Notes under the pieces: generated by a model
Databases searched by the model: none
The model's input: the letters and a program-made list of their open reading frames with translations, nothing else
What the model was told of the DNA's origin: nothing
Shown: positions 1-64,000 of the stretch, one piece after another
Position numbering within the stretch: position 1 is the first letter of the stretch
How the letters are laid out: each line of letters begins with the position of its first letter
Translations under genes and position numbers: made by a program
Sequence record: PV745554.1
DNA length: 64,000 nt
Direction: 5' to 3' (one strand)

Positions 1-97
1 CTTCCGCATGGCTCGTGTTCAGCAGGAACTCAAAGCCCGGATAGCTGATCTTGTCGACGACGTCGCGGATCGACTGCGGGGTGCGCATGTTCGCCAT
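1..97 (-). CDS. hypothetical protein (partial, runs off window)
   Basis: ATG at 97 overlaps the stop of the upstream gene; reads MANMRTPQSIRDVVDKISYPGFEF. Confidence 0.55.
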   Translation of the reverse strand, partial: MANMRTPQSIRDVVDKISYPGFEFLLNTSHAE

Positions 98-561
98 CAG
101 GGCCTCGACTTGATCAGTCGGCGCGGCTTGCGCCGGGGCGACTTGAAGGACATCAGCGGATAGCCACTACCCGCGTACACGGGTTCCGGCGGCGGGTCGG
201 GCAGGTCTTTTGGGCGCTCCAGCGTGAAGCCGTCCAGGTCGAGGTCGTAGATCGACAGGCGCTCGCTGTAGCCGTAGCGGTTGTTGGCGAAGGTGATCCC
301 GACATCGCCCATCGACGAGACCATGATCACCCGACAGGCCTTGCCGCCCTTGCGGCCGTAGAGGGCCGGCATGAAGCCCGCCTCCTCGATCGCCAGGGTC
401 TCGGTGGCGTTGCCGGCGTTGAGCGCCAGGAAGCCCCGGACGATGGCCGGCAGCTTGTAGTCGCAGATCGCCCGGCCGTTGCTGACCTCGTAGGGCATGC
501 CGATCTTGCCTTCGATCACCGCGCCCAGGATTTCGGCGTCCGACATCGTCTCAGCGGTCAT
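97..561 (-). CDS. hypothetical protein
   Basis: ORF trimmed to MTAETMSDAEILG; coupled to neighbours. Confidence 0.7.
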   Translation of the reverse strand: MTAETMSDAEILGAVIEGKIGMPYEVSNGRAICDYKLPAIVRGFLALNAGNATETLAIEEAGFMPALYGRKGGKACRVIMVSSMGDVGITFANNRYGYSERLSIYDLDLDGFTLERPKDLPDPPPEPVYAGSGYPLMSFKSPRRKPRRLIKSRP

Positions 562-808
562 AGGTGATCCTGTAGGGCAGGCCGCCGACGCAAATCTTGC
601 CCCGGAGCCCGCTGGCGGTGGTGAAGGAAAAGCCCTGGCGGCCTTTGGTCCCGGCGCAGCCGAACCAGCGGCGATGGAAGCTGACGATCTGAGAGCCGGT
701 GTCGCGCTCGACAAGCCGCCGGGCGTGGTTGCCTTCCCAGCCGAGCGCCATCATCCCGATCGTCAGGAAGAAAACGCCCAGCGCGAACGTAGCCCAGACG
801 GACCTCAC
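551..808 (-). CDS. small membrane/secreted protein
   Basis: N-terminal hydrophobic helix; overlapping start/stop with neighbours. Confidence 0.65.
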   Translation of the reverse strand: MRSVWATFALGVFFLTIGMMALGWEGNHARRLVERDTGSQIVSFHRRWFGCAGTKGRQGFSFTTASGLRGKICVGGLPYRITYDR

Positions 809-1185
809 GCGGCGACGAACCCGGCGATCACGTCGGCGACGACGCGGCGCTTCTCGACCGGCATGCTGGCCAGGGCCAGGATCGTGCCGGCGCCGATCTG
901 GGCGACGGCGCTTTCCAGGTCGGCGCGACCGTCGGTCATGAAGGTCGGATCATCGACCGGCGGATAGAAGCTCTCGATCGGCTGCTTGAGGAAGCGGGCC
1001 GCGTCGTAGAGCTTGGAGGACGAGATGCGGTTGTCGCCGCGCTCGTACTTCTGGACCTGCTGGAACGTGATGCCCAGGGCGTTGGCCAGATCGCCTTGCG
1101 AATAGCCGGCGGCCTTGCGGGTGTTGCGCAGCTTCTGACCGACGTACTTGTCGACCGGGTGCGGGGTCTTGTCTTCGTCAGCCAT
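805..1185 (-). CDS. XRE-family HTH transcription regulator, Caulobacter type
   Basis: PHPVDKYVGQKLRNTRKAAGYSQGDLANALGITFQQVQKYERGDNRISSSKL is the alphaproteobacterial XRE signature. Confidence 0.93.
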   Translation of the reverse strand: MADEDKTPHPVDKYVGQKLRNTRKAAGYSQGDLANALGITFQQVQKYERGDNRISSSKLYDAARFLKQPIESFYPPVDDPTFMTDGRADLESAVAQIGAGTILALASMPVEKRRVVADVIAGFVAA

Positions 1186-2161
1186 TGGCGGCTTCCTCCT
1201 TCTTTTGCTGGCGGGCCTTGCGGCGGTGCGTGTAGGCCGCGCGCAGGGCCTGGGTGGTGTCGTCGTGCGCGCCCAGGTCAATCCCATCGGGCGCGACGAC
1301 GCTGTTCTTCAGGCCGAACCGGTAGCCCTCGGCCTCCAGTTCGTAGAGCGCCTGCTCTTCGTGCATCTGGGCGAGGTGGCGGTAGTATTCCGCCAGGGCC
1401 AGTTCGTAGTCGCCCAGGAAGAGCCGCGCATTGCGCTCGGTCCCGGCGACCTCGGCGCGGAAGGTGAGCAGGAACCGACCAGGACCGACATGCGTCAGCT
1501 TGTAGCCGGTCTCGGCCAGGACCTCCTCGACGGTCTTGACGACCTCGTAGATGTGGAAGGTCCACACCGACTCGATGTGGGTGTCGTGGTAGAGGTACTC
1601 GTGCTCGGGCTTCTGCTCGCCGATGTAGGGACCCCACTTGTGGTAGCGCCAGCCGCCGCGATCGGGCTGGTGCTCGCGGCGCACCTCGACCATCGAGATG
1701 AAGTAGTTGGTGTCGGGGTCGTCGATCAAATCCGGGATCAGCGCCAGCAGTTGCTCGGGGCCGTCACAGACGCCGTAGCTGTCGATAGGCTCGGCGATGC
1801 GCTTGTAGCCCTCGGCCACCGGCGGCAGGTCCTCGTTCTCCAGGTCGCCGACGACCTCGATCTTGTACTTGTCGTGCAGGAGCTTGATGCGCGCCTCGCG
1901 GCGCTCACCATCGGCCTTGATCCAGGCGCGGAACGCATCGGTGCGCTCCTCCTCGGTCTGGCCGGCCTTGTACTCAGGCCCCCAGCGGCCCCACTTGTCC
2001 TCGATCTTCTCGACGATCTCGTACTCGGGGTTCCAGGAGCCGAGGGCGAAGACGCCCTGGGCCAGCCGCTTGGGAAAGCCCGAGCGCTTGGTGCTCTCGG
2101 CGATCATGCGGGCGATGGGATCGACGGCCGAGGCCGGGCGCGGGGTGATGTCGTAGAGCAT
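1178..2161 (-). CDS. hypothetical phage protein
   Basis: 327-aa ORF, phage-like codon use, GGWRYHKWGPYIG motif. Confidence 0.8.
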   Translation of the reverse strand: MLYDITPRPASAVDPIARMIAESTKRSGFPKRLAQGVFALGSWNPEYEIVEKIEDKWGRWGPEYKAGQTEEERTDAFRAWIKADGERREARIKLLHDKYKIEVVGDLENEDLPPVAEGYKRIAEPIDSYGVCDGPEQLLALIPDLIDDPDTNYFISMVEVRREHQPDRGGWRYHKWGPYIGEQKPEHEYLYHDTHIESVWTFHIYEVVKTVEEVLAETGYKLTHVGPGRFLLTFRAEVAGTERNARLFLGDYELALAEYYRHLAQMHEEQALYELEAEGYRFGLKNSVVAPDGIDLGAHDDTTQALRAAYTHRRKARQQKKEEAANG

Positions 2162-2460
2162 CAGGCGGTGCCCTGGGCGATTTCGTAGACGATCTTGGAG
2201 ATGCCGCCCAGGTCCACGGTGAAGCGGTCCTCCGAGCCGTCGAAGATGTACTTCCCGACGCAGCCGATCGGCAGCATCTTGCCGTTGTCCAGGTAGATGG
2301 CGTGCGGGGTGGCCTCGACCACGCCCCGGATCGCGCCCTGCTCCTCGGTTGGCGCCATGTCGACGAAGGTATCCTTCGCGCCCTTGATGCGGACCACCGC
2401 CACGCGCAGACGCGCGCCGGGCTGGTTGAGCTTGGTGATCAGGTCTTGAACGGTCTGCAC
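2161..2460 (-). CDS. hypothetical protein
   Basis: GTG start after AGGAG, downstream of a promoter cassette. Confidence 0.75.
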   Translation of the reverse strand: MQTVQDLITKLNQPGARLRVAVVRIKGAKDTFVDMAPTEEQGAIRGVVEATPHAIYLDNGKMLPIGCVGKYIFDGSEDRFTVDLGGISKIVYEIAQGTA

Positions 2461-2465
2461 GGGAA

Positions 2466-2533
2466 CTCCTCTATGTCGTCGTCTCGACCCTTCTAGGTGG
2501 AGGTTCCCGTTCTGTCAACACACAACCGCCAAC
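2466..2533 (-). promoter_or_regulatory. sigma70 promoter cassette (leftward copy)
   Basis: Minus strand reads GTTGGCGGTTGTGTG-TTGACA-N17-TAGAAG...GACGACATAG-AGGAG-GTG. Confidence 0.8.
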
Positions 2534-2538
2534 GAGGC

Positions 2539-2571
2539 AAAAAGAAACCGCCGACCCGAAGGCCGGCGGTT
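2539..2571 (-). terminator. Rho-independent terminator
   Basis: Minus strand CCGCCGGCC-TTCG-GGTCGGCGG then TTTCTTTTT. Confidence 0.85.
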
Positions 2572-2591
2572 GGGAGGTGTGGGCTCGGGAA

Positions 2592-4451
2592 CTAGACGTC
2601 GAGGATGAAGAAGCGCTCGCTGGACGGGCCGTCGACCTCGACGATGAAGCCCGCCTCCAGCAGCGCCTCGATCGCCTTGCCGGTGTGGTAGAGCGACAGG
2701 TCGGACGCTTCGCTGATCCGGGCCAGCGAGAAGCCGACGTTCTGACCAACCTTGAGGTCTTGCAGCGACAGTTCGTTCAGGGTGGTGATCACCGCCCCGG
2801 CCGGGGCCAGTTCATACGCGCCTTCGAAGTCGCGATCCTCCGACAGACGCACGAGGCCTTCCTGCTCGATATTGTCGAGCAGCGAGGCCAGGAACTCGGG
2901 ATCGACGAAGCCGACGTGGCTGCGGATTTCGCTCAGGTAGGCCGGGCCGTCGACGTCGACGGCGTTGAGGACCGCCAGCAGGGCGATGCCCGGCATGACC
3001 GCCACGACTTGCTCGGCCTTCTCCTCCTCGGAGATGTCGATCGGCACGCCCCCGCCGTTCGACAGAGGCACGATGGCTTCGTCCGGATGCAGGAGGATGA
3101 AGTCCTTGATCGCCCGCAGCGCCGCCAGGAAATGGTCCTTGGGGATTTCGTCGAGCTTGAAGGTGATGCGATCGTCGATGCCCATGGGATAGAGCGCCCG
3201 CAGATTGGCGACGATGTCCTCGGGCCACGCGGCGAGCACCGTGTCCCAGAGAACCTTGGGCATCTGGAAGGCCCCGAAAGACAGGAACTGGTCGGGGGTG
3301 GCGGCTTCGACCGCAGCGATGGACTCGTCGATGCTGGCGGGCGTGTAGCCGCCCACGACGCCGTTTTGCGTCGCGTGGAGCACCTCGGCGGCTTCCTCGG
3401 CGCTCAGCCCCGTGATGACCTTTTCCACGCCCTCCTCGGGCTCCTGGAGCGGCTCCAGGGTCTTGAGGCGATCGCTCAGGCCCTGGATCGACTCGTAGGC
3501 GTCAGTCGTGTCGACGGCGAGCTTCAGGGTCAGGCGCTCGGGGCGGGCGCTGAACTCCTCGCCCGTGATGGTGTAGACGCCCTCGCGCTCCAGGATTTCC
3601 AGGTTCAGGAAGCGCCCCGTGTCGTTGAGGGCGCGGAAGCGCGCGTAGAGCATGTCCTGCTCAGTCAGATCGGTGAAGATGCCCTTGTCGAGCGCGAACA
3701 GCAGTTCGCTGCTGGAGAGGGTCTGCTCGCCCATGCCGGAGACCTCCTCGGGCTGGTCCTTCGTGAACCTCAGGCCCGGCCCGGTGGTCTCGGTTTCTTG
3801 AGGGATGATGGGGTCTTCGATCACGGGGGCTTTCTCCTTGAAAACGATGGAGGTCAGTTCGCTCAGCGAGACCGACCAGTTGGTGTCGACCTGGGCGGCG
3901 TAGCGGCCCGACATGGGGTTCCAGGCGACCTTGCCGATCTCGCCGCTGACCATCTTGTCCTCCCAGGCCGAGCGGAACATCACGTCGGCGCCGCCGAAGT
4001 AGTCCGTCAGGTGGCCCGCGAAGGTCTCGATGTCCTCGCGGGACGCCGGGCGCACCTCGCGCAGCGGGTAGGAATGGTGGACGCCGGGGCGCGCGTCTTC
4101 GATCTCGACGAAGATCGGCCCGTGGTCGGTGTGGAAGCGCTCGGTGTAGCCGATCATCTCGCCTTGCGGGGTCATGACCATCACCGGCAGGGCCGAGAAC
4201 TTGTGGTTCAGGCGGTCCACGTAGTCGCTGGGATAGGCGGTGGTGGTGTAGATGAGGTTGTCGCCCCGGCGCACGCCGCTGTAGTCGACGACGCAGAGCG
4301 GCGTGGCCACCGCACCGCTCGGGAAGCGCGGCCGATCAACGAACACTTGCCCGTCCGCCACCGGCGGGGAGACGCCGTGAACGTAGGGGACCACCTCGCT
4401 GTAGGTGGCGATCCAGGCGGGCTTGACCCGGTCAAGGAAGGTTTCGGTCAA
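2592..4451 (-). CDS. large hypothetical protein with two C-terminal winged-helix-like repeats
   Basis: 619 aa; LLDNIEQEGLVRL and AIEALLEAGFIVEV helix-wing motifs. Confidence 0.8.
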   Translation of the reverse strand: MTETFLDRVKPAWIATYSEVVPYVHGVSPPVADGQVFVDRPRFPSGAVATPLCVVDYSGVRRGDNLIYTTTAYPSDYVDRLNHKFSALPVMVMTPQGEMIGYTERFHTDHGPIFVEIEDARPGVHHSYPLREVRPASREDIETFAGHLTDYFGGADVMFRSAWEDKMVSGEIGKVAWNPMSGRYAAQVDTNWSVSLSELTSIVFKEKAPVIEDPIIPQETETTGPGLRFTKDQPEEVSGMGEQTLSSSELLFALDKGIFTDLTEQDMLYARFRALNDTGRFLNLEILEREGVYTITGEEFSARPERLTLKLAVDTTDAYESIQGLSDRLKTLEPLQEPEEGVEKVITGLSAEEAAEVLHATQNGVVGGYTPASIDESIAAVEAATPDQFLSFGAFQMPKVLWDTVLAAWPEDIVANLRALYPMGIDDRITFKLDEIPKDHFLAALRAIKDFILLHPDEAIVPLSNGGGVPIDISEEEKAEQVVAVMPGIALLAVLNAVDVDGPAYLSEIRSHVGFVDPEFLASLLDNIEQEGLVRLSEDRDFEGAYELAPAGAVITTLNELSLQDLKVGQNVGFSLARISEASDLSLYHTGKAIEALLEAGFIVEVDGPSSERFFILDV

Positions 4452-4460
4452 GGCGGTCCC

Positions 4461-4925
4461 CTATTCGTTTGGAATGACGGACGCCGGGGCGTCCAGGTCG
4501 AAATTCTCGCCCTCATCGGTGAGGGCGAAGGTGGCGTAGCCGTCAGGGCTCTTGACCATGGTCAGCAGCTTGATCAGGCCGTGCTTCTCCAGCGCCTGGG
4601 CGGCGGGATAGTCGGCGTGCTTGTAGAAGACGTTGAGTTGCCCGCCTCGGCCCAGGATGCGCACGCTGCGCAGCAGCATGGCCTCCTGTTCGCTCAGCCC
4701 CAGCGCGCCCTTGATCCGCACGCGGGCGAGATGGACGTCGATCACGTGCGTCTGGCCCTGGTGCTCGAACTCGATGATCGCCAGCGGGCCGAACGATCCG
4801 TTGGTCACCGCCAGGACGACGCCCTCGAACTCGGTCGTTTTCCGCGCCGTGATGGGCACATAGTAGTCGAAGAAGACCGTCTTGCCCTTCATCACGTGGT
4901 GGGCCTGGGGCGCGACCGTGCTCAT
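4461..4925 (-). CDS. hypothetical protein, C-terminal winged-helix-like
   Basis: 154 aa; AAQALEKHGLIK...FALTDEG. Confidence 0.75.
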   Translation of the reverse strand: MSTVAPQAHHVMKGKTVFFDYYVPITARKTTEFEGVVLAVTNGSFGPLAIIEFEHQGQTHVIDVHLARVRIKGALGLSEQEAMLLRSVRILGRGGQLNVFYKHADYPAAQALEKHGLIKLLTMVKSPDGYATFALTDEGENFDLDAPASVIPNE

Positions 4926-5173
4926 GCCGTGGGGTCCTTCTTGCGGGCGGTGTAGTGGAACTCGTCGTGCATGCGCCCGTCCAGGGTGACCTCGTAGCCG
5001 GGACCCAGTTCAGCCAGGATGCGCGCCTCGATCTCGGAGAAGTCGATGTTGGCCATTGCGCGCTCGGCCGCCACCGCCTGCTCCAGGAAGCTGCTCCTGA
5101 TCTTGGCGCCGGCCTCGGTGCGGATCGGGATGTTCTGGATGGGCGGCTCGGACTTGGACAGACGCTCGCTCAT
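4922..5173 (-). CDS. small hypothetical protein with PolA motif-A-like peptide
   Basis: Start MSERLSK coupled to the gcrA stop; contains IDFSEIEARILAEL. Confidence 0.65.
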   Translation of the reverse strand: MSERLSKSEPPIQNIPIRTEAGAKIRSSFLEQAVAAERAMANIDFSEIEARILAELGPGYEVTLDGRMHDEFHYTARKKDPTA

Positions 5174-5721
5174 CAGGCCCTCTTGATCTTGCCGACGTGC
5201 GAGGGGCGCGTGGCGGCCTTGTAGACGAACGGGCGATAGGCCACGCGGTGGTGCTCGATGCAGTAGACGCCCTGCTCGGTGCGGCACCCGCAATGGCCGA
5301 AGTTCTGGTCGGTCGGATCGCCGTAGGGCCAGCGGCACATGCCGCGCGTCAGCTTCAGCGTCGGGACCACGGTCTCGGGGCGCACCGGGATCGGAGCCTG
5401 ACCCTCGGGGACCAGTTCGATCTTCGGCTTCGACGGCTTCTCGGCCTTGGGCTTGGTGACCTTCTTGGGCTTGGCGACCTTGACCTTCTTGATCTGGATG
5501 CCGTAGCCGCGCGTCTTCTTGCGGCGCTCCTGGAGCGGCAGGACCTTCTCGCCCAGTTCGCCCTTCTGGCGCAGGCGATCGCCCATGCCGCAGACGGCGC
5601 TCTTGCTGCGCGGCTCGCTCAGCATTTCCCCGATCTGCTTGGTCCCGACAGGCTCTGCCCAGAGCTTCTTCAGCAGGGCGATGTCCTCGGCCAGCCAATC
5701 CGACTTACGCTTCTTCACCAC
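5173..5721 (-). CDS. gcrA: GcrA-like cell-cycle transcription regulator
   Basis: N-terminal W...LKKLWAE...QIGEML...SKSAVCG HTH; C-terminal LTRGMCRWPYGDP...FGHCG...YCIEH. Confidence 0.92.
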   Translation of the reverse strand: MVKKRKSDWLAEDIALLKKLWAEPVGTKQIGEMLSEPRSKSAVCGMGDRLRQKGELGEKVLPLQERRKKTRGYGIQIKKVKVAKPKKVTKPKAEKPSKPKIELVPEGQAPIPVRPETVVPTLKLTRGMCRWPYGDPTDQNFGHCGCRTEQGVYCIEHHRVAYRPFVYKAATRPSHVGKIKRA

Positions 5722-5729
5722 CTTGTACG

Positions 5730-5915
5730 CTACTCCTGTTCTGCTTTGGCGGGACGCCGGCTTCTGGACTGACGCGGGACGAACACCAGGGCGACGGTCG
5801 AGCCGCCGGTGTACTTGGTGCGGCGGCTATAGAGCCAACCGCCCTCGATTTCCAGGCGCTCGGTCACCTGACCATCGCCCTCGTCGATCTTTTCCCATTT
5901 CGTCTTCTTGGCCAT
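5730..5915 (-). CDS. hypothetical protein
   Basis: 61 aa, ATG after GAGGAG. Confidence 0.75.
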   Translation of the reverse strand: MAKKTKWEKIDEGDGQVTERLEIEGGWLYSRRTKYTGGSTVALVFVPRQSRSRRPAKAEQE

Positions 5916-5938
5916 GACGCTCCTCGAATTTCGCCGGC

Positions 5939-5967
5939 ACCCTAGAGGAGCGCCGATGTGTTGACAA
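5939..5967 (-). promoter_or_regulatory. leftward sigma70-type promoter of the divergent switch
   Basis: Minus strand TTGTCA-N17-TAGGGT upstream of the leftward operon. Confidence 0.55.
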
Positions 5968-5994
5968 GCGCCAAATGGCTCTGGCTGGCGAGTG

Positions 5995-6052
5995 TTGACA
6001 AGGCGGCGGTGGTCCCTTAGAAGGGCGGCGACGACAACGAAAGGAGGCGCTG
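5995..6052 (+). promoter_or_regulatory. sigma70 promoter cassette
   Basis: TTGACA-N17-TAGAAG, GACGACAACG leader, AGGAGG. Confidence 0.85.
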
Positions 6053-6352
6053 ATGCGCTACGTTCTGGAGTACATGGACTGCGACGACCAGATCGTCCAG
6101 GTCGACTTCGAAGCCCCCACCCGCGCCTCGGCGATCGCCAAGGCCAAGCGCCTCTTCGTGAAGGCGGTCGAGGCCAGCGGCCGGTCGATCTTCACCGGCT
6201 ACATGTTTGAGGACCACTCGATCACCATGAAGGTGAAGCTGGTCCCGTTCGGCACCCTGAGCCGCTACCTGGGCCTGGGCAAGGTCACCGCCGCCAACAT
6301 CTCGTTCGACGACCGCGACGCCAAGATCGCCCGCCAGGACATGGCCGCATGA
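6053..6352 (+). CDS. hypothetical protein
   Basis: ATG after AGGAGG. Confidence 0.8.
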   Translation: MRYVLEYMDCDDQIVQVDFEAPTRASAIAKAKRLFVKAVEASGRSIFTGYMFEDHSITMKVKLVPFGTLSRYLGLGKVTAANISFDDRDAKIARQDMAA

Positions 6353-6561
6353 TCCGGATCGAGGACGTTCAGCCCGGCTTCATCTATCGCGGGGGCAAGA
6401 GCGGCGCGCTGCGCCAAGTGGTCAGCTACGGCGCCAATGAGAGCTTCGTCTGCTGGGCCAACCCGCACGATCGCCTGCCCTATGGCGGCTTCCTGAACAC
6501 CACCTGCACCAGCCGGGCGTCGTTCGCTCGCTGGGCCGACAAGATCGAGGAAGAGGTTTGA
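6349..6561 (+). CDS. hypothetical protein
   Basis: ATGA overlap coupling. Confidence 0.75.
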   Translation: MIRIEDVQPGFIYRGGKSGALRQVVSYGANESFVCWANPHDRLPYGGFLNTTCTSRASFARWADKIEEEV

Positions 6562-6845
6562 TCACCACCTTCCTGCGCTGCACCCATCGCGACGAGGCCG
6601 GCCGCCGTTACCTGGAGTTCCGCGAGCCCGACCTCGTCCAGCGCCTCTATGTCCGCAAGCCGCAGACCGAATGGGAAGAAGGCTTCCCGATCATCCTGGA
6701 GGACTTCTACAACGGCTCCTCTGGCGGCAAGACCCTGTACCGCGCCGGCAAGACCCAGGGCCTGGGGATCAGCGCGTTCTTCCGCGCCTTCCCCGAGGTC
6801 TTCAGCCTGATCGTCCTGCCTCAGGAGGTGCTCGATGCCGCGTAA
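6558..6845 (+). CDS. hypothetical protein
   Basis: TTG start overlapping the upstream stop. Confidence 0.7.
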   Translation: MITTFLRCTHRDEAGRRYLEFREPDLVQRLYVRKPQTEWEEGFPIILEDFYNGSSGGKTLYRAGKTQGLGISAFFRAFPEVFSLIVLPQEVLDAA

Positions 6846-7098
6846 GAAACGCCCCGACCTGCCCGTCACCGTCGCCGACCTCAAGGCGTACCTGGACAAG
6901 TTCCCGGACGACATGAAGGTCGGCATCCGCAGCGGCGGTGGTCGCTTCACCGGCTTCACCGAGGTCGAGGTGTACAACCTCACCACCTATGGCTCGGCGA
7001 GCGATCGCCTGACCATGGAGACCTCGCGTGGGGCCACCATCTTTAAAGGCTACAAGGGTAAGATTTCCGCGCCCTTCGACGCCCTCATTTTCGACTAG
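6835..7098 (+). CDS. hypothetical protein
   Basis: ATG after GGAGG. Confidence 0.75.
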   Translation: MPRKKRPDLPVTVADLKAYLDKFPDDMKVGIRSGGGRFTGFTEVEVYNLTTYGSASDRLTMETSRGATIFKGYKGKISAPFDALIFD

Positions 7099-7106
7099 GA
7101 GGGACC

Positions 7107-7361
7107 ATGAGCAACCGCGTTTGGATCGAACTGGAAAAGCCCAAGACGGCCGAGGAGGGCAAGGCGCGCGCCGCGCTGCTCTGCAAGATGCTCGCCCGCC
7201 TGGGCGTCGAGTACGGCCGCTATCCCGCCGTCTTCTGGAGCGAGCGCGACGGCAACTACGCCTTCACCCTCGACGGCGCCGGCAGCTACGCCGTCTGCGA
7301 GGGGGCCGACCCCGGTCACTGGTACAACCTGGACTACATCGTCGAGGCGTTCGAGGCGTGA
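7107..7361 (+). CDS. hypothetical protein
   Basis: ATG after GGAGGG. Confidence 0.8.
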   Translation: MSNRVWIELEKPKTAEEGKARAALLCKMLARLGVEYGRYPAVFWSERDGNYAFTLDGAGSYAVCEGADPGHWYNLDYIVEAFEA

Positions 7362-7756
7362 CCCAGGACACCTTCCCGCCGATCCGCCCCCGCGACGCCA
7401 GGGACGAGGAAGTCCATGGCTTCGTCGTCCGCTACGGCTGGTTCTGGAACGTGACCCTGCTCAACGGCACGATCCTGGCCTTCGATCCCGACGACGTCGA
7501 CCCCTGCCGCTACGGCGTCACCGACAAGGACGCCTTCCGCAACCTCGCCGGCCCGGTCGAGACCATCGTCTCCTACGAGTGCGTCCAGGGCTGGCACGCC
7601 AAGGCCAAGCACCTGTCGGGCTGGACCGAGAAGCATGACGACCGGCTCGAAGCCCTGCGCACGGCCTACCGGCGCCTGGAGGAGCAGCGCGAACGCAACA
7701 GCCGGGCGCTCGAAGAGCACGGCGGCATCTTCCAGTTCCTGGAGAAGCAGGACTGA
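7358..7756 (+). CDS. hypothetical protein
   Basis: GTGA overlap; trimmed from a longer ORF. Confidence 0.7.
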   Translation: MTQDTFPPIRPRDARDEEVHGFVVRYGWFWNVTLLNGTILAFDPDDVDPCRYGVTDKDAFRNLAGPVETIVSYECVQGWHAKAKHLSGWTEKHDDRLEALRTAYRRLEEQRERNSRALEEHGGIFQFLEKQD

Positions 7757-7757
7757 C

Positions 7758-7946
7758 GTGACCAACGAGGAGATCACCTTCGCGGGCCTGATCAAGGCCA
7801 TGGAGGACGCCCGCCGTGAAGCCCGCGCGGTGGGCGATCTCCTCAAGGCCGCCGAGATCGACGGCTGGTTCAAGGAGCACGCCCGGATCATCCGGGTGAT
7901 CCGCGACAAGGCCGAGGCCGAAGAATTCGACAATCCGTTGGCGTGA
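7758..7946 (+). CDS. hypothetical protein
   Basis: GTG start, typical codon use. Confidence 0.65.
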   Translation: MTNEEITFAGLIKAMEDARREARAVGDLLKAAEIDGWFKEHARIIRVIRDKAEAEEFDNPLA

Positions 7947-8010
7947 GAGTGTTGACAGTCTCGCCGCGCCCGGCTACAAGCCTCCTCGACGACAACGCAA
8001 GGAGCCTGTC
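7937..8010 (+). promoter_or_regulatory. sigma70 promoter cassette with upstream 18-bp element
   Basis: GTTGGCGTGAGAGTG-TTGACA-N17-TACAAG, GACGACAACG, AAGGAG. Confidence 0.85.
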
Positions 8011-9174
8011 TTGACCGATTTCCCGATCATCCGCGCCGCCATCGAAGGCCGCCGCGCCGCTGGTTTCGACACCGTCCTGGCCAACGCCGACGCCTTCGCT
8101 GCCGAGGGCGTGCTGATCAAGGCCGAGTTCGAGGACATCAAGGGCGTCTTCAGCCGCTGCCTCTCCGACGCCTGGGAAGTCGTGCGCAAGCGCCACTTCT
8201 TCATCGACCACGCCCTGCGCTCCAAGGAAGTCGAGGACCTCTTCTGGAGCTTCTCGATCCCCTACCCGCACGTCATGCCGGGCTTCCTGAAGAAGACCCT
8301 GGCGGCCAAGAACATCCCGGCCAACGTCCGCGAAGACCTCGTGGCCCTGTTCAACGAGGGCATCGCCCTCAACGACAAGCTGGTGGCGCTCAAGCCTCTG
8401 ATCGGCAAGCGCGCGCCCAAGAAGACCAAGGTCGAGATCGAGCGCGAGGGCAAGGAACGCACCTGCCAAATCTGCGGTCGCGGCATCCTGGCCGAGGGCG
8501 GCATCATCGCCCACCACGGCTACACCCGCCCCTACGAGGGCTGGCAGACCGCCTCCTGCTCTGGCGCCCGCGAGGTTCCGTTCGAACTGAGCCGCGACGA
8601 ACTGGGCAAAGAGATCGCCGCCCTGAAGGCGTGGCGCGTGCGCAAGGTGAACGAGCGCGCGGCGATCGAAGCCGAGACCGTCAAGCTGATCCTGAAGTAT
8701 CAGGTCTCCGAGCAGGACCCGCGCAAGGCGCAGGGCTTCAAGCTGACCGTCGATCGCCAGATCGAAGTCACCCGCGACACCTTCGAGGCCCTGAAGGTCT
8801 CCACGCCCGAGGCCTTCTCGGGCAAGTACAACCCCCGCAAGGAGGGCAAGTACACCTACGAGGCCCTGACCTTCGACGGCCTGAAAGAGCAGGCCCTGGG
8901 CATGGTCGACATCGAGATCGGCCGCCTGGACAACGACATCCTGCGCCAGCAGGCCCGCTATGACGCCTGGAGCCAGAAGGCGATCTTCGCCAAGGGCCGC
9001 TATTGGTTCATCGGTGATGAGGTCCAGACCGCCGACGGCGCGGTGGGCAGCATCAAGGGCTTCTACCAGCACTATCCGCCGCAGCCGGGCGACGTCGCGG
9101 GCGGCGTGCGTCTCGGGGCCGAGACCAGCGGTTTCGTCTCCTGGAACGTCGAGAGCCTGGAGCCGGTGGCCTGA
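8011..9174 (+). CDS. hypothetical protein with putative Zn-binding motif
   Basis: 387 aa; CQICGR...AHHGYTRP...WQTASC. Confidence 0.8.
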   Translation: MTDFPIIRAAIEGRRAAGFDTVLANADAFAAEGVLIKAEFEDIKGVFSRCLSDAWEVVRKRHFFIDHALRSKEVEDLFWSFSIPYPHVMPGFLKKTLAAKNIPANVREDLVALFNEGIALNDKLVALKPLIGKRAPKKTKVEIEREGKERTCQICGRGILAEGGIIAHHGYTRPYEGWQTASCSGAREVPFELSRDELGKEIAALKAWRVRKVNERAAIEAETVKLILKYQVSEQDPRKAQGFKLTVDRQIEVTRDTFEALKVSTPEAFSGKYNPRKEGKYTYEALTFDGLKEQALGMVDIEIGRLDNDILRQQARYDAWSQKAIFAKGRYWFIGDEVQTADGAVGSIKGFYQHYPPQPGDVAGGVRLGAETSGFVSWNVESLEPVA

Positions 9175-9575
9175 TGCGCTTCGTCTCCCCAAACCAACCC
9201 TACTGCCGCTGCTGCGGCAAGCCGATCAAGAAGTTCACGCTCCGGCACTCGTTTGGCAAGAGCGAGTACAAGGACCATGGCTGGTCGATCTCGCGCACCG
9301 AGAAACCGATGTCCAAGGAGGAACTCCAGCGCGCGGTCAACGGCCGGATCATCTCGTTCACCTGGGACCACGAGACGACCTACGACGCCAACTACGAGCC
9401 GATCCGCACGAAGACCTTCATCGGCGAGGCCAACGTCTGGGACGGCGAGACCTACGAGGCGCAGTTCTTCTGCACCATGCGGTGCGCCGCCGCGTTCGGG
9501 GAAATGGCCGCCCGTGAATATCCGGGCCTCCACACCCAGACCTACGCTGACGCCATGAAAAAGAGGGAGGGCTAA
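9174..9575 (+). CDS. hypothetical Cys-motif protein
   Basis: CRCCG near N-terminus, FCTMRCA near C-terminus. Confidence 0.75.
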   Translation: MRFVSPNQPYCRCCGKPIKKFTLRHSFGKSEYKDHGWSISRTEKPMSKEELQRAVNGRIISFTWDHETTYDANYEPIRTKTFIGEANVWDGETYEAQFFCTMRCAAAFGEMAAREYPGLHTQTYADAMKKREG

Positions 9576-10297
9576 TGTCCGACGAGATCAGGAAGACCCA
9601 CGAAGCCTTCGGCGTGATCGGCTACAGCCACACCCAGGGCGACACCGATCTGGTCGGCGTCGACTACGCCCAGGGGCACTACGTGTCCCTGACGATCAAG
9701 ACGGCGATCGCCTACGAGGGCGAGACGCACGATCGCTTCCACGGCGACAAGTACATCTGCAAGGTGTCGATGAGCGAGGTCCAGTGGGCCTCCTTCATCG
9801 CCAACCCCAACCGGGGTGACGGCGTGCCCTGCACCTTGCAGTTCTACCGTGACCCGCTGACCGGCGAGCCCAAGCAGCCGAGATACCTGCGCGAGCGCCT
9901 GACCCGCATCGACCGCACCCGCGAGGCCGTCACCGCCCGCGCCAAGGGCCTGTCGACCAAGGTCAAGGAAGCCCAGGCCGAACTCCAGCGGCTGATGGAC
10001 GGCGGCCCGATCAAGAAGGGCGATCTGAAGGCGCTCAAGGACCTGCTCTACTTCGCCAACCAGGACATGGACATGAACCTGGGCTACTTCGTCGAGCGGG
10101 TCGAGGAGACCATCGACAAGGCGGTGGTCGACGCCAAGGCCCAGGTCGACGCCCACGTCGACTTCGTGGTCCGGGAACTGGGCGTGCGCGCCCTGGGCTC
10201 GCGGCTGCAAGCGGCGATCGACGCGGGCCATGAGCCGGGCGCGGTCGGTCAAGCCCTGCTCGACGCGATAGCCCCACCCCAGGAGCCGCCGACGTGA
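9575..10297 (+). CDS. hypothetical phage protein
   Basis: 240 aa, coupled start. Confidence 0.8.
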   Translation: MSDEIRKTHEAFGVIGYSHTQGDTDLVGVDYAQGHYVSLTIKTAIAYEGETHDRFHGDKYICKVSMSEVQWASFIANPNRGDGVPCTLQFYRDPLTGEPKQPRYLRERLTRIDRTREAVTARAKGLSTKVKEAQAELQRLMDGGPIKKGDLKALKDLLYFANQDMDMNLGYFVERVEETIDKAVVDAKAQVDAHVDFVVRELGVRALGSRLQAAIDAGHEPGAVGQALLDAIAPPQEPPT

Positions 10298-10536
10298 GGA
10301 CGCCCCGCTTCCTGAACCGCTGGCGCGACCGCGACCTCGCCGAGGAGAAGGCCTTCCAGACCAAGGGTCTGGCCTTCGCCCACGCCGCGCGCATCGCCAG
10401 CCGCCTGGGCGAGATCGTTCGTGTCGAGCATCAGGAACCCATCAGCCAAGCCTCCCCGAACTGGGCGGTGGTCGAGAAGTGGAGCTTCCACCCCGACGGC
10501 CGCATGACCCGTGACCTCAAGAAGGAAGTCCTATGA
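10294..10536 (+). CDS. hypothetical protein
   Basis: GTGA overlap. Confidence 0.7.
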   Translation: MRTPRFLNRWRDRDLAEEKAFQTKGLAFAHAARIASRLGEIVRVEHQEPISQASPNWAVVEKWSFHPDGRMTRDLKKEVL

Positions 10537-11027
10537 CCCGCAGCACCACCGAGATCATCGCCCGCATCAAGTCCCTGGAGAACGACACGTCGGACTTCTT
10601 CGGCTTCCAGACGGGCGATCTCGTCTGCTATCTCCCCTTCGCCGACGCCAAGCCCTGGCTGAACGAGAACGCGACGGCCGAGGCCTGGACGCCCAGCGTC
10701 AACACGCCCGAGGCGATCAAGTCGACCATCCACGACTACATGTCGTTCGCCTGGGACAAGGCCAACAACTGCCGGGGCCTGTCGGCCGGCCGCTCACTAG
10801 ACCACATGAAGGCTTGGCTCTGGCTCTACGGCGCCGACGAAGCCTGGATCGAGGCCCTGCGCCTGGACAACTACACCATGTACGGCAAGCCCCAGCTTCG
10901 CGCGATCTGCGAGCACTTCGGCTGGGACTGGACCCAGTGGGATGACGGCTGCTGGACCAACAACGAGGGCGCGGCCGGCTACAGCCCGGACGAGGTCGAG
11001 CGCGTCGGCGTCCTGGCTGACGCCTAG
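10533..11027 (+). CDS. hypothetical phage protein
   Basis: 164 aa, RBS AGGAAG, ATGA overlap. Confidence 0.8.
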   Translation: MTRSTTEIIARIKSLENDTSDFFGFQTGDLVCYLPFADAKPWLNENATAEAWTPSVNTPEAIKSTIHDYMSFAWDKANNCRGLSAGRSLDHMKAWLWLYGADEAWIEALRLDNYTMYGKPQLRAICEHFGWDWTQWDDGCWTNNEGAAGYSPDEVERVGVLADA

Positions 11028-11098
11028 TTGGCGTTAGAGTGTTGACAGTCATTGGGGCCTCCTCTATATCCACCCTCGACGACAACGAGGAGGCCCCG
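11027..11098 (+). promoter_or_regulatory. sigma70 promoter cassette with upstream 18-bp element
   Basis: GTTGGCGTTAGAGTG-TTGACA-N17-TATATC, CCTCG-ACGACAA-CGAGG hairpin with SD. Confidence 0.88.
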
Positions 11099-12847
11099 AT
11101 GACGACCGAGACCATGACCCTGAGCTTCCGTATCGAAGGCGCCGCCCTGGTGGAGCGCGCCCGCGACCGGGTCATCGAAGGCGCCTGGGAGCATGGCCTG
11201 CGCATCCTCGTCGAGGGTCTGCACGGCATGACCTACGAGATCGCCATCGACATCCTGATGGGCAAGTACACCCTGGGCGGCTGGTCCTCGGACCCCGAGG
11301 GCGTCTACCTCACCGAGCAAGACCCCGAGGACGAGACCTTCAAGCGCTACAAGGAGACGTTCGACTTCCAGTTCGCCGGCGTCTTCAAGGACGAGACGGG
11401 CCGCATCATGCGCCCCTACGCCATCGTCGACAGCTACGGCAAGAAGGACTTCGACTCCAAGTACCGCTACGACCACGCCCGCGCGCGCGGCTCGGACGAG
11501 TTCCTGTCGCGCCCGGTGCGCTACCACGACATCCTGGGCAAGGACCCGATCGACTGGGCCTATCGCGCCCTGCATTACGCCAACCTGCCGCAGCAAGACA
11601 TCGTCAAGCGGGTCAAGAACCCCGGCGAATACCACGGCACGATCCAGGAGATGGCCGCGCTATTCGAGGTCATCCACGACTACCCCAAGCTCCTGCTGCC
11701 CTACGTCACCAACAGCGCCCAGGAGGCCGTCGACAAAGCGGTCGCCTCCGGCCGCCGGATGGAGAAGCGCGGCTATGTCCACGAGTACGGCCCCAATGAT
11801 CCGTTCGCTGAGTTCCACGCCGTGACGACCACGGCGATCGACAACTTGCCGCCCCAGTGGGTGATCGAGAACCAAGCCTATGAGCCCCCGGCGCCGGTCA
11901 AGGCCCTGGAGGACTTCAAGCAGGGCGTCGCGAGCGCCCCTGATGAGGTCTCGGCGATGAACCGGATGATCGTCAAGGAGGTCAACGCCGGCACGAGCAT
12001 GTCGACCGCCATCGCCCTGGCCCGCGCCAAGATGGCGCTGATGGGTGGCATGGCCGAGGACCCTGAAGAGCGCATGTCGGCGATTAACGCCCACTTGGCG
12101 GCGGAGGCCGAGCGCGCCGAAGGCAAGTCCAACGAGACCTACCGCAAGGCGATCCAGGAGCAGGCCGCCGGCGACTACTTCGATCTCGTGTACACGGGTA
12201 AGGGTGGCGAGGAGGTGACCCTGAAGGTCCCGACCGCGCCGTTCGAGAAGTGGTGCCTGTGGCGCACCGCCGGCGCTCACCTCGCCAAGCCGTGGAAGCG
12301 CGTCACCTATTCGGGTCTGAAGTGCTTCGGCGACGACCCCTATCACACCGACTGGGTCATCGGCGCGGGCCTGGAGCCCGAGGATTGGCCGACCCGCAGC
12401 GACGACCCGCTGCACAAGGCCGCCTGGGACAAGCGCTTCGAGGTCGCCCAGAGCAAGATGGGCGGCAATCTGGTGGTCCTGCTGGGCACGGGCTTCGTGA
12501 CCGGCAAGATCAAGCACCTCAAGCCGGGCGAGACCCTGGAGCGGGGGCAGATCGGCGTGATCCGCAACGCTGGCCCCGACTACGTCCAGGCCGCCGTCAG
12601 CGCGATCGACAACAACGCCGCCCTGATCACCGAGAACGGCGGCAACGTCGCCCACCTCGTCACCGAGTTCCGGGACAAGCCGCTGCGTCTGGTGCGCATC
12701 GCCGACGCCCGCAAGATTTTCAAGGACGGCATGGAGGTCGACCTCGACCTGGATAAGGCATGGCGCCGTATCTACGAAGGCTCGCGCGGTCCCGCGCCGG
12801 GTGACCTCTACCTGCCGCCGGAATGGGAGATTCAAGATGACGCATGA
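11099..12847 (+). CDS. protein with C-terminal PEP-utilising-enzyme mobile (phosphohistidine swivel) domain
   Basis: GTGFVTGKIKHL...IGVIRNAGPDY...ALITENGGNVAHLVTEFRD...IFKDGMEVDLD matches the ITExGGxxSH signature. Confidence 0.75.
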   Translation: MTTETMTLSFRIEGAALVERARDRVIEGAWEHGLRILVEGLHGMTYEIAIDILMGKYTLGGWSSDPEGVYLTEQDPEDETFKRYKETFDFQFAGVFKDETGRIMRPYAIVDSYGKKDFDSKYRYDHARARGSDEFLSRPVRYHDILGKDPIDWAYRALHYANLPQQDIVKRVKNPGEYHGTIQEMAALFEVIHDYPKLLLPYVTNSAQEAVDKAVASGRRMEKRGYVHEYGPNDPFAEFHAVTTTAIDNLPPQWVIENQAYEPPAPVKALEDFKQGVASAPDEVSAMNRMIVKEVNAGTSMSTAIALARAKMALMGGMAEDPEERMSAINAHLAAEAERAEGKSNETYRKAIQEQAAGDYFDLVYTGKGGEEVTLKVPTAPFEKWCLWRTAGAHLAKPWKRVTYSGLKCFGDDPYHTDWVIGAGLEPEDWPTRSDDPLHKAAWDKRFEVAQSKMGGNLVVLLGTGFVTGKIKHLKPGETLERGQIGVIRNAGPDYVQAAVSAIDNNAALITENGGNVAHLVTEFRDKPLRLVRIADARKIFKDGMEVDLDLDKAWRRIYEGSRGPAPGDLYLPPEWEIQDDA

Positions 12848-13133
12848 ACTGATTATGGTCCAGGTGGGTGGGCAAGCCCATTCGCACTTCTCGATCGAGA
12901 CGCGCGAGGCCGAGGTGCCGGGCGGAAAGCTCTACATCACCACGGCGCATGCCGGCGAGAACTGCGAGGCCATATCGGTCGCCCAGACCTTCGTGCCGAC
13001 GCCGCCGCCGTCTAAGGTCGTGACCATCCCCGACGAGGTGCTGCGCGACCTGATGAGCCGCAAGGACGTCGCCAGCGGGCGCTCGCTGCTCAAGAAGTGG
13101 CTGTTCGCCCACGGCCTGGAGCTTGAGGCCTGA
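12837..13133 (+). CDS. hypothetical protein
   Basis: ATG after GGGAG. Confidence 0.7.
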   Translation: MTHELIMVQVGGQAHSHFSIETREAEVPGGKLYITTAHAGENCEAISVAQTFVPTPPPSKVVTIPDEVLRDLMSRKDVASGRSLLKKWLFAHGLELEA

Positions 13134-13312
13134 TGCCGCTCTTCAGCTTCAAGGCTACGGTCACCTACCACGACGACGTCGTGATCGACGCCGAGGACGA
13201 GGACCACGCCCGCGAACTGGTGGCTGAGTCTGGCTTCACCGGAAGCCACATCGTCAGCCACGACGCCGACCTTGACCCCGAGATCAAGCTCCACCTGGAC
13301 GAGGAGGACTGA
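13133..13312 (+). CDS. small acidic hypothetical protein (absent from ORF track)
   Basis: 59 aa MPLFSFKATVTYHDDVVIDAEDEDHAREL; TGATG coupling. Confidence 0.7.
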   Translation: MPLFSFKATVTYHDDVVIDAEDEDHARELVAESGFTGSHIVSHDADLDPEIKLHLDEED

Positions 13313-13313
13313 C

Positions 13314-13820
13314 ATGGCCGATTTCAGTGAGGCCCGGCGTGCGGTCGCGACCGAGGAACTGATCACGCGCCTGAAGGCCCTCAAGGACCTGGAGGACGCC
13401 CGCGACATCCCGGACGAGGAGACCAAGTCGGCGCTGGCGGCGGCGATCCTGCGCCTTGGTGAGTACGAGGATGAGGTCCAAAGCAACAAGGCCACGATCG
13501 CGCGCCTTATGGGAGCCATCCATGCCTGGAGGACGATGGTCACCCAGGACCAGGGCGCGCCCGACTTCAAGCGCGCCGCCGCCCATCTGCACGTCTTCTC
13601 CACCTTCTACGACCGCATGTGGGCGATCGTTCGCACCTTCGAGAAGGCCGTGGATGAGACGGGCCTGCTGAACAAGACTGGTCCTGATCCGATCCGCCGG
13701 CTGATCTGGAAGTACATCCGCCACGATCTGGCCGGCGAACTGGGCTCGTCCATGCTCTGGTCGCACCGCAACGCCGTCGCCGCCCTCAAGGGCCTGGAAG
13801 ATGCGGAGCCGAAGGTTTGA
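13314..13820 (+). CDS. hypothetical protein
   Basis: ATG after GAGGAGG. Confidence 0.75.
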   Translation: MADFSEARRAVATEELITRLKALKDLEDARDIPDEETKSALAAAILRLGEYEDEVQSNKATIARLMGAIHAWRTMVTQDQGAPDFKRAAAHLHVFSTFYDRMWAIVRTFEKAVDETGLLNKTGPDPIRRLIWKYIRHDLAGELGSSMLWSHRNAVAALKGLEDAEPKV

Positions 13821-14029
13821 GCCGCCGCTACACCGGCCCGCGCTTCTGGGTCTCCGAGGACGGCCACGTCCACCAAATCCAGGACGGCGTCACCAACGTC
13901 GTCGCCACCCTCTCCCCGGACGAGATGAAACGGCTGCGCAAGTGCGGTTGGAACATCGGCTCGTCCACCCGCCGCTACGCCTACAACCCCGCCTCAATTC
14001 TCCGCAACGCCCTGGGAGCCGCCCGATGA
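13817..14029 (+). CDS. hypothetical protein
   Basis: TTGA overlap. Confidence 0.65.
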   Translation: MSRRYTGPRFWVSEDGHVHQIQDGVTNVVATLSPDEMKRLRKCGWNIGSSTRRYAYNPASILRNALGAAR

Positions 14030-14598
14030 TCGACCCGAAAGCCACGCTCGCCCAGCAGACCGAGTCGTTCCTCGGCGACGGCCGGGCGCTCGCCGAGGTC
14101 TGCCAGCGGGAGGGCACCTATAATCTCGCCGACCAGACCCTGGCCTACATCGCTGACGCCGAGGCAATCATCGAGGCCCAGCGCGCGCGGATCGTCCAGT
14201 TTCAGGAAGAGAAGCTGCGCAACTGGGGGACCAACAACGCCTACCTGCGCGTGATCCAGGAGTTCATCGCCGGCCGCGCAAACCCGCATCTCAAAGCGCT
14301 GCAAGACCTCGGCGGCATGACGATCGTCCAGGGACGGCAACTCCAGCAGACCATCGACAAGTTCAACGCTACGCTGCGTGCCGAGGGCATCTCCGGGAAA
14401 GAGTTGACCGGCAAAGGCAAGCGGCTGATGGACCTTGTCGAGTTCTTCGTCTTCCATGAACTTCATCGCGTGGCGTGGTACATCGAGAAGTTCGTCGGCC
14501 GCGACATCCATTTAGCCGTCGCCGGCCTGACGCCGGCCGACATCAAGGACCTTCCCAACCCCGACCCGCCAGCGCAGGCCCAGGAGATGCCCTCGTGA
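14026..14598 (+). CDS. hypothetical protein
   Basis: ATGA overlap after GGAG. Confidence 0.75.
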   Translation: MIDPKATLAQQTESFLGDGRALAEVCQREGTYNLADQTLAYIADAEAIIEAQRARIVQFQEEKLRNWGTNNAYLRVIQEFIAGRANPHLKALQDLGGMTIVQGRQLQQTIDKFNATLRAEGISGKELTGKGKRLMDLVEFFVFHELHRVAWYIEKFVGRDIHLAVAGLTPADIKDLPNPDPPAQAQEMPS

Positions 14599-14822
14599 TC
14601 GACTACGTCTACCGCAAAGACCCGCGCGGCAGCGACTACGGCGCCCAGCGGATGGACCTGAGTGAAGCCCTGGCGGTGGTCGCGGCCGAGAAGCAGGACT
14701 TCCTCATTCGCTTGGTCGAGGTCCTGCACGAGAACAACCTCCTGCGCGACGCCGACGTGCTGGAGTTGCTCGGCAAGGGCTGGGGCCTGGAGGCCTACGA
14801 CGTCCTGTACGTAGACGATTGA
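14595..14822 (+). CDS. hypothetical protein
   Basis: GTGA overlap after AGGAG. Confidence 0.7.
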   Translation: MIDYVYRKDPRGSDYGAQRMDLSEALAVVAAEKQDFLIRLVEVLHENNLLRDADVLELLGKGWGLEAYDVLYVDD

Positions 14823-14876
14823 CAACACTCTCGCGCCAGCATAGAAGCCTTCTCGACGACAACGAAGGAGGCTTCC
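14819..14876 (+). promoter_or_regulatory. sigma70 promoter cassette with inverted 18-bp element in the spacer
   Basis: TTGACA-ACACTCTCGCGCCAGCA-TAGAAG, GACGACAACG, AAGGAGG. Confidence 0.88.
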
Positions 14877-15248
14877 GTGAAGCTCGCGACCCAAGACCGG
14901 ACCGATCCCCGCCTGAACGCCGACTACCGCCTGATCAAGGCGGTCTTCTACTACGGCGGCCCGGCCGAGTACCCGATCCACCTGGACGAACGCTGGAGTG
15001 CGGTGACGCCGGCCCAGGTCGAGGACCAGATTTCGGTCCTCTGCCGCGACCTCGCCAAATGCGCGGGCAACACCCTGGCGCCGGCGACCTTCTACGAGCG
15101 CGCCAAGCTGAGCTTCGCCGAGGTGCCGCCGGTGTCCGACGAGTTCTGGGGCCTGATCTCCGAGACCACCAAGCAGAACATCCTCGCCCTGAAGGATCGC
15201 TTCACCGTCCACGGCAGCGGCTTCATGCTCTCGTGGGCCAAGGTCTGA
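14877..15248 (+). CDS. hypothetical protein
   Basis: GTG after the cassette SD. Confidence 0.8.
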   Translation: MKLATQDRTDPRLNADYRLIKAVFYYGGPAEYPIHLDERWSAVTPAQVEDQISVLCRDLAKCAGNTLAPATFYERAKLSFAEVPPVSDEFWGLISETTKQNILALKDRFTVHGSGFMLSWAKV

Positions 15249-15586
15249 TGTGCCATCTGGCTCACACCCAGGGATGCCGCGAGTGCCCGTTCAAGCGCAC
15301 CGCCGCGCCCGGCTGGCTCGGCGCCGACACCCCCGAGGGCTTCCTGCGCGCGACCATGTCGGGTAGCGTCCAGATGCCCTGCCACATGACCGTCGACTAC
15401 GACGCCGACGACTGGCGCGAGCAGGCGGCCGACGCGCCGTTCTGCGCCGGCGCGCTGATCTTCCTCAAGAACATCTGCAACCTGCCGCATGATCCGAAGA
15501 TCGTCGCGGCCCGCGCGCAGGTCGAACCCAACCGCGAGGACTACTTCGCCCGTCCGGACGAGTTCCTGGCCCATCACGGAGGCTGA
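15248..15586 (+). CDS. Cys/His-rich hypothetical protein
   Basis: CRECPF...MPCH...FCAGA motif; TGATG coupling. Confidence 0.75.
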   Translation: MCHLAHTQGCRECPFKRTAAPGWLGADTPEGFLRATMSGSVQMPCHMTVDYDADDWREQAADAPFCAGALIFLKNICNLPHDPKIVAARAQVEPNREDYFARPDEFLAHHGG

Positions 15587-15587
15587 C

Positions 15588-15866
15588 ATGACCAAGCCCG
15601 CCCAGTACCGCGTCCGCGCCTTCACGCGCCGCCTGCCGCCCCAGCGTGGCTATCTCGACCACGACATCGTCCACATGCAGGTCCTGGAACTCAAGCGGTG
15701 GTTCGGCTGGCAGACCATCGACGAGGAGGTCGTGCCCGACCACGTCAAGATCAGCAGCGGCGCCCTGGGCGACACCGGCGGCTGGGTCTCGAAGTTCACC
15801 AAGCTGGGGACCTTCGGCCGCGACGGCGTCTTCACCCTGCACCCGCACGTGGAGGCCAAGCTCTGA
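15588..15866 (+). CDS. hypothetical protein
   Basis: ATG after GGAGG. Confidence 0.75.
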   Translation: MTKPAQYRVRAFTRRLPPQRGYLDHDIVHMQVLELKRWFGWQTIDEEVVPDHVKISSGALGDTGGWVSKFTKLGTFGRDGVFTLHPHVEAKL

Positions 15867-16288
15867 TGCGCCTGTTCCTGATCATCTTGGCGACGATCCT
15901 GTGGCTGGGCGACACCGCCCGCGCCCAGTCCTTCCGCCTGTCCCAGCCGCTCAACTACGGCAGCGATCTCCACTACACCGAGACGCGCGACGCCTCGGCC
16001 TCACGTGATCCGCTCAAGCGGGTGATCGCCGACCTGTCGCGCTCGCCGACGGTGACGATCGAGCGGGCCTGGACCTATGCCGAACTCGCCGGCGCCCAGA
16101 CCACCTGCGGCGAGATCATCCTCAACGGCCGCCACCAGAAGTTCGTCCTCCAGCAGGGGCCGAAGACCGCCGTGATCGGCCCCGCCATGCCCACCGAGTT
16201 CTGGAGCCTGGATGTCCAGGACTACCAGTTCCGCAACGCCGGGTGCCTGCGCGACCGCGCCGCCCAGATCATCCCGCCGCGCTTCTGA
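15866..16288 (+). CDS. putative secreted protein
   Basis: Sec-type signal MRLFLIILATILWLGDTARA-QSF. Confidence 0.7.
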   Translation: MRLFLIILATILWLGDTARAQSFRLSQPLNYGSDLHYTETRDASASRDPLKRVIADLSRSPTVTIERAWTYAELAGAQTTCGEIILNGRHQKFVLQQGPKTAVIGPAMPTEFWSLDVQDYQFRNAGCLRDRAAQIIPPRF

Positions 16289-16305
16289 TCCTTGGCCGTC
16301 TTGTG

Positions 16306-16362
16306 TTGACAAAGGCAGGTTCGCCGGCCTAGAACGTCATCGACGACAACAAAGGAGGCCCC
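16306..16362 (+). promoter_or_regulatory. sigma70 promoter cassette
   Basis: TTGACA-N18-TAGAAC, GACGACAAC, AAGGAGG. Confidence 0.85.
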
Positions 16363-16719
16363 ATGCCGCTGTATGATTTCCCGACCGGCCCGACCACGAT
16401 GGAAGACATCGAAGCGTTCGTCGCCGGCGCCCAGGCGGTGGTCAACGCCCAGATGGCGAAGACCTTCCCGAACGTGAGCCCGCCGGTCCTGACGATCGAG
16501 CCGGTGCGCGCCAACAGCCAGTTCGCCAAGATCGTGGCAAGCGACCGCGCCCAGCGCTCGGTCTGGGCGTTCGTTCGCCTGGAGAACGGCCTGATCTACA
16601 AGCCTTCCTCCTGGAAGGTCCCGGCCAAGCACGCGCGCGGCACCATCCACTCCGCTGGCCACGGCGCCGAGTACGTCGACTGGACCGGCCCGCGCTACAT
16701 CAAGGACATGCGCCCGTGA
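16363..16719 (+). CDS. hypothetical phage protein
   Basis: SVWAFV...GLIYKPSSWKVPAKHARGTI motif. Confidence 0.8.
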   Translation: MPLYDFPTGPTTMEDIEAFVAGAQAVVNAQMAKTFPNVSPPVLTIEPVRANSQFAKIVASDRAQRSVWAFVRLENGLIYKPSSWKVPAKHARGTIHSAGHGAEYVDWTGPRYIKDMRP

Positions 16720-16985
16720 GCATCTTCACCGTGATCTTGTCGCAGTACGATGAGCAGCGCGTCTACATCGTCGAAGCCGGCAACAACATCAACGCCCTGG
16801 CGCACGCCAAGCGCGTGGCGGAGTCGCACGACGAGAAGGGCTCGACCTGGAACCTCAACGTGATGTTTGTCGGCGCGTCCGACATCGCCATGAAGAGCCA
16901 GGGGCTGAAGGTCATCGACCTGCGGGTCGACGAGACCGTCGCACCCATACGCCTGCCCACGGCCGAACGCGTCGGGGGCTGCTGA
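16716..16985 (+). CDS. hypothetical protein
   Basis: GTGA overlap. Confidence 0.7.
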   Translation: MSIFTVILSQYDEQRVYIVEAGNNINALAHAKRVAESHDEKGSTWNLNVMFVGASDIAMKSQGLKVIDLRVDETVAPIRLPTAERVGGC

Positions 16986-17527
16986 TGCCGGACCTGATCG
17001 ACGCCCGCGCCATCAACGTCGACCCCTTCGCGATCGTCACCGATCGCCTGGAGGGCTCGATCACCCTGGTGCGGCTGGCCGAGGCCGGCCGCTACCGCCA
17101 CGGCGGCGCGCTCCTCTACTTCCGGGGTCGCCAGATCGACACGGGTCTGAAGGGCGTCTCCTACGTCTACGATGACGAGACCAACGCCAGCCACCTCGAA
17201 TACTGGGGCGGCTACGAGGATCGCATCCTCGCCCGCTTCGCCTCCAAGGACGACGCCATGAAGGCCCTGCACGATGGGCTGGCGGCGCGCGCCGAGGTCG
17301 ACATCCTGGTCAAGCAGGCCCAGGCCATGCTCCAGGCCCTGACCGACCTGCGCGACCGGCGGTTCAAGGAGACCGTCCAGGCCCAGGAACGCGACGGCGT
17401 CCAGCGCGATGGTTGCGAGGTCTGCAACGGCTCGCGCGGTGGTGTGCCCGGCAACGAGAACGTCGTCGACGGCAAGGTGGTCTGCGACTACTGCCACGTC
17501 GACATCATGGACGCGAGGAAGGGCTGA
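16985..17527 (+). CDS. hypothetical protein with C-terminal Zn ribbon
   Basis: CEVC...CDYC. Confidence 0.75.
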   Translation: MPDLIDARAINVDPFAIVTDRLEGSITLVRLAEAGRYRHGGALLYFRGRQIDTGLKGVSYVYDDETNASHLEYWGGYEDRILARFASKDDAMKALHDGLAARAEVDILVKQAQAMLQALTDLRDRRFKETVQAQERDGVQRDGCEVCNGSRGGVPGNENVVDGKVVCDYCHVDIMDARKG

Positions 17528-17748
17528 TGGGCTCCTACACCTACTGCCCCAACCGCACGTGCGGCGCCGGCCTCGGGCCGCCCTCGATCCGTGAGGTCGT
17601 GGAGAACGAGCGCAAGTGCCCGCACTGCGGCGGCGACGTGCCGGTCTACGACTCCCTGGCCGACGTGCTGGAGCGCATGGAGGGCAAGATCGAGGAACTC
17701 CAGGAGGAGGTCCGCGTGCTGCGCGAAGGAGACGACCTTGGGTCTTAG
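17527..17748 (+). CDS. small Zn-ribbon/coiled-coil protein
   Basis: CPNRTC...CPHC then heptad-like tail. Confidence 0.75.
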   Translation: MGSYTYCPNRTCGAGLGPPSIREVVENERKCPHCGGDVPVYDSLADVLERMEGKIEELQEEVRVLREGDDLGS

Positions 17749-18094
17749 AAAAATCCCGCCCGCCCATTCGTGGTTCTCGGCGATGGCCTTCCGGACGGCG
17801 TTCAAGAAGCCGGGCCACGAAGAGCGTCTCAAGCGCCTTCAGGCGGTCCAGGCCGCCCGGCTCTCGGGCTCGGAACTGCGCGACCCGCTGATGAAGAAGC
17901 TGGTGCGCGAGGGCCTCGTGCGCCTGCACCGGCCGGCCAACGCCGAGTTCTACAGGCAGTCCAAGGGCGGCTTCATGAAGCGCACCCAGGCCTTCCTTAC
18001 GCCCGCTGGCGAAGCCTATCTGGCGGACCCGGCGCATCATCCCGTTCCGAAGTCGGAGCGCACCGAGAAAGCCAAAGGGGTTCGCGGCAAATGA
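17738..18094 (+). CDS. hypothetical protein, winged-helix-like
   Basis: TTG after GGAG; LMKKLVREGLVRL...FLTPAG. Confidence 0.6.
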   Translation: MGLRKIPPAHSWFSAMAFRTAFKKPGHEERLKRLQAVQAARLSGSELRDPLMKKLVREGLVRLHRPANAEFYRQSKGGFMKRTQAFLTPAGEAYLADPAHHPVPKSERTEKAKGVRGK

Positions 18095-18540
18095 TCAACT
18101 GGAAGGACCCCTTCGGCTTCGAAGCCCGCCGCCTCGCGCGTGAAGCGCTCTGGGCAGAGCAGGCCAAGGAGACGCGGGCGCGCAACCTCAAGCGCGCCCA
18201 GGAGACCGGCACGCACTGCATCAAACAAGTCGCCGCCGATCGGTTCTTCGTGCTGTTGCGCGACACGAACGGGCGGTATCGGACGATCCAGCGGGACGGC
18301 AAGGTCGCGTCGCAATACCCCTGCAACGCCCACGTCATCCGCACCCTGGAGCAGGCCAAGGACTTCGGGCGCATCGCCGAGCGCAACTTCCGCGAGGAGG
18401 TGGCCGAGGAGGTCGAGCGCCTGACCAGCCACGAGAACTTCTACCACCCGACCGAGTACGAGCCCGTGCCGGCCAAGGAGGCGCGCGCCGAGGACATCGT
18501 CTTCGTCGAGGCGGTCTCCACGTGCTGGAGCCGCCGCTGA
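18091..18540 (+). CDS. hypothetical protein
   Basis: ATGA overlap. Confidence 0.7.
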   Translation: MINWKDPFGFEARRLAREALWAEQAKETRARNLKRAQETGTHCIKQVAADRFFVLLRDTNGRYRTIQRDGKVASQYPCNAHVIRTLEQAKDFGRIAERNFREEVAEEVERLTSHENFYHPTEYEPVPAKEARAEDIVFVEAVSTCWSRR

Positions 18541-18737
18541 TGGAGACCCGCGCAGACGCCGTCCAGGCCGTCGCCAAGGCCCTCTACGAGCGTCAGTGGG
18601 CGCGCGGCGGACAAGTCGTCCCGCCGCCCTGGGAGACCTTGCCGCCTCGGTTCAAAACGCCGTTCCTGGAGACGGCCGAGCTTTGCGTCGACATCATCAT
18701 CGAACACGTCAGGAACACCAGCCATGAACCGTCGTAA
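18522..18737 (+). CDS. hypothetical protein
   Basis: Fills the gap in the operon; start could be 18540. Confidence 0.6.
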   Translation: MLEPPLMETRADAVQAVAKALYERQWARGGQVVPPPWETLPPRFKTPFLETAELCVDIIIEHVRNTSHEPS

Positions 18738-19365
18738 TCTCCTGCTGGGCGCCGGCGCGGCCGTCATCGCCGCCGGGGTCGCCCAGGCCCAACCGGTCCA
18801 CGTGTCGGAGGTCAAGCCGACGGCCTATTCGTGGTACTCCAGCTACGAGACGGGCATCCGCCAGCGCGACACCCACGACACCCGCTACACGATCCGCTGG
18901 GAGCAGGGCGCGATGCAGCACCCGCATGCCGCGCTCGTCAGGAAGTGGGTCCGCGAGACCATCGACAGCGGCTACCTCTACTGCTTCGGCGACATCCACT
19001 GGATGGATCGCAAGGTCCGCCTGGAAGACGTCCACATCGTCATCCGGCCGGGCAAGAAGGTCTGGAACCACGTCACCGGCTACACCGACGAGGAGGGCCT
19101 CCAGATCGAGGTCAACGAGGCTGGTGCGGTCTTCGCGCCGTTCGGCCTCGCCTCGACCCATGGCCTGACCTACGTCCGCGAGTCGATGCGCGACACCTAC
19201 TATGTCCGCAAGCCGTACCTGCGCTACGACGAGGAGCGCGAGCTTCGCTTCGCCCTGGGCGACGACCCGCAAGGCTACCGCGCGCCGAACTCCAAGGTCG
19301 GCTTTGACGACCGGATGTGGACCGAGGTCCTGAAGGACCTGGAAGCCAAGAAGGCCCAGGCCTGA
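18724..19365 (+). CDS. putative Tat-exported protein
   Basis: MNRRNLLLGAGAAVIAAGVAQA twin-arginine signal with AxA site. Confidence 0.75.
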   Translation: MNRRNLLLGAGAAVIAAGVAQAQPVHVSEVKPTAYSWYSSYETGIRQRDTHDTRYTIRWEQGAMQHPHAALVRKWVRETIDSGYLYCFGDIHWMDRKVRLEDVHIVIRPGKKVWNHVTGYTDEEGLQIEVNEAGAVFAPFGLASTHGLTYVRESMRDTYYVRKPYLRYDEERELRFALGDDPQGYRAPNSKVGFDDRMWTEVLKDLEAKKAQA

Positions 19366-19862
19366 TGATCCGCTCCCGCAACGAGCCGCCCGAGGTCACC
19401 GCCGGCAAGATGCAGGAGCGGTGGGCCGCCCAGAGAGCGAGCATCCATGGGATGCTCTGCCTACCACACACCCTGAACGCCAACTGGCAGCAGGTCAGCG
19501 CGATGATCTGGGCGCACTGCGACGGGCGGGTGGTCGGCGAGTGGCAGGACCGCCCGGTGCCGGGTTGGACAGCCGAGCATATCCAGGCGCCGTTCGACAT
19601 CTGCATGGTTCAGGACCCGAACGCCAAGACCCTCCAGGACGCCGATCTGGCGCTGCGGATGATCACCACCCTCCTGCCCGACGCGGCCCTTGAGATCAAG
19701 AAGTGCAAGGGGCGGGACGGCGAGTGGGAGACGCTGATTGACACCCGTTGCGCCCAGGTCGCCAAGCATCGGGGGATGATCTGGGGCTTTGGTCCTGGCA
19801 TCGCCCTGGCGACGTGGCGCGCCTACTTCAGCTACCTTCAGAAGGAGCCCACCTATGACTGA
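19365..19862 (+). CDS. hypothetical protein
   Basis: TGATG coupling. Confidence 0.7.
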   Translation: MIRSRNEPPEVTAGKMQERWAAQRASIHGMLCLPHTLNANWQQVSAMIWAHCDGRVVGEWQDRPVPGWTAEHIQAPFDICMVQDPNAKTLQDADLALRMITTLLPDAALEIKKCKGRDGEWETLIDTRCAQVAKHRGMIWGFGPGIALATWRAYFSYLQKEPTYD

Positions 19863-20076
19863 CATCTTCGACGAGGTCGAGCGCCGGCTGAACCGCAAGC
19901 GTCCGACCTTCTGGCTTCACCGGATCGCGATCGTGATCATCGTCGTCATCGGCCTGCTGGTCGTCGCCGGCGCCGCCATCCAGGTCTTCAATCCGACCCT
20001 GGCGATCCAGTGGCAAGCTCGTCAGGACGCGGCCTACGACCGCGCCTACGAGGAAGCCCGGCGGCGGGGCGAGTAA
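19855..20076 (+). CDS. small membrane protein
   Basis: One TM helix IAIVIIVVIGLLVVAGAAI. Confidence 0.75.
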   Translation: MTDIFDEVERRLNRKRPTFWLHRIAIVIIVVIGLLVVAGAAIQVFNPTLAIQWQARQDAAYDRAYEEARRRGE

Positions 20077-20558
20077 TGGCCGGCCCGCAGTACAACTGGG
20101 AGCCGGCTTCGACCGCCGACGGCGTCAAGCTGACCGAGCACGTGATCCGGGGCGAGATCGTCCCGATCTGCGTCGGCGCGTCGCTGCACGCGATCGAGAT
20201 GCACGCCATCATGGGCGAGCGGCTCTACCGGGCCTTTGGGACCATGTCCGGCGACGCCGACTGGACCCAGGCCGAGATCGGGACGCCCCAGACCCATCCG
20301 CTCGACGGGCAGGACCTCAACGCGCTGGATTACCACACCAGGGTCCGCGAGGAGTACCGCCGCGACATCGCCACGGCCGGCGGCCGGCACCTGATGATCT
20401 GCCGCAAGACCGACGATCTCCAGGAACTGCTCGCCCTGATCCCGATGGACCTGCGACGGCGTCACGAGATGGCCAACCTGATCACCCTGGTGGCGCGGAT
20501 GCTGCTCATCGAGAACACGCCGCGCACGCTCTCCGACTCCAAACTGAAGCGCTTCTGA
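20076..20558 (+). CDS. hypothetical protein
   Basis: TAATG coupling. Confidence 0.7.
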   Translation: MAGPQYNWEPASTADGVKLTEHVIRGEIVPICVGASLHAIEMHAIMGERLYRAFGTMSGDADWTQAEIGTPQTHPLDGQDLNALDYHTRVREEYRRDIATAGGRHLMICRKTDDLQELLALIPMDLRRRHEMANLITLVARMLLIENTPRTLSDSKLKRF

Positions 20559-20559
20559 C

Positions 20560-21099
20560 ATGATCTCCAACCGCCTCGACTTCACCAGCAACGATCTCTG
20601 GCCGCCCAAGGTCGACTACGAGATGAAGAAGCTGCGCTACGACACCGCGCTCGACGCGCTGGAGATCGTCCATCCCAAGAACCGCCTGGGCAACCGGGTC
20701 GACGTCTCCCACATCTGCTCCTACCTGATGAACGGCCGCGTCAAGGGCGTGCTCGACCACATCGCCAGCACCGGCGTCGAGGACCCGCGCGAGCAGACCT
20801 TCAAAATCCTGCGCATCCTGGAGAGCCAGGAGTTCGTCACCAATGACGGTGGCGATTGGTCGCTGACCGCCACGGGCGCGATCTGGCATCTGGTCGCTGA
20901 CAACCACCCTTCCGGCTGGGCCGAACTGGGCGCCCTGCTCCAGGACATCCGCCTGCAATGGTGGTCGCGCGCCGCGATCACCAAGGCCATCCAGGAAACC
21001 CGCTATTTTTCGCTGCGTCCGGGGCATGATGTGCTGAGCGTCGCCTTTGATCTCACGGCGCTTCAACAGCCGCTCGACGGGTGGAACGGATGGCGCTGA
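20560..21099 (+). CDS. hypothetical protein, winged-helix-like centre
   Basis: ILRILESQEFVTNDGGDWSLTATG. Confidence 0.7.
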   Translation: MISNRLDFTSNDLWPPKVDYEMKKLRYDTALDALEIVHPKNRLGNRVDVSHICSYLMNGRVKGVLDHIASTGVEDPREQTFKILRILESQEFVTNDGGDWSLTATGAIWHLVADNHPSGWAELGALLQDIRLQWWSRAAITKAIQETRYFSLRPGHDVLSVAFDLTALQQPLDGWNGWR

Positions 21100-21629
21100 G
21101 CGAGGAGGCCTGGGACAGCCTGATCCTCGACCTGCGCAACGCTGTCGAGGCCGAGGATCGCGAGGCCTGGGACGAGGCGATCCAGGCCCTGGAGAACGCC
21201 TTCGACGAGCATGTCGACGGCCCGCTGGAGACCCACCCCAACACCCTGGCCTGGAAGAAGAGCGCCGACGAACGCAAGCGCTTCCTGGCGGGCTGGTCGT
21301 ACTGGGGTAGCGGCGCCCGCGATGTGCCGGCCGAGTACAAGGGCGACATGGTCTTCAACCGGGGCCGCAGTGCCGCCGCCACCGCCCAGGACATGAGCGG
21401 CCTGCACCGGACCCTGGCGTCCTGCAAGCATCCGCAGTCCTACCGGATCGAAGGCGGCGACAATCTGCACCTGCCGCGCTACCCGGCGGTCTACGGCTCC
21501 TACGAGGTCCACATCTGCCGCCTCTGTCGCGGGTGGAAGACGATCGGCCACGGCGAGCGCCAATGGCACGAGGGGCCGTATTTCGACGCCTACGAGAAGG
21601 CGATGCGTGAGGAAGAGGAGCGCTGCTGA
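21090..21629 (+). CDS. hypothetical protein
   Basis: ORF coupled to the phosphatase gene. Confidence 0.7.
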   Translation: MALSEEAWDSLILDLRNAVEAEDREAWDEAIQALENAFDEHVDGPLETHPNTLAWKKSADERKRFLAGWSYWGSGARDVPAEYKGDMVFNRGRSAAATAQDMSGLHRTLASCKHPQSYRIEGGDNLHLPRYPAVYGSYEVHICRLCRGWKTIGHGERQWHEGPYFDAYEKAMREEEERC

Positions 21630-22321
21630 TGCTCTACGTGTTCGGGGACATCCACGGCCGCATGGACCTGCTGGAGAAGGCGCGCCACGCCATCCGTGTA
21701 CGCGGCGACGCCACGCGCATGATCTTCCTGGGCGACTATGTCGATCGCGGCCCGCAGAGCCGCGAGGTGGTCGAGGCCGTGATGGAGCTTCACCGCCAGG
21801 GCGAGATCGCCCTCAAGGGCAACCACGAGCAGATGATGGTCGATAGCTGGCGAATCGCCAACTACGGCGCGCTCTCCAAGATGTGGGTCAGCAACGGCGG
21901 CAAGCAGACCCTGAAGTCCTACGGCGCCGGCGACAACGCCTGGAACGCCCAGTGGGACATGATCCCCCAGGAGCATATCGACTGGATGGATGGCCTACCA
22001 ACCATGCACGTCACGCCCGGCCGGGTCTTCGTGCATGCCGGGCTGATGCCGGGCGTCCCGCTTGAGCAGCAGGACGAGGAGTGGACCCTGTGGATCAGGG
22101 ACCGCTTCCTGCTGGGCAAGCCGGGCGACTTCACCCACCACGTGATCCACGGCCACACCCACACCGTGCCGGTCTTCAAGGAGGAGCCGTCCGAGCCGGA
22201 GCTTCTGCCCCACCGGACCAACCTCGACACCGGCGCGTTCTTCACCGGCGTCCTGGGCGTGGGCGTCTTCGATCCGGACGAGACGGCCGGCCCGGTCGAG
22301 GTGCTCAAGATCACGGTGTGA
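21629..22321 (+). CDS. calcineurin-like metallophosphoesterase (Ser/Thr protein phosphatase, lambda NinI/PrpA-like)
   Basis: GDIHG, GDYVDRG, GNHE, FVHAG, HGHT, NLDTG motifs. Confidence 0.95.
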   Translation: MLYVFGDIHGRMDLLEKARHAIRVRGDATRMIFLGDYVDRGPQSREVVEAVMELHRQGEIALKGNHEQMMVDSWRIANYGALSKMWVSNGGKQTLKSYGAGDNAWNAQWDMIPQEHIDWMDGLPTMHVTPGRVFVHAGLMPGVPLEQQDEEWTLWIRDRFLLGKPGDFTHHVIHGHTHTVPVFKEEPSEPELLPHRTNLDTGAFFTGVLGVGVFDPDETAGPVEVLKITV

Positions 22322-22323
22322 CG

Positions 22324-22938
22324 ATGTCGTTTCTGGACCGCATGCGCGAGTACATCACGGCCGACCTGAAGATCGTGGAGCACCTCACCCGCCGGTTCAG
22401 CCGGAAGCCGGAGGAGCCCGTGACCGGGATCGCGCCCCAGCCGATGACGCCGAACTGGGGCAACGTTCTTCCGCAATTGCCTCTGGCCGGCGTCGGCGGT
22501 GGTGGCGGGACATCGCACTTCTACTACCCCGGCGTCGGCGGTGGTGGCGGCTATGTGAGTGGCGGCGGTGGCGGCGGGGCCAGCGGCTCGTCGGGGCAGG
22601 TCCTCGCCTACGACAGCGGGAACGCGGCCTGGGTGCCCGCCCCGCCCCCGACGAAGGTGAAGGCCAACAAGCCGGCAGGGAGCTTCAAGGACCTCAACGC
22701 GACCGAGGAAGCGGTGGTCCACAATGTCGCGCAGTACGAGGGGACCGAACTCGTGCGCGAGAAGGACGGGACGTTCTCCTATTGCCGCAAAAGCGTGGCC
22801 TTGGGCAAGGACCGCGTTCGATCCCGCACGGTCAACGTGTTGATCAAGAAGAAGTTTCTGGACGTGATCGAGTTCGGGGAGCGCGGCGAGGCCCTAGTCT
22901 GCGGGCTCGGCTCCAACATCATGGTCCACGGCCGCTAG
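22324..22938 (+). CDS. hypothetical protein with Gly-rich linker
   Basis: Poly-Gly tract, C-terminal RSRTVNVLIKKKFLDV. Confidence 0.7.
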   Translation: MSFLDRMREYITADLKIVEHLTRRFSRKPEEPVTGIAPQPMTPNWGNVLPQLPLAGVGGGGGTSHFYYPGVGGGGGYVSGGGGGGASGSSGQVLAYDSGNAAWVPAPPPTKVKANKPAGSFKDLNATEEAVVHNVAQYEGTELVREKDGTFSYCRKSVALGKDRVRSRTVNVLIKKKFLDVIEFGERGEALVCGLGSNIMVHGR

Positions 22939-22945
22939 AAAGTGT

Positions 22946-23002
22946 TTGACAACACTCTCACGCCAACATAGAACCCTCCTCGACGACAACGAGGAGGGCC
23001 GC
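22946..23002 (+). promoter_or_regulatory. sigma70 promoter cassette with inverted 18-bp element in the spacer
   Basis: TTGACA-ACACTCTCACGCCAACA-TAGAAC; perfect CCCTCCTCG-ACGACAA-CGAGGAGGG hairpin. Confidence 0.9.
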
Positions 23003-23422
23003 ATGGCTTACGTAATTCCCGACCTGAGCACCTTCACCTTCACAGACCCGTCGGTGGAAAGCTTCGCCAGGGCCATGATCTCGATGATCGAGGCCAACCA
23101 AGCGATCATCGACGAGTTCGCCAAGAGCCTGATCGAGAACCCCGTGCGCGCGCTGGAGCGCAGCCTGTCCGTCAAGCTGGCCGCCGTCCGCCAGAGCGAA
23201 GCCAACGATGCCCTGGGCCACGTCCTGGACACGATGCTGCACGGCGACGACAAGACCTGGGCCTACATCAAGCTCGAAATTCAGCAGTCGCTGACCTATC
23301 ACGTGGTCTATGCCGCTTCCCATCCGTCGCGGTCGACCTGCGTCGAGACCAACGACATGGCGCGCTTCGAACTGCAAGCCAAGGCCGAGATGCTCGACCG
23401 CCTGACGAAGGGCCGCTTCTAA
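23003..23422 (+). CDS. hypothetical protein
   Basis: ATG after the cassette SD. Confidence 0.8.
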   Translation: MAYVIPDLSTFTFTDPSVESFARAMISMIEANQAIIDEFAKSLIENPVRALERSLSVKLAAVRQSEANDALGHVLDTMLHGDDKTWAYIKLEIQQSLTYHVVYAASHPSRSTCVETNDMARFELQAKAEMLDRLTKGRF

Positions 23423-23664
23423 TGCGCGGCGTCGAGGTCAACGAAAGCTATCAGACCGAGCAGCGCTCGTTCGATGGCCAACTCGCCGGCAAGTACGGCG
23501 CTGCCTCGGGCGGCCCGGACCTGACCCGTGAACAGTGGCAGGCGATGCAGCGGGCCGACCGCAAGCGCTTCGCCGGCTTCATCATGGGCGCCTTCGTGTT
23601 CATCTTCTGCCTGACCTGGGTGATCAACGATCTGACCCACTTCGGCGCGGCCCTGCCCTTCTAA
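23422..23664 (+). CDS. small membrane protein
   Basis: TM helix FAGFIMGAFVFIFCLTWVI. Confidence 0.7.
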   Translation: MRGVEVNESYQTEQRSFDGQLAGKYGAASGGPDLTREQWQAMQRADRKRFAGFIMGAFVFIFCLTWVINDLTHFGAALPF

Positions 23665-23675
23665 GCGAGGACCCC

Positions 23676-23981
23676 ATGACCCAGGCGCTGACCTTCGAAA
23701 CCACGTCGTCCCGGCTCGCCGTCGAGGTCAGCAGGGACGACTTCCTGGCCCTGACCGTCGCCGAGGAAATCCTGGCCAAGGGCAACTACTTGTCGCCCCA
23801 TCTCAGCGCCCGGCTGGAGAACATCAACGGCGTCTGGGAGGTCGAGTACAACGGCCACTTCGGGGCCTACATCCACCTGACCCTGGACACCGAGGACGAC
23901 ACGCCCGAGGTGCGCCAGCAGATCGCCGACATCATCACCGACCAACTGGCCAAGGCCAGGGTCTGGAAGCGGGAGCGCTAG
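23676..23981 (+). CDS. hypothetical protein
   Basis: ATG after GAGG. Confidence 0.75.
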   Translation: MTQALTFETTSSRLAVEVSRDDFLALTVAEEILAKGNYLSPHLSARLENINGVWEVEYNGHFGAYIHLTLDTEDDTPEVRQQIADIITDQLAKARVWKRER

Positions 23982-23982
23982 G

Positions 23983-24366
23983 ATGCAGAGCCACGATCAG
24001 CGCCTCGCCGAGGCCCTCGCCATCACCACCCAGCGCCCGGCCTGGATCGAGAAGAAGGGTGATCGCTACCACGTCATCACCAAGGGCGTGCTGTTCCCCA
24101 ACACGCGCAATGCCATCCACAAGACCTGGAGCCGCCGCGCCGGCGCCCTGGCCTGCATCCAGCAGGACGGCTACACCCTCCTCGACGGCGACTGCCCGCT
24201 GCCGGAGGTGACCCAGGCCCAGCGCGACGCTTATCAGTTCCAGGGCGCCGAGCGGCGCGAGGCCGTCGAGATGCTGAGCCGCGAACTGGGCATCCACCAG
24301 GACGAAATCCGCCGCGCGCTGCGCAACCTCGAAGGCAAGGGCCTGATTCAGTTCGGAGACCGCTGA
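23983..24366 (+). CDS. hypothetical protein with C-terminal HTH
   Basis: LSRELGIHQDEIRRALRNLEGKGLI. Confidence 0.75.
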   Translation: MQSHDQRLAEALAITTQRPAWIEKKGDRYHVITKGVLFPNTRNAIHKTWSRRAGALACIQQDGYTLLDGDCPLPEVTQAQRDAYQFQGAERREAVEMLSRELGIHQDEIRRALRNLEGKGLIQFGDR

Positions 24367-24677
24367 TGAAGATTCTGACCTTCGCCCAGTTCGTCGCCCT
24401 GCCCGACGGCGTCCTCTACCAGGAGGTCGACGAGTACGGCAATTTCATCGGAAGCCTGTCGATCCGCCAGGGCGTCTATTACGACCCCGCTGACGGCCGC
24501 CCGATGGACTTCGTCTACGAGGAAGTCCTCGCCGCGATCGCGGACGCCGAGATGGGCGCGCCGCTGACCGTGGAGCAGCCGGGCACGCGGCGCTGGGGCC
24601 TGTTCGACTACGAGACGCGGTTCATCGTCTATGAGGACGACGACCGCAAGGCCCTGGCCGCCAAACTCCTCGGCTGA
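24366..24677 (+). CDS. hypothetical protein
   Basis: TGATG coupling. Confidence 0.75.
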   Translation: MKILTFAQFVALPDGVLYQEVDEYGNFIGSLSIRQGVYYDPADGRPMDFVYEEVLAAIADAEMGAPLTVEQPGTRRWGLFDYETRFIVYEDDDRKALAAKLLG

Positions 24678-24682
24678 GCAGC

Positions 24683-24753
24683 TTGGCGTTTGTGTGTTGA
24701 CAGCATCAGTCCGGTTCTGTAGACCTCTGCTCGACGACAACGAGGAGGCCCCC
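24683..24753 (+). promoter_or_regulatory. sigma70 promoter cassette
   Basis: TTGGCGTTTGTGTG-TTGACA-N17-TAGACC, GACGACAACG, AGGAGG. Confidence 0.85.
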
Positions 24754-24960
24754 ATGCCGCATCTGAGCAAACAGTCCTACAGCTTCGACTACACCAGCGA
24801 CGCCCTGGCGGCGGCCGGCGAGTTCGAGGCCCTGACGACCGAGTTCTACCGCTACGAGACGCGCTACCTCTACGACGCGGCGCGCGCGATCGTCGGCGTC
24901 GAGGTCCGCGTCATGGACGAGGACGGCTTCTTCGTCGGCTACGTGGCGGGCGAGGCCTAA
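24754..24960 (+). CDS. hypothetical protein
   Basis: ATG after the cassette SD. Confidence 0.75.
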   Translation: MPHLSKQSYSFDYTSDALAAAGEFEALTTEFYRYETRYLYDAARAIVGVEVRVMDEDGFFVGYVAGEA

Positions 24961-24963
24961 GCC

Positions 24964-25359
24964 ATGATCACCCACAACATCGATCCGCGCATCGGCGTCC
25001 TCAACTCGGGCGTCTACTATGCCTACGTCAACGGCTATCACCAGCCCGAGACGCGCGGCACGCTCGAAGAGGTCGAGATCGCCCTGGGCGTTCGCAAGCC
25101 CAAGCCCGCGCCGGCTCCCCTGGTGGAAGTCCAGGGCCGGGGCGGTCGCGTCTCGGTGCAGTTCGGCACCATCAACGGCAAGCCCCTGACCCTGACGATC
25201 AGCGAGGCCGACAGCGTCTGCGCCGACGTCGAGTGCGGGCGCCACGGCTGCTCGCTGTCACTGCTGGACGACTTCGGCACCATCGGCGAGGACGGCCCCA
25301 AGGTGTCCCAGAAGACCATCGACAAGATGATCGACTGGGCGCTGACGAAGGGCTGGTGA
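24964..25359 (+). CDS. hypothetical protein
   Basis: 131-aa ORF, typical codon use. Confidence 0.75.
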   Translation: MITHNIDPRIGVLNSGVYYAYVNGYHQPETRGTLEEVEIALGVRKPKPAPAPLVEVQGRGGRVSVQFGTINGKPLTLTISEADSVCADVECGRHGCSLSLLDDFGTIGEDGPKVSQKTIDKMIDWALTKGW

Positions 25360-25568
25360 TGAGCAGCACGCGCATCGCCGCCGAGGTCCTGGAGGCCATG
25401 AAGAGCACCAACGACCCGGCCCTCCAGGAGCGCCGCGTCGGCGCGGTCCTGGCCGAATATGCTGGCGATCCCGACACCTTCGATCTCGAAGGCCTGAGCC
25501 CGACGTCTCGGCGGATCGTCCACGAAACCACGCTGCACTGGCGGGCGTACCTGCGCCTCCGTGCATGA
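25359..25568 (+). CDS. hypothetical protein
   Basis: TGATG coupling. Confidence 0.65.
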   Translation: MSSTRIAAEVLEAMKSTNDPALQERRVGAVLAEYAGDPDTFDLEGLSPTSRRIVHETTLHWRAYLRLRA

Positions 25569-25594
25569 AATTTTAATCTGGAGAGGGCCTTAAG

Positions 25595-27631
25595 TTGCTG
25601 AATTTCCAACCGTTTAAGACGGCCGTCGCGGCGCAGTTCGCCAAGATGTCCAAGGGCCAACTCTACCGCGTCGAGGTCGACAAGGACCTCCTGTGGCAGA
25701 CCTACCTCGCCGCCTTCCCGCCGGGCACGGACCCGATGTTCCGCGCGCGCACCGAGCACAACTGCTCGTGCTGCCGCGCCTTCGTGCGCCAGGGCGGCGA
25801 CGTCGTGGCCATCGTCGACAACAAGATCGTCACCCTGTGGGACATCACCGTTCCGGGCGAGCCGGCCTACCAGCAGGTCGCCAACAGCCTCGCGGGCCTG
25901 ATCCGCTCGCGGCCGATCGCCGACGTCTTCCTGCACGACCAGAAGTCGATCGGCACCGACCGCAGCGTCGAGTCGCTGCTGGGCGGCGATGACGTGGTCT
26001 GGAACCACTTCTACTGCGACGTGCCCCAGCAGTTCGTCAAGAAGCGCACCGACATCCCCACGGCGCTGCACGGCCCGCGCATGGCGGCCGAGACGCTGCT
26101 GCGCGCGGTGACCGACATCAGCCGTGAGGCGGTCGAGACCGTGCTGGAACTGGTCGCCCAGAAGTCGGTCTACCGGATCGAGGAGCACAAGGCGACCGTC
26201 GAGGCCTTCCGGGCGATGCAGAACAGCTTCGCCGGCAAGACGGGCCTGGACGCGACGCTGCACGCCTGGACCACGGCCACCAAGGGCGAGGTCTGGGGCT
26301 CGGTGATCGGCATCAAGAACACCGTGATCGGCTCGCTGCTGCTCGACCTGTCGGGCGACATGGAGATCGAGGACGCGGTCAAGAAGTACGAGACCAAGGT
26401 CGCGCCGCAGAACTACAAGCGCACCTCGACGATCGCCACCAAGCGCCAGATCGAGGCCGCCAAGAAGACGCTGGAGGACCTGGGTCTGACCTCGGCCCTG
26501 GAGCGCCGCTACGCCGTCCTGACGGACGTGTCGATCAACGACGTCCTGTTCGCCGATCGCTCGGCCAAGGCGGCGCTGAGCGCGGACGTGTTCTCGGAGA
26601 TGGCGGCCGAGGTGGGCGAGAAGACCAAGTCGTTCGACAAGGTCGAGGAGGTCCCGATCGATCGCTTCCTGAGCGACATCCTGCCCAAGGTCACGTCGAT
26701 CGAGGCCCTGGTCGAGAACCGTCTGGCGGGCAACTTCGTCAGCCTGATCGCGCCCAAGAACCCGACGGCCGGCAACCTCTTCAAGTGGGGCAACAACTTC
26801 TCCTGGTCCTATGCCGGCGAGGTCGCGGACTCCATCAAGCAGCGCGTCAAGGCCGCTGGCGGTAACGTCTCGGGCGACCTCTGCTGCCGCCTGGGCTGGT
26901 TCAACCACGACGACCTCGACTTCCACATGTACGAGCCGGGCGGTGGTCACATCTTCTTCCGCGAGAAGGTCTCCGAGCGCACGCGTGGTCAACTCGACGT
27001 CGACATGAACGCCGGGCGCGGCACCACGCGCTCGCCGGTCGAGAACATCTTCTACGGCGACCGCAAGCGGATGAAGGAGGGCGTCTACGAACTGAAGGTC
27101 CACCAGTTCGATAACCGCGACGCCTCGCGCGATCCGGGCTTCGAGGTCGAGATCGACTACCTGGGCGCGGTGACCAAGTTCGCCTACGCCAAGGCCCTGC
27201 GCTACCAGGAATACGTCACGGTCGCCAAGTTCGAGTACAGCCACGCCGGCGGGATCAAAATCCTGTCGTCGCTGCCGTCGTCCTCGGCGAGCAAGGACGT
27301 CTGGGGCGTGAAGACCGAGACCTTCCGCAAGGTCAACGTCGTCATGCTGTCGCCCAACTTCTGGGACGGCGAGCCGGGCGTCGGCAACAAGCACTTCTTC
27401 TTCATGCTGGAGGGCGGCATCAACGAGGACGGCGCGCGCGGCTTCTACAACGAGTTCCTCAAGGACTCGCTGAGCCCGCACCGCCGCGTCTTCGAGATGC
27501 TGGGCTCCAAGCTGAAGCCCGCGCCGGCCGCCGAGCAACTCTCGGGCCTGGGCTTCTCGTCGTCCAAGCCCGACACCCTGACCGTCAAGGTCTCGGGCGC
27601 CTTCACCCGCGTTCTGAAAATCAAGTTCTAG
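25595..27631 (+). CDS. large uncharacterised phage protein with N-terminal HNCSCC motif and C-terminal YfaP/DUF2135-like domain
   Basis: 678 aa; LGWFNHDDLDFHMYEPGG...GQLDVDMNAG...PVENI...EGVY. Confidence 0.8.
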   Translation: MLNFQPFKTAVAAQFAKMSKGQLYRVEVDKDLLWQTYLAAFPPGTDPMFRARTEHNCSCCRAFVRQGGDVVAIVDNKIVTLWDITVPGEPAYQQVANSLAGLIRSRPIADVFLHDQKSIGTDRSVESLLGGDDVVWNHFYCDVPQQFVKKRTDIPTALHGPRMAAETLLRAVTDISREAVETVLELVAQKSVYRIEEHKATVEAFRAMQNSFAGKTGLDATLHAWTTATKGEVWGSVIGIKNTVIGSLLLDLSGDMEIEDAVKKYETKVAPQNYKRTSTIATKRQIEAAKKTLEDLGLTSALERRYAVLTDVSINDVLFADRSAKAALSADVFSEMAAEVGEKTKSFDKVEEVPIDRFLSDILPKVTSIEALVENRLAGNFVSLIAPKNPTAGNLFKWGNNFSWSYAGEVADSIKQRVKAAGGNVSGDLCCRLGWFNHDDLDFHMYEPGGGHIFFREKVSERTRGQLDVDMNAGRGTTRSPVENIFYGDRKRMKEGVYELKVHQFDNRDASRDPGFEVEIDYLGAVTKFAYAKALRYQEYVTVAKFEYSHAGGIKILSSLPSSSASKDVWGVKTETFRKVNVVMLSPNFWDGEPGVGNKHFFFMLEGGINEDGARGFYNEFLKDSLSPHRRVFEMLGSKLKPAPAAEQLSGLGFSSSKPDTLTVKVSGAFTRVLKIKF

Positions 27632-27643
27632 GAAAGGAAGACC

Positions 27644-28060
27644 ATGGAAAACATCTTCGAAGTCGCCTCGCGCGAAAAGTACCGCTACGAGTCCGCCAAG
27701 GGCCTCATCTCGACCGAGGACCTGTGGGACCTGCCGCTGACCAGCGACACGGGCAAGGCCAACCTGAACGACATCGCCGTGGCCCTGTTCAAGCAGGTCA
27801 AGGACCTGGACGACATCTCGTTCGTCAAGCCCAAGACGCTCGACAAGACCGTCGCCCCGCGCCTGGAGATCGTCAAGGCGGTGATCGCCTACCGCCAGGA
27901 CGAGAACCGCAAGAAGCTGGAAGCCAACACCAAGCGCGAGACCGCCCGCATCCTGCAAGAAGCCATCAGCGCCAAGCGCTCCGAGAAGATCGCCGGCACC
28001 CCGCTGGAAGAACTCGAAGCGCAACTAGCCGCGCTGAAGGCCGAGGGCGTCGAGGCCTAA
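27644..28060 (+). CDS. helical hypothetical protein, partner of the upstream gene
   Basis: ATG after AGGAAG; KGLISTEDLWDLPL motif and coiled-coil tail. Confidence 0.8.
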   Translation: MENIFEVASREKYRYESAKGLISTEDLWDLPLTSDTGKANLNDIAVALFKQVKDLDDISFVKPKTLDKTVAPRLEIVKAVIAYRQDENRKKLEANTKRETARILQEAISAKRSEKIAGTPLEELEAQLAALKAEGVEA

Positions 28061-28067
28061 TCGGCTG

Positions 28068-28128
28068 TTGACAACACTCTAACGCCAACATAGAAGGGCC
28101 TCCGACGACAACGCCGGAGGCCTTTTTC
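28068..28128 (+). promoter_or_regulatory. sigma70 promoter cassette with inverted 18-bp element and terminator-like hairpin
   Basis: TTGACA-ACACTCTAACGCCAACA-TAGAAG; GGCCTCCG-ACGACAACGC-CGGAGGCC-TTTTT. Confidence 0.88.
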
Positions 28129-28359
28129 ATGCTCTATCTGACCCCGATCAAGAAACCGGTGACGGACGCCGAGTTCGGGATGTCCGTCAAGGACGTTGAA
28201 CTGAATGGCCGCCGCTATCGCGTGAGCCGCTCAGGTGAGGTGCGTGGCTACGTGCGCAATTCGCGTGTCCTGACGATGCACCACGAAGACCTGCGTCTGC
28301 TGGACTTCCGTGGACCAACCGCTATCCGCGCCCGCGCCGCCTCGGGGTGGTTCGAATGA
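28129..28359 (+). CDS. hypothetical protein (paralogue of 32582-32800)
   Basis: GRRYRVSRSG...RARAASGWF. Confidence 0.75.
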   Translation: MLYLTPIKKPVTDAEFGMSVKDVELNGRRYRVSRSGEVRGYVRNSRVLTMHHEDLRLLDFRGPTAIRARAASGWFE

Positions 28360-28823
28360 GCGACACACCCAAGACCTTCACCGCCGACGAGGTCGCCGCC
28401 GCCATGGCGGCCCAGAACCGCGCCAACCGCCGCCTGGAAGCTCGGGCGGTCGAGAAGGAGCGCGAGGCCGGCGAGCGCCGCCAGCAAATCGCCCTGGACG
28501 ACCTGCGCCGCCAGATGATGGCCGGCGCCCGCGCCAACGTCGAGCGTGGCGTGTACACGCTGTCGACTCTGGAGTGCGACGAGTACCGCCACACCAACGT
28601 GGTGCTGGCCGAGGTCCGCACCCGCGTCTTCGCCGCCCGGCTGTCGTTCTCGGACGAGGACGCGGCCTGGACGATCGAGGCAATCATCCGCCGCTACCCC
28701 GGCGGCTCGGCCCGTGTCTTGGAGAAGGAAGTCCTGACGCAGCAGGCGGCCTGGGACTTCTACAACGAGATCATCGAGCGCTTCTACAACACCACCGGCT
28801 TCATCTGCCGCGTCGATTACTAG
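28356..28823 (+). CDS. hypothetical protein
   Basis: ATGA overlap. Confidence 0.75.
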   Translation: MSDTPKTFTADEVAAAMAAQNRANRRLEARAVEKEREAGERRQQIALDDLRRQMMAGARANVERGVYTLSTLECDEYRHTNVVLAEVRTRVFAARLSFSDEDAAWTIEAIIRRYPGGSARVLEKEVLTQQAAWDFYNEIIERFYNTTGFICRVDY

Positions 28824-28837
28824 GGAGGGACCCCGAC

Positions 28838-29299
28838 ATGATGGCTCACCTGATCCTCAACACCGCCCAGCAGCGCACCATGAACGAGGTGTCCGACGCG
28901 CTGGCCTACCTGATCCGCAACGACGGCGATCCCAACAGCGCCGGCGAGGGCTACTACAACATGCTGCACCTGGACCGGATCGCCGACGACGTCACGGGCC
29001 TGTTCGCCCCCGTCGGCGAGCGTCCCCTGGCCAGGACGCTGTTCGACGTCCAGGCGACCTTCCGGGGCTACTGGAAGGGCCAGTACCCAAAGGTGGACAC
29101 CCTGAAGAAATGGGCCGCCGAGGTCAAGCCGCACTTCAAGAGCCTGGATCGGGTGCGATACATCAACCGCCCGCCGGTCGAGCCCAAGACCGTCCGCGAG
29201 GAGGTCATGGCCAAGCTCTCCAAGAGCTATACCCAGGCCGAGATCGCCGTCTTCCTGGGGAACCTGGAGCAGCACGGCTTCGCGGTGGTCAAGGCCTGA
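28838..29299 (+). CDS. hypothetical protein
   Basis: ATG after GGGAGGG. Confidence 0.75.
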   Translation: MMAHLILNTAQQRTMNEVSDALAYLIRNDGDPNSAGEGYYNMLHLDRIADDVTGLFAPVGERPLARTLFDVQATFRGYWKGQYPKVDTLKKWAAEVKPHFKSLDRVRYINRPPVEPKTVREEVMAKLSKSYTQAEIAVFLGNLEQHGFAVVKA

Positions 29300-29472
29300 T
29301 GCACTTCGTCTTCAACCGTAGGCTGGACGAGTGCGCCGATCGCCTGACCTGGGCGCTTGGAGCCCTGTCCGATGCCCACCGCCGATATGCCGATCGGCGG
29401 GCCGTTGCGGGCCTGGAAGAAGACGCCCGGCTTGCCTGGAAAACCCTGGAGCGCTTCACGCTCTGGTGCTGA
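29299..29472 (+). CDS. small hypothetical protein
   Basis: TGATG coupling. Confidence 0.55.
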   Translation: MHFVFNRRLDECADRLTWALGALSDAHRRYADRRAVAGLEEDARLAWKTLERFTLWC

Positions 29473-29477
29473 ACTTT

Positions 29478-29549
29478 GTTGGCGCGAGAGTGTTGACAGC
29501 ATCGTCCTGACGCCATAGAACCCTCTCGACGACAACGAAGGAGGCCCCG
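29478..29549 (+). promoter_or_regulatory. sigma70 promoter cassette with upstream 18-bp element
   Basis: GTTGGCGCGAGAGTG-TTGACA-N17-TAGAAC, GACGACAACG, AAGGAGG. Confidence 0.88.
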
Positions 29550-29936
29550 ATGGGCGCGCAACTGGAAATCAAGGAAGTCTTCGCCGCCTCGCAGGACGCC
29601 GTCTATTCCTGGCGTGGCGAAGAAGGCGACGAGTACCGCGTGATGAGCCTCGTTCACGTCCAGACGATGGACGGCCGCTGGTTCCTGATGCCGGCCATGC
29701 GGCCCTACTCGGACGTCGAGCGCTTCGACTTCGAGATGGCCTGCGAGGGCGAGCCCCTCTTTGGCATGGCGACCGTCTACTGGGACGCCGAGGCCTTCGC
29801 CGCCAAGGTCCGCGCGCGCGGCGTGATCCGCCCGGAATTCTGGGTCGAGTACGAGCCCGACACCCGCACGACCGCGCAGCGCTTCGAGGACATGTGGATC
29901 GAAGAGCAGTACGACCGCATGGGGTACGCCGCATGA
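29550..29936 (+). CDS. hypothetical protein
   Basis: ATG after the cassette SD. Confidence 0.8.
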   Translation: MGAQLEIKEVFAASQDAVYSWRGEEGDEYRVMSLVHVQTMDGRWFLMPAMRPYSDVERFDFEMACEGEPLFGMATVYWDAEAFAAKVRARGVIRPEFWVEYEPDTRTTAQRFEDMWIEEQYDRMGYAA

Positions 29937-30175
29937 GCGCCCGCCAGAAACAGACCGTGATCGACAAGCTGGAGAAGACCTACAAGTCGATCCAGGCCCA
30001 GCAGGCGCGCGGCGTCAACTGGGGCACCAAGGCGTGCCTCGAACTGGTCGATCGCTACAACGACCTGAAGGCGGAAGCCACCCGCGTCGGAGGCCATAGC
30101 AACCCCGAGTGGAAGGCCTACTGCGAGCGTCACGGCTCCAGCGTCGCCCACGACGGCTACGATCTGTGGGCGTGA
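29933..30175 (+). CDS. hypothetical protein
   Basis: ATGA overlap. Confidence 0.75.
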   Translation: MSARQKQTVIDKLEKTYKSIQAQQARGVNWGTKACLELVDRYNDLKAEATRVGGHSNPEWKAYCERHGSSVAHDGYDLWA

Positions 30176-30177
30176 TC

Positions 30178-30420
30178 ATGTCCCGCACCGTCAAGGTCGA
30201 GCGAGGCAGGACGACCTACTACGTCACCATCGACGAGGCCGGCGAGGTCATCGCCATCTCGGGCTTGGCGGTGGTCGGCAAGGTCCCGCGCCACAAGGGC
30301 GGCAAGCGCCGCGTGCCCTGGAGCGGCGCGCATTGGCACGCCGGCTACAAGACCCCGATCCCACAACAACTGAAGCCGATCGCCGACGAGGCGGTCCAAC
30401 AGAAGGAACCCCAGGCTTGA
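30178..30420 (+). CDS. hypothetical protein
   Basis: ATG start, fills the operon. Confidence 0.65.
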   Translation: MSRTVKVERGRTTYYVTIDEAGEVIAISGLAVVGKVPRHKGGKRRVPWSGAHWHAGYKTPIPQQLKPIADEAVQQKEPQA

Positions 30421-30590
30421 GCCCGCAGCAGCCGATCGCGCCCAAGGTGGGCAAGGCCGAGGTCCTGGAGGAGATCGCCAATCTCGAAGAGATGATGACG
30501 ATCCAGACCATTCGTTTTGGCATGGGACCGCTCAACGCCGACAAGGTGTTGGAGCGCTGCGCCCTCATCCGGAGGTACATCGAACAATGA
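30417..30590 (+). CDS. small hypothetical protein
   Basis: TTGA overlap after AAGGAA. Confidence 0.55.
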   Translation: MSPQQPIAPKVGKAEVLEEIANLEEMMTIQTIRFGMGPLNADKVLERCALIRRYIEQ

Positions 30591-31042
30591 GCGACTCGCT
30601 CCTCCTCATCAATCCCGACGGTGCCAACTTCCAGGCCCAGGCCGTGCTCGCGGTGGTCCGCGACATGCTGGGCGAGGACTTCGAGCCCTCCTGGAGCACC
30701 GACCTGGGCGATTATCTCGCCGAGCCGCGTCTGGCCCGCTTCGACAACAGCCGCGTCGCCGGCTACGTGATCTGGATGCGCGACAGCCGGGCGTGCGCCT
30801 GGATGGGTCCCGAAGGCTGGCGCCAGATCAACATCAATTTCTATCAGCACGGCGTCAGCGACCAGATCATCGTCAACGGCTGGCGCACGGTCTATCGCGA
30901 TGATCTGCCGCCGACCCGCCACGATATGCCCGACGTCGAGGACATGCACCGCCGGCAAATCTTCGAACAACGCGAGATCGTGCCGGCCGCCGAGTACATC
31001 GTCCACCTGCTGACGGAGTTCTGGGAGGAAGGCAACACGTGA
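30587..31042 (+). CDS. hypothetical protein
   Basis: ATGA overlap after GGAGG. Confidence 0.75.
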   Translation: MSDSLLLINPDGANFQAQAVLAVVRDMLGEDFEPSWSTDLGDYLAEPRLARFDNSRVAGYVIWMRDSRACAWMGPEGWRQININFYQHGVSDQIIVNGWRTVYRDDLPPTRHDMPDVEDMHRRQIFEQREIVPAAEYIVHLLTEFWEEGNT

Positions 31043-31347
31043 CGCGGCCCGTCGACCACCACGGCTTCCCGTGCCCCGACCGCTTCTGGCCGCTGGAGGA
31101 CATTGACGTCGTCCTGGCGCTGACAGGCGACGAGATCATCGCCCGGCGTAAGGCCAGGGGCGATTACGTCGCCGGGCGCGCGGCGACGAACGCCAGGAGC
31201 GAGATCATGCGCGGCTACCAGTGGCGCCCGGCCGAGGAGCGGGCACGGATCGACGTGGTGTTCGCCGAGCGGGATGAGGTCATCGAACTGAGGGCCGAGA
31301 ACGCCCGGTTGCGGAAGGAACTGGAGGCGCTACGTGGACGACTATGA
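31039..31347 (+). CDS. hypothetical protein
   Basis: GTGA overlap. Confidence 0.7.
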   Translation: MTRPVDHHGFPCPDRFWPLEDIDVVLALTGDEIIARRKARGDYVAGRAATNARSEIMRGYQWRPAEERARIDVVFAERDEVIELRAENARLRKELEALRGRL

Positions 31348-31666
31348 CGCCTGCCTGACCAACTGGGTCGTCTGCCTCACGCCCATTCCGGTGATCGTCC
31401 GGGGCGGCGCCGCGCCCGAGCCGGGCGTGGTGCTCGTCGGCGAGATCATGCAGGACCGCAAGAAGCGCTGGCCGGACGGTCGTCTCGTTCACACCTCGGT
31501 GCTCCTGAGCGCGCGGGCGCTGATCAAGCCGGGCGAGGTCGTGCGCACCCTGCGCAGCCGTTATCTGCTGGGCCGGCCCGCCGAGGAGATTACCCTGCGC
31601 CATAGCCTGGGGGCGATGTTCGCCCAGGTTATCATCCAACCGCTCGAATGTCCGAAACTTGCGTGA
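31334..31666 (+). CDS. hypothetical phage protein
   Basis: GEIMQDRKKRWPDGRLVHTS...VRTLRSRYLL motif. Confidence 0.7.
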   Translation: MDDYDACLTNWVVCLTPIPVIVRGGAAPEPGVVLVGEIMQDRKKRWPDGRLVHTSVLLSARALIKPGEVVRTLRSRYLLGRPAEEITLRHSLGAMFAQVIIQPLECPKLA

Positions 31667-31684
31667 TTGTCCGAATCTCGGAGA

Positions 31685-32074
31685 ATGTCCGAAATGAAGC
31701 TCGATCACCTCACTCCCGCGCAACGTCTGGAACACCGTCGTGCGCAGAAGCGTGCAAGCTACCGACGGAACCGAGGGCATCACATTCGTCGCGTCTCGAA
31801 GACTGTGAAGTCCAAGCTGCTCGCAGCCAACGAAGAGGCTTGCGGCTACGCACGGCCGGAAGTCTGCGAGGCCTGCGGTGAAAGGGATTCCAAAGACGCC
31901 GCTCTCGCGCTGGATCACAATCATCTCACGGGCGTGATCCGGGGATGGCTTTGCCGACGGTGTAATTTACTACTTGGAAGTGCAAATGACGATGCTCGCC
32001 TGCTGCGCCTCCTAGCCGCTTATCTCGACGAGCCCGGCTATATGCCCAGTCGGAATGGCCCGCACGGAAACTGA
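31685..32074 (+). CDS. endonuclease VII-like (His-Me finger) free-standing nuclease
   Basis: CEAC...LALDHNHLTGVIRGWLCRRCNLLLGSANDD; atypical, lower-GC codons; start may be 31694. Confidence 0.85.
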   Translation: MSEMKLDHLTPAQRLEHRRAQKRASYRRNRGHHIRRVSKTVKSKLLAANEEACGYARPEVCEACGERDSKDAALALDHNHLTGVIRGWLCRRCNLLLGSANDDARLLRLLAAYLDEPGYMPSRNGPHGN

Positions 32075-32078
32075 ATTT

Positions 32079-32150
32079 GTTGGCTTTAGAGTGTTGACAG
32101 TTCTCTAGTCTGGCCACTATATGCTCCTCGACGATAACGAGGAGGCCACG
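32079..32150 (+). promoter_or_regulatory. sigma70 promoter cassette with upstream 18-bp element
   Basis: GTTGGCTTTAGAGTG-TTGACA-N18-TATATG; CTCCTCG-ACGATAA-CGAGGAG hairpin. Confidence 0.88.
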
Positions 32151-32582
32151 ATGAGCTACACCGAAGCCCACATGGAAGCGCTGGTCGCCTTCCACCAAAA
32201 CGAGATGGACGTCGGCGAGGGCACCTGGGGTCGCTACGTCAAGACGCTGGAGAAGCGCCTGGGCATCGACGACCTCGACGGGGACAACTCCGAAGAGGCC
32301 CGGTCCTACTACTGCGACATGGGCTACTCGCTCGACGACACCTTCGAGATGTTCGAGAAGGGCGTATCGGTCGATGACGCCGAGAAGGCGATCCTGCGCT
32401 CGTGCGCAGACGCGGCGGTCCGCGCCGTCAACGCCGGCGTCTCGGGTCTCGTCGAGGCCCAGGAGCGCGCCAAGGCGGCTGGCAAGACCGACTATGTCGA
32501 GCAGCTTGAGAAGCAGATCAACGCCTTGCTCGATGACCAGAGCGCCGCCGCCACGGCGGCCGAGAAAGCGTTCGGCTGCTGA
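32151..32582 (+). CDS. hypothetical protein
   Basis: ATG after the cassette SD. Confidence 0.8.
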   Translation: MSYTEAHMEALVAFHQNEMDVGEGTWGRYVKTLEKRLGIDDLDGDNSEEARSYYCDMGYSLDDTFEMFEKGVSVDDAEKAILRSCADAAVRAVNAGVSGLVEAQERAKAAGKTDYVEQLEKQINALLDDQSAAATAAEKAFGC

Positions 32583-32800
32583 TGAGCTACTTCCGCTCCC
32601 GCATCCCTGGCCCGCCCGAGCAGGCCGAAGAGCGCTTCAAGTTCATCGACATCGATGGCCGGCGCTACAAGGTCTACCGCTCGGGTCACGTGTCGGTCCT
32701 GATCCAGGGCACGAGCAAGCGCGCCGGCTACACCCGCACGCTGACCCACAACAGCATCATCGCCGCCCGCGTGCGCGCCGCCTCGGGGTGGTTCGCATGA
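32582..32800 (+). CDS. hypothetical protein (paralogue of 28129-28359)
   Basis: GRRYKVYRSG...RVRAASGWF. Confidence 0.75.
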   Translation: MSYFRSRIPGPPEQAEERFKFIDIDGRRYKVYRSGHVSVLIQGTSKRAGYTRTLTHNSIIAARVRAASGWFA

Positions 32801-33186
32801 GCAAGCCGTCGATCGCGGTGGTCGCGGAAAGCCCCGCCTCTAACCCGCCAGAGTTCGAGATCATCGATCTGGCGCGCGCCGACGACAGCCACGTCAAGTT
32901 CAACGGCGATGGGACCATGTACGGTTTCAGCCTGGAGACCGACCGAAGCGTTCGCTTCAAGATTGTCCTGGGCGTGTTCCCGACCTTCGAGGATGCCTTC
33001 GCCGCTCGCGCCCTGTCGCGTGCCGCCTACAAGACGGCCGGCGATGAGGTCGAAAAGACCCGTGGTGACCTCGCACGTGTAACTCGTGCCTATGAAGCTG
33101 CCATCCGCGCCAACGAGGAAGCCAAGACCAAACAGCGGCGCGCCACCCGCGAGCCGTTCCTCGGCACGCCCACCGAATATCGCTAG
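32797..33186 (+). CDS. hypothetical protein
   Basis: ATGA overlap. Confidence 0.7.
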   Translation: MSKPSIAVVAESPASNPPEFEIIDLARADDSHVKFNGDGTMYGFSLETDRSVRFKIVLGVFPTFEDAFAARALSRAAYKTAGDEVEKTRGDLARVTRAYEAAIRANEEAKTKQRRATREPFLGTPTEYR

Positions 33187-33194
33187 GAGGTCCC

Positions 33195-33398
33195 ATGACC
33201 AAGTACGTCATCCCCATTCAGGTCGACTTCCTGGTCCCGCCGGCCAGGGGCGATGTGGTGCAAACCCTGCTGTCGCGGATCGAGGCGATCCTCGACGAAG
33301 AGCTAGGCATCGTCCTGACCGACGCGCCCGACCGGGTCATCGCCCTGAGCCCGATCAAGGGTCTGCACCTGCGGACCATGACCACGGAGGAGACCTGA
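33195..33398 (+). CDS. hypothetical protein
   Basis: ATG after AGGAGG. Confidence 0.75.
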   Translation: MTKYVIPIQVDFLVPPARGDVVQTLLSRIEAILDEELGIVLTDAPDRVIALSPIKGLHLRTMTTEET

Positions 33399-33399
33399 C

Positions 33400-33879
33400 A
33401 TGGCCCAGGAATACCAGACCTACACCGTCAAGGGCTCCTGGCCCTTCCCGACCGACATGCTGCGCTACGACGACGCCAAGCCGGCGACCGTCTTCGCCAG
33501 CGAGACGATCAACCGCCTGTCGGGCGACTACGCCCCGTCGCGCGAGAGCATCCGCGACGAGGTCGAGATCAGGCTGATCCGGGTCAAGCGCGGCCAGCCG
33601 GCGATCGACCGCTGGGAGTCGTTCGGCTGGAAGGTCGTCAACGGCGACGAGGACACCCAGTACGCGATCGCGGTGCGCAACCCGCCGCCGCTGGAACCCA
33701 CGCCCTACGAGAAGCTGCGCGCAGCGGTCAAGGACGTGATCGCCGAACTCGACTACACGGCCAAGTACGTCTACGCGCGCGAGGACGACCTGGAGAAGCC
33801 TCTCCCGCCGCGCCTGATGTGCGCGCTGAACGAACTCACCAACACCTACAACGAAACCCCGGAGGCCCGACATGGCTGA
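33400..33879 (+). CDS. hypothetical phage protein
   Basis: YTVKGSWPFPTDMLRYD motif. Confidence 0.8.
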   Translation: MAQEYQTYTVKGSWPFPTDMLRYDDAKPATVFASETINRLSGDYAPSRESIRDEVEIRLIRVKRGQPAIDRWESFGWKVVNGDEDTQYAIAVRNPPPLEPTPYEKLRAAVKDVIAELDYTAKYVYAREDDLEKPLPPRLMCALNELTNTYNETPEARHG

Positions 33880-34240
33880 GACCACCCCCGACGGGCGCTA
33901 CGCCATCGCCGGCTTCACCGGCTGGTCGCCCCAGCACTTCAAGGTCGTCGACCTGGACACCAAGTCCGTCAACGTCAGCGGCTGGGAAGACGAGGAGCAG
34001 GACTTCGCCCTGACCCTGGACGGCGAGCGCTTCTACTACGACACCATCAAGGCGCGCTTTGCGGCCGCCGAGGACGCGGTGGGCAACCTCACCGCCGCCC
34101 AGGAAGCCTACGCCCTCCACAACGTGGAGGTCGAGGCCCTGAGCGCCGAACTGGAAACCCTCAAGCGCAAGCTCGAACTGGCCGTCTCGGCGCGGGGCCG
34201 GGCCTACCGCAAGGCCATGAAGGGCGTCGACCTCGGATGA
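33872..34240 (+). CDS. hypothetical coiled-coil protein
   Basis: ATG after GGAGG. Confidence 0.75.
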   Translation: MAETTPDGRYAIAGFTGWSPQHFKVVDLDTKSVNVSGWEDEEQDFALTLDGERFYYDTIKARFAAAEDAVGNLTAAQEAYALHNVEVEALSAELETLKRKLELAVSARGRAYRKAMKGVDLG

Positions 34241-34512
34241 TCGTCTTCCTGCTCTGCGCCATCCCCTACGTCCTGGTTGGCGGCTGCATCTACGCGGCCC
34301 TGATCGACCGCTACGTCACGCGCGAGACCACCGGAAGCTCGGACGATGAAGTGGGCGCCCGGCTGATCTACGCGATCTTCTGGATGATCGCCATCCCCCT
34401 CCACCTCCTCGCAATCCTGTTTGACATCCTGCGGCATCGCGCCTTCCGTCAGCGCCATAAGCTCCGGACCGGCCACGACATCGGCCCCTGGACCTATACC
34501 GGCTGGCTCTGA
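34237..34512 (+). CDS. two-TM membrane protein
   Basis: Two hydrophobic helices. Confidence 0.75.
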   Translation: MIVFLLCAIPYVLVGGCIYAALIDRYVTRETTGSSDDEVGARLIYAIFWMIAIPLHLLAILFDILRHRAFRQRHKLRTGHDIGPWTYTGWL

Positions 34513-34529
34513 GCCTTGGCTGCGATGTG

Positions 34530-34585
34530 TTGACAAGGCTGCGCGGCCTCCTGTAGAAGACCCTCGACGACAACAGGAGGCCCTC
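34530..34585 (+). promoter_or_regulatory. sigma70 promoter cassette
   Basis: TTGACA-N18-TAGAAG, GACGACAAC, AGGAGG. Confidence 0.85.
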
Positions 34586-35068
34586 ATGCCCGACAACTCG
34601 AACTTCGACGCCGCCGTCCTCGTGGGCGTGGAGATCATCAAGACCAAGCCGGAAGGGCTCACCGCCCTGGAGGCCGTCCAGCGGTTCCAGCACCAGTCGC
34701 CGGACTTCGTCGACCTCGTCACCCGCTTCAACAAGCTGACGGCCGCCTTGCCGGCGGTGGTCAACGGCCATCACCTCCAGTCGACCTGCGCCGAGTGGGT
34801 CCTGGACGAGTCTGAGCAGCGCATCAAGCTGCCGTTCGAGACCATCGCCCAGCGCGTGGAGTTCTACGCCAAGCAGATGACGATCCCGGCCTACGGCTAC
34901 CTGATGGATCGCTACAAGGACCGCCTCGACAGCAAGATCGCCACCGTGCGCGGCTGTCTGGAGGACCAGAACTACCTCGGCGCCAGCTACAACCTCCTCG
35001 ACCTGGAGGAGACCTTCCAGGAGATGGTCGACCGTCACGACGATCTGGTTTCGGACGGCTATCCCTGA
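34586..35068 (+). CDS. hypothetical protein
   Basis: ATG after the cassette SD. Confidence 0.8.
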   Translation: MPDNSNFDAAVLVGVEIIKTKPEGLTALEAVQRFQHQSPDFVDLVTRFNKLTAALPAVVNGHHLQSTCAEWVLDESEQRIKLPFETIAQRVEFYAKQMTIPAYGYLMDRYKDRLDSKIATVRGCLEDQNYLGASYNLLDLEETFQEMVDRHDDLVSDGYP

Positions 35069-35140
35069 TGAGCGCTTGCGCCGTCCCTGGCCCCAGCCTA
35101 GCTTCCGGCCGCCGCGATGTTGCGGCTGAGAGGATTCGGT

Positions 35141-35401
35141 ATGGACAGGCTCAAAGTCAAACTCTTCGCCAGGGGCGTGCGGACCTCGGCCGAAGCGCTG
35201 CTCGACGCGATCGAGGCGCTTCCCGAGGGGCCGGAGAAGGATGCGGTGGTCGCGGCCGAGAAGCAGCTTCACGCGCGCCTGAACTGGGGCGCCTCCAAGG
35301 CCGGCGAGTTCTTCGGGGACGAGTCGATCTCCAGGCTCGCGACCCAGCGCACCGGCGGCGAAGACAAGCCGGACGCGCCGGAAGTTCCGCCCGGCGGCTG
35401 A
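35141..35401 (+). CDS. hypothetical protein
   Basis: ATG after GAGAGG. Confidence 0.6.
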   Translation: MDRLKVKLFARGVRTSAEALLDAIEALPEGPEKDAVVAAEKQLHARLNWGASKAGEFFGDESISRLATQRTGGEDKPDAPEVPPGG

Positions 35402-35411
35402 CGGGTGTCCT

Positions 35412-35936
35412 ATGGGCCTGACGGGGTGCTGCTTTGCGCTCCTGACGGCCGGCTCGGTCGCCTTCGCGGTTGACCGTGGGGGCAGGGCGCTCAAGACGAG
35501 CGGCCTGCTCCTCTTCGCCACCTGGGCGTTTTCGGTGACCGTTGGGTCGACCCTCGTGGCGGGCTACAAGCCCTACATCTACGCCTGGGTCGATGGCATG
35601 TTCGCCGGCGCCATCGGCGTCATGTTGACGGCTCGCTTCCAGCGCTGGCGCGCCGGGCTCTTCGCCCTGGCGATCCTCCAGATGGTGCTCCATCTGGCGA
35701 TGATTGGCATCTGGGACTTCTCGCTGGCGGCGCGCCGCCTTCACGTCTTCTCGCTCAACCTCACCTACGGCCTGGAACTCTTCGTCCTCACCATCGGGGC
35801 GGCGGCCTATCGTCCAGGCGAGCGCGACGACGTGCCGGAGATCATCGAGGTCCAGCACCACATCGTCGGCAAGGATGACGGGACCCTACTCGACTGGCTT
35901 GAGTGTGTTGACAAAGCCAGACGACCCGTCCTATAA
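35412..35936 (+). CDS. multi-pass membrane protein
   Basis: About five hydrophobic segments. Confidence 0.75.
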   Translation: MGLTGCCFALLTAGSVAFAVDRGGRALKTSGLLLFATWAFSVTVGSTLVAGYKPYIYAWVDGMFAGAIGVMLTARFQRWRAGLFALAILQMVLHLAMIGIWDFSLAARRLHVFSLNLTYGLELFVLTIGAAAYRPGERDDVPEIIEVQHHIVGKDDGTLLDWLECVDKARRPVL

Positions 35937-35964
35937 GCACCTCGACGACAACGAGGAGGCCAGC
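35908..35964 (+). promoter_or_regulatory. sigma70 promoter cassette
   Basis: TTGACA-N18-TATAAG; CCTCG-ACGACAA-CGAGG; overlaps the end of the upstream CDS. Confidence 0.88.
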
Positions 35965-36396
35965 ATGCCCACGCCCAAGACCGCAACGATCTCCCGCGCG
36001 CTCGCCTACTTGGCGATCACCGGCGGCACGAACTGCCTCACGATCAACACCCGGATCGCCCTGCATCCCTATCACGATCTGGTCCCGGTCAAGTGCAAGA
36101 TCGGCGACACCGAACTGACTCGCCACGTCTACAAGCTCACCGACGAGGGCCGCGCCCTGGCCGAGAAGAGCAAGCTCTGGAAGGGTCACCAGAAGCTCGT
36201 CGAGATGGGCTTCACCTTCAAGCCGTCCAAGCGCCGCCAGTCCTCGCGCTTCCTGTCCTACGATCACGCCGAGCACGATTGCCGCAAGGATCGTCGCGGC
36301 GCCTTCATCTCCGGCGACAGCCCCTACGCCCAGCCGGCGCCGGGGGAGACGCCCGAGGGCAAGAAGGACTGGGACTACATCAAGGTGGAGGTCTAA
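35965..36396 (+). CDS. hypothetical protein
   Basis: ATG after the cassette SD. Confidence 0.8.
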   Translation: MPTPKTATISRALAYLAITGGTNCLTINTRIALHPYHDLVPVKCKIGDTELTRHVYKLTDEGRALAEKSKLWKGHQKLVEMGFTFKPSKRRQSSRFLSYDHAEHDCRKDRRGAFISGDSPYAQPAPGETPEGKKDWDYIKVEV

Positions 36397-36399
36397 GCC

Positions 36400-36786
36400 A
36401 TGACCCCGCGCACCCCGATCGACATCCTGACCGACGCCGCCGCGCTGATCGAGCGCAACGGCTGGGCTCAAGGCAAAGCAGTCCAGGCCAGCCCCGCCGG
36501 CGCCGCCTGTCCGACCTGCGCCAATCTGGCCCTGGGCGACGCCGCGCGCTTCCGCAGCGAAGTCCTTGGCGTCAACTACCACGCCTACTTGGAAGCCCAG
36601 GTGGCGCTCCTCAAGCACCTGAAGATCAACATCGGCCCGGCCCTGCTGAACCAGACCACCAAGGGTACGCTGATCGTCGACTGGAACGACGCGCCCGAGC
36701 GCACCGCCGCCGAGGTCGTCGCCGCCCTGCGCGGCGCGGCCTACGCGCTGGTGGGCGAAGGGCTGGCGGCGGAGGCCCAGGCCTGA
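36400..36786 (+). CDS. DUF6197-like protein
   Basis: AAALIERNGWAQG...C...WNDAPERTAAEV. Confidence 0.75.
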   Translation: MTPRTPIDILTDAAALIERNGWAQGKAVQASPAGAACPTCANLALGDAARFRSEVLGVNYHAYLEAQVALLKHLKINIGPALLNQTTKGTLIVDWNDAPERTAAEVVAALRGAAYALVGEGLAAEAQA

Positions 36787-37124
36787 TGCCGCGTCCCGCC
36801 AACCGCCGCCATGCCCTCTACATGCTGGTCGTCAGCCACGGCCCGTTTGTGGTCATGAAGGGGCCGGAGGCTTTCACGCCCTGGCCGGTCCTGCGCAAGG
36901 CGATCCTCAAGACCATGCGCGAGCAGCACGGGCTCAAGGCCGCCGAGGTCAGCGCCATCGAAGGCCTTGCTGATCCGCGCGGCGGCGATCAAGACCGCGA
37001 CGCAACGGCGAAGTTCGACGCCGCCTTCGCCGGCTCCGGCAATTTCCCGGCCTTCCACCTCTACGCCTGGAAGGACGGCGACTTCGTGCTGGCCCGCGCG
37101 CCTGTAGCGGAGAAAGTCGCATGA
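36786..37124 (+). CDS. hypothetical protein
   Basis: TGATG coupling. Confidence 0.7.
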   Translation: MPRPANRRHALYMLVVSHGPFVVMKGPEAFTPWPVLRKAILKTMREQHGLKAAEVSAIEGLADPRGGDQDRDATAKFDAAFAGSGNFPAFHLYAWKDGDFVLARAPVAEKVA

Positions 37125-37516
37125 CCGTCGCCCATGACCTCGCCCGCGCCCACCGGCTGATCGAAGTCCATGGCTGGGCGCAGGCCCGCCCGGCGGCCGA
37201 GCGCAACGCAACCGCCGCGCCGGACGGCACGATGGCCTACTGCACCACCACCGCCATCCACGAGTCCTGCAAGTTCGAAGGGCGCTCGGACGATCCGCGC
37301 TTCGTGATCGGCTACGGCAACCGCGTGCGCGACTGCTTCGCGGCCGTGCTCGACATCGTCAAGCCGCAGCGCGACCACCTCTTCGACCGCAGTAATCCGA
37401 TGCTGATCTGGGCCTGGAACGATGCGCCCGAGCGCACCGCCGAAGAGGTCATGGAAACGCTGCACAAGGCCTCCGTGATGATGGCCGACAAGCTGGGCCT
37501 GGGAGACGACGACTGA
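37121..37516 (+). CDS. DUF6197-like protein (paralogue of 36400-36786)
   Basis: LIEVHGWAQ...C...WNDAPERTAEEV. Confidence 0.75.
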   Translation: MTVAHDLARAHRLIEVHGWAQARPAAERNATAAPDGTMAYCTTTAIHESCKFEGRSDDPRFVIGYGNRVRDCFAAVLDIVKPQRDHLFDRSNPMLIWAWNDAPERTAEEVMETLHKASVMMADKLGLGDDD

Positions 37517-38166
37517 TGACCATCACCGAAATGAACAACGAGGCCGTCATCCACAACCCCAAGCACGGGGTGATCCGGTCGGGCACGGTGGTCGTCATCG
37601 ACTATTCCGAGGAGCCTGACCTCGACGGGCTGATCGGCCGCGTCACCATCGCCCAGGGCCGCGAGACGGTCGAGGTCGCCGCCGGCCCTCGCGTCATCTC
37701 GGTCTTCCCGTGCAAGGTGCGTCCGCTGAAGATGGGCGAGCGCGTCGGCGATCCGGAGGCCAACGCCCACCTCAACCAGATCGCCGAGATGGTCGGCGAA
37801 GGCGACGACGTCGGCGCGGCCTGGGAGAGCGTTCAGGCGATCCTCACCGAACGCGATACCCTCAAGGCCGGCATCGAGACGGCCCTGGTCCAGATCAGCG
37901 GTGGTCTCTGCTACTTCACGGCCGACGCCAAGCACGCCCAGTTGAAGGACGCCGAGAAGACCCTGGAGCGGGCGCTGAACGGCGGTCAGGCCCCGATCGA
38001 AAAGCGCCTCTACGTCGAAGAACCGGGCGATGACTGGAGCCTGGAGCTTCACGTCTTCCACGCCGCCAACAACCCCAACCTGCCGGCCGCCACGCGGGAG
38101 CTTCTCAAGACCCTGTGGAAGGCCTACTGCGCCCTGGAACAACGCTGCGAAGGAGCCGCCACGTGA
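37516..38166 (+). CDS. hypothetical protein
   Basis: 216 aa, TGATG coupling. Confidence 0.75.
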   Translation: MTITEMNNEAVIHNPKHGVIRSGTVVVIDYSEEPDLDGLIGRVTIAQGRETVEVAAGPRVISVFPCKVRPLKMGERVGDPEANAHLNQIAEMVGEGDDVGAAWESVQAILTERDTLKAGIETALVQISGGLCYFTADAKHAQLKDAEKTLERALNGGQAPIEKRLYVEEPGDDWSLELHVFHAANNPNLPAATRELLKTLWKAYCALEQRCEGAAT

Positions 38167-38711
38167 ACATCCTGCAAGACCTCCTCGCTCAGCCCGAGCA
38201 CATGACCGACGCCTATGCGTCCTGCATCTCGATGCGCATCGGCGACACCCTGGCCAGCCCCAAGCGTCAGGACCTCTTCGACCTCGCCACGACGCTGACG
38301 AGCATCTCCCACGCCATGCTGGCCCAGGCCCCGCAGGCGACCCGCGACGCCATCATCCACGACAAGGCCGACATGGGTGACCCGATCATGGCCGCCTTCC
38401 GCCTGGGGCAACTCTCGATGGCCGGCGAGATCATGGGCTACGAGGCGACGCGCCGCGCGGACGACGACATCATCGACGTGGTGAAGGCCAACCTCGGCGT
38501 GCTCTGCGACATCCGCGAGGGCCGCAACACGCCGTCGGAACTGGCGATGCAGTTCGGCATGACCGGCAAGGAACTGAAGGTGCTGGTCCGGGTGCTGGAG
38601 CACAAGGGCCTCGTCGTCACCGTCACCAGCAGCACGCCGGGCGTCTACGAGGCGCGCCTGACGCCGCTCGCCCATTCGATCCTCGACATGCTGAAAGAGA
38701 AGGCCGCATGA
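38163..38711 (+). CDS. protein with C-terminal MarR-like winged helix
   Basis: TPSELAMQFGMTGKELKVLVRVLEHKGLV...ARLTPLA. Confidence 0.8.
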   Translation: MNILQDLLAQPEHMTDAYASCISMRIGDTLASPKRQDLFDLATTLTSISHAMLAQAPQATRDAIIHDKADMGDPIMAAFRLGQLSMAGEIMGYEATRRADDDIIDVVKANLGVLCDIREGRNTPSELAMQFGMTGKELKVLVRVLEHKGLVVTVTSSTPGVYEARLTPLAHSILDMLKEKAA

Positions 38712-39313
38712 AGCCGCTCGTCACCCTTCGCGCCTGCCCGCCGGGCGTCTTCCGCTTCAACGGCTCGCTCTTCTGCAAGACCGAGTACGGCACGATCATC
38801 GGCCGCAAGGATGCCGTGGACAAGCCGCACGTCTACGAGATGACCGACCGCTCGGACGTCTACTGCCTGGGCTCTGGCGAGTATTTCTGGGGCGGCGTCG
38901 AGACCGCCGAGGATCGCGAGAATCTGATGGTCGAGCCGATCGCGATCGAAGCGCTCGACGCCATCGCCGAGACCGACAAGATGGTCCAGGCGATCATGGA
39001 GGCGGTGGGCTTTGCCTCGCTCTACGACAACGGCGCGGGCATGTACGCCCGCAACGTCCTGCGCGCCATCCAGTCGGGCAAGTACGCGGCGTTCGAGGCC
39101 CTGCTGCCGCCGCATGTTCCCAGGGATGGAACGGTGGTCCGCGAGGACCCGCTGAAGATCACCCAGGAGACGCGCGACATCGTCGGCGACGCCTTCGGCA
39201 CCGTGGCGCTGATCCAGGTCGAGGACCCCGAGGCCACGCCCATCACCTTCACCCTGGCCGAGGTCGACGCCCTGCTGACCGCCCAGCGCCGCAAGCTGGA
39301 GGCCGACCTGTGA
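38708..39313 (+). CDS. hypothetical protein
   Basis: ATGA overlap. Confidence 0.75.
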   Translation: MKPLVTLRACPPGVFRFNGSLFCKTEYGTIIGRKDAVDKPHVYEMTDRSDVYCLGSGEYFWGGVETAEDRENLMVEPIAIEALDAIAETDKMVQAIMEAVGFASLYDNGAGMYARNVLRAIQSGKYAAFEALLPPHVPRDGTVVREDPLKITQETRDIVGDAFGTVALIQVEDPEATPITFTLAEVDALLTAQRRKLEADL

Positions 39314-39900
39314 GGCTGGATCGCACCCTTTCCGAGGTCGAGTTCCGCGTCCTGACCTATCTGGGCCTGCGCAAAGGCAAGGCCACCACCGTCGGCCAAG
39401 TCGCCGCCAACGTGCCGGGCGCCGGCGGCAAAGCCGGTGAGGTGCTCGAAAGCCTGCGCGATCTGCGCGTGGTGTCCAAGATCGACGCCGAGCACTTCTG
39501 GAGCTTCGTGATCCACGAGCGCGGCGAGGCCTATCTGAAGGGCAAGACCTCCAACGGCGCCAAGAAGCGGAAGAAGGCCCTGCCTCCGCCGCCCGCGCTG
39601 CATGAGCGGCTCCAGACGATCCTCGACGAGAGCATCGCCGGCATCGAGCATCCCTCGCAGGTGGCGATCAACGTCTGCGTGCCCCGCGCCGACCTCCAGG
39701 AGGCCGTCAGGGGCTTGAAGGCCCACGAGGTGTCCACCGGCCTGCCCGAGGACTTCCTGGCCGGCTGGGACGATCTGAGGCGGGCGATCACCGCGATCGA
39801 GACGGCGACCCTTCACTCGATTGGCGAGGCCACCCGCTGGCTCGAAGAGGAACGCCAGAAGTTCGACACCCTGGTCCGCGACACGGCAAGGAACGCATGA
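39310..39900 (+). CDS. protein with N-terminal winged helix
   Basis: LSEVEFRVLTYL...TVGQVAANV...VLESLRDLRVV...IHERGEAYL. Confidence 0.75.
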   Translation: MRLDRTLSEVEFRVLTYLGLRKGKATTVGQVAANVPGAGGKAGEVLESLRDLRVVSKIDAEHFWSFVIHERGEAYLKGKTSNGAKKRKKALPPPPALHERLQTILDESIAGIEHPSQVAINVCVPRADLQEAVRGLKAHEVSTGLPEDFLAGWDDLRRAITAIETATLHSIGEATRWLEEERQKFDTLVRDTARNA

Positions 39901-40223
39901 CTCCCAAGACCTTCATCGACAAGCTGCGCGTGGGCGCCCAGAAGGCGCTCGCCCGCTCCAAGGCCTGGACGCCCGAGGAGAACATCATCCTCCAGACCCT
40001 GGTCTGGGCGCCGGCCAACATCCAGAAGCGCTCGGACCTCTACGTGGCCGGCGTCATGCGGGGCATGCTGGCCCTGATCTCGACCATGAGCGGCAAGGTC
40101 TCCGAGGAGATCAAGACGCTGCTCTGGATGGCCGGCGAGGCGACCGAGATCGACGCGCCCGTCCCGGACGATCAGGTCCAGGCGGCCTTGACCGCGCTCG
40201 ACGCCCTGCACGCAAGGGGCTGA
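39897..40223 (+). CDS. hypothetical protein
   Basis: ATGA overlap. Confidence 0.75.
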   Translation: MTPKTFIDKLRVGAQKALARSKAWTPEENIILQTLVWAPANIQKRSDLYVAGVMRGMLALISTMSGKVSEEIKTLLWMAGEATEIDAPVPDDQVQAALTALDALHARG

Positions 40224-40224
40224 C

Positions 40225-40638
40225 ATGCTGTCGCGTTCGGCGCGCCACGCGCAGATGACCGGCAAGACCGACACGCCCGACCTGATTGCGCGAGGCTACT
40301 GGCACAAGGGCCAGTGGGTGCGCAACACCATGGCCAGCCGGCTCAAGGCCTATATCGACCGCGTGCCCGACGTGCGGTTCTTCGAGGACGAGAAGGGCTA
40401 CTATCCGGGTATCATGCTCGACCTGGGCGGCGATCGCTGGAGCATCACGCCGATCACCGGGCGGTTCAAGCGGGACGGCGAGGAAATCCCCGCCCCGCCG
40501 TTCTCCGACGTCTCGGCCCGGCAGTTCAGCCTCGCCCTGATGCGCAAGCTGGAGAAGGAGGGCGCGCTGGTCGCCGCCGTGCTCGACGTGCGCTATGACG
40601 GCAAGACGACTGTAGCGCGCTTTGATCCCGTGACCTGA
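40225..40638 (+). CDS. hypothetical protein
   Basis: LMRKLEKEGALV helix-wing motif. Confidence 0.7.
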   Translation: MLSRSARHAQMTGKTDTPDLIARGYWHKGQWVRNTMASRLKAYIDRVPDVRFFEDEKGYYPGIMLDLGGDRWSITPITGRFKRDGEEIPAPPFSDVSARQFSLALMRKLEKEGALVAAVLDVRYDGKTTVARFDPVT

Positions 40639-40922
40639 TGCCCAAGCTCTGGAACAAGCCCGTCCCGCTGAAGGCCCAGCCGATCCCCTACCAGATCGAG
40701 CGCTATCTGCTCAACCACCGCGACGTGCGGCTGGTGCGCGGACGCGACGGCTGGTTCCGACTCCAGGGCCGCACGGGGGTCAACCACTTCCGCAGCGTGC
40801 CAGGGTCGGGGCGCTACTCGGCGCGCACCGCCATGCTCTGCGTCGACAGCCTGTGTACGGTCGAGTCGTTCGACGAGTGCAATCGGCCCGACGTGATCGG
40901 CCTGCATCGGGACGTCATCTGA
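40638..40922 (+). CDS. hypothetical protein
   Basis: TGATG coupling at both ends. Confidence 0.65.
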   Translation: MPKLWNKPVPLKAQPIPYQIERYLLNHRDVRLVRGRDGWFRLQGRTGVNHFRSVPGSGRYSARTAMLCVDSLCTVESFDECNRPDVIGLHRDVI

Positions 40923-41287
40923 TGTGGTGCGATCCCAAGGTCCGCGCCCGGCGCCTGATGCTGCCGCGCAACGACGGCAAGGTGCGCTTCAACGGCACCG
41001 ACTTCCCGTCGCTGATCTGCGCGGCGACGGCCTCGGTCCTGCTCGACAAGATGTGGAAGAGCTTTGACCAGCACCCGATCCTGCTGCGGCGGTCCGACGG
41101 CGATTTCGACCTCGACTGCGATCCCATCGGCCTGGAGGAGGACCGGCTGACGTTCGAGGCCGACATCGTGATCTCCCGGCGCATCGCCATGAACTTGGTC
41201 GAACTGGGCTACCTACTCGTCGTGACGAGCACCGAGCGCGGCGCGCCCCAGCGCCTGGAAGTGGCCGACGTGCCGAGGCGGACCTGA
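40922..41287 (+). CDS. hypothetical protein
   Basis: IAMNLVELGYLL motif. Confidence 0.7.
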   Translation: MWCDPKVRARRLMLPRNDGKVRFNGTDFPSLICAATASVLLDKMWKSFDQHPILLRRSDGDFDLDCDPIGLEEDRLTFEADIVISRRIAMNLVELGYLLVVTSTERGAPQRLEVADVPRRT

Positions 41288-41568
41288 TGGCGAGGTCCCG
41301 TGTACGCGTCAGGATCACCCAGCTTCGCTACCTGGAGGTGCGTGCGAAACTCCAGCGCGGGCCGTGGAAGCATCTGATCCGCGCCTATCGCGGCTGGCGC
41401 TGCTACAATCCCGCCACCGGCACGACCGATATGGCCGAGCGCTACAGCGACGACACGGTGCGGCGCATGGTCGCAAGCGGGACGCTGGACGTCCACGAGT
41501 TCGACGAGGACGGCGTGGTCCAGGTCTATCGCCTGGGCAAGGCCTTCGACGGCTGGAGGTCGTCATGA
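41287..41568 (+). CDS. hypothetical protein
   Basis: TVRRMVASGTLDV motif. Confidence 0.7.
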   Translation: MARSRVRVRITQLRYLEVRAKLQRGPWKHLIRAYRGWRCYNPATGTTDMAERYSDDTVRRMVASGTLDVHEFDEDGVVQVYRLGKAFDGWRSS

Positions 41569-41918
41569 AGTACAAGTGGATGGCCAACCCCTACTACGCC
41601 CAGATAGGGTTCTCGCCCCATCAGGCGCGCTACTGGGACGTCGAGAAAGCCATGGTCCTCAACCTGTGGGACGACATCGGCCGCGTCGGCGGGCTCGAAG
41701 ACCCCAGCCACTGGAAGCTTGTCTGGAGGCCCTTGCAAGTGGGCCGCGAAGGGCGATATGTCCTGGTCACCGCCCAGGCTGGAATCGCCTACCCCATGGC
41801 GTACCCAAAGGGCTATCGCGGCGCGATCGTGGAGATCGCCGCCGATGAGGACTGCCGGCTGCGGCCGACGGTGCGGGACGAGACCGGGCGGATTCTGGAG
41901 TATCGGGGCGTCCAGTGA
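41565..41918 (+). CDS. hypothetical protein
   Basis: ATGA overlap after GGAGG. Confidence 0.7.
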   Translation: MKYKWMANPYYAQIGFSPHQARYWDVEKAMVLNLWDDIGRVGGLEDPSHWKLVWRPLQVGREGRYVLVTAQAGIAYPMAYPKGYRGAIVEIAADEDCRLRPTVRDETGRILEYRGVQ

Positions 41919-42538
41919 AGAGCGATTGGCGCGAGACCTTGGCGGCGGCGTTCGACCGGCCCCTCCCCGTGGAGGAGCCGGTGGCGGACCCCTATGCCTT
42001 CGATCCCAACGCGCCGCCGCTGATCCTCGACCTCACCCCGGACGAGAAGCTGTCGCTGACCGAGTACCGCTGGGCGGCGCTGGACGCGTCGGGCGCGGTC
42101 ATGGGCGAATTCTGGGCGATCTCCCAGGCGGCCGAGGCGCTCGCCACCTTCCTCTACCCAGGCTTGGCCAGCTACGCGCGCGGCGGGCACACCGGCCGGC
42201 TCAAGGCCAACCGCCTGCGCCGGCTGAGCGAGGCCCAGAACTGGCGCTGCTGCTACTGCCATGGGCAGATGCGCATGCCCCACGACTGCGACGGCCCCAA
42301 CGAGCCGGACATGGCGACGCTGGAGCACGTCACCCGCGTCACCGATGGCGGTGGTAGCACCTGGGACAACCTGATCGCCGCCTGCCAGACCTGCAACTCC
42401 CATCGCGGGAGCGTCATGCCCCTGAAGTGGTGGAAGCTGCGCCAGAAGCTCCTCCCCGATTGGCCGGCCTGCTCGCCGATCACCGACGCGGCCCGCTACG
42501 CCCTGCGCGGCTATGGGCTCTTGCGGCGCGGGTGGTGA
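41915..42538 (+). CDS. HNH endonuclease
   Basis: CCYCH...ATLEHV...GGGSTWDNLIAACQTCNSHRG. Confidence 0.9.
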   Translation: MKSDWRETLAAAFDRPLPVEEPVADPYAFDPNAPPLILDLTPDEKLSLTEYRWAALDASGAVMGEFWAISQAAEALATFLYPGLASYARGGHTGRLKANRLRRLSEAQNWRCCYCHGQMRMPHDCDGPNEPDMATLEHVTRVTDGGGSTWDNLIAACQTCNSHRGSVMPLKWWKLRQKLLPDWPACSPITDAARYALRGYGLLRRGW

Positions 42539-42584
42539 CAACCGTTTTTGGTTGTAAAGTGAGTTCACAACCTTTTTCGGTTGT
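42538..42584. promoter_or_regulatory. two palindromic operator-like sites
   Basis: ACAACC-N6-GGTTGT at 42538 and 42567, just upstream of a promoter. Confidence 0.6.
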
Positions 42585-42596
42585 AGCGCGACTGTG

Positions 42597-42657
42597 TTGA
42601 CGAGGTAACGAAAGCGGACTAAATGTAGGGCCTCGACGACAACGAAGGAGACCCCGC
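42597..42657 (+). promoter_or_regulatory. sigma70 promoter cassette
   Basis: TTGACG-N17-TAAATG, GACGACAACG, AAGGAG. Confidence 0.8.
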
Positions 42658-42846
42658 ATGCCTAAGACCTGCGTCAAGATGGGCGATCTTGGCCTCGGCT
42701 GGTACGCCAGCAGCTACAGCGACGACTCGATGACCGTGCGCAATCCCGAGAAGGGCCTGCGCATCGACCTGGAGTCCGAGAGCGTCGAGCGCCTGCGCCA
42801 GTTCTTCGCCCAGGCCAAGGCCGAAGCCGCCGGGCGCGCCGCATGA
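42658..42846 (+). CDS. hypothetical protein
   Basis: ATG after the cassette SD. Confidence 0.75.
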   Translation: MPKTCVKMGDLGLGWYASSYSDDSMTVRNPEKGLRIDLESESVERLRQFFAQAKAEAAGRAA

Positions 42847-43052
42847 CGGCGATCGGCGCGGTCTTCACCTACTTCATGTTCTTCTGCTTCCTGCTGGTCC
42901 TGGCCTGCCTGATCGAGCGCGACGGCGACTACACGCCGCCCGACAAGGCCGAGAAGCTGTCGCTGCCGGTGATCGTCCTGCTGGCGATCGTCGCGGGCGC
43001 CGCCACCATGGGGCTGGCCTGGGCGATCCGCTATCATCGGGGCTTTTGGTGA
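42843..43052 (+). CDS. small two-TM membrane protein
   Basis: Two hydrophobic helices. Confidence 0.75.
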   Translation: MTAIGAVFTYFMFFCFLLVLACLIERDGDYTPPDKAEKLSLPVIVLLAIVAGAATMGLAWAIRYHRGFW

Positions 43053-43513
43053 CCTCGCACGTCTCGCTCAAGAAGGTGACCACCGGCTTTGGCCTGACGC
43101 CCTCGGCGATCCCCGGTGTGACGATCGTCCTGCCGACGATTTCGCAGGTCATCCACCCGCGCATCCAGGCCCGCATCGACAAGCTGACCCTCCAGTACAA
43201 GCAGGCCAAGGACCGCGCCCGCCGGCGCCAGAGCTTCAAGCTCCAGGCCCTGCTTGACGAGACGCTGCCGGGCAAGGTGGTCTTCCACCGCACCGCCGGG
43301 GGTTTCTACAAGGCCGACTTCACCGGCACGGTGGAAGAATTTCAGGCCATGAGCCGGCTGCTGCTGCATCCGCTCTTCCTCCACGCCTGGGGCATCCGCT
43401 CGCTCAAGCCACTGATCGCCGACGGCGCCCTGGTGGTCGAGGCGATGGACGAATACTGCCGGCCGCTGACCGTGCGCTTCGTCGACAACATCTGGACCTA
43501 TGATGACGCGTAA
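43046..43513 (+). CDS. hypothetical protein
   Basis: Overlapping start/stop; start uncertain. Confidence 0.7.
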   Translation: MVTSHVSLKKVTTGFGLTPSAIPGVTIVLPTISQVIHPRIQARIDKLTLQYKQAKDRARRRQSFKLQALLDETLPGKVVFHRTAGGFYKADFTGTVEEFQAMSRLLLHPLFLHAWGIRSLKPLIADGALVVEAMDEYCRPLTVRFVDNIWTYDDA

Positions 43514-43883
43514 GCGCAAGTTGACGGTGATCAAGAAGGGCCGGCGCCTCACCGAAGTGGAGAGCGGGGTCACGGTCACCGAGGCCGAGGCCACGGTGAT
43601 CGGCCTGCTCGCGCGCGGCACGCGCCTGAAGTTCGTCGACCTGGGCGACGACGGCTATTATCGGGTCCACTCGCTCTGCACGGCCGATCTCCAGAAGATG
43701 ATGCAGGGCGAGCGATCCGGTGCCCGTGTCTACTTCTACACCACGCGCTTTGCCCGGCCCACGATCGACAGCCTCGTCGCCACCGGCTGGCTGGCGCCGG
43801 TGCTCTCCGACGAGAACGGCCGGCCGCAGATGCTGGTCGCGCCGGGGCTGGCCGGCGCGTTTCTCCAGGAGATGTTCGCTTGA
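43500..43883 (+). CDS. hypothetical protein, winged-helix-like
   Basis: ARPTIDSLVATGWLAP. Confidence 0.7.
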   Translation: MMTRKRKLTVIKKGRRLTEVESGVTVTEAEATVIGLLARGTRLKFVDLGDDGYYRVHSLCTADLQKMMQGERSGARVYFYTTRFARPTIDSLVATGWLAPVLSDENGRPQMLVAPGLAGAFLQEMFA

Positions 43884-44194
43884 AGCGACTCCAGCCTCAC
43901 GTCCGTCTCGTCCTGCTGGTCCAGAAGATGGGCTACGCCACCACCGAGCCGCTGCTGCGTCGCGAGGCGCGCGGCTGGATCGTCACCTCGGCCGCCCGCG
44001 TGGTCGGGCGCTTCCGGGCCTATGACGCCGAGCCGGGCCTGACGTTTAACCCGCTGGAAGCCACGGGCTTTGCGTTCTCCACGATCGAGCAGGCGATCCG
44101 GTACGAGCGGCTGAAGATCGAGCCCAGCGCCTGGAACCAGCACAAGCGGCCGATCGAGTACCGCATCACCGACTACTTTGGGTCCGGCCGATGA
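43880..44194 (+). CDS. tandem paralogue 1 of 4
   Basis: C-terminal PSAWNQHKRPIEYRI. Confidence 0.7.
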   Translation: MKRLQPHVRLVLLVQKMGYATTEPLLRREARGWIVTSAARVVGRFRAYDAEPGLTFNPLEATGFAFSTIEQAIRYERLKIEPSAWNQHKRPIEYRITDYFGSGR

Positions 44195-44523
44195 GCAGCG
44201 CCATCCACAAGCTTCGCTCCCTGTTCGACCTGATCCAGAAGAGCTACCCGACGGCCGAGATCAGGCTGGAGCATCAGGGCGGCGACGCCTACCGCGTGAA
44301 GATCGTCGAGTATGACGGCGCCGCGCGCGTCGGCTTCTACAGCGACCGCCTCGGCCAAGCCTTCACCCGCGAACTCGTCACGCCCGGCTTGCAGCGCCAG
44401 GGCGCGCGCTATCGCATCGGCACGGTGCGCGAGGCGCTCAAGCGCTGGCCCACCGCCGTGCTCACGCCGACGGCCTGGAACGAGTCGCTCAAGCCCATCG
44501 ACTACCGGCTGCTGCTCGCATGA
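44191..44523 (+). CDS. tandem paralogue 2 of 4
   Basis: C-terminal PTAWNESLKPIDYRL. Confidence 0.75.
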   Translation: MSSAIHKLRSLFDLIQKSYPTAEIRLEHQGGDAYRVKIVEYDGAARVGFYSDRLGQAFTRELVTPGLQRQGARYRIGTVREALKRWPTAVLTPTAWNESLKPIDYRLLLA

Positions 44524-44852
44524 GATCGGCCGGCGCCCAGTTCCTCGACGTGATCAACGCGATCGGGCTCTACCCGTCTGAGACGGCCAAGCTGCTCCAC
44601 GTCGAGGGCGACCGCTTCGTCCTGGAGGTCCCGCGCCGCGAGCGCTGGACGATCGGGGGCGACTACGGCTATGTCGCCCTGAACCCGCAGGGGCGTGTCG
44701 TGTACGCGGCACACCCTGCGCTGGCCAAGCCCTGGCGCCGGCGCACGTTCGAAGAGGCGGTGCGCACCTCGCCCGGCTGGCTGGCCCTGGAGGTCACCGC
44801 GCGCGATCAGAACCTCACCCCGGTCGGCTACACGTTGAGGGCGGTGCGATGA
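44520..44852 (+). CDS. tandem paralogue 3 of 4
   Basis: C-terminal VTARDQNLTPVGYTL. Confidence 0.7.
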   Translation: MRSAGAQFLDVINAIGLYPSETAKLLHVEGDRFVLEVPRRERWTIGGDYGYVALNPQGRVVYAAHPALAKPWRRRTFEEAVRTSPGWLALEVTARDQNLTPVGYTLRAVR

Positions 44853-45262
44853 AGCGCAAGATCAAGGTCCCCAGGTACACCCAATTCGAGCGCGCCTATC
44901 GGGCGCTCCTGATCCTGTCCCAGGACTATGCCGACCAGCCCTGTGACGGGTTCCCCGGCCGCGTCACGCTGGAGCGCCGCGAGTTCGGGCGCTGGGTGTT
45001 CCTTTGGGACAACCTGCCGATGTGGGTCAACAACGACGCGGGCATGGTGCTGGTCGCGCGCGCCGAATTCGGCAAGCCGATCGCCCACTTCACCACCAAG
45101 ACCGTGCGGACCATGATCCTGGCCTCGCGCGGTACGGTGCGCGCCTACGACGGCGACGCCTATTCCACGCGCCAGCCGCTGGGGCTGCTGCTGCCCGAGG
45201 CCTGGGACCAACAGGCGCGCGTGATCTGCTATCGGGTCTTGCCCCTCTCGGTGACTCTCTAG
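44849..45262 (+). CDS. tandem paralogue 4 of 4
   Basis: C-terminal PEAWDQQARVICYRV. Confidence 0.7.
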   Translation: MKRKIKVPRYTQFERAYRALLILSQDYADQPCDGFPGRVTLERREFGRWVFLWDNLPMWVNNDAGMVLVARAEFGKPIAHFTTKTVRTMILASRGTVRAYDGDAYSTRQPLGLLLPEAWDQQARVICYRVLPLSVTL

Positions 45263-45274
45263 TAAGGCTTCATT

Positions 45275-45628
45275 ATGAGCCTGAAAACCCTCCGCCCCGA
45301 TCCTGAAGAGCGCGCCGCGCTCACCGAATTCTTCCGCACCACGCGCCTGTCGTGGATCATCCTGCCTGCCTCGGCCAAGCACTTCGTGGTGCGCCGCCTG
45401 GGCAAGGACGACGACATCAAGCGGTTCCTGAAGTTCATCGGCCACAAGGTGGTCGAGACTGGCGAGGGCCGGCCGACGTGGTTCCACATCGAAGACCTGG
45501 GCGACGCGCTGATGACGAACGCCGCGCGCGGCGACCTGACCGACCGCATCGGCGCCAACGGCTGGGGCTACGCAATCTTCGCGCCCGTGCCGCACGATGA
45601 CGCGATTGACGACCGTCGTGACGCTTGA
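45275..45628 (+). CDS. hypothetical protein
   Basis: 117-aa ORF. Confidence 0.7.
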   Translation: MSLKTLRPDPEERAALTEFFRTTRLSWIILPASAKHFVVRRLGKDDDIKRFLKFIGHKVVETGEGRPTWFHIEDLGDALMTNAARGDLTDRIGANGWGYAIFAPVPHDDAIDDRRDA

Positions 45629-45808
45629 CATCCGCAGGGCGGTCTATTAACCCTCTTCCCCGACATTAACAGTATGCGAGAAATTGAGGTCTAGGGCGCC
45701 GCTTACCCGGCTCCCCGCCTGCGCAGCCCCCAGACCCTGGAAGGGTGTCGCCCGGAGGCGCCGTAGGCGAACGCCGAAAATTTTCGATACAAGAGGGGAA
45801 ATATACCA

Positions 45809-46927
45809 ATGCCCAAGGGTCCCGTGCTCGACAAGTTCGTCAAGGGCAAGCGCTACAGCCAGCGGGAGTTCCTGCGCCTCGTCCTGGACACCGTCACGGC
45901 CATCACCGCCCTGCCGACCTACGAGCGGGGATGCCGCGCCCGCGACGTCGCCGAGCGCTTTGGTGATCCGGCCTGGGGCGAGCGCGATAATCTCCAGATC
46001 ATCGCCGTCACCCTCAACAACCTGAAGAACCGCAACTACGTCCGCTCCCCCGAGCGCGGCCTGTTCCTGGTCAACGAGGGCAAGGCCAGCCTGGGCCTGG
46101 ACGTGCAGGAGCAGATCGAGATCGCCGTCGCCGACGTGCTCACCGCGCAGGGCGGCTACGGCCGGCGCAAGGTGATCGACGTCGCCATGGGGGCCGAGCG
46201 GTGGTCCAAGGAGCAGGTGACGATCAACCGCGTCATCAACCAGAACGACCGCATCCGCCGCGACTACAAGGGCATGGCCTACGCGCTCTACAACCTCGCG
46301 CCCGAGGAACTCGCCCTGCTGCCCCAGCAGGGTCGGTGGCTGCATCTCCAGTCGGCCGCCGGCCTGCGGATGATCACCGGCAAGCCCACCCACGACATCT
46401 ACAATCTGATCGAGAAGGCCGCCCGCCAGCAGTACCGCAACATCGGGGCGATCTTCCGGCTGGTGCTCGACCACATCGACGAGGAGTTCGTCGACGGCCT
46501 GGAGAACGACGACGACCTGCACGACGCCATGAAGGCCTACACGCGCGCCTTCTCCGACATCGACTCGGCCGCGAAGCGGCTTATCGAGGAGCGCTACGGC
46601 CCGGCCGGCGACAAGTTCACCGCCCTCCAGCAGAAGGGCTGGTCGCTCGACGAGATCGACACCGCCCGGCGCGACGCCCTGCTCGACTACGATCGCGACG
46701 CCCCGCTGCGGCTGATCGACCTCTTCTGTGAGGGGGACGCCCATGCGCACGAGCGCGCGCCGATCGCCTTCTATGAGGCCTTCGCCAAATGGGCCGGGCT
46801 GGACGCGCCGGCGCTCAGCCGGGGCATCATCATGGCCGACCTGTCGCGGATCAAGCGGATGAGCAAGCTGGACGCCCTCGAAGACGGGCCGCTGCCTGGG
46901 TATGAGGACGCCGCGCCGGCCGAGTAG
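45809..46927 (+). CDS. winged-helix DNA-binding protein (candidate origin-binding protein)
   Basis: ATG after AGAGGGG; RARDVAERFG...TLNNLKNRNYVRSPERGLFLV. Confidence 0.75.
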   Translation: MPKGPVLDKFVKGKRYSQREFLRLVLDTVTAITALPTYERGCRARDVAERFGDPAWGERDNLQIIAVTLNNLKNRNYVRSPERGLFLVNEGKASLGLDVQEQIEIAVADVLTAQGGYGRRKVIDVAMGAERWSKEQVTINRVINQNDRIRRDYKGMAYALYNLAPEELALLPQQGRWLHLQSAAGLRMITGKPTHDIYNLIEKAARQQYRNIGAIFRLVLDHIDEEFVDGLENDDDLHDAMKAYTRAFSDIDSAAKRLIEERYGPAGDKFTALQQKGWSLDEIDTARRDALLDYDRDAPLRLIDLFCEGDAHAHERAPIAFYEAFAKWAGLDAPALSRGIIMADLSRIKRMSKLDALEDGPLPGYEDAAPAE

Positions 46928-46954
46928 GGCTGGCCGGCCCCTACTCACTATAGG

Positions 46955-47190
46955 TCAAATGTGTACCCATATGTGTAAGCATGTTAATATACCTGTATGG
47001 GCATGCCACCCCTCCTATACTTCTCCCTAATCATTTGTGTATAACTATATAATACACTCTTATTATAACACACCATCTACTCACATTAATAACCAACTTT
47101 TAGATATATAGATACTTCTCCTTAGATGGGGGGTATAGAGAGGAGAAAATGAGCAGGATTGAGGGCTAGAAGTTTAATAGTCCTACTTTC
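46955..47190. other. AT-rich non-coding tract, candidate DNA-unwinding element
   Basis: Strongly AT-rich against a GC-rich background; no ORF. Confidence 0.6.
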
Positions 47191-47241
47191 TGCCGCCGGC
47201 AGGATCGAAACCAGCCGCGTCGGTCCTACCCGGCACTACCT

Positions 47242-47351
47242 GCCGGCCATACCCGACCGAAATCATCGCCCTACCTGACCGATCCCCGTCGCCAGCCATA
47301 CCCGACCGATCCCCGTCGCCGGCCATACCCGACCGATCCCCGTCGCCGGCC
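47242..47351. repeat. 27-bp tandem repeat (three copies plus one partial)
   Basis: GACCGATCCCCGTCGCC starts at 47277, 47304, 47331; partial copy at 47255. Confidence 0.9.
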
Positions 47352-47445
47352 GAAACCACCGCCCAACCCGGTAGCCGATAGCTGGTGACGCGCGTTCAGG
47401 TCCCGGAGGGAGAGCGCAGCGTTTCCAGGCCGCGTCGGCGGGGAG

Positions 47446-47474
47446 TTGACAGTCGTGGTTAACGACGCTAGATG
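47446..47474 (+). promoter_or_regulatory. sigma70-type promoter
   Basis: TTGACA-GTCGTGGTTAACGACGC-TAGATG; the spacer is itself palindromic. Confidence 0.65.
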
Positions 47475-47554
47475 TCGTGAATCTTGACATGCGGTGGTCT
47501 GCATGAGAGACATGGTTAACGAGATGGACCCACTTGGTCCCTCGGGAGCCGCTC

Positions 47555-48265
47555 ATGATCACCGCCCCCACCCTGCGTTCGACCAACCCCCAAGACCCGC
47601 GCCCGACCCATGTCGACCGCGATGTCCAGGTGCTGGCCATCAGCACGGCCCTGCCGGCGATCCTCGACTGGGCGCGCCTGCACCAGCCGGGCTTTGACGA
47701 GACCCACGCCGAGCACGCCCTGATCATCGCCCTGGAACTGGGCGGCGCGGACGCCTTCCGCATGGGGGTGGTGCTGGGTACCAAGTTCAACTGGCCGGTC
47801 GACTACACCCTGGTGCGGGCGATGAGCGCGGTGGTCGAGGCCCTGCCCACCGCCTACCGGGCGGTGACCGGCCGCTGGGTCGCCCGCACCGGCATCCGCT
47901 TCCCCGCCAAGGAAGGCGACACCATCGAGTTCCTCTCGGCCGCCGGCAAGCGCCTCGTCGGCAAGGTGGTGGGCGTGAGCGCCCTGACCGCCAGCGCCTA
48001 CGTCCAGCCCTCGAACGGGACCGAGTTCACCGATCCGCCGATCGAGATCGCCGCCGAGGCGGTGGTCGCCAACGTCACCCAAAACCGCTTCACCCCGGAG
48101 ACCCCGATCCTGGGCGCGCGCTACGACGATGCGCCGGCCCTGGGTGCGGCGGCCGAAGCCGCCAGGGTCAAGACGGCCGCCGGCGCGGCTTCGCCGCAGA
48201 CCCCGGCGCCCTTCCCTCATCTCACTGACTTCCGCCCGGACCCCGACGGGCCGGCCATCGCCTAG
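47555..48265 (+). CDS. hypothetical protein
   Basis: ATG after GGGAG. Confidence 0.8.
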   Translation: MITAPTLRSTNPQDPRPTHVDRDVQVLAISTALPAILDWARLHQPGFDETHAEHALIIALELGGADAFRMGVVLGTKFNWPVDYTLVRAMSAVVEALPTAYRAVTGRWVARTGIRFPAKEGDTIEFLSAAGKRLVGKVVGVSALTASAYVQPSNGTEFTDPPIEIAAEAVVANVTQNRFTPETPILGARYDDAPALGAAAEAARVKTAAGAASPQTPAPFPHLTDFRPDPDGPAIA

Positions 48266-48274
48266 AGCAGGACC

Positions 48275-48451
48275 ATGAGCCTTTCCTACATCGACGATCC
48301 CGAGGAGTGCATCAAGGACGCGCTCGACCTCGATTTGCACGAGGTGGCGGTGGTTTGCCGCGACGCGTCGGGCGAACTCTACGTCCTGACCAATGTCAAG
48401 GGCCGGCGCCTGGAGCGCCTGATGGCCGACGGCGTGGACGTGACCGAATGA
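48275..48451 (+). CDS. small hypothetical protein (absent from ORF track)
   Basis: 58 aa MSLSYIDDPEECIKDALDL; ATG after AGGA. Confidence 0.65.
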   Translation: MSLSYIDDPEECIKDALDLDLHEVAVVCRDASGELYVLTNVKGRRLERLMADGVDVTE

Positions 48452-48729
48452 TCGCCGCCCACCAGCGCCCCTGCATGACGCCCGGCTGTCACTACCACAT
48501 CCATGACAGCCCCGGCCGCATCCAGATCACCATCGACCTGCCGGCCGGCGTGTCGCTGAAGACCAACCAGCACGAGGTGCTGCACCTGATGGCCGAGATG
48601 GGCGTCGCCGCTGCCCTGGCCAATGACGGACAGGTCGAGCGCATCGATCTGGCGAGCATGAAGCTCTACCAGGGCGCGTTCGAGAAGATGGCCGCCGAGC
48701 CCGATGACGACGCTGGCGGTGGTGCATGA
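48448..48729 (+). CDS. hypothetical protein
   Basis: ATGA overlap. Confidence 0.7.
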   Translation: MIAAHQRPCMTPGCHYHIHDSPGRIQITIDLPAGVSLKTNQHEVLHLMAEMGVAAALANDGQVERIDLASMKLYQGAFEKMAAEPDDDAGGGA

Positions 48730-49241
48730 AGATCATCGGCGTCGACCCCGGCATCTCCGGCGGCGTGGTGCTGCTCGACACCGAGGCCTGCTCGCTGACG
48801 GTCGCCGACATGCCCACCGAGCCTTCGACCAAGGGGCGCAAGCTCGCCTCCTCGGCCCTGCTCACCGTCTTCCTGCATGACGTCCAGCCTGATCACATCT
48901 TCCTCGAAGAGGTCGGGGTTCGTCCTGGCGAGGGCGCGGTCGGGGCCTTCTCGTTTGGTCGGGGCCTGGGGCGCCTGGAGGGCGTGGCGGCCGGCACCCG
49001 CACGGCGCTGACCACCGTCACCCCGCAGGAGTGGAAGCGCGTCACCAAGACGCCGGCCGACAAGAAGCGCGCCATCGCCCGCGCCTACCAACTCTTCCCC
49101 CGCTGCGTGAAGCTCTTCCAGGGGCCGCGCGGCGGTGAAAAGGACGGGCGCGCCGAAGCCGCCCTGATCGCCTTCTACGGGGCGATGAAGCTCGGCGTCG
49201 TCCCCAAAGCCCCCATCGAACCGGCGGAGTTCCCGGCTTGA
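48726..49241 (+). CDS. ruvC: RuvC-like Holliday junction resolvase
   Basis: IIGVDPG, IFLEEV, AFSFG, TPQEWK, DGRAEAALIA. Confidence 0.92.
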   Translation: MKIIGVDPGISGGVVLLDTEACSLTVADMPTEPSTKGRKLASSALLTVFLHDVQPDHIFLEEVGVRPGEGAVGAFSFGRGLGRLEGVAAGTRTALTTVTPQEWKRVTKTPADKKRAIARAYQLFPRCVKLFQGPRGGEKDGRAEAALIAFYGAMKLGVVPKAPIEPAEFPA

Positions 49242-49894
49242 CCCAGCCCCAGTACCTGACGCGCGCGCAGCTTCCCCGCCAGCGCCTCCCGCTTCGCCGG
49301 TTGTCGTCCGCCGATCGCTCCGGCCCGATCCCGACCTATGACGGCGACTACTCGTTCACCGCCGATCACCTGATCGACGATCCGCGCGAGCCCAACATCG
49401 TGCCGCTCGGCCTGCTGGACGCGCGCGGCGAGGAGTTGCTGAAGGTCCACATGCCCATCAAGGTCAAGATGGGTTTCGCCCTGCCGCCGTCCGATCGCGA
49501 CACCGCCGATGAGGTGGTCGCCTACGTGCCCGAGAGCCAGCTTATCGTCTCCGACATCGGCCTGGGCCAGGGCTACGTGACGCCCAAGGAAGCCGATGAG
49601 GCCGAAGACCTGGAAGCCGAAGATGACGAGGACGAGGAAGACGGCGAGACCACCGTGTCGATCCGCATCCCCGCCACCGAGGGCGTCATCGCCGCGCACG
49701 GCCTGATGCAGGCGGCGGCCGAGGCCGTCGCCGATCAGGTCACTGCCATGCACGTGGCCCTGACCCCCGAGGGCCTCATCGTCCTGCGCGGGCTAGCCTC
49801 GGCCCAGACCGACGCCTTGATCGCCTTCCTCCAGGCCGCTCACGCCGCGCGCCAGGAGGTGGAGAAGGAGCCGGCCGGTGGCGGACAAGCCTGA
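49238..49894 (+). CDS. hypothetical protein with acidic tract
   Basis: TTGA overlap after GGAG. Confidence 0.7.
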   Translation: MTQPQYLTRAQLPRQRLPLRRLSSADRSGPIPTYDGDYSFTADHLIDDPREPNIVPLGLLDARGEELLKVHMPIKVKMGFALPPSDRDTADEVVAYVPESQLIVSDIGLGQGYVTPKEADEAEDLEAEDDEDEEDGETTVSIRIPATEGVIAAHGLMQAAAEAVADQVTAMHVALTPEGLIVLRGLASAQTDALIAFLQAAHAARQEVEKEPAGGGQA

Positions 49895-50171
49895 CCTCAC
49901 CAGCCGCGTGGGCGCGGCGCGTCATCACCGCGCCCACGACGCCGCGCTCGACGCCTCGGTCAACGCCTTCCATGAGGCGGTGCGGATGTACACCGGCCTG
50001 ACCGCCCAGGTGGACCTCAAGAAGGTCCGCCCCGCCATCGTCGAGGACTACAGGCTGGGCGCGATCGCCGCGTTCGAAGCCCTGCTCGACAACATGAAGA
50101 ACGCCAGCGACGCCCTGGCCATCCTCAATGCAGTGCGCGCGGCCGAACCGCCCAAGCGCCCGGAACTCTAA
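49878..50171 (+). CDS. hypothetical protein
   Basis: GTG after AAGGAG. Confidence 0.7.
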   Translation: MADKPDLTSRVGAARHHRAHDAALDASVNAFHEAVRMYTGLTAQVDLKKVRPAIVEDYRLGAIAAFEALLDNMKNASDALAILNAVRAAEPPKRPEL

Positions 50172-50175
50172 ATCC

Positions 50176-50982
50176 ATGCCTCGCCTCGCCAACGACCGCC
50201 AAGAAACCTACGCCATCATGCGCGCCAAGGGCATGAAGCCTCCCCAGGCGGCGGCGGCGGCCGGCTATGTCGCGGGCTCGGCCGTCTACAGCGAACTGGA
50301 GAAGGACCCCGACATCAAGGCCCGCGCCCAGGAACTACTCGACGAGAACAACCTCAAGCGCGACCAGATGCGCACCGCCGCAACCGAGGCGGCCAAGGTC
50401 GTCGGGCAGATGAGCGGCGTGTCCAAGTCCTGGGTGCTCCAGAAGCTGGCCGAGAACGCCCAGATGGCGGCCCAGGATGGCGACTACAAGGAGAGCAACG
50501 CCGCCCTCAAGCTGATCGGCGATGAGTTCGGCATGTTCACCGGCGCGTCCGGCGAGGGTTCCGACCAGGGCGATGGCAAGCGCTCCTACGACCTCGACAC
50601 CATGAGCGCCCTGCTCGACAAGGCCGCCGAGACCCTGCCCGCGCCGGCGCCCAAGGTCGACCCCAACGTCGCCTTCGATCTGATCGCCGGCCAAGGCGAG
50701 GCCGCCAAGCGCGCCCGCCAGAGCCGTGCCTTCTCCGACGGCGAGGAAGCCGACATGGCCTTCACCGAGGCGGCCGACATCGACGCCGTGCCCGACGGCC
50801 CCTGGTCGGGTCCCGCGCCCGAGGACTTCTTCTCCGAGGATGAGCCCGAGGCGATGGTCGGCGAATCGTTCGAGAAGATCGACCCCCAGACCTCTCCCGA
50901 AGAGATCATGGCCCGCATCGCGCAGGCCGACCAATCCCCGACTTCCAGCGACGATCGGCCCAAGCGCCGGTCCTCGCGCTGA
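50176..50982 (+). CDS. terS: terminase small subunit (probable)
   Basis: N-terminal HTH with AAAAAGY motif; directly upstream of terL. Confidence 0.7.
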   Translation: MPRLANDRQETYAIMRAKGMKPPQAAAAAGYVAGSAVYSELEKDPDIKARAQELLDENNLKRDQMRTAATEAAKVVGQMSGVSKSWVLQKLAENAQMAAQDGDYKESNAALKLIGDEFGMFTGASGEGSDQGDGKRSYDLDTMSALLDKAAETLPAPAPKVDPNVAFDLIAGQGEAAKRARQSRAFSDGEEADMAFTEAADIDAVPDGPWSGPAPEDFFSEDEPEAMVGESFEKIDPQTSPEEIMARIAQADQSPTSSDDRPKRRSSR

Positions 50983-50995
50983 CCACTGAACGTCT

Positions 50996-52780
50996 ATGAC
51001 CTTCTACCCCATGGAGGACCGGGCCAAGGCCCGCTCCGTTGTCACCAACCTGCTGGACCTCCAGCGCGAAGCCGTCAAGGTCAGCCGCCAAGGTCTAATC
51101 CTACCGCCTGAGCGCAAGCAGTTGATCACCCAGTTGACCGAGACCGAGGATCACACCCGCTGGGTTGACCTGCTGGGTCAGTTCGCCGATCGCGTCCAGA
51201 CCGATCACCTGAGCCGTCTGAAGCCGATCGCCAAGGACGACTTCAACGCCTTCTGCGAGTACGTCAATCCCGACGAGCCGCCGGCCTCCAAGTGGCACGT
51301 CTTCCTGACCGGCACGCTCCAGGAGATCGAGAACAACCCCGAGCTTGAGCGCTTCGTGCTCAACTGCCCGCCGGGCCACGCCAAGCCGCTGGACGTCGAC
51401 ACCGAAGTGCTGATGGCTGATGGCGCCTGGAAGCGTCTGGGCGACATCCAGGTGGGCGACTACGTGGTGGGCGAGAGCGGCGCGCGCTGCAAGGTCACCG
51501 CCGTCCATGAGCAGGGCGACCTCGACACCCTGAAGATCACCACCGCCCACGGCCGGCAGATCATCGCCGCGCCCGACCACTCGTTCCGGGTCGGTGACGG
51601 CTGGAAGCCGGCCGGCAAGCTGCGTCCGGGTGACGCCCTGTCCGTCGTCGGCGCCGCCAACCTCAACTACGACGCCAGCGGCAAGTCGATCGACCACTTC
51701 GAGCTTGCCGCCTACCTCCAGGCCAAGGGCGGGCGCTCCTACTTCCACCGCGTCCACAAGAGCGGGCCGAAGACCTACCGCAACGTCTATCTGTGGACGT
51801 CCGACCACCGCGAGGCCAGCCAGATCAGCACGTGCCTCAAGCGCATGGGCGTGGCCTTCAAGGGGCGGCTGGCCAAGACCGAGAAGGTCTGGAAGATGCG
51901 CCTCTCGACCGAGTGGGGCGACGCCCTGGCCGAGGAGTACGGCCTGGACGCCAAGATCGACGCGCGTCGTGTTCCGGCCTTTGTCACGAAAGGCGACGAG
52001 GAGCAGATCGGCCGCTACCTGTCGACCCTGACCTCGCTGGCCGGCGAAGCTCCCGAGCGCTACACCATCCCGCGTCTGGTGCTCTACTTCAAGAACCCCG
52101 ACTTCGCCACCGACGTCCAGCGCCTGTTCGCCGCCGTCGGCGTCAACGCGCGCATCGAGCCGCGCAAGACCGGTCGCACCCGGCTGCACATCTCCGGCGC
52201 CGATCTCGAAGCCTACTTCGCCGCCGGCCTGACCTACACCGGCCCCAACGCCGACAAGCTGCCGGCCAAGCGCGCGGCGTTCCCGACCGCGCCCTCGACG
52301 CTGGCCGATCACGTCACCTGGATCGAGCCGCATGGGGTGCGCCCCTGCCGCTGCCTGACGGTCGAGAACGAGCACACCTTCATCGCCCAGGGCGTGGTGG
52401 TCCACAACTCGACCTACGCCTCGCGCCTGTTCGTGGCGTGGCGCCTGGGCCGCGATCCGCGCCAGAAGATCATCGGCGGCGGCCACTCCCAACGCTTCGT
52501 CGAAAACGAGTTCAGCGGCAAGATTCGCAACCTCGTGCGGACGCCCCAGTTCAAGGACGTCTTCCCCGGCGTGGTCATCGACCATGCCACCTCGGCTAAG
52601 GACATGTGGGCGATCGCCGGGCACGGCGGGCAGTATGCCGCCAAGGGCGCCGGTCAGGCCATCCACGGTCTGCGCGCCAACTTCGTCTGCGTCGATGACC
52701 CCTATCCGTCGATCCAGAAGGCCGAGAGCGGGGCCTACCGCGAGGAGCGCTCTGGGCGAAGTTTTGTGGGACTACTATGA
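50996..52780 (+). CDS. terL: terminase large subunit, ATPase part with intein (truncated by frameshift)
   Basis: Walker A PPGHAK|ST split by the intein; Walker B FVCVDDP; frame closes 12 codons after AYR. Confidence 0.9.
   Translation: MTFYPMEDRAKARSVVTNLLDLQREAVKVSRQGLILPPERKQLITQLTETEDHTRWVDLLGQFADRVQTDHLSRLKPIAKDDFNAFCEYVNPDEPPASKWHVFLTGTLQEIENNPELERFVLNCPPGHAKPLDVDTEVLMADGAWKRLGDIQVGDYVVGESGARCKVTAVHEQGDLDTLKITTAHGRQIIAAPDHSFRVGDGWKPAGKLRPGDALSVVGAANLNYDASGKSIDHFELAAYLQAKGGRSYFHRVHKSGPKTYRNVYLWTSDHREASQISTCLKRMGVAFKGRLAKTEKVWKMRLSTEWGDALAEEYGLDAKIDARRVPAFVTKGDEEQIGRYLSTLTSLAGEAPERYTIPRLVLYFKNPDFATDVQRLFAAVGVNARIEPRKTGRTRLHISGADLEAYFAAGLTYTGPNADKLPAKRAAFPTAPSTLADHVTWIEPHGVRPCRCLTVENEHTFIAQGVVVHNSTYASRLFVAWRLGRDPRQKIIGGGHSQRFVENEFSGKIRNLVRTPQFKDVFPGVVIDHATSAKDMWAIAGHGGQYAAKGAGQAIHGLRANFVCVDDPYPSIQKAESGAYREERSGRSFVGLL
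51386..52408 (+). mobile_element. intein (341 aa), class-3-like, with degenerate LAGLIDADG endonuclease
   Basis: Starts with Pro (PLDVDTEV), ends VVHN before Ser+1; block F CRCLTV; LAAYLQAKG and YLSTLTSLAG motifs. Confidence 0.9.
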
Positions 52781-53525
52781 CTTGCATTACTTCAAACGGA
52801 AGCGCTCCGAGTGGAAGTACCAAAGATTTACTTTGGTTTATCAACAACTTGCGGACGCCGCCTCGGACACGTCGATCGCGTCCAAGTTCCAGACCTACCA
52901 GCACCTGCCGCACCTGGACCCGAAGGTCCTCAAGGCGCGCATGGACGCGGGGCATGTTGACGATCGCGGCCGGCCGATCCCGGACCGCAAGGAGCACTTC
53001 CGCCGCATCGTGACCTCGGTCGACGCGGCCCAGAAAAAGGGCGCGCGCAACGACTACACGGTCGTCCAGGTGTGGGGCGAGACCCACGATCGCAAGCACT
53101 ACCTGATCTACCAGGAGCGCAAGAAGGTCGAGATCAACGACCTGATCGAGATGGTCGAGCGCATCTCCAAGCGCTTCGACGTCGACTCCATCCTGGTCGA
53201 GGACAAGGGCAACGGCACCGCCTACATCCAGGCGCGGGGCCAGACCGACAACCAGCGGCGGCTCGCGCCGGCCCCGATCGAGGCGATCCAGGTCCCCAGC
53301 ACCTACTCCAAGGAGTTCCGCTTCAACGAGGTCATCCCGATGATCGAGGCCCAGGAGGTCTACCTGCCCGACAAGGCGCCGTGGCTCGACCTCTTCATCC
53401 GCGAAGTCGGGCAGTTCCCCGAAGGCGCCCACGATGACCAAGTCGACGCCATGACGCAGTACCTCCGCTGGGCCAAGTCCAAGCGCACGCGGTTCGGCGC
53501 GCGCAAGGTCGGCTCGATGGGCTGA
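52749..53525 (+). CDS. terL: terminase large subunit, C-terminal RNase H-like nuclease part (in +1 frame)
   Basis: LGEVLW...YQQ...TSVDAAQK...NDYTV...ILVEDKGNG...HDDQVDAMTQ; no clear start of its own. Confidence 0.88.
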   Translation, partial: ALGEVLWDYYDLHYFKRKRSEWKYQRFTLVYQQLADAASDTSIASKFQTYQHLPHLDPKVLKARMDAGHVDDRGRPIPDRKEHFRRIVTSVDAAQKKGARNDYTVVQVWGETHDRKHYLIYQERKKVEINDLIEMVERISKRFDVDSILVEDKGNGTAYIQARGQTDNQRRLAPAPIEAIQVPSTYSKEFRFNEVIPMIEAQEVYLPDKAPWLDLFIREVGQFPEGAHDDQVDAMTQYLRWAKSKRTRFGARKVGSMG

Positions 53526-53551
53526 TTAACCATCTTCGTTCACCCTGTCCG

Positions 53552-53588
53552 GGCCTGTTAACCTTAACACAACGAGGGTTAACAGGCC
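53552..53588. repeat. inverted repeat with TTAA motifs downstream of terL
   Basis: GGCCTGTTAACC...GGTTAACAGGCC. Confidence 0.75.
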
Positions 53589-53716
53589 AGGGACCCATCG
53601 AAATTAACCCTTGGGGACCCAGGGAAATCATCAGCCGGGGACCCTGCCAAATTCAACGCTGGGGACCCACCAAAATCATCCCTCGGGGACCCTAGCAAAT
53701 CGTGGCTCGGGGACCC
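53589..53716 (+). repeat. six GGGGACCC motifs with exact 24-bp period
   Basis: Copies at 53589 (AGGGACCC), 53613, 53637, 53661, 53685, 53709, each followed by AAAT. Confidence 0.92.
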
Positions 53717-53737
53717 TGGCAAATCAAGGAGCCGGCG

Positions 53738-53971
53738 ATGGCCGAACTCATGAGCCTGCTGTTCAACCTCGCCCCGTTCCTGCTGCTGGCGATCGTCGTC
53801 TACCACGTCCTGGAGGCCTTCTGGGCGGTCTGCCTGTGGGTCTACGGCCTGCGTACCCTGTGGAAGCTCCACCGCGACGACCTGTGGGAGGCGCTGAGCC
53901 TGGAGCGCGCCCTGAGCCCGTTCACCCATCACCGGGACATGAACGGCAACCTGCCGCGCCCGCCGACCTGA
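53738..53971 (+). CDS. small membrane protein
   Basis: ATG after AAGGAG; hydrophobic N-terminal half. Confidence 0.7.
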   Translation: MAELMSLLFNLAPFLLLAIVVYHVLEAFWAVCLWVYGLRTLWKLHRDDLWEALSLERALSPFTHHRDMNGNLPRPPT

Positions 53972-54043
53972 TGCCCCAAGTCACGGACTGTAGGTTTCAT
54001 GACAAGGTGGATTATTCCACAACGAAATCAAAGGCTTATCGCC

Positions 54044-54292
54044 ATGTCATTCCGCGCGTTCCTCCACGACCTCGCCGTCCGTTTCGTAGTTTTGGGGTGG
54101 ATTTTTGCCCAAAAACCCCAGAAATGGGCTCCAAAAGGGCATAATTTTCAGCCCATCCCGCCGGCCCAGGTCGAGCGGCAGGACCTCCGGGGGCGCGTGC
54201 TCCTCCTGAGGAGCTTCGGCGTCCTCGCCGCCGCATGCACAACCATGGGCCTGTGTCAATACCTGCTCTGGCGCCGCGCGGCCATGTCATAG
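54044..54292 (+). CDS. possible small membrane protein
   Basis: Two hydrophobic stretches; atypical codons. Confidence 0.4.
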   Translation: MSFRAFLHDLAVRFVVLGWIFAQKPQKWAPKGHNFQPIPPAQVERQDLRGRVLLLRSFGVLAAACTTMGLCQYLLWRRAAMS

Positions 54293-54339
54293 ACTAGGGC
54301 TTTCGTGACGACCTCACGTTTACGTTACCGGATAACCCC

Positions 54340-54495
54340 TTGCCGCACCTGCTCTTCTGGCTCTCGGCCGCCTGCATCGCCCTGGCCTGGGTGATCTGGG
54401 CCGCCGCCCGGCTGATCCGCCGCGATCGCCAGCGCCGCGCCGCTGGAGCGCGCCTGGGCCGGCGCACCGCAGCCGCCCATATGCGCCATATCTGA
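54340..54495 (+). CDS. possible small membrane protein (absent from ORF track)
   Basis: TTG start; PHLLFWLSAACIALAWVIWAAA then Arg-rich tail. Confidence 0.5.
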   Translation: MPHLLFWLSAACIALAWVIWAAARLIRRDRQRRAAGARLGRRTAAAHMRHI

Positions 54496-54541
54496 GCCCT
54501 TATCGCCCTTTAGGGCTCAGATACGCGACATTACGGCCCTC

Positions 54542-54700
54542 TTGACGCCCCCGCGTTCTGAGGAACACGGGGGCGTTTTGACGTCGGCGCATTTCAGACT
54601 TGACGCGCGAGCATTTCAACGCCGGAGCGTTTTGACGCGGGCGCATTTTCGATTCAACGCGCGAGCGTTTTGACGTCCGAACGTTTTTCAACTTGACGTC
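54542..54700 (+). repeat. degenerate array of TTGACG/TCAACG-containing units
   Basis: TTGACG at 54542, 54578, 54600, 54632, 54670, 54693; units end GC(A/G)TTT. Confidence 0.75.
54545..54580 (+). terminator. terminator-like hairpin
   Basis: ACGCCCCCG..GTTC-TGAG-GAAC..CGGGGGCGT then TTT. Confidence 0.55.
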
Positions 54701-54725
54701 GTTTCATTTACCACGAGCGCCTTAG

Positions 54726-54952
54726 GGTTAACCGCCGAGCCTGGGAATGGTTAAGGCCCGTTAACCATGTTTGTTAACCCTCAGGCCGTTAACCTATCAC
54801 CCGTTAAGGTTAACGCACCCCGGCCATTAACCCTGAGCGTGTTAAGGTTAACACCCCGTTAAGGTTAACAATTAAGGTTAACGCCCCCGGTAACCCTGCC
54901 GCCGTTAAGGTTAACAAACATGGTTAACGGGCCAGACCGGCGTTAACCTTAA
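54726..54952. repeat. dense TTAA cluster
   Basis: 19 TTAA in about 225 bp; TTAAGGTTAA five times plus one reverse copy; one perfect TTAA-N7-TTAA at 54848. Confidence 0.85.
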
Positions 54953-55011
54953 CGGCCAGAGCCCAGGCCCTACCGGGTATGACCTGCCGGCCATACCCGG
55001 TAGGGCGCGCC

Positions 55012-55269
55012 TCACGCGTCCGCGTCGGGCGACGCCGCCGCGCCGTATTCGTGGTCATTCCAGAGTATGCCCAGAATTTCGTCAGGCCCGAACGAAGGAA
55101 GCAAGGTTTGCAGGGCGTCGTATGTCTCGCGAAAGGCGCTCGCGTCGTCGTCCTGCATCCAAACCGACTCCTTGCCGGCCTTGTCGCGGAACGTGTACGC
55201 CGCGCCGTTCCCGTAGCTGTCGAGGGCGAAGCGTTCGCCCTCAGAAATGCGAATCGGTCCTGAATACAT
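55012..55269 (-). CDS. hypothetical protein
   Basis: ATG after GGAG on minus strand (MYSGPIRISEG). Confidence 0.7.
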   Translation of the reverse strand: MYSGPIRISEGERFALDSYGNGAAYTFRDKAGKESVWMQDDDASAFRETYDALQTLLPSFGPDEILGILWNDHEYGAAASPDADA

Positions 55270-55326
55270 GGGGCGATCTCCAAGGGCGCGGGGTGCGCCG
55301 ACCCGTGCAATCTGGACCCCCAATTC

Positions 55327-55392
55327 TTAACAAAACGTAAACGCCAGAGCCTTTTCCGTGTTTACGTTTTGTTAAGACTTTGCCGCTAGTGT
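55327..55392. promoter_or_regulatory. divergent pair of CtrA-box promoters
   Basis: TTAA-CAAAACG-TAAA (55327) and TTTA-CGTTTTG-TTAA (55361), then GCTAGTGT. Confidence 0.8.
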
Positions 55393-55432
55393 TCCTTGTG
55401 CCGGCGCATCCCGCGCCCTTGGAGCCTGGATC

Positions 55433-55726
55433 ATGTCCAACCGTTACGACGTTGAATATACAGACACTTTCGCAGGCGAGGCGAATTATTCTGGGGTCCG
55501 CCGCGCGGCCGTGACCATGCCAGAGCTAACCCATTATGGGTACGATGGCGGAACAAACTACGCCAAGGCGAACAAGGTTTTTAACCGCGAACTCATGAAG
55601 CGCGCCAAGGCCGCCATGGGTCTAACGGGCGTTCGCGGCGTTTCGGCCGCGCACGGTGACGGGCTGGAATTTCGGCCCTATAGGTCCGCGACGGTGCTTT
55701 TCGTGACCTATCGCGACGCCGACTAG
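55433..55726 (+). CDS. hypothetical phage protein
   Basis: EYTDTFAGEANYS...RAKAAMGLTG motif. Confidence 0.8.
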   Translation: MSNRYDVEYTDTFAGEANYSGVRRAAVTMPELTHYGYDGGTNYAKANKVFNRELMKRAKAAMGLTGVRGVSAAHGDGLEFRPYRSATVLFVTYRDAD

Positions 55727-55887
55727 GCAAGCCGCCCGGCGCCCTCCAGAGGACGCTGGGCGAACGCTTGCCCAGCGCGTTAACCATGTTTTTGAAAAGC
55801 GCCCAGCCCCGCCGTAGCGCCCCTACGGTTCGAAGAGCCCGGCCCTGCCGGTCCTGCCGGCTACAGGTCCAATCTAGCGGCCAATCC

Positions 55888-55963
55888 TTAACAAAACGTA
55901 AACGCCAGAATCTTTTTCGGGGGCTTTCGCGTTTACGTTTTGTTAAGAAATAGGGTCTAGTGT
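55888..55963. promoter_or_regulatory. second divergent pair of CtrA-box promoters
   Basis: Near copy of 55327-55392; boxes at 55888 and 55932. Confidence 0.8.
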
Positions 55964-56011
55964 CCCTCTTGTCGGGGCCACCCCCGGCGCTCTTTGACAT
56001 TGTGAGGCAAC

Positions 56012-56200
56012 ATGATTCCCTCTGAAGTTCTGAATCCGCGCGAGCACTGGACTCCCGTCGCCTCGCGCGAGGAAGCCGAAAAGATCGCCGCGCGCTGCAC
56101 CGAAGGCGACCCCGTCGGCCGCTACTACGTCGAGGAAAAGGGCGCCGGCTACGCTGTCGCCTATGACGACGAGGCGGGCGAATTCGTCGCCTACCTGTAA
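56012..56200 (+). CDS. small hypothetical protein
   Basis: ATG after GAGG. Confidence 0.75.
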   Translation: MIPSEVLNPREHWTPVASREEAEKIAARCTEGDPVGRYYVEEKGAGYAVAYDDEAGEFVAYL

Positions 56201-56228
56201 ACCTTTTGTTAAGACCTGACCTCTAAAC
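56198..56228 (+). promoter_or_regulatory. CtrA-box promoter
   Basis: TAAA-CCTTTTG-TTAA-N10-CTAAAC. Confidence 0.8.
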
Positions 56229-56262
56229 CGGGGTCAGGTTCAACCCCTGGAGGCCCTGCCCC

Positions 56263-56649
56263 ATGCCCAACCCCGGACTCTTTCGCGCCATGGCCAAAGC
56301 CGCCAAGCCGGTGATTAAGGCCTATCACGCCGACTTCGAAATTCACGACGCCAAGGTGATTCACGGCCTAAAGGACGGCGATGTCATCTTGTGGGCGCCG
56401 GACGCGCACGGAACGACTCTTATCGTCCTGGCGCGGGCTGGACGGCCCAACCATCGCGCCGCCGAACACTTCGAAGCCGCCAAGGCCCGCAACGCCCCCG
56501 CGTGGTTTGTCGCGTCGCTGTACCATGACGGCGAGTCGGGTCACTGGAGCCTTTCGCCGGCGCCGGACGCGCCCGAAATCGTCGCCCGCTTCGCCGAACA
56601 AGCCGCCCGCGACACCGCCCCGGACCCGGTGCGCGAGCTACACCTTTAA
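56263..56649 (+). CDS. hypothetical protein
   Basis: ATG after GGAGG. Confidence 0.8.
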   Translation: MPNPGLFRAMAKAAKPVIKAYHADFEIHDAKVIHGLKDGDVILWAPDAHGTTLIVLARAGRPNHRAAEHFEAAKARNAPAWFVASLYHDGESGHWSLSPAPDAPEIVARFAEQAARDTAPDPVRELHL

Positions 56650-56676
56650 CCTTTTGTTAAGACTTGACCTCTAAAC
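56646..56676 (+). promoter_or_regulatory. CtrA-box promoter
   Basis: Perfect TTAA-CCTTTTG-TTAA-N10-CTAAAC. Confidence 0.88.
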
Positions 56677-56711
56677 AGGGGTCAAGTCCAACCCCCTGGA
56701 GGCCCTGCCCC

Positions 56712-57251
56712 ATGTCCGTTATCGAAACCGCCAACCTCTCGCGCGGCCGTGTTCTCACCGTCGAAATCGACGACTGCGCCCAAGAGCCCTACGCCGACGA
56801 CAAGGGCGTGCGAATCGTCGTCCTGCATCGCCATTGGACGAACCCCGCCGCCGGCCTGCTGGACTCGGTCGAGGACGTTCAAGCCTTCGAGGCGCAGAAC
56901 GCCGCGCCCGACTCTGAATGGGCGATCTTTGAGCTATGGGTGATGGACCATAGCGGCCGGACCTTCAAGGCCGGCGCGCTGGGCGCCGGAAACCCGTTCG
57001 GCGCCGGACCCTACGCCCAATGGGATAGCGGCCGGGTCGGAGTCATCGCCCTGGCGCGCGCCGAGTGGCCCGCCGCCGACCTCAAGACCGCCCAAGGCGT
57101 CGCCGACACCTACGGCGCATGGGCCGAAGGCGAGGTTTACCAATTCGTCATTTCGAACCGCCGGGGCGACGTGCTCGACTCGTGCGGCGGGTTCTACAGC
57201 GTCGCCGAAGCCCTGGCCGCCGGCCGCGACGCCGCCAAGGTGAAAGCGTGA
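56712..57251 (+). CDS. hypothetical phage/plasmid protein
   Basis: WDSGRVG...W..GEVY...DSCGGFY motif. Confidence 0.8.
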   Translation: MSVIETANLSRGRVLTVEIDDCAQEPYADDKGVRIVVLHRHWTNPAAGLLDSVEDVQAFEAQNAAPDSEWAIFELWVMDHSGRTFKAGALGAGNPFGAGPYAQWDSGRVGVIALARAEWPAADLKTAQGVADTYGAWAEGEVYQFVISNRRGDVLDSCGGFYSVAEALAAGRDAAKVKA

Positions 57252-57442
57252 GAGTCGCCCGCGAAAGCTTCGCCGTGTTCTGGACCCGCCCCGGCTGGCG
57301 CGTCCAGTTTCACGCCGACATGAAACGGGCGCTGTACCCGACCGCCAAGGCCGCCGCCGACGCCTTCGCCGCCATGTTCCCGGCTGATCAGGTCAAGAGC
57401 GTGCGCGACGGCTCCGGCCGCTTCCTGGCCTTCAAGCGCTAG
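57248..57442 (+). CDS. small hypothetical protein
   Basis: GTGA overlap. Confidence 0.65.
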   Translation: MRVARESFAVFWTRPGWRVQFHADMKRALYPTAKAAADAFAAMFPADQVKSVRDGSGRFLAFKR

Positions 57443-57447
57443 ACCAG

Positions 57448-57482
57448 ACGCCCCGGAAAACTTTTCCGGGGCGTTTACTTTT
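57448..57482 (+). terminator. Rho-independent terminator
   Basis: ACGCCCCGGAAAA-C-TTTTCCGGGGCGT then TTACTTTTT. Confidence 0.75.
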
Positions 57483-57505
57483 TGTTAAGGAATGGCGTCT
57501 AGTGT
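57474..57505 (+). promoter_or_regulatory. CtrA-box promoter
   Basis: TTTA-CTTTTTG-TTAA-N10-CTAGTGT. Confidence 0.8.
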
Positions 57506-57550
57506 CCCTCTTGCCGCCGGGCAATCCCGCCCGGCCTTGGAGTTCTTCCC

Positions 57551-58069
57551 ATGCCGGAATTTGTCCTAGATACGTCGGGCCAAGTCGCCCCGCCCGCCGC
57601 CGCCAAGCTTTGGCCGCACCCCCTGGCCTGGAATCAGTTGAGCGATTTTGCTCAAGGCTACATCGAGGCCCTGTTTTTCACCGAGTCGTCGCCGGCCTAT
57701 GACCGCGCCGAATGGTTCGGCGCCGAGTGTCAAGAGGCCCTGGAGGAAGGCACGGCGGACGGGAACATTCCGGGCGATGTCGGATTCGCCGACCTCGCGC
57801 CCGCCACCCTGGCGCGCATCGTCGCCGATTGCGCCGACTTCCAACGCCAGCACGCCGACGCCCTGGCCAAGGCCTATGACCACGGCGGCGCGTCGGGCGA
57901 CTATGACGACGCCGCCGCCGGCCGTGATTATTGGTATACCCGCAACGGCCATGGCGTCGGGTTCTGGGATCGCGGACTCGGCGCGATCGGTGAGGCCCTG
58001 AGCAAGGCCGCCCGCTACAGCGAGCAAAACGCCTCTTTCGAGGATGACGAAAAGGTCTATCTCTCTTAA
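57551..58069 (+). CDS. hypothetical phage protein
   Basis: GRDYWYTRNGHGVGFWDR motif. Confidence 0.85.
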   Translation: MPEFVLDTSGQVAPPAAAKLWPHPLAWNQLSDFAQGYIEALFFTESSPAYDRAEWFGAECQEALEEGTADGNIPGDVGFADLAPATLARIVADCADFQRQHADALAKAYDHGGASGDYDDAAAGRDYWYTRNGHGVGFWDRGLGAIGEALSKAARYSEQNASFEDDEKVYLS

Positions 58070-58097
58070 CCTTTTGTTAAGACTTGGCCTCTAGGGT
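58066..58097 (+). promoter_or_regulatory. CtrA-box promoter
   Basis: Perfect TTAA-CCTTTTG-TTAA-N10-CTAGGGT. Confidence 0.88.
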
Positions 58098-58161
58098 CAG
58101 GTTGTCCCGGCGCCGGGGCTGGAACCCCCGGCGCGTCCATTCCGTGAAAGGAATCCATACC

Positions 58162-58908
58162 GTGTCTTTTGGTCAATTCTCCGCCGACGCCCGCGCCCCG
58201 CTGTCGAAATCCGCCATGCTGGACGCCCTCCCCGCCGCGCGCCGTGACGCTCTGGTCAAGTCCAGCAAGCCGGCGCGAAACACGCTCGATTACACAACCG
58301 CCGACGGCGTGCGCCGCGTGCGCTTGCATGACACCGACGTTTTGACGTTCCACGTTAACGGCGCCGTCGAGATCAACACGGGCGGCTGGAATACCCTAAC
58401 CACGCGCGACCGAATCAACACGTTCGCCCCGCCTCACGTGCGCGTCTACAGCGACAAGGGCCGCGCCGTGGTTCGCGCCTTGCCGGCCGGTGACGGCGCC
58501 GTCACGTGGTCCAGCCCCGCCGCGTCCAAGCCGTTCGCCAAGCGCGCCACCGTTCACCCGGACGGCCGAATCGAAGTGGACGCGACCGTCAAAGAACTGG
58601 AGGCGATTCCTAGCCTCATCCGCCGCTATCTGGAGGCCTTCAAGGCCGGTTTCCCGTTCAACTCGTCGGGTGACCCGTGGATGACGCCCGGCGCCCTTGT
58701 CGCCCCGGAAACCGCCCTTGACTGGCTGGGCGCCGACAGCGGCAAGCCGTACCTGTTCGACTCGATCCTGTTTCACGCCCATGTCGCGGCCGGCCTGACC
58801 GAAGAGGGCGCGGCGTTCTACATGCGCGAGGCCGCCCGGCGCGGCGTCGACAAATTCAATCTCGGCCGCATCCGGCGTTACCTCAAGCGTTGCCTTCGCG
58901 AAGCCTAG
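58162..58908 (+). CDS. hypothetical phage protein
   Basis: GTG after AAGGA; LHDTDV...INTGGWNTLTTRDRIN motif. Confidence 0.8.
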   Translation: MSFGQFSADARAPLSKSAMLDALPAARRDALVKSSKPARNTLDYTTADGVRRVRLHDTDVLTFHVNGAVEINTGGWNTLTTRDRINTFAPPHVRVYSDKGRAVVRALPAGDGAVTWSSPAASKPFAKRATVHPDGRIEVDATVKELEAIPSLIRRYLEAFKAGFPFNSSGDPWMTPGALVAPETALDWLGADSGKPYLFDSILFHAHVAAGLTEEGAAFYMREAARRGVDKFNLGRIRRYLKRCLREA

Positions 58909-58917
58909 ACCCTGCCC

Positions 58918-58950
58918 GGCCGCGCCGCCCTGGCGCGGCCTTTCTTTTCC
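58918..58950 (+). terminator. Rho-independent terminator
   Basis: GGCCGCGCC-GCCCT-GGCGCGGCC-TTTCTTTT. Confidence 0.8.
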
Positions 58951-58959
58951 GTGTACGCG

Positions 58960-58992
58960 TTAACTTCTTGTTAAGACTTTACGCGCTAATGT
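58960..58992 (+). promoter_or_regulatory. CtrA-box promoter
   Basis: Perfect TTAA-CTTCTTG-TTAA-N11-CTAATGT. Confidence 0.88.
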
Positions 58993-59044
58993 CCCCTTGC
59001 CGCCGGGCAATCCCGCCCCGCCGCCTCTCAAAGGATCGCCACCC

Positions 59045-59665
59045 ATGGCCCGCCTGATCAAAGCCAAGTCCACCGCCGAACAAGCCGAAGCCCTGGCCAG
59101 CCTGCAAAAAATGCTCAAGCCGGGCGACACGGTTTATCCCGTGCTGCGCCACGTCTCGACCTCCGGCATGATGCGAGTCATTGACCTGATTATCCCGGTC
59201 ACGGTCGAGACGTCGCAAACCCTGCCGGCCGGCGCGCGCGGCTTCAAGATCGGCGTTCAAGCCTATGCGACCCCGCCGGAGCGCAACGCCCCCCGCGCCT
59301 TCTCAACCGGCGCCGTGACGGCTTTCGACGCCGACACCGTGACCATTGCCTATCAGGCCACCGCCGACGGCCGGGGCGAGGCGGAATCGGTGACGTGGCC
59401 CCGTGGTCAGGTCAAGTTCTACGCCAAGAGCAAGCGCCCTGGCGTCCGCTCGATCGGCTGGCTTGCCGCGAAGGCTATGGGCGACACTTTCGACGCCGAC
59501 CGCCAAGGAATCAAGGTCGGCGGGTGCGGTATGGATATGGGCTTTCACCTCGTTTACAGCCTGGGCCGCACGCTCTGGCCAAAGGGAACGAAAAAGCCGC
59601 ACGGCTCGCGCAACGGCGAGCCCGACCGCGACGGCGGTTATGCGCTGAAACATTCCTGGCTTTAA
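59045..59665 (+). CDS. hypothetical phage protein with internal insertion
   Basis: LRHVSTSGMMRVI...GCGMDMGFHLVYSL motifs. Confidence 0.85.
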   Translation: MARLIKAKSTAEQAEALASLQKMLKPGDTVYPVLRHVSTSGMMRVIDLIIPVTVETSQTLPAGARGFKIGVQAYATPPERNAPRAFSTGAVTAFDADTVTIAYQATADGRGEAESVTWPRGQVKFYAKSKRPGVRSIGWLAAKAMGDTFDADRQGIKVGGCGMDMGFHLVYSLGRTLWPKGTKKPHGSRNGEPDRDGGYALKHSWL

Positions 59666-59694
59666 CTTTTTGTTAAGAGTTTAGCCGCTAATGT
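59662..59694 (+). promoter_or_regulatory. CtrA-box promoter
   Basis: Perfect TTAA-CTTTTTG-TTAA-N11-CTAATGT. Confidence 0.88.
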
Positions 59695-59743
59695 CTCCTT
59701 GCGGCCGGGCAATCCCGCCCGGCCGCACCCGGAACCAAAGCCC

Positions 59744-60016
59744 ATGACCCGCGCTCAAGTCCTCGCCGAAATCGCCGCCCTCGAAGGCGTCCAAGCCCGT
59801 TTCGTCACCGAAACCAAGGAATTCCGCGTCACCCTGACTTTTGGCCCGCTTCCCATGGGGCGCGGCTCGCAAGCCTGGATGAACGCCCGCCGGGAAGCCG
59901 TCGCCTACTACACCGAAGACAAGGCCGACGCCCTGGCCACCGCCCGCGACATGTCGGCCCGTTGGGTCGCCATGACCCCGGCGCAACGTGATCACCTGTA
60001 CCGCAACGCCGCGTAA
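59744..60016 (+). CDS. hypothetical protein
   Basis: ATG downstream of the promoter and leader hairpin. Confidence 0.75.
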   Translation: MTRAQVLAEIAALEGVQARFVTETKEFRVTLTFGPLPMGRGSQAWMNARREAVAYYTEDKADALATARDMSARWVAMTPAQRDHLYRNAA

Positions 60017-60044
60017 CCCTTCGTTAAGACCCGGCCGCTAGAGT
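60013..60044 (+). promoter_or_regulatory. CtrA-box promoter
   Basis: GTAA-CCCTTCG-TTAA-N10-CTAGAGT. Confidence 0.75.
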
Positions 60045-60080
60045 GGCCGGGTCATCAACCCCCCGCAAGGATCGCCCGAC

Positions 60081-60359
60081 ATGCGCAAGCCCCTGACCCA
60101 AGAGCAAAAGGCCCGCCGCCGCGCGCAACGCCGCGCCGCCCGCCTGACCTGGAGCGACGAACGCCGCGCGGCCGAATACGCCCGCCAATCGCGCTTTTTC
60201 CTGATGATCGCCGAACGCGCCCAAGTCGCGGGCGACCGCACCGAAGCCGCCCGCCTCGCCACCGTCGCGCAACGCAAGGTGACCAACTGGCGCATGGCGG
60301 AGGCGTGCGCCCGCATCAACGCCCTTTCCGTCCACGCCTGGGCCGCTGTCGCGGCCTAA
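60081..60359 (+). CDS. basic helical hypothetical protein
   Basis: ATG after AAGGA. Confidence 0.75.
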   Translation: MRKPLTQEQKARRRAQRRAARLTWSDERRAAEYARQSRFFLMIAERAQVAGDRTEAARLATVAQRKVTNWRMAEACARINALSVHAWAAVAA

Positions 60360-60376
60360 CTGGAGAACCCCGCCCC

Positions 60377-60700
60377 ATGCCCCCGATGACTCACCCTCAC
60401 GCCCTGGCCTTGATCGCGCTCGCCGAAAAGGTCCTGCCCCTGACCAAGCTGCACCCGCTGGACCAAAGGGCCGCCGCTGTCGATCTTATCGGCGACCTCT
60501 ACAGCCTCGCCGACTCCATCGACGCCACCGCCGGCCACTTGGTCGCCGCTGTCAACGGCGCCTTGCGCGACGGCTGCGAGGGTTACGCGCCCAAGAGCCG
60601 CGCCGCCGCCGCTGTCGCCACCGTCCGCGCCGACGAACTGCGCTCCGCCCTGGAGGCGTACACCGAAGCCGCCGCCCTGGCCCTGCCGAAGGTTGCCTAA
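60377..60700 (+). CDS. hypothetical protein
   Basis: ATG after GGAG. Confidence 0.7.
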   Translation: MPPMTHPHALALIALAEKVLPLTKLHPLDQRAAAVDLIGDLYSLADSIDATAGHLVAAVNGALRDGCEGYAPKSRAAAAVATVRADELRSALEAYTEAAALALPKVA

Positions 60701-60701
60701 C

Positions 60702-60845
60702 GTGACCGCCCTGCAATGCGCCGGCTTCGCCGCTCAACGTCGCGGCGTCAAATGGTGGAATAACCCGCATCCGGCCGGCTCTCCCGCCGCCTATCAATGG
60801 GATCAAGGCCACACTTTCGCCCGCCGCTCGATCACCGCCGCCTAG
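60702..60845 (+). CDS. Rmf/CrpP-fold-like miniprotein (absent from ORF track)
   Basis: 47 aa: GFAAQRRGVKWWNNPHPAGSPAAYQWDQGH fits G..A...G.....NP.......W..G. Confidence 0.65.
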   Translation: MTALQCAGFAAQRRGVKWWNNPHPAGSPAAYQWDQGHTFARRSITAA

Positions 60846-60858
60846 GAAAGGCCCCGAC

Positions 60859-61440
60859 ATGTCGCAACGCTACCGCCTCGCGCCCGCCGCCCGCGTCTCC
60901 AAGGCGCTTTCGGACCTGCTTTATGCGGCGTCGGAAGTCGTCGCCACGGCGGCGCAATATGAGACGACGCCCGCCGGTCAAACCAAGCTCGCCAAGATGC
61001 GCGGCGACCTGATCACCGAAAGCGCCGGCGCCCTCGTGCGCAAGCCGCCTAGCGCCGTCCTCGCAACCCTCGTTTGGGTTGTCGAAATGGCGCAAGCCCG
61101 CGCCACGGATGCGGATTTCAATTCCGCCCAAGAGGGGCTGGACGAACACGACGCTCTAGCGTTCGTCGCCGATTGGCTGGAAGCCGAAGGCGTGGACGTG
61201 ACCGTCATTCGCAACGCCGCGCCCTCGGCCGAAGCCTTGGCCGAACTCGTCGCCCGCCGCGACGCCGAACAAGAGGCGCTGGACGCCCTGGAAGCCGTCC
61301 AGAGCCCCGAAGACCCCGCCGACGTGATCACCGACGCCTTGCGGGGCTATCTGGGCGCCACGCTGGCGGAAAACCACGCCGACGACGTGCTAGACGCCCT
61401 CACGCGCGCCGGCTTCCAAATCACCCGCAAGGAGGCCTAA
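60859..61440 (+). CDS. hypothetical protein
   Basis: ATG after AGGAAAGG. Confidence 0.8.
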   Translation: MSQRYRLAPAARVSKALSDLLYAASEVVATAAQYETTPAGQTKLAKMRGDLITESAGALVRKPPSAVLATLVWVVEMAQARATDADFNSAQEGLDEHDALAFVADWLEAEGVDVTVIRNAAPSAEALAELVARRDAEQEALDALEAVQSPEDPADVITDALRGYLGATLAENHADDVLDALTRAGFQITRKEA

Positions 61441-61445
61441 AGCCC

Positions 61446-62273
61446 ATGACCAAAGCCCGCCACGCCTTCGAGGCCGTCCGCGTCGAATCGGCCGGGGAGT
61501 CGATCCTTGATCGCTTCACCGTGACCAAGAAACGCACCGCCGAACAAGCCTATGACGCGGCCGAAGCCCTTTGCGAGGCCGCCCGCGCCCTCGCGCCGGG
61601 TCAAGCCCATTTCGTCCGCGAAGTAAACGCGCCGGGCGAAGAGACGCCCGCCCAAGCCCTGGACCTCGCCAGCGTCTCGACGGCCGACCTCATCGCCGAA
61701 CTCTACCGCCGCCCGGTCGCCGTCTGTGTGTTCGAAGGCGTGGACGTGCTCGCCGAAGCGGGCGGCGCCTTCGATGACGCCGACGACGCCGCCCAATGGC
61801 TGGCCAGCAAGTCCAGCTATATCGGCGACGCGATGAGCGGCGCCGGCTGGGACTCGGTGCGCTATCACCTGACCGCCGACGGCCGCGCCACCGACGAGGG
61901 CGACGACGAGGAAGAGCCCGCCGACGCCCTCCCCGTCGCCGTGACCCTGGAGCAAGGCGACGCCGTCCGCGTGGTCGGGCGCTTCGCCACCGTGGGCGAA
62001 GCCGTCGATTTCCTGGCCTCTCCGATCCGCGATCAAGACGCCCTCGCCGCCGGCCGCTACGGGATCGACGCGCCGCACGGCGTGGCCAGCGACGCGGACG
62101 CCGTGACCCTGGCGAACAAGCTGGGCTTTCAAGTATTCCGCTCCATGGGGTCGGTCTACTACGCCCCGCCCGGCGTGGCGGTTTCCGGCAACGCCGACGG
62201 CCGGGGCTGGAAAGGCGGTTTCGACGACATCGCCGCCGCCGCCCTCGCCGCCCTGGCCACCGTCGACCCCTAG
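61446..62273 (+). CDS. acidic hypothetical protein
   Basis: ATG after AGGAGG. Confidence 0.75.
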   Translation: MTKARHAFEAVRVESAGESILDRFTVTKKRTAEQAYDAAEALCEAARALAPGQAHFVREVNAPGEETPAQALDLASVSTADLIAELYRRPVAVCVFEGVDVLAEAGGAFDDADDAAQWLASKSSYIGDAMSGAGWDSVRYHLTADGRATDEGDDEEEPADALPVAVTLEQGDAVRVVGRFATVGEAVDFLASPIRDQDALAAGRYGIDAPHGVASDADAVTLANKLGFQVFRSMGSVYYAPPGVAVSGNADGRGWKGGFDDIAAAALAALATVDP

Positions 62274-62462
62274 CCGCCTAAGTCATCATTCCTACCGTCT
62301 ATGACATGTCACGGGCTGAATACTTGGCCCGTGACGACTTCCCCTAGTAAAGCTCACGCCTGTTTTCGTGACATAGCGCAAGGAACTGAAATCGTTGGAA
62401 AAACTCCTAGAGGGTCACAAAGTTCTGGTTTGGCTGCTGCTGCTGGCGTGCCTCTGGCGCTT

Positions 62463-62495
62463 TTAACCCTTTGTTAAGACTTTACCCGCTAGGGT
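62463..62495 (+). promoter_or_regulatory. CtrA-box promoter
   Basis: Perfect TTAA-CCCTTTG-TTAA-N11-CTAGGGT. Confidence 0.88.
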
Positions 62496-62550
62496 GACTT
62501 TGCGGCCGGGCAATCCCGCCCCGCCGCCTTCCTTCTCTGGAGCCGCTACC

Positions 62551-62991
62551 ATGCAAACCGCTTCCGTGATTCTCCCCGCCCAAACCCTGGCCGGCGCCGA
62601 CCTTGGCCCCGTGCTGATGGTCTTCGCCCTGGAACTGTCGCAGCACTTCGGCGACGTCGCCCAAGCCCCGACCGTCGAGCGCTGGACCGATGAGGCGACG
62701 GGCGCCGAATTCGTCGCCGACTGTGTGGCGTTCACGGTGTCGGCGGACTGGACCGCCAAGGGCGGACGCATGGCGCGCCGCCTGGAGAACATGGCCGCCC
62801 GCTACGCCGCCCCGTGCGAGGCCCCGGCCCTGACCGTCCAGCACGCCGACGGCTCAACCGTCTACGTCGCCGCCCTGGAGGCCCTGGCGCGCCCTGCCCC
62901 GGTGCAAGGCCCCTCGCGCATCGCAGACCCGGCTTTCCTGCCCCGCCAGCGTGAGGACAAGGCCGCCCGCTTCGAGCGCCTGACCGCCTAG
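62551..62991 (+). CDS. hypothetical protein
   Basis: ATG after GGAG. Confidence 0.8.
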   Translation: MQTASVILPAQTLAGADLGPVLMVFALELSQHFGDVAQAPTVERWTDEATGAEFVADCVAFTVSADWTAKGGRMARRLENMAARYAAPCEAPALTVQHADGSTVYVAALEALARPAPVQGPSRIADPAFLPRQREDKAARFERLTA

Positions 62992-63015
62992 GCCCTGGCC
63001 TAGCCTCTCCCCTTG

Positions 63016-63048
63016 GCGCACCGCCTCGCAAGCGGTGCGCTTTTCTTT
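63016..63048 (+). terminator. Rho-independent terminator
   Basis: GCGCACCGC-CTCGCAA-GCGGTGCGC-TTTTCTTT. Confidence 0.85.
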
Positions 63049-63053
63049 GCGTA

Positions 63054-63086
63054 TTAACTTGTTGTTAAGAGTTTAGCTGATAGTGT
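63054..63086 (+). promoter_or_regulatory. CtrA-box promoter
   Basis: Perfect TTAA-CTTGTTG-TTAA-N11-ATAGTGT. Confidence 0.85.
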
Positions 63087-63136
63087 CTCCTTGTTGGCGG
63101 CGCATCCCGCGCCGCTCCTCTCTTGGATCGCTCGAC

Positions 63137-63529
63137 ATGGCCCGCCCTTCTGACCTGCTCAACGTCAACGCCGCCCGCGTCCTGGCTTGCCTCGAAGCCC
63201 TGGCCGGCGTCGTCAAGACCGCCCCGGAAGCCGACCGCGCCGCCTTTTCCTTCCTGCTGGACGCGGCCGAATTCGTCGCCTCCTGGCGCCGCAACCATAC
63301 GGAAACCGACCGTCGCCGCGCCTACGGTGCGGCGTGCGCGGCGCAAGCCCTGGCCCTGACCAATGCCTATCAGCCCGCGACCATGCAAGGCGGGGCGGTG
63401 CGCCGCGCCCTGGGCGCCTATGCCGCCGCCCTTAAGCTGCTGCTGGACGGCGAGCCGGTGCAAGCCGTGCGCGCGGCCGAAGGCGCCGCCCAAAGCGTGC
63501 GCGGGCGCTTCGCTAACACCCGCATCTAG
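63137..63529 (+). CDS. Ala-rich hypothetical protein
   Basis: ATG downstream of the leader hairpin. Confidence 0.75.
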   Translation: MARPSDLLNVNAARVLACLEALAGVVKTAPEADRAAFSFLLDAAEFVASWRRNHTETDRRRAYGAACAAQALALTNAYQPATMQGGAVRRALGAYAAALKLLLDGEPVQAVRAAEGAAQSVRGRFANTRI

Positions 63530-63561
63530 TAACCTTTTGTTAAGACCCCCTGGCCTATAGT
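63529..63561 (+). promoter_or_regulatory. CtrA-box promoter
   Basis: GTAA-CCTTTTG-TTAA-N11-CTATAGT. Confidence 0.8.
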
Positions 63562-63587
63562 CAGGGGGTCGCAAGGAGACACCCGAC

Positions 63588-63779
63588 ATGACCCGCCCCG
63601 GCCCCGCCTCGCTCCTCTCGCCCGCCGCCACCTTCTCGGCGCATAACCTGACCCTTCCGGGCGCTCGCCCTATGCCCCTGCCCAAGGCGCAAGGCCTGAC
63701 CTATGGCCAGTGCATCGCCCTGGGCGCGAGCCTGGGCTTGCTGGGCTTCCTCGCCTTGCGCGTGTTCGGTCTGGTCTGA
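63588..63779 (+). CDS. small protein with C-terminal TM helix
   Basis: ATG after AAGGAG; IALGASLGLLGFLALRVFGLV. Confidence 0.7.
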   Translation: MTRPGPASLLSPAATFSAHNLTLPGARPMPLPKAQGLTYGQCIALGASLGLLGFLALRVFGLV

Positions 63780-64000
63780 CCAGACCCCCGGCGCCCCCGG
63801 TCGCCTCGCGGTAGGGCTGTCCCATATTGAGACGGCCCTACCGGGGTAGTGTTTCTTTTTGGGACGAGGGACCCAAAGGCCCCCTACGTTAACCATTTTT
63901 GGCGGCGCCCCCCGGCGCCTCAGGATAGCATTGAACTTTTCGGTTGACATAATCAGACCCTCAGGCGAAGAAGGGCGCGTTCAGGCCGAGCGGCGCCCCC

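What the first reader, a model, noticed from the sequence alone, without database searches (positions are those of the whole stretch)
11099..12847. 582-aa protein ending in a phosphohistidine swivel domain, a possible tap into PTS/PEP signalling
Seen: the last ~120 aa match the PEP-utilising-enzyme mobile domain (GxVTG...ITENGGNVAH...DGMEV) and keep the His. I do not recognise the preceding ~460 aa, and no PEP- or nucleotide-binding domain is apparent. Known: this His carries the phosphoryl group in enzyme I, PPDK, PEP synthase and rifampin phosphotransferase. In Caulobacter the PTS-Ntr relay controls SpoT/(p)ppGpp and the G1-S transition. Inference: the protein could be a phosphate sink or donor for host phosphotransfer, or deliver phosphate to a substrate held by a novel N-terminal domain.
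Basis: partly seen in the sequence, partly recalled or inferred. Interest (0 to 1): 0.7.

Follow-up and report, generated by a model that had tools for sequence, protein, structure and literature searches.

The report
Orphan phage phosphohistidine swivel protein
This Caulobacter phage gene encodes one member of a large, uncharacterised, mostly phage-borne protein family that joins a genuine phosphate-carrying "swivel" histidine domain to two conserved modules with no detectable relatives, so it is probably a new kind of phosphotransferase whose substrate is unknown.

Summary

Residues 1-452 model confidently (pLDDT 83.6). They match nothing outside the protein's own family in PDB, AlphaFold DB clusters, BFVD or the ESM Atlas. 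No ATP-grasp, PEP-binding barrel or HPr-binding subdomain is present.

The family is large: 624 clusters at 50% identity with E<=1e-30. It sits mainly in large or jumbo phages and phage-like megaplasmids of many hosts, nearly always with the same three-part architecture and with no conserved neighbouring gene.

A second site, K408-x3-D412-D-x2-H416-x-D418, is as conserved as the swivel His.

Best reading, inferred and not shown: a self-contained phosphotransferase in which His519 shuttles phosphate between two new sites. The Caulobacter PTS-Ntr/ppGpp idea has no specific support. This is a new variant of a known kind, of moderate interest, and the function is untested.

The parts
11039..11098 (+). 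Promoter-like element plus conserved leader directly upstream of the gene. GTGTTGACAG lies at 11039-11048, with TTGACA at 11042-11047. A 17-nt spacer separates it from TATATC at 11065-11070. The leader CTCGACGACAACGAGGAGG lies at 11075-11093, with Shine-Dalgarno GGAGG at 11089-11093.
   Evidence: Sequence read. It is one of 12 copies of GTGTTGACAG (at most 1 mismatch) in the window against 2.1 expected. Eleven of the 12 lie 47-95 nt before a start codon (nine of them 55-60 nt); the copy at 35905 lies inside annotated genes. The 47443 copy lacks the conserved leader. The cassette is conserved in CcrRogue, Karma, CcrBL10 and phiCbK although the proteins are only about 65% identical. Promoter function is inferred.
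11099..12847 (+). Coding sequence of the 582-aa protein (BL64_246; orthologue of CcrRogue gp242 and phiCbK gp239), including the stop codon at 12845-12847.
   Evidence: It is a full-length member of PHROG 11532, 'unknown function'. Against CcrRogue, 16 codons differ synonymously and 10 non-synonymously out of 583, roughly consistent with purifying selection.
11099..11794 (+). N-terminal module, aa 1-232: three short helices followed by an alpha+beta part. Near-invariant residues are F10, G14, R22, G55, P106, D117, R156, Y160 and P196. No detectable fold relatives.
   Evidence: Model pLDDT is about 95-98 over aa 11-110 and 86-96 over aa 181-230. There is no PDB, AFDB, BFVD or Atlas match outside the family and no PDB sequence match. 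Conservation. It rarely occurs alone (P0164, P0165) or with another tail (P0163).
11795..12130 (+). Variable acidic, mostly helical linker, aa 233-344. It is 112 aa here, against a family median of 49 aa and a range of 15-135.
12131..12454 (+). Central conserved module, aa 345-452: a helix, a beta-hairpin and a conserved loop. The signature is PxAPFxxW...W399...K408-x3-D412-D413-x2-H416-x-D418-W419, with KCFGDDPYHTDW at 12320-12355. H416 (12344-12346) and D418 (12350-12352) are invariant.
   Evidence: H416 and D418 are present in 162 of 162 representatives, D412 in 161, K408 in 158. pLDDT is 82-98. There is no PDB sequence hit even at E<=10 and no fold hit. Its role as a second catalytic or docking site is inferred.
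12455..12778 (+). Phosphohistidine swivel (PEP-utilising enzyme mobile) domain, aa 453-560. The motif ITENGGNVAHLVTEFRD lies at 12626-12676. The putative phospho-acceptor His519 is at 12653-12655.
   Evidence: His519 and Gly514 are invariant. The residue two positions before the His is L/M/V in 149 of 162 sequences and Thr in only 7, so the T-S-H regulatory motif of PPDK, PEPS and EI is absent.
12779..12844 (+). Unconserved, predicted disordered C-terminal tail, aa 561-582.
   Evidence: pLDDT 28-41. About 80% of aligned positions are gaps in the family.
12837..13133 (+). Downstream 98-aa gene (BL64_247, PHROG 12291, unknown function). It overlaps the end of the target by 11 nt and is probably co-transcribed. 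It is conserved only among phiCbK-like phages.
   Evidence: It is not found next to family members elsewhere.

Best explanation
BL64_246 is a member of a large, mostly phage-borne family of single-chain phosphotransferases built on a C-terminal phosphohistidine swivel domain.

Proposed mechanism. His519 is phosphorylated at one conserved site and swings on the helix 437-454 and its linker to a second conserved site, where the phosphoryl group passes to an acceptor. One site would be the N-terminal module (R22, D117, R156, Y160). The other would be the central module (K408, D412, D413, H416, D418), which looks like a metal or phosphate-binding cluster. This layout, donor module then acceptor module then C-terminal His domain, mirrors rifampin phosphotransferase, but both partner modules are folds with no detectable relatives.

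The gene has its own copy of the phage's repeated promoter/leader cassette and needs no conserved phage partner. The likely target is therefore a host small molecule or host protein rather than another phage product.

Shown: the fold and conservation of the swivel domain, the three-module architecture, the lack of known donor domains, and the distribution. Inferred: phosphorylation of His519, which module is donor and which is acceptor, and the identity of donor and substrate.

For: A second set of residues is equally conserved: H416 and D418 in 162 of 162, D412 in 161, K408 in 158. A third cluster sits in the N-module: R22 in 156, D117 in 158, Y160 in 157. The modules are separated by a linker that varies in length from 15 to 135 aa. 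This is what one expects of two active sites served by a mobile carrier.

160 of 162 representatives keep all three modules. No gene is shared by more than 4 of the 41 loci compared (34 of them with the family gene called). The 56.7-kb Vibrio phage 1.232.O carries the gene but has no annotated ATP-grasp, PEP-binding or PTS gene.

All three upstream parts are acidic, with pI about 5, which argues against a nucleic-acid substrate.

The conserved promoter/leader cassette is documented. RNA-seq assemblies of a phiCbK-like phage infection cover the orthologous region (this shows presence only).
Against: No nucleotide-, PEP- or phosphate-binding fold or motif could be recognised in residues 1-452 by Pfam, PDB sequence search, Foldseek, VIA-align or the Atlas, so the phosphate donor is unknown.

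The query itself does not reach any Pfam or NCBIfam threshold. No biochemical data exist for any family member.

It could not be checked whether His519 can reach either site.

Pyruvate kinase carries the same C-terminal domain without a proven carrier role.
Confidence: 0.45

Rival explanations
1. This is the first reader's main idea: a tap into host phosphotransfer. The protein has no donor site of its own. Its swivel domain would dock onto a host PEP- or ATP-utilising enzyme (EI/EI-Ntr, PPDK or PEP synthase) and be phosphorylated in trans. It would then drain phosphate from the host relay or feed phosphate into it. The upstream modules would target or regulate this.
Against: The closest relatives are C-terminal RPH/PEPS-type His domains, not EI. 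The HPr-binding helical insert of EI is missing. The regulatory Thr two residues before the His is absent. The strict conservation of two further polar clusters is not explained by a passive sink. The family spans phages of very different hosts. Trans-phosphorylation of a foreign swivel domain by EI or PPDK has no precedent known to me.
Confidence: 0.15
2. Non-catalytic use of the swivel fold. As with the extra C-terminal domain of Bacillus and Staphylococcus pyruvate kinases, the domain would serve as a regulatory or binding module. It might act as a decoy that plugs the active site of a host swivel-dependent enzyme, without carrying phosphate through a reaction cycle.
Against: His519, Gly514 and the GG...H...R-E motif are invariant or nearly so across a family whose mean identity is about 22%. 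That is typical of catalytic residues. The equally invariant H416/D418 site suggests chemistry rather than binding alone.
Confidence: 0.12
3. Nucleic-acid end-healing kinase. The protein would phosphorylate 5'-OH RNA or tRNA ends as part of phage RNA repair, working with RNA ligases, Thg1-like enzymes and phosphoesterases.
For: Thg1-like genes lie 3-6 kb upstream in four related loci. RNA-ligase and DNA-ligase genes were found among neighbours. On a Variovorax megaplasmid an RNA ligase and a HAD hydrolase lie within 3 kb of the gene.
Against: These neighbours are present in a minority of loci and are not shared between subgroups. The window and phage 1.232.O have none nearby. All three upstream modules are acidic, pI about 5, which is unusual for RNA-binding enzymes. 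Huge phages are generally rich in such genes, so co-location may be incidental.
Confidence: 0.06

Closest known systems
Rifampin phosphotransferase (RPH; e.g. Listeria RPH-Lm, PDB 5fbs/5fbt/5fbu/5hv1) and the RPH-like 'PEP synthase' family PRK06241
   Different: This protein has no ATP-grasp (PPDK_N) domain and no recognisable rifampin-binding domain. NCBIfam RPH models score 15-19 bits against cut-offs of 999-1700, and only over the swivel. The protein is about 300 aa shorter. A language-model lead to PF27448 (Rph_4th, score 0.87) was not backed by Pfam, Foldseek or VIA-align.
PEP synthase and pyruvate phosphate dikinase (ATP-grasp + swivel + PEP/pyruvate TIM barrel)
   Same: The phosphohistidine carrier fold and motif are shared. 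So is the concept of a His shuttling between two sites.
   Different: Both flanking catalytic domains are absent. Here the swivel is terminal rather than central. The regulatory Thr of the T-S/C-H motif is absent.
PTS Enzyme I / EI-Ntr (PtsI, PtsP)
   Different: There is no HPr/NPr-binding helical subdomain inserted in the swivel, no PEP-binding C-domain and no GAF domain. No EI chain appeared among the sequence-profile hits at E<=1.
Extra C-terminal (PEPut) domain of Geobacillus and Staphylococcus pyruvate kinase (PDB 2e28, 3t05)
   Different: There is no pyruvate kinase barrel upstream. The PK domain carries T-S-H (recalled from knowledge of the family). Its role in PK is regulatory.

Membership tests
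PEP-utilising enzyme mobile (phosphohistidine swivel) domain, Pfam PF00391 | Swivel alpha/beta fold | tested here: met
PEP-utilising enzyme mobile (phosphohistidine swivel) domain, Pfam PF00391 | Conserved phospho-acceptor His in the G-G-x-x-x-H...R-E motif | tested here: met
   GGNVAH519LVTEFRD is present. His519 and Gly514 occur in 162 of 162, Gly515 in 157 of 162, Arg525 in 107 of 162 and Glu/Asp526 in 136 of 162.
PEP-utilising enzyme mobile (phosphohistidine swivel) domain, Pfam PF00391 | Score above the Pfam gathering threshold | tested here: inconclusive
   The window protein gives no hit at E<=1. 14 of 21 close relatives do (best 2.7e-10), all five locus-encoded relatives tested score 32.7-46.7 bits against a cut-off of 23.1, and the family profile hits solved swivel domains at E 5e-8.
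PEP-utilising enzyme mobile (phosphohistidine swivel) domain, Pfam PF00391 | His is actually phosphorylated | not testable with these tools
   This needs biochemistry.
ATP-dependent dikinases (PPDK, PEP synthase, RPH, glucan water dikinase) | ATP-grasp nucleotide-binding domain (PF01326 PPDK_N) | tested here: not met
   There is no Pfam hit in the query or in 21 relatives. The confident N-terminal model gives no dikinase chain or entry among the Foldseek matches at E<=10 in PDB, AFDB clusters or BFVD, and none among the matches listed by VIA-align. The only signal is a language-model score of 0.73-0.80.
ATP-dependent dikinases (PPDK, PEP synthase) | PEP/pyruvate-binding TIM barrel (PF02896) | tested here: not met
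   The protein ends 22 residues after the swivel. There is no Pfam or fold hit.
ATP-dependent dikinases (PPDK, PEP synthase) | Regulatory Thr two residues before the catalytic His (T-S/C-H) | tested here: not met
   That position is Val here. In the family it is L/M/V in 149 of 162 and Thr in 7 of 162.
Rifampin phosphotransferase (NCBIfam NF041857 / NF000283) | Full-length match above the curated cut-off, with a rifampin-binding domain | tested here: not met
   The window protein does not hit the RPH models at all. Relatives score 15-19 bits against cut-offs of 999 and 1700, over the swivel only. The Rph_4th lead (0.87) is below the tool's 0.9 guide and is unsupported by Pfam or fold search.
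PTS Enzyme I / EI-Ntr | HPr/NPr-binding helical subdomain inserted in the swivel (PF05524) and a PEP-binding C-domain | tested here: not met
   The swivel is contiguous. Model residues 455-564 align to EI residues spread over 3-237, that is without the insert. There is no Pfam hit.
Known anti-phage defence components (PADLOC) | Match to any PADLOC model | tested here: not met
   No hit for the query or for three relatives at E<=0.01.

The most novel reading that the evidence does not exclude
The family is a previously unrecognised class of swivel-histidine enzymes. It would be a further architecture beside EI, the PPDK/PEPS type and the RPH type. In it, the phospho-carrier serves two catalytic modules of new fold, one of them centred on the invariant K-x3-DD-x2-H-x-D loop. 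Large phages would deploy it as a stand-alone enzyme to phosphorylate, and so inactivate or redirect, a widespread host metabolite, signal or protein, possibly as a counter-defence.
Probability: 0.35. Interest if true: 0.75.

Novelty: new variant of a known kind. Interest (0 to 1): 0.55.

Why it matters
Swivel-histidine enzymes are a small, well-studied set: EI, PPDK, PEP synthase, glucan water dikinase and rifampin phosphotransferase. In all of them the carrier domain works with an ATP-grasp domain, a PEP-binding barrel, or both.

This family has at least 600 clusters at 50% identity and lies almost entirely in phages and phage-like megaplasmids. It keeps the carrier and its His but replaces both partner domains with modules that have no detectable relatives.

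If it is active, it would define a new phosphoryl donor or acceptor chemistry and a new stand-alone host-manipulation or counter-defence enzyme common to large phages. It would also give a name to a sizeable piece of viral dark matter (PHROG 11532).

The genetics are tractable. phiCbK gp239 is an orthologue in a model phage-host pair.

Tried and rejected
1. Pfam, PHROGs, NCBIfam and PADLOC on the query and relatives gave only the swivel domain and PHROG 11532, 'unknown'.

2. PDB sequence searches with the whole family, the N-terminal 452 aa, the N-module alone and the central module alone gave nothing beyond the swivel. The remaining hits were coiled-coil noise from the linker.

3. The pLDDT-83.6 model of residues 1-452 was searched against PDB (Foldseek and VIA-align wide), AFDB clusters, BFVD and the ESM Atlas. 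Only the protein's own family and generic helical hairpins came back. The model has several domains, so a weak single-domain match could have been missed.

4. Language-model look-alikes point repeatedly to PF27448 (Rph_4th) and PPDK_N at scores of 0.73-0.87. I kept this as a lead only. It is below the tool's guide value and was contradicted by the Pfam and fold searches.

5. Conserved-neighbour analysis on 24 and then 41 loci found no shared neighbour. Thg1/DUF1552/UvrD, RNA ligase, DNA ligase and AAA genes occur only in subgroups.

6. The search for fusions or alternative architectures found nearly none. P0080 is a fragment at a contig end. P0162 lacks the swivel. P0163 carries a Cys-rich tail. 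P0164 and P0165 are the N-module alone.

7. The phiCbK RNA-seq timing table in PMC10688885 is truncated in the held copy, so no temporal class was obtained for gp239. Logan contigs show only that the region is present in RNA libraries.

8. Literature searches found no study of this family.

9. The long antisense ORFs over the gene, for example 11660-12835 (-), were dismissed as high-GC artefacts because they have no homologues of their own.

Full report
WHAT IS THERE

The window corresponds to the last 64 kb of Caulobacter phage BL64 (PV745554.1, 160635-224634; genus Poindextervirus, related to CcrRogue). This is an inference: the record's annotation coordinates coincide with the window ORFs, and the protein is 100% identical.

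The finding is gene BL64_246, 11099-12847 on the + strand, annotated 'hypothetical protein'. The longest ORF starts at GTG 11039. The true start is the ATG at 11099. It lies 5 nt after a GGAGG at 11089-11093, and it matches both the N-termini of all homologues and the database annotations.

The gene is conserved in all phiCbK-like phages, with 28 Caulobacter phage records. Against CcrRogue, 16 codons differ synonymously and 10 non-synonymously.

THE SWIVEL DOMAIN IS REAL

The single sequence misses Pfam altogether. Its only PDB sequence hit is the C-terminal domain of Geobacillus pyruvate kinase at E 0.3.

At family level the evidence is clear.
- PF00391 hits 14 of 21 relatives.
- A profile of the family hits rifampin phosphotransferase at E 4.8e-8. 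It also hits PEP synthases and pyruvate kinase, always over the swivel.

The motif reads ITENGGNVAH519LVTEFRD. Across 162 representatives that are mostly under 50% identical to one another, His519 and Gly514 never change.

The residue two positions before the His is hydrophobic, as in RPH. It is not the regulatory Thr of PPDK, PEPS or EI.

THE REST OF THE PROTEIN

An exhaustive profile search found 624 clusters at 50% identity with E<=1e-30. Of the 162 sequences examined, 160 have the same architecture:
- an N-module (aa 1-232);
- a variable acidic helical linker (15-135 aa; 112 aa here);
- a central module (aa 345-452);
- the swivel domain.

The central module carries the loop K408-x3-D412-D413-x2-H416-x-D418-W. 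H416 and D418 are invariant in 162 of 162, D412 is present in 161 and K408 in 158. This loop is as conserved as the phospho-His itself. The N-module has its own near-invariant polar set: R22, D117, R156 and Y160.

A second AlphaFold2 run on residues 1-452 with 76 diverse sequences gave mean pLDDT 83.6, with 95-98 over much of the N-module and 82-98 over the central module. The model was then searched widely.
- Foldseek against PDB: best E 2.2.
- AFDB clusters: only the family's own cluster below E 0.01; the next hit, an uncharacterised protein, had E 0.017 and TM 0.17.
- BFVD: only two family members, one of them the Vibrio phage VP-1 'PEP utilizing enzyme'.
- ESM Atlas: TM<=0.25.
- Profile searches of PDB sequences with each module alone: nothing.

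So there is no ATP-grasp, no PEP-binding barrel and no HPr-binding subdomain.

A protein-language-model search repeatedly placed the upstream part near clusters carrying PF27448 (Rph_4th) and PPDK_N, at scores of 0.73-0.87. This held even with the swivel removed and PF00391 clusters excluded. That is below the tool's own guide value and is not supported by Pfam or by fold comparison. I keep it as a lead that the family may be a very remote offshoot of RPH-like enzymes.

DISTRIBUTION AND CONTEXT

Relatives were found in the following places.
- Caulobacter, Brevundimonas and Vibrio phages and the 197-kb virus Rctr197k.
- 21 IMG/VR contigs, many of 100-578 kb.
- 36 metagenome loci.
- Only two of about 185,000 species genomes, both MAGs. 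This scan used a single peptide pattern.
- A few 270-1300 kb non-mobilizable 'plasmids'. Near the gene, the 910-kb Pseudomonas record shows mostly hypothetical proteins plus EF-Tu and a peptidyl-tRNA hydrolase, which to me looks phage-like.

No neighbouring gene is shared across loci. A Thg1-like enzyme, DUF1552 and a UvrD helicase lie upstream in one subgroup. RNA or DNA ligases and AAA ATPases occur elsewhere.

The 56.7-kb Vibrio phage 1.232.O, which has InterPro-based annotation, carries the gene but no recognisable partner.

In the window all neighbours are of unknown function. No fusions to known domains were seen.

All three upstream parts are acidic, with pI about 5.

EXPRESSION SIGNALS

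The 71-nt gap before the gene holds TTGACA, a 17-nt spacer, TATATC, and then the leader CTCGACGACAACGAGGAGG followed by the ATG. The core GTGTTGACAG occurs 12 times in the window against 2.1 expected. Eleven of the 12 copies lie 47-95 nt before a start codon (nine of them 55-60 nt); the copy at 35905 lies inside annotated genes. Ten + strand copies carry the CTCGACGA(C/T)AAC leader; the - strand copy at 2521 has a related GACGACGACA, and the 47443 copy has no such leader. The copy before this gene is conserved in CcrRogue, Karma, CcrBL10 and phiCbK, although the proteins have diverged to about 65% identity.

The gene therefore probably heads its own transcription unit. This is an inference.

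RNA-seq assemblies from a phiCbK-like infection contain the orthologous region on 23-45 kb contigs. That shows presence, not timing. The published timing table was truncated in the held copy.

HOW IT MOST LIKELY WORKS

Four observations point the same way:
- a strictly conserved carrier His;
- two further strictly conserved polar clusters in separate modules;
- a length-variable tether between those modules;
- the same domain order as in RPH (donor module, acceptor module, C-terminal His domain).

The most economical reading is a self-contained phosphotransferase. His519 would pick up a phosphoryl group at one site and deliver it at the other. The K/DD/H/D loop looks like a metal-phosphate site.

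Which module is donor, what the donor is and what the acceptor is all remain unknown. The acidic surfaces and the absence of a phage partner favour a small-molecule or protein target in the host. I put this reading at about 0.45.

RIVALS

It is not excluded. However, the domain is RPH-like rather than EI-like, it lacks the HPr-binding insert, and the family is not tied to any one host.
- A non-catalytic regulatory or decoy domain, as in pyruvate kinase (0.12). Invariance of the catalytic motif and of the second site argues against it.
- An RNA end-healing kinase (0.06). The neighbours are suggestive in only a minority of loci, and the protein is acidic.
- The remaining probability is for something not considered here.

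COMPARISON AND NOVELTY

The protein is a member of the swivel-domain superfamily by fold and motif. It fails the defining features of dikinases, Enzyme I, RPH and pyruvate kinase; see the membership table.

It works most like RPH in layout. It is best described as a new variant of a known kind: a known carrier with two unknown partner modules.

No paper in the searchable library treats this family.

VERDICT

Interest is moderate, at 0.55. This is a large uncharacterised phage family with a clear, cheap and decisive biochemical test, but no function has been demonstrated.

Noticed in passing
window 2512-2521(-), 5958, 5992, 7949, 11039, 16303, 24694, 29490, 32091, 34527, 35905, 47443 (+): A repeated promoter-plus-leader cassette of the form yTTGGC-N6-GTGTTGACAr-N15-17-CTAGAA/CTATAT...CTCGACGACAACGAGGAGGCCCCG-ATG. 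There are 12 copies of the core against 2.1 expected. Eleven lie 47-95 nt before a start codon; the copy at 35905 lies inside annotated genes, and the 47443 copy lacks the conserved leader. The cassette seems to divide the long + strand block of small genes into transcription units. It is not mentioned in the 2012 phiCbK genome paper.
   Followed up: partly
whole window: The window coordinates coincide with the annotation of Caulobacter phage BL64 (PV745554.1) 160635-224634, the right end of the genome. Nearly all of about 110 genes in the first 49 kb are 'hypothetical'. The annotated exceptions include a GcrA-like cell-cycle regulator (5173-5721, -), a Ser/Thr protein phosphatase (21629-22321), a pleckstrin-domain protein (21090-21629) and an HNH endonuclease (41915-42538).
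   Followed up: partly
window 12837-13133 (+): A 98-aa gene (PHROG 12291) overlaps the last 11 nt of the target gene, which suggests translational coupling. It is conserved only in phiCbK-like phages.
   Followed up: partly
L009:258-1079, L014:3058-3849, L022:1383-2207, L023:1552-2391: A Thg1-like (tRNA-His guanylyltransferase family, PF04446) gene lies upstream of the family member in a subgroup of large metagenomic phages. In L022 and L014 a UvrD-type helicase lies between it and the family member, and L022 also has a DUF1552 (HXXSHH) protein there.
   Followed up: partly
L071 (CP136011.1, 909,734-bp 'plasmid' of Pseudomonas sp. FeN3W) and L070 (Variovorax sp. SRS16 plasmid 2, 801 kb): These very large non-mobilizable 'plasmids' carry the family. 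The Pseudomonas record also carries EF-Tu, a peptidyl-tRNA hydrolase and RNase H among mostly hypothetical genes. The Variovorax record has an RNA ligase, a HAD hydrolase and an AAA ATPase near the gene. To me they look like huge phage-like elements.
   Followed up: no
P0163 (L068:1465-2721), P0164, P0165, P0162: Rare variants of the architecture exist. In P0163 the N-module is fused to a Cys-rich C-terminal half. P0164 and P0165 are 200-aa stand-alone N-modules. P0162 has the N-module and the central module without a swivel. These show that the modules are separable.
   Followed up: partly
P0017 (Mesorhizobium sp. B2-6-4, 226,208-bp contig): This homologue is labelled as bacterial, but it sits on a contig the size of a Dolichocephalovirinae genome. 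That fits the title of PMC12195562, which says such phages exist as episomal pseudolysogens in soil bacteria. I saw only the title and abstract.
   Followed up: no
window 11660-12835 (-) and other long antisense ORFs: Long ORFs lie on the opposite strand of real genes, for example 391 aa opposite the target. They are the usual artefact of 66% GC DNA and are not genes.
   Followed up: yes

Follow-up and report, generated by a model that had tools for sequence, protein, structure and literature searches.

In phages of the phiCbK type, which carry long direct terminal repeats, each repeat contains a C-terminal fragment of the large terminase gene (terL), and the full-length gene is found solely where the unique region meets the right repeat (PMC3556154). 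In phiCbK itself the left physical terminus was mapped to terL codon 652 by tag ligation, and in Rogue the same terminus was seen as a coverage step (Gill 2012, PMC3556154). Given that the left physical end lies within codon 652, the sole complete copy of terL must therefore span the junction of the unique region and the right repeat. This junction is intact in all five phages for which the left terminus was placed within terL (PMC3556154), and no gap is predicted there. Terminal repeats are known to collapse during assembly and the genomes in that study were 're-opened' (Gill 2012, PMC3556154); in artefacts of this kind, pseudo-circular contigs are re-opened and extended by hand, and the errors cluster at the repeat boundaries (PMC3556154). 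The closest described gene to the one considered here is gp331 of CcrRogue (AFU86813.1; JX100814.1, 211446-214178), annotated as an intein-containing terminase large subunit precursor.

Here, we analyze terL in the right-hand 64 kb (64,000 nucleotides, hereafter the window) of the genome record of Caulobacter phage BL64 (PV745554.1; 224,634 bp), to which the window is 100% identical over terL. Window positions are record positions minus 160,634. According to its record, BL64 is a phiCbK-like giant siphophage of the species Poindextervirus rogue with C. vibrioides CB15 as host, an entry that implies plaque isolation on CB15. Its terL is the same gene in the same species as CcrRogue gp331 (98.9% nucleotide identity) and shares with it the intein, the location relative to terS and the repeat start within codon 652. 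However, the gene is 2733 bp long and intact in CcrRogue, and is likewise 2733 bp in RBC8, RBC63, CcrBL10 and phiCbK, whereas in BL64 it comprises 2530 bp, with codons 585-652 lost and the remainder frameshifted. We conclude that this gap is very likely an artefact of the assembly or finishing of the BL64 record and not a feature of a viable phage.

terL as deposited in BL64

In the BL64 record terL has no CDS annotation, and the locus tags jump over 336 and 337. The region reads as follows, in window coordinates.

50996..51385, + strand: terL N-extein, codons 1-130, ending in the Walker A stretch PPGHAK (from the open reading frame; the boundaries K130/P131 and N471/S472 are from the CcrRogue and phiCbK annotation and Gill 2012)
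51386..52408, + strand: intein of 341 codons, P131-N471, with a LAGLIDADG-like insert (Pfam Intein_splicing, E 6.6e-10, Hom_end_hint and LAGLIDADG_3; CcrRogue has a mat_peptide 'intein' at the homologous place)
52409..52746, + strand: terL C-extein to codon 584, Walker B included, the last part ahead of the gap (phrog_38 positions 319-410 and phrog_4758; collinear with relatives to 52746)
52746..52747, no strand: seam at which 203 bp are missing, equal to CcrRogue record positions 213197-213399 (alignment and blastn breakpoints; annotated repeat_region start)
52747..52780, + strand: continuation of the upstream reading frame, here out of frame (RSGRSFVGLL), as far as the TGA at 52778-52780 (translation of the open reading frame)
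52747..53525, + strand: 3' part of terL, which opens at the second base of codon 652 and runs to the stop, with the RNaseH-like nuclease domain (Pfam Terminase_6C; phrog_5573; phrog_38 positions 484-711)
52747..52878, + strand: remaining right-hand part of a low-GC3 island, Rogue codons 652-695 (GC 0.42-0.50; GC3 0.64-0.70 in Rogue, phiCbK, BL57, Bajun and CcrSC versus 0.86-0.91 in Gurke and Colossus)
52747..64000, + strand: right terminal repeat as deposited, 11,254 bp (record annotation; the homologous CcrRogue terminus is at 63912)

The upstream part is a single open reading frame (50996..52780, 594 aa) that runs through the N-extein, the intein and the C-extein as far as Walker B (VCVDD...AYREE). 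Both ATPase Walker motifs are present, Walker A as PPGHAK split by the intein and Walker B with VCVDD at 52685-52699. The nuclease half lies in another frame from 52749 to 53525, opens with ALGEVLWDYYDLHYF and matches Pfam Terminase_6C (E 4.7e-14). The RNaseH-like nuclease domain is thus present, in a frame that differs from that of the ATPase part as deposited. The first-pass annotation, made from the letters of the window, had described a frame that closes at 52780 and a nuclease half that continues in a different one from 52749; the open reading frames and the Terminase_6C match bear this out.

Absent from the BL64 record are the coupling motif (motif III/C, MTRFH) and the remainder of the ATPase domain after Walker B. 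Pfam returns no ATPase-domain family match even for the intact CcrRogue C-extein, and PHROGs were used instead. The intact C-extein covers phrog_38 positions 319-711 continuously, whereas the BL64 fragments cover only 319-410 and 484-711 and leave approximately 411-483 uncovered; ahead of the gap, the matches to phrog_38 and phrog_4758 span 52409-52746. Within the TerL family this missing block is conserved, and the distant TerLs of Microbacterium, Staphylococcus, Lactococcus and Yersinia phages align across it. A search of solved-structure sequences with the intact C-extein as query gave nothing at E 0.01 or below.

The predicted intein has Hint splicing blocks and a homing-endonuclease insert and is located in the Walker A loop (P-loop). 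Its C-terminal end reads ...VVVHN/S at 52394-52411, that is, His-Asn and then the nucleophile. The N-terminal residue is Pro and not Cys or Ser, a non-canonical start that has already been treated in Gill et al. 2012 (PMC3556154).

The 203-bp gap and the start of the terminal repeat

Alignment with five close relatives shows a single clean gap of 203 bp between 52746 and 52747 (...GAGGA/GCGCTC...), and the blastn breakpoints match to the base (52746 corresponds to position 38197 and 52747 to position 38401 of L009). A deletion joined at GAGCGC, as opposed to a simple frameshift, had been proposed from BL64 alone; the alignment confirms the type of lesion and places the actual breakpoint within a few bases of that site. 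The missing bases encode approximately 68 residues, CcrRogue 585-652. In CcrRogue the segment translates as EVRTWFFGDVGSRLLPLAKVFLIMTRFHEEDLTG...YDPENDVLGR, contains LIMTRFHEEDL and is followed by ALGEVLW, in good agreement with the peptide that the first-pass annotation had predicted to be missing (IMTRW/FH, ending in DPLGR..GExLW). Its central claim, that terL lacks the motif-C segment, holds as well, given that LIMTRFHEEDL lies within the lost residues. The loss is not a multiple of three and shifts the frame, with 9 out-of-frame residues before the TGA at 52778-52780.

A blastn search with the CcrRogue segment matches 32 records of the phage collection, and BL64 is not among them over its full 224,634 bp, which extends to the entire record the earlier observation that the segment is found nowhere in the window. 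No microhomology was found at the BL64 join and no direct repeats flank the segment in CcrRogue. Repeat-mediated slippage is ruled out because such flanking repeats are lacking.

The C-extein is in one collinear piece in 24 of the 26 closest records (at least 87% identity), the only exceptions being BL64 and RBC11. It is intact in RBC8, RBC63, BL57 and CcrBL10 from the same laboratory, and likewise in CcrRogue from Gill et al. With the region in one piece in 24 of 26 records, the suggestion that close homologues might naturally lack the segment finds no support.

None of the public sequencing runs contains BL64, the best run sharing 0.31 of the words, and in the four public runs examined the contigs come from relatives and not from BL64. 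In runs X1 and X3, which belong to one study, contigs at least 99% identical to the window lose their match at 52746 and at 52747, where they proceed into the beginning and the end, respectively, of the missing segment. This shows that an intact junction exists in near-identical phages, and the support that it lends to an artefact concerns relatives of BL64.

The right edge of the gap coincides with a landmark. Window position 52747 (record 213381) is where the annotation begins the right terminal repeat. The bases at record position 1 of BL64 are the same as those from 52747 onwards, and the CcrRogue record likewise opens with this repeat base; the homologous repeat start in CcrRogue is 213400, which is terL nucleotide 1955 in codon 652. 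The 3' part of terL sits in the terminal repeat and is thereby duplicated at the left genome end; tblastn places a second copy at record positions 1-4 of relatives. On sequence grounds BL64 therefore appears to have the phiCbK-like architecture, with a repeat start homologous to the mapped terminus and a 3' fragment of terL duplicated at the left end. What it loses is exactly the final 203 bp of the unique region, up to the repeat junction. A random real deletion would end on that base with a chance of roughly one in thousands. With the gap edge exactly on repeat base 1, the join therefore involved either a free left DNA end or a seam in the record.

Origin of the gap

The junction of the unique region and the right repeat is the site at which repeats collapse, contigs end, ends are trimmed, and the genome is re-opened or the repeat appended. 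We infer that the bases were lost in silico, or while the library was prepared or the genome finished, and not in the phage. In the BL64 record the unique part stops 203 bp early and runs straight into repeat base 1, a join that deletes codons 585-652, which encode the coupling motif together with the last part of the ATPase domain, and shifts the frame. Several routes are conceivable: a contig may have fallen short of the junction before the repeat was added to it, contig ends may have been trimmed too far, or the layout may have passed through a chimeric long read that joined one of the abundant free left ends to a sheared end close by. The real BL64 very probably carries an intact 2733-bp terL like that of CcrRogue.

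The ends of the record are irregular in other respects and look as though they had been finished by hand. The right end of BL64 (64000) lies 88 bp past the site homologous to the CcrRogue right terminus (63912). The 11-mer GCGGCGCCCCC ends at both sites, 63912 and 64000, as two copies 88 bp apart. For BL64 the incorrect copy of the 11-mer was probably taken as the repeat boundary, as if placed by pattern search, and the last 88 bp of the deposited right end are probably an over-extension. Misplaced ends are the usual error with collapsed repeats; a 203-bp loss in an essential gene is a more damaging variant.

The left and right repeat copies are annotated as identical, with lengths of 11,252 and 11,254 bp, and differ by a 2-nt indel in an intergenic position (window 62294-62295 versus record 9547/9548). 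The left copy is without AC after record position 9547; the right copy includes these bases and matches CcrRogue in length. Because the copies differ by these 2 nt, the right one is not a plain paste of the left, and plain copy-paste of the left repeat is weakened as the whole explanation. Given the same difference, the junction may have been inside an assembled contig.

Sister genomes from the same laboratory (RBC8, RBC11, RBC57 and RBC63) were obtained from pooled PacBio sequencing and HGAP4 assembly, with duplicate contig ends trimmed manually in Artemis (PMC12195562). The method is described there for these sister genomes, and BL64 is mentioned in a figure legend only. RBC11 (PV231355.1), which belongs to the same species, has a terL gap that ends at the same repeat start, that is, at the first repeat bases at its record position 1; the gap measures 175 bp as opposed to 203 bp in BL64. 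The RBC11 terL is annotated as two hypothetical proteins in a record without repeat_region annotation. At the RBC11 junction, which is garbled in contrast to that of BL64 (gacgtt-gcag-gctcgg; L003:2770-2790), 4-5 upstream bases are retained and 2-3 repeat bases are gone. The terL of RBC57 (PV231353.1) has a 1-nt frameshift.

Elsewhere, the BL64 consensus is sound, given that the indels upstream are small and the lone isolated 1-nt indel is intergenic. The 15.6 kb upstream are 97.6% identical to Rogue, with a largest indel of 27 bp and the single isolated 1-nt indel between annotated Rogue genes. This comparison for broken genes used the blastn indel list, stop-to-stop comparison of open reading frames being too noisy in a GC-rich genome. 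Among the three options offered in the first-pass annotation, assembly error, the first, is strongly favoured by the coincidence with the seam, the irregular record ends and RBC11.

Against an artefact, we can name no standard assembler step that deletes 203 bp at this place, and the occurrence in two independent records of gaps that end at a physical DNA end could fit a real end-joining process. The free left end (repeat base 1, made by terminase) would then have fused in vivo with a broken end lying 203 bp ahead of the right repeat, and the resulting TerL-null genome would be abundant in the lysate and complemented by intact co-infecting genomes. Such a deletion would account for a right edge that is exactly a known physical DNA end, for a join without microhomology or flanking repeats, as end joining would give, and for a second isolate, RBC11, with a gap of another size and the same endpoint; the 2-nt difference between the repeat copies also suggests that the junction may be assembled and not pasted. 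However, TerL is essential for the phage. A genome that lacks the coupling motif and has its nuclease out of frame is unable to package itself and therefore should not dominate a plaque-purified, high-titre lysate, and being 203 bp shorter gives it no obvious advantage by which to become the consensus. Furthermore, the garbled RBC11 junction, with its extra lesion of 2-3 nt, resembles a poor consensus more than a clean in vivo join, both cases come from the pipeline of one laboratory, and the 24 intact records of the 26 closest include 454 assemblies of virion DNA. Hence, we consider a real deletion unlikely. Going further, the BL64 and RBC11 gaps could both be real, recurrent joins of the left end to a nearby break, with the terL terminus as a hot spot for TerL-null, helper-dependent genomes at high frequency in lysates of giant Caulobacter phages, a proposal that we regard as more doubtful still. 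If the gap were real, its interest would lie in the terminus-linked generation of defective genomes.

That the missing segment is supplied in some other way, through a separate exon, trans-splicing or a TerL that works without it, is highly improbable: the phage must package its DNA and terL already has one protein-splicing element, but the segment that matches 32 records is absent by blastn across the whole of BL64, both flanks stay collinear right up to the join, where nothing resembling an intron or intein is inserted, the family profile has the segment as part of its conserved core, and the loss is not a multiple of three.

The gene, its intein, the terminal-repeat architecture and the position of the terminus have already been published, and the gap itself is best regarded as a flaw in two database records. 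The BL64 and RBC11 records are without an intact essential gene, so that TerL-based phylogeny, completeness scoring and packaging-type prediction will mis-score both genomes. The trap is a general one: when a repeat starts inside a gene, the sole intact copy spans the very junction that is disturbed by assembly or hand-finishing.

The low-GC3 island at the terminus

Directly after the seam, over 52750-52870, the GC content of BL64 is 0.42-0.50, compared with about 0.65-0.72 around it. The first-pass annotation had noted this as approximately 100 AT-rich nucleotides with rare codons at an abrupt codon-usage break. The drop in GC is confirmed but the stretch is not foreign, being part of an island that is also found in intact relatives. 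In intact genes, a low-GC3 island of approximately 330 bp covers about Rogue codons 589-695 (CcrRogue L001:3265-3585) and straddles the terminus at codon 652, with a GC3 of 0.64-0.73 versus 0.85-0.97 in the remainder of terL. The onset appears abrupt in BL64 because only the part to the right of the seam, the right-hand third, remains. A foreign patch or co-conversion tract is ruled out by the homologous island in the intact relatives examined.

Rogue, phiCbK, BL57 and Brevundimonas phage Bajun all have the island, and so does the distant CcrSC, in which the annotated start of the repeat falls at the codon homologous to terL codon 652. It is absent from Colossus and Gurke (GC3 0.86-0.91), and the Colossus terminus has been mapped downstream of terL (Gill 2012, PMC3556154). 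In the relatives examined, the island tracks whether the terminus lies in terL. Synonymous-site identity is not raised inside the island, and it is the composition that is conserved and not the sequence. The island may reflect how the DNA behaves physically around the packaging cut, for example how easily it melts or bends. The low-GC3 island is not mentioned in Gill 2012 (PMC3556154), and as a by-product of the present analysis it represents a modest piece of real biology at the terL terminus. Just 3' of terL and within the terminal repeat, the non-coding stretch at 53560-53730 contains six GGGGACCC motifs with a spacing of approximately 24 bp.

Follow-up and report, generated by a model that had tools for sequence, protein, structure and literature searches.

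A conserved GGGACCC repeat array downstream of terL as a candidate small-terminase recognition element in phiCbK-like phages

Just after the terminase gene terL of Caulobacter phage BL64, the word GGGACCC is repeated at strictly regular intervals, and another copy stands by itself close to the end of the record. What is this array for, and does it take part in choosing the ends of a genome that carries long direct terminal repeats? To our knowledge, no recognition site has been defined for this terminase class. The window analysed here comprises the last 64,000 bp of the BL64 record PV745554.1 (224,634 bp; Poindextervirus rogue, phiCbK-like), so that a window coordinate equals the record coordinate minus 160,634; the unit genome is 213,380 bp, and the array, its flanking elements, the repeat boundaries and the TerS gene are given on the + strand. 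Judging from sequence comparisons, the array may be a pac- or cosB-like recognition array for the small terminase subunit (TerS), with the single copy marking the terminating cut. We hold this packaging reading tentatively and weigh it below against regulatory, replicative and DNA entry functions.

The array (53589..53724) is made up of six (A/G)GGGACCC-N4-AAAT units with an exact period of 24 bp; GGGACCC-N4-AAAT starts at 53590, 53614, 53638, 53662, 53686, and 53710, and TRF calls the array at 53590-53727. The first copy reads AGGGACCC and the remaining five GGGGACCC. The regular spacing, the AAAT after each copy and the inverted repeat in front, all listed in the preliminary description, were found in the sequence as described. 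Only 0.01 occurrences of GGGACCC-N4-AAAT were expected from 100 dinucleotide-preserving shuffles, against the six observed. The slightly relaxed pattern GGGACCC-N4-AAWT also occurs six times in the 213,380-bp unit genome, every time inside the array; hence, the extended motif is no general promoter or operator word, which argues for the packaging reading. A genome-wide depletion of the GGGACCC heptamer vanished under Markov models of order 3 or higher.

The array and the lone copy had been proposed as the two boundaries of a phiCbK-type terminal repeat beginning just after the terminase genes. BL64 is indeed phiCbK-like and carries a direct terminal repeat of about 11 kb beside these genes (PMC3556154). 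The termini of phiCbK were mapped by ligation of oligonucleotides to virion DNA together with a two-fold coverage step, which placed the left terminus within codon 652 of terL and the right terminus in a non-coding gap about 10.3 kb downstream, and the boundary sequences of Rogue, Swift, Karma, and Magneto match those of phiCbK, as judged by coverage (Gill 2012, PMC3556154). In BL64, the right-hand copy of the direct terminal repeat begins at 52747, where the record's repeat_region starts with GCGCTCTGGGCGAAG..., and the Rogue and phiCbK records open at base 1 with this very sequence. The repeat therefore starts inside terL and not after it, and since the left terminus lies 843 bp upstream of the first GGGACCC copy, the array is internal to the repeat rather than its edge.

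At the other end the proposal fared better. The phiCbK and Rogue records both end with ...GGGACCCAAAGGCCCCCTACGTTAACCATTTTTGGCGGCGCCCCC, that is ...GAGGGACCCAAAGGCCCCCTACGTTAACCATTTTTGGCGGCGCCCCC, and alignment of the junction places the inferred right genome terminus of BL64, a cut between two bases, at 63912..63913. The lone motif at 63867, which lies 10,278 bp after the first array copy as had been stated, ends 38 bp before this homologous site and can thus be retained as a mark of the right boundary. The 10,278-bp spacing is not the length of the repeat, which is 11,166 bp by homology. The array lies beside the terminase genes, 843 bp from the left cut, and is unique in the genome, as might be asked of a terminase site; as for a position at a terminus, the lone motif has it (by homology with phiCbK and Rogue) and the array does not. 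The distance to the left cut, 843 bp in the phiCbK type and about 350 to 415 bp in the Colossus type, is both variable and large compared with cosB and argues against packaging, as does the lack of any GGGACCC near the phiCbK-type left cut. A cut-site motif shared by the left and right junctions was not found either, the best local match (TTTTGTGGGAC versus TTTTTGGGAC) being at chance level.

These comparisons also exposed several peculiarities of the BL64 record. It continues for 88 bp after the homologous site, to a right end at 64000 behind a second GCGGCGCCCCC, so that the repeat is annotated with 11,254 bp (window 52747-64000) versus the 11,166 bp given above. The two copies are annotated as identical, yet they differ by a 2-bp indel (window 62294), the left copy having 11,252 bp and the right one 11,254 bp. 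In terL (50996-53525), 203 bp are absent compared to Rogue, and the gap ends exactly where the right repeat copy starts (between 52746 and 52747). The reading frame is consequently broken into ORFs in different frames (50996-52780 and 52584-53525), terL is unannotated and the locus tags 336 and 337 are missing. This looks like an artefact of assembly or joining of the record and not like a real deletion in an essential gene.

The lone copy is part of a 55-bp block at the right terminus (63866..63920), which contains the lone AGGGACCC (63867-63874), TTAACCAT (63889-63896) and a GGCGCC-CCCC-GGCGCC stretch, with AGGGACCCAAAGG...GTTAAC spanning 63867-63893. Every Shapirovirus and Poindextervirus record has this block without a single difference (100% identity), and in each of them it closes the left repeat copy; its flanks diverge in phiCbK. 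By itself the lone heptamer is not significant (14 GGGACCC in the window versus 17.6 expected), and its significance comes from this conservation only. Blocks related to it were found in CcrPW, Colossus, Bajun, J4, and the metagenome contig L053, and the conservation of array and block together in other genera supports the earlier suggestion that the two belong together.

In several of these phages, the position of the lone copy relative to the ends could be compared directly. GGGACCC is followed by the right terminus after 37 to 38 bp in phiCbK (mapped), Rogue (coverage), and CcrPW and J4 (annotated), a point for the packaging reading, although the termini of the Ely-lab records (CcrPW, J4, and BL64) may have been set by homology with phiCbK and hence would not be independent. 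The CcrPW record ends with ...GGGACCCAAGGCCACCCTCCCTCGTTAACCATTTTTCCGGGGCGCC, and the annotated repeat end of J4 falls 37 bp after GGGACCCAAGGCC. Lone copies of the GGGACCCAAGG...TTAACCA type are also present 11 to 16 kb downstream in Bajun (GGGACCCAAGGCCCCCCCTTTGTTAACCACGTTTTGGGCGCCCCC, 15.9 kb after terL) and in contig L053 (GGGACCCAAGGGGGTATACCCTTTGTTAACCA, 11.2 kb after the array), whose TerL is 34% identical, and favor packaging as well. The same holds for two left ends: the annotated left boundary of CcrPW, 36 bp after terL, coincides exactly with the start of a further lone GGGGACCCTTCGAAAT, and in Colossus a GGGGACCCTTCGAAAT motif precedes the left end defined by coverage by about 52 bp. 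The right side of Colossus speaks against packaging, since the annotated drop in coverage (16589-16764) lies about 430 to 600 bp before the conserved right-end block at 17194.

A further copy, GGGGACCC, lies outside the window at positions 11334-11341 of the BL64 record (L002), about 170 bp past the right terminus, and is kept in BL64, Rogue, and phiCbK. It lies between a terminator-like hairpin, which it directly follows, and a promoter-like TTGACAGAACCAGAC...GCTAAGT further downstream, and Colossus has a counterpart at 17312. The right cut is thus flanked on both sides by copies of the core.

In an alignment of BL64, Rogue, CcrBL10, phiCbK, Karma, and Brevundimonas phage Bajun, the cores are invariant in all six phages (42/42 columns), as opposed to 39/94 of the spacer and other columns, a point for the packaging reading. 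Arrays with the same core follow terL in CcrPW and Colossus (six copies each, with periods of 22 to 25), J4 (four), Domovoi (nine), and Bajun (six). An exact-pattern scan of IMG/VR added, among others, Sphingobium phage Lacusarx as well as metagenomic contigs with a TerL identity to Rogue of only 34 to 39%. Altogether, 18 distinct phages and contigs have 3 to 9 copies with periods of 22 to 30 bp, throughout on the terL strand and with the consensus unit C-R-GGGACCC-T-N3-R-A-W-T-T, 3 to 2473 bp after the terL stop (in contig L018, the array overlaps the stop by 11 bp). Since periods that are not multiples of three (as 24 is) occur among the relatives and the spacers drift, the array must be non-coding. 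At the sequence level, the GGGACCC array is therefore conserved across Dolichocephalovirinae and metagenomic relatives with a TerL only 34% identical.

The partner that the array keeps is terL. Among 21 arrays with this signature in IMG/VR, 17 have a terL homolog (34 to 100% identity) upstream on the same strand, and a further two stand at the left end of records that begin with the repeat (19/21 terL-linked). The array keeps the orientation of terL even in Colossus and CcrPW, where the next annotated genes come only after about 1.5 kb and are encoded on the opposite strand. This linkage to terL, rather than to any downstream gene, is a further point for packaging. The element is not universal in the wider TerL clade, since Ruegeria phage V10, with a C-terminal TerL match 44% identical, has neither this array nor any other tandem repeat after terL. 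Many other GGGACCC arrays in IMG/VR (perfect 25- to 26-bp tandem repeats and G-rich repeats) were discarded as unrelated.

The candidate reader of the array is TerS, encoded at 50176..50982 and annotated as such, which matches the PHROG TerS family phrog_11494 (2.7e-141) and, at the profile level, the small-terminase structures 21di (nine chains) and SF6 3zqp, as well as the DNA-binding domains of SF6 (4zc3 and 2cmp). The part of TerS that is conserved across genera is the N-terminal region of about 120 residues (MPRLxNxRHExF ... AAGY ... ARIxEL), which contains a helix-turn-helix and is kept even in contigs L018 and L051 and where TerS is only 26% identical. An SF6-type TerS with a conserved N-terminal DNA-binding region is a point for the packaging reading, and this conserved part would fit a conserved DNA target. 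The co-conservation of TerS and the motif could, however, merely reflect common descent. Upstream of TerS (48726-50171), the packaging module runs in the order RuvC-like Holliday junction resolvase, phrog_12078 and phrog_12356 proteins, and then TerS and TerL, an order common to phiCbK, CcrPW, and Bajun. The small phrog_12078 and phrog_12356 proteins, to which no function is assigned, are alternative candidates for reading the array.

Under the packaging reading, a ring-forming TerS (the SF6 TerS homolog with its N-terminal helix-turn-helix) would bind the array, and a TerS-TerL holoenzyme would assemble there on replicated DNA. TerL would then make a sequence-specific left cut 843 bp upstream of the array, within its own gene, and packaging would proceed rightwards, through the array and the whole genome. 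On the second pass through the repeat of about 11 kb, the single GGGACCC in the invariant 55-bp block would position the terminating cut 38 bp downstream. The role of TerS as reader, the direction of packaging and the assignment of initiation and termination to the two elements are inferred.

The immediate surroundings of the array suggest another function. It sits in the 212 bp that separate the terL stop (53523-53525) from the start codon of BL64_338 (ATG, 53738) and begins 64 bp after the stop. The TGA is directly followed by TTAACCAT (53526-53533; stop and word together 53523..53533), which, like the TTAACCAT at 63889-63896, resembles a CtrA half-site (Laub et al. 2002). The TTAACCA after terL is kept in BL64, Rogue, CcrBL10, phiCbK, Karma, and Bajun. 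Next comes a 12-bp inverted repeat (53552..53588) formed by GGCCTGTTAACC (53552-53563) and GGTTAACAGGCC (53577-53588). Its hairpin (14 pairs, dG -31.5 kcal/mol, z = -4.3) has no T-run after it, and the TTAACC and GGTTAAC of its arms are kept as far as Bajun. On the other side, the array abuts the Shine-Dalgarno AAGGAG and ATG (53726..53740) of BL64_338, the first gene of the repeat, which codes for a predicted membrane protein of 77 aa matching phrog_7368 (function not assigned).

The array could accordingly be an operator, at which a phage or host protein binds six sites cooperatively and controls transcription into the gene block of the terminal repeat, either by preventing or anti-terminating read-through out of terL or as an on/off switch for the first repeat genes. 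In BL64, Rogue, phiCbK, and Bajun, 1 to 40 bp separate the end of the array from the Shine-Dalgarno and start codon of the first repeat gene, and a stable hairpin precedes the array; the operator-like abutment on a gene start in BL64, phiCbK, and Bajun counts against packaging. The repeat is moreover a regulatory hub, in which CtrA boxes are enriched, bind CtrA and regulate the repeat genes, according to Mascolo 2022 (PMC9437464). Consistent with that study, the seven TTAA-N7-TTAA in the window are restricted to the repeat (zero elsewhere), and the enrichment described includes the TTAAC words that adjoin the array and those at the right end. The core of the array is not itself a CtrA box, and the TTAA pairs of the hairpin are spaced by N2, N11, and N17, versus N7 in the CtrA box TTAA-N7-TTAA.

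Transcription across the locus was approached through Logan contigs from four phiCbK-like RNA-seq runs, which share 68% of sampled 31-letter words of the Karma locus (phiCbK itself shares 61%). The contigs run unbroken from the 3' end of terL through the hairpin and the array into the first repeat genes of Karma (L093), which puts the array in continuous coverage of RNA libraries, in favor of an operator and against packaging; such contigs show gap-free coverage, without local depth or transcript ends, and carry-over of DNA is possible. Within terL of Karma, at L093 4863-4892, 177 bp before the repeat boundary, the contigs of three of the four runs are all interrupted at precisely the same position, and a short side contig continues into a poly-G tail. 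Many library molecules thus seem to end there, which an RNA end, a processing site or an artefact of the library could explain.

However, we found no sigma-70/73-like promoter (-35 and -10 hexamers with proper spacing) in 53300-55500, the array itself containing no TTGAC, and the motif is present at no other promoter in the 213 kb. There was likewise no match to Rfam covariance models (E <= 0.1, 52500-64000) and no DnaA box in or beside the array, and the absence of promoter, Rfam family and DnaA box at this place argues for the packaging reading. The array also lies 1 to 2.5 kb from any same-strand gene start in Colossus, CcrPW, and contigs L025 and L051, where the linkage to terL and its orientation persist, and an operator would leave the heptamer at the right terminus unexplained. 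An operator seems to us unlikely.

Other regulatory repeats abound in the region of the array, namely a TTGACG array and a cluster of CtrA boxes, which is a point against the packaging reading. The first of them is a second non-coding array (window 54543-54700), in which TTGACG(N)..GCATTTC recurs about eight times with a period of some 16 to 54 bp. In Domovoi (about 16 copies), Bajun, J4, and CcrPW, the GGGACCC array is followed by equivalent TTTGACGC arrays, which resemble a -35 element. The second, a stretch of 230 bp (window 54727-54955) packed with about 20 words of the TTAAC type made of (G)TTAAGGTTAAC and GTTAACC units, is probably the high-density CtrA-box region of Mascolo et al. 2022. 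Similar TTAAC clusters follow the arrays in Domovoi, Bajun, and J4.

Another candidate function is that of an element for replication or maintenance, that is, iterons of a phage origin or a centromere-like site by which the circularised genome is kept as an episomal pseudolysogen. Three to nine direct repeats at a period of 22 to 26 bp have the classic geometry of iterons and centromeres, the crowding of CtrA boxes some 1 kb further downstream is reminiscent of the Caulobacter origin, and AT-rich stretches flank the array of CcrPW. Episomal persistence has been shown by Mohammadi & Ely 2025 (PMC12195562), who postulate an origin recognised by the host. Nevertheless, no DnaA boxes or clusters of them were found nearby, and the annotation shows neither an initiator gene nor one of the ParA/ParB type in the vicinity of the array. 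GC skew, which we tried as an origin locator and rejected, follows gene orientation only and gives no origin signal. Neither the strict linkage to terL nor the copy at the right terminus is explained by a replication function, and we regard it as quite unlikely.

The long repeat itself brings phage T5 to mind. Both phages have a long direct terminal repeat (about 10 kb), and both carry conserved non-coding arrays of direct repeats near one of its boundaries that are better conserved than the genes of the repeat. The T5 arrays (untranslated repeats including nine DRD) lie at the inner boundary of the 10-kb repeat and are associated with the injection stop (bioRxiv 10.1101/866236). If the right end of BL64 entered the cell first, the GGGACCC array would be at the inner edge of the first 11 kb or so to enter, where it might pause DNA entry until the repeat genes are expressed, and phiCbK-like phages encode "DNA transfer proteins" similar to A1/A2 of T5 (PMC3556154). 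On the other hand, two-step entry has not been reported for phiCbK-like phages, and the A1-like genes are outside the repeat and hence could not be expressed from the first-step fragment. The arrays of T5 also differ from the one described here in their unrelated sequence, in containing DnaA boxes and in lying at the opposite boundary (that of the inner left copy), and the role proposed for them is in DNA entry and not in packaging. An entry pause of this kind appears highly improbable to us.

For the packaging reading, precedents of repeated TerS sites exist in the R sites of lambda cosB, the hexamer repeats of P1 pac and the pacL and pacR boxes of SPP1. In lambda, the repeated TerS sites (R1-R3 in cosB, bound by gpNu1) lie on the first-packaged side of the cut beside the terminase genes, and a separate element (cosQ) serves the terminating cut, similarly to what is proposed for the array and the lone copy. 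However, cosB is about 50 to 170 bp from cosN, where 12-nt cohesive ends are made, whereas the array is 0.35 to 0.85 kb from the left cut; the ends of BL64 are an 11-kb direct repeat, the six units are direct repeats in the same orientation, and TerS binding is predicted. The likeness to the pac sites of SPP1 and SF6 (pacL, pacC, and pacR; TerS G1P) lies in the homology of BL64 TerS to SF6 G1P (3zqp; 2cmp, 4zc3) and in short repeated boxes both around and away from the cut. Those phages package by headful with permuted ends and have pac in or upstream of terS, while phages of the BL64 type have fixed ends, a long repeat and the array downstream of terL. P1 pac, with seven hexamers flanking the cut, is a similar cluster of short identical words, but its hexamers all fall within 162 bp around the cut and are regulated by Dam methylation; the cut of BL64 is distant and the array contains no methylation motif, the sole GANTC in 53400-55000 being at 54651.

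The GGGACCC element appears to be undescribed. The phiCbK-type repeats (Gill 2012) and their CtrA-box enrichment (Mascolo 2022) were described in the same genomes, and the boundaries used here are taken from these. Gill 2012 (PMC3556154) contains no passage on tandem or direct repeats after terL, and the array is not mentioned in the passages of Mascolo 2022 (PMC9437464) that were consulted. Full-text literature searches for the motif returned unrelated primer matches only.

A more far-reaching idea, which we judge rather improbable, is that GGGACCC is the "address word" of an uncharacterised way of packaging genomes with long terminal repeats, in which the array would license initiation and single copies about 38 to 52 bp before a cut would set the cleavage by TerL, or else that the array and the adjacent CtrA-box cluster together form a cis element for episomal replication or persistence in step with the Caulobacter cell cycle. 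If the address word were real, the position of the lone copy would encode the length of the terminal repeat.

For existing records, the comparison flags annotation problems (the right end of BL64 and the terL bases missing at the join), and the element supplies a signature from which the right repeat end can be predicted in the unmapped Bajun, Domovoi, and Lacusarx and in metagenomic contigs. More broadly, the locus bears on how phages with long exact repeats (of the T5, SPO1, and phiCbK types) choose two cut sites and duplicate about 10 kb. For this question it provides a compact cis element (a 136-bp array and a 55-bp end block), a candidate reader in TerS and a comparative series that extends across genera and uncultured relatives.
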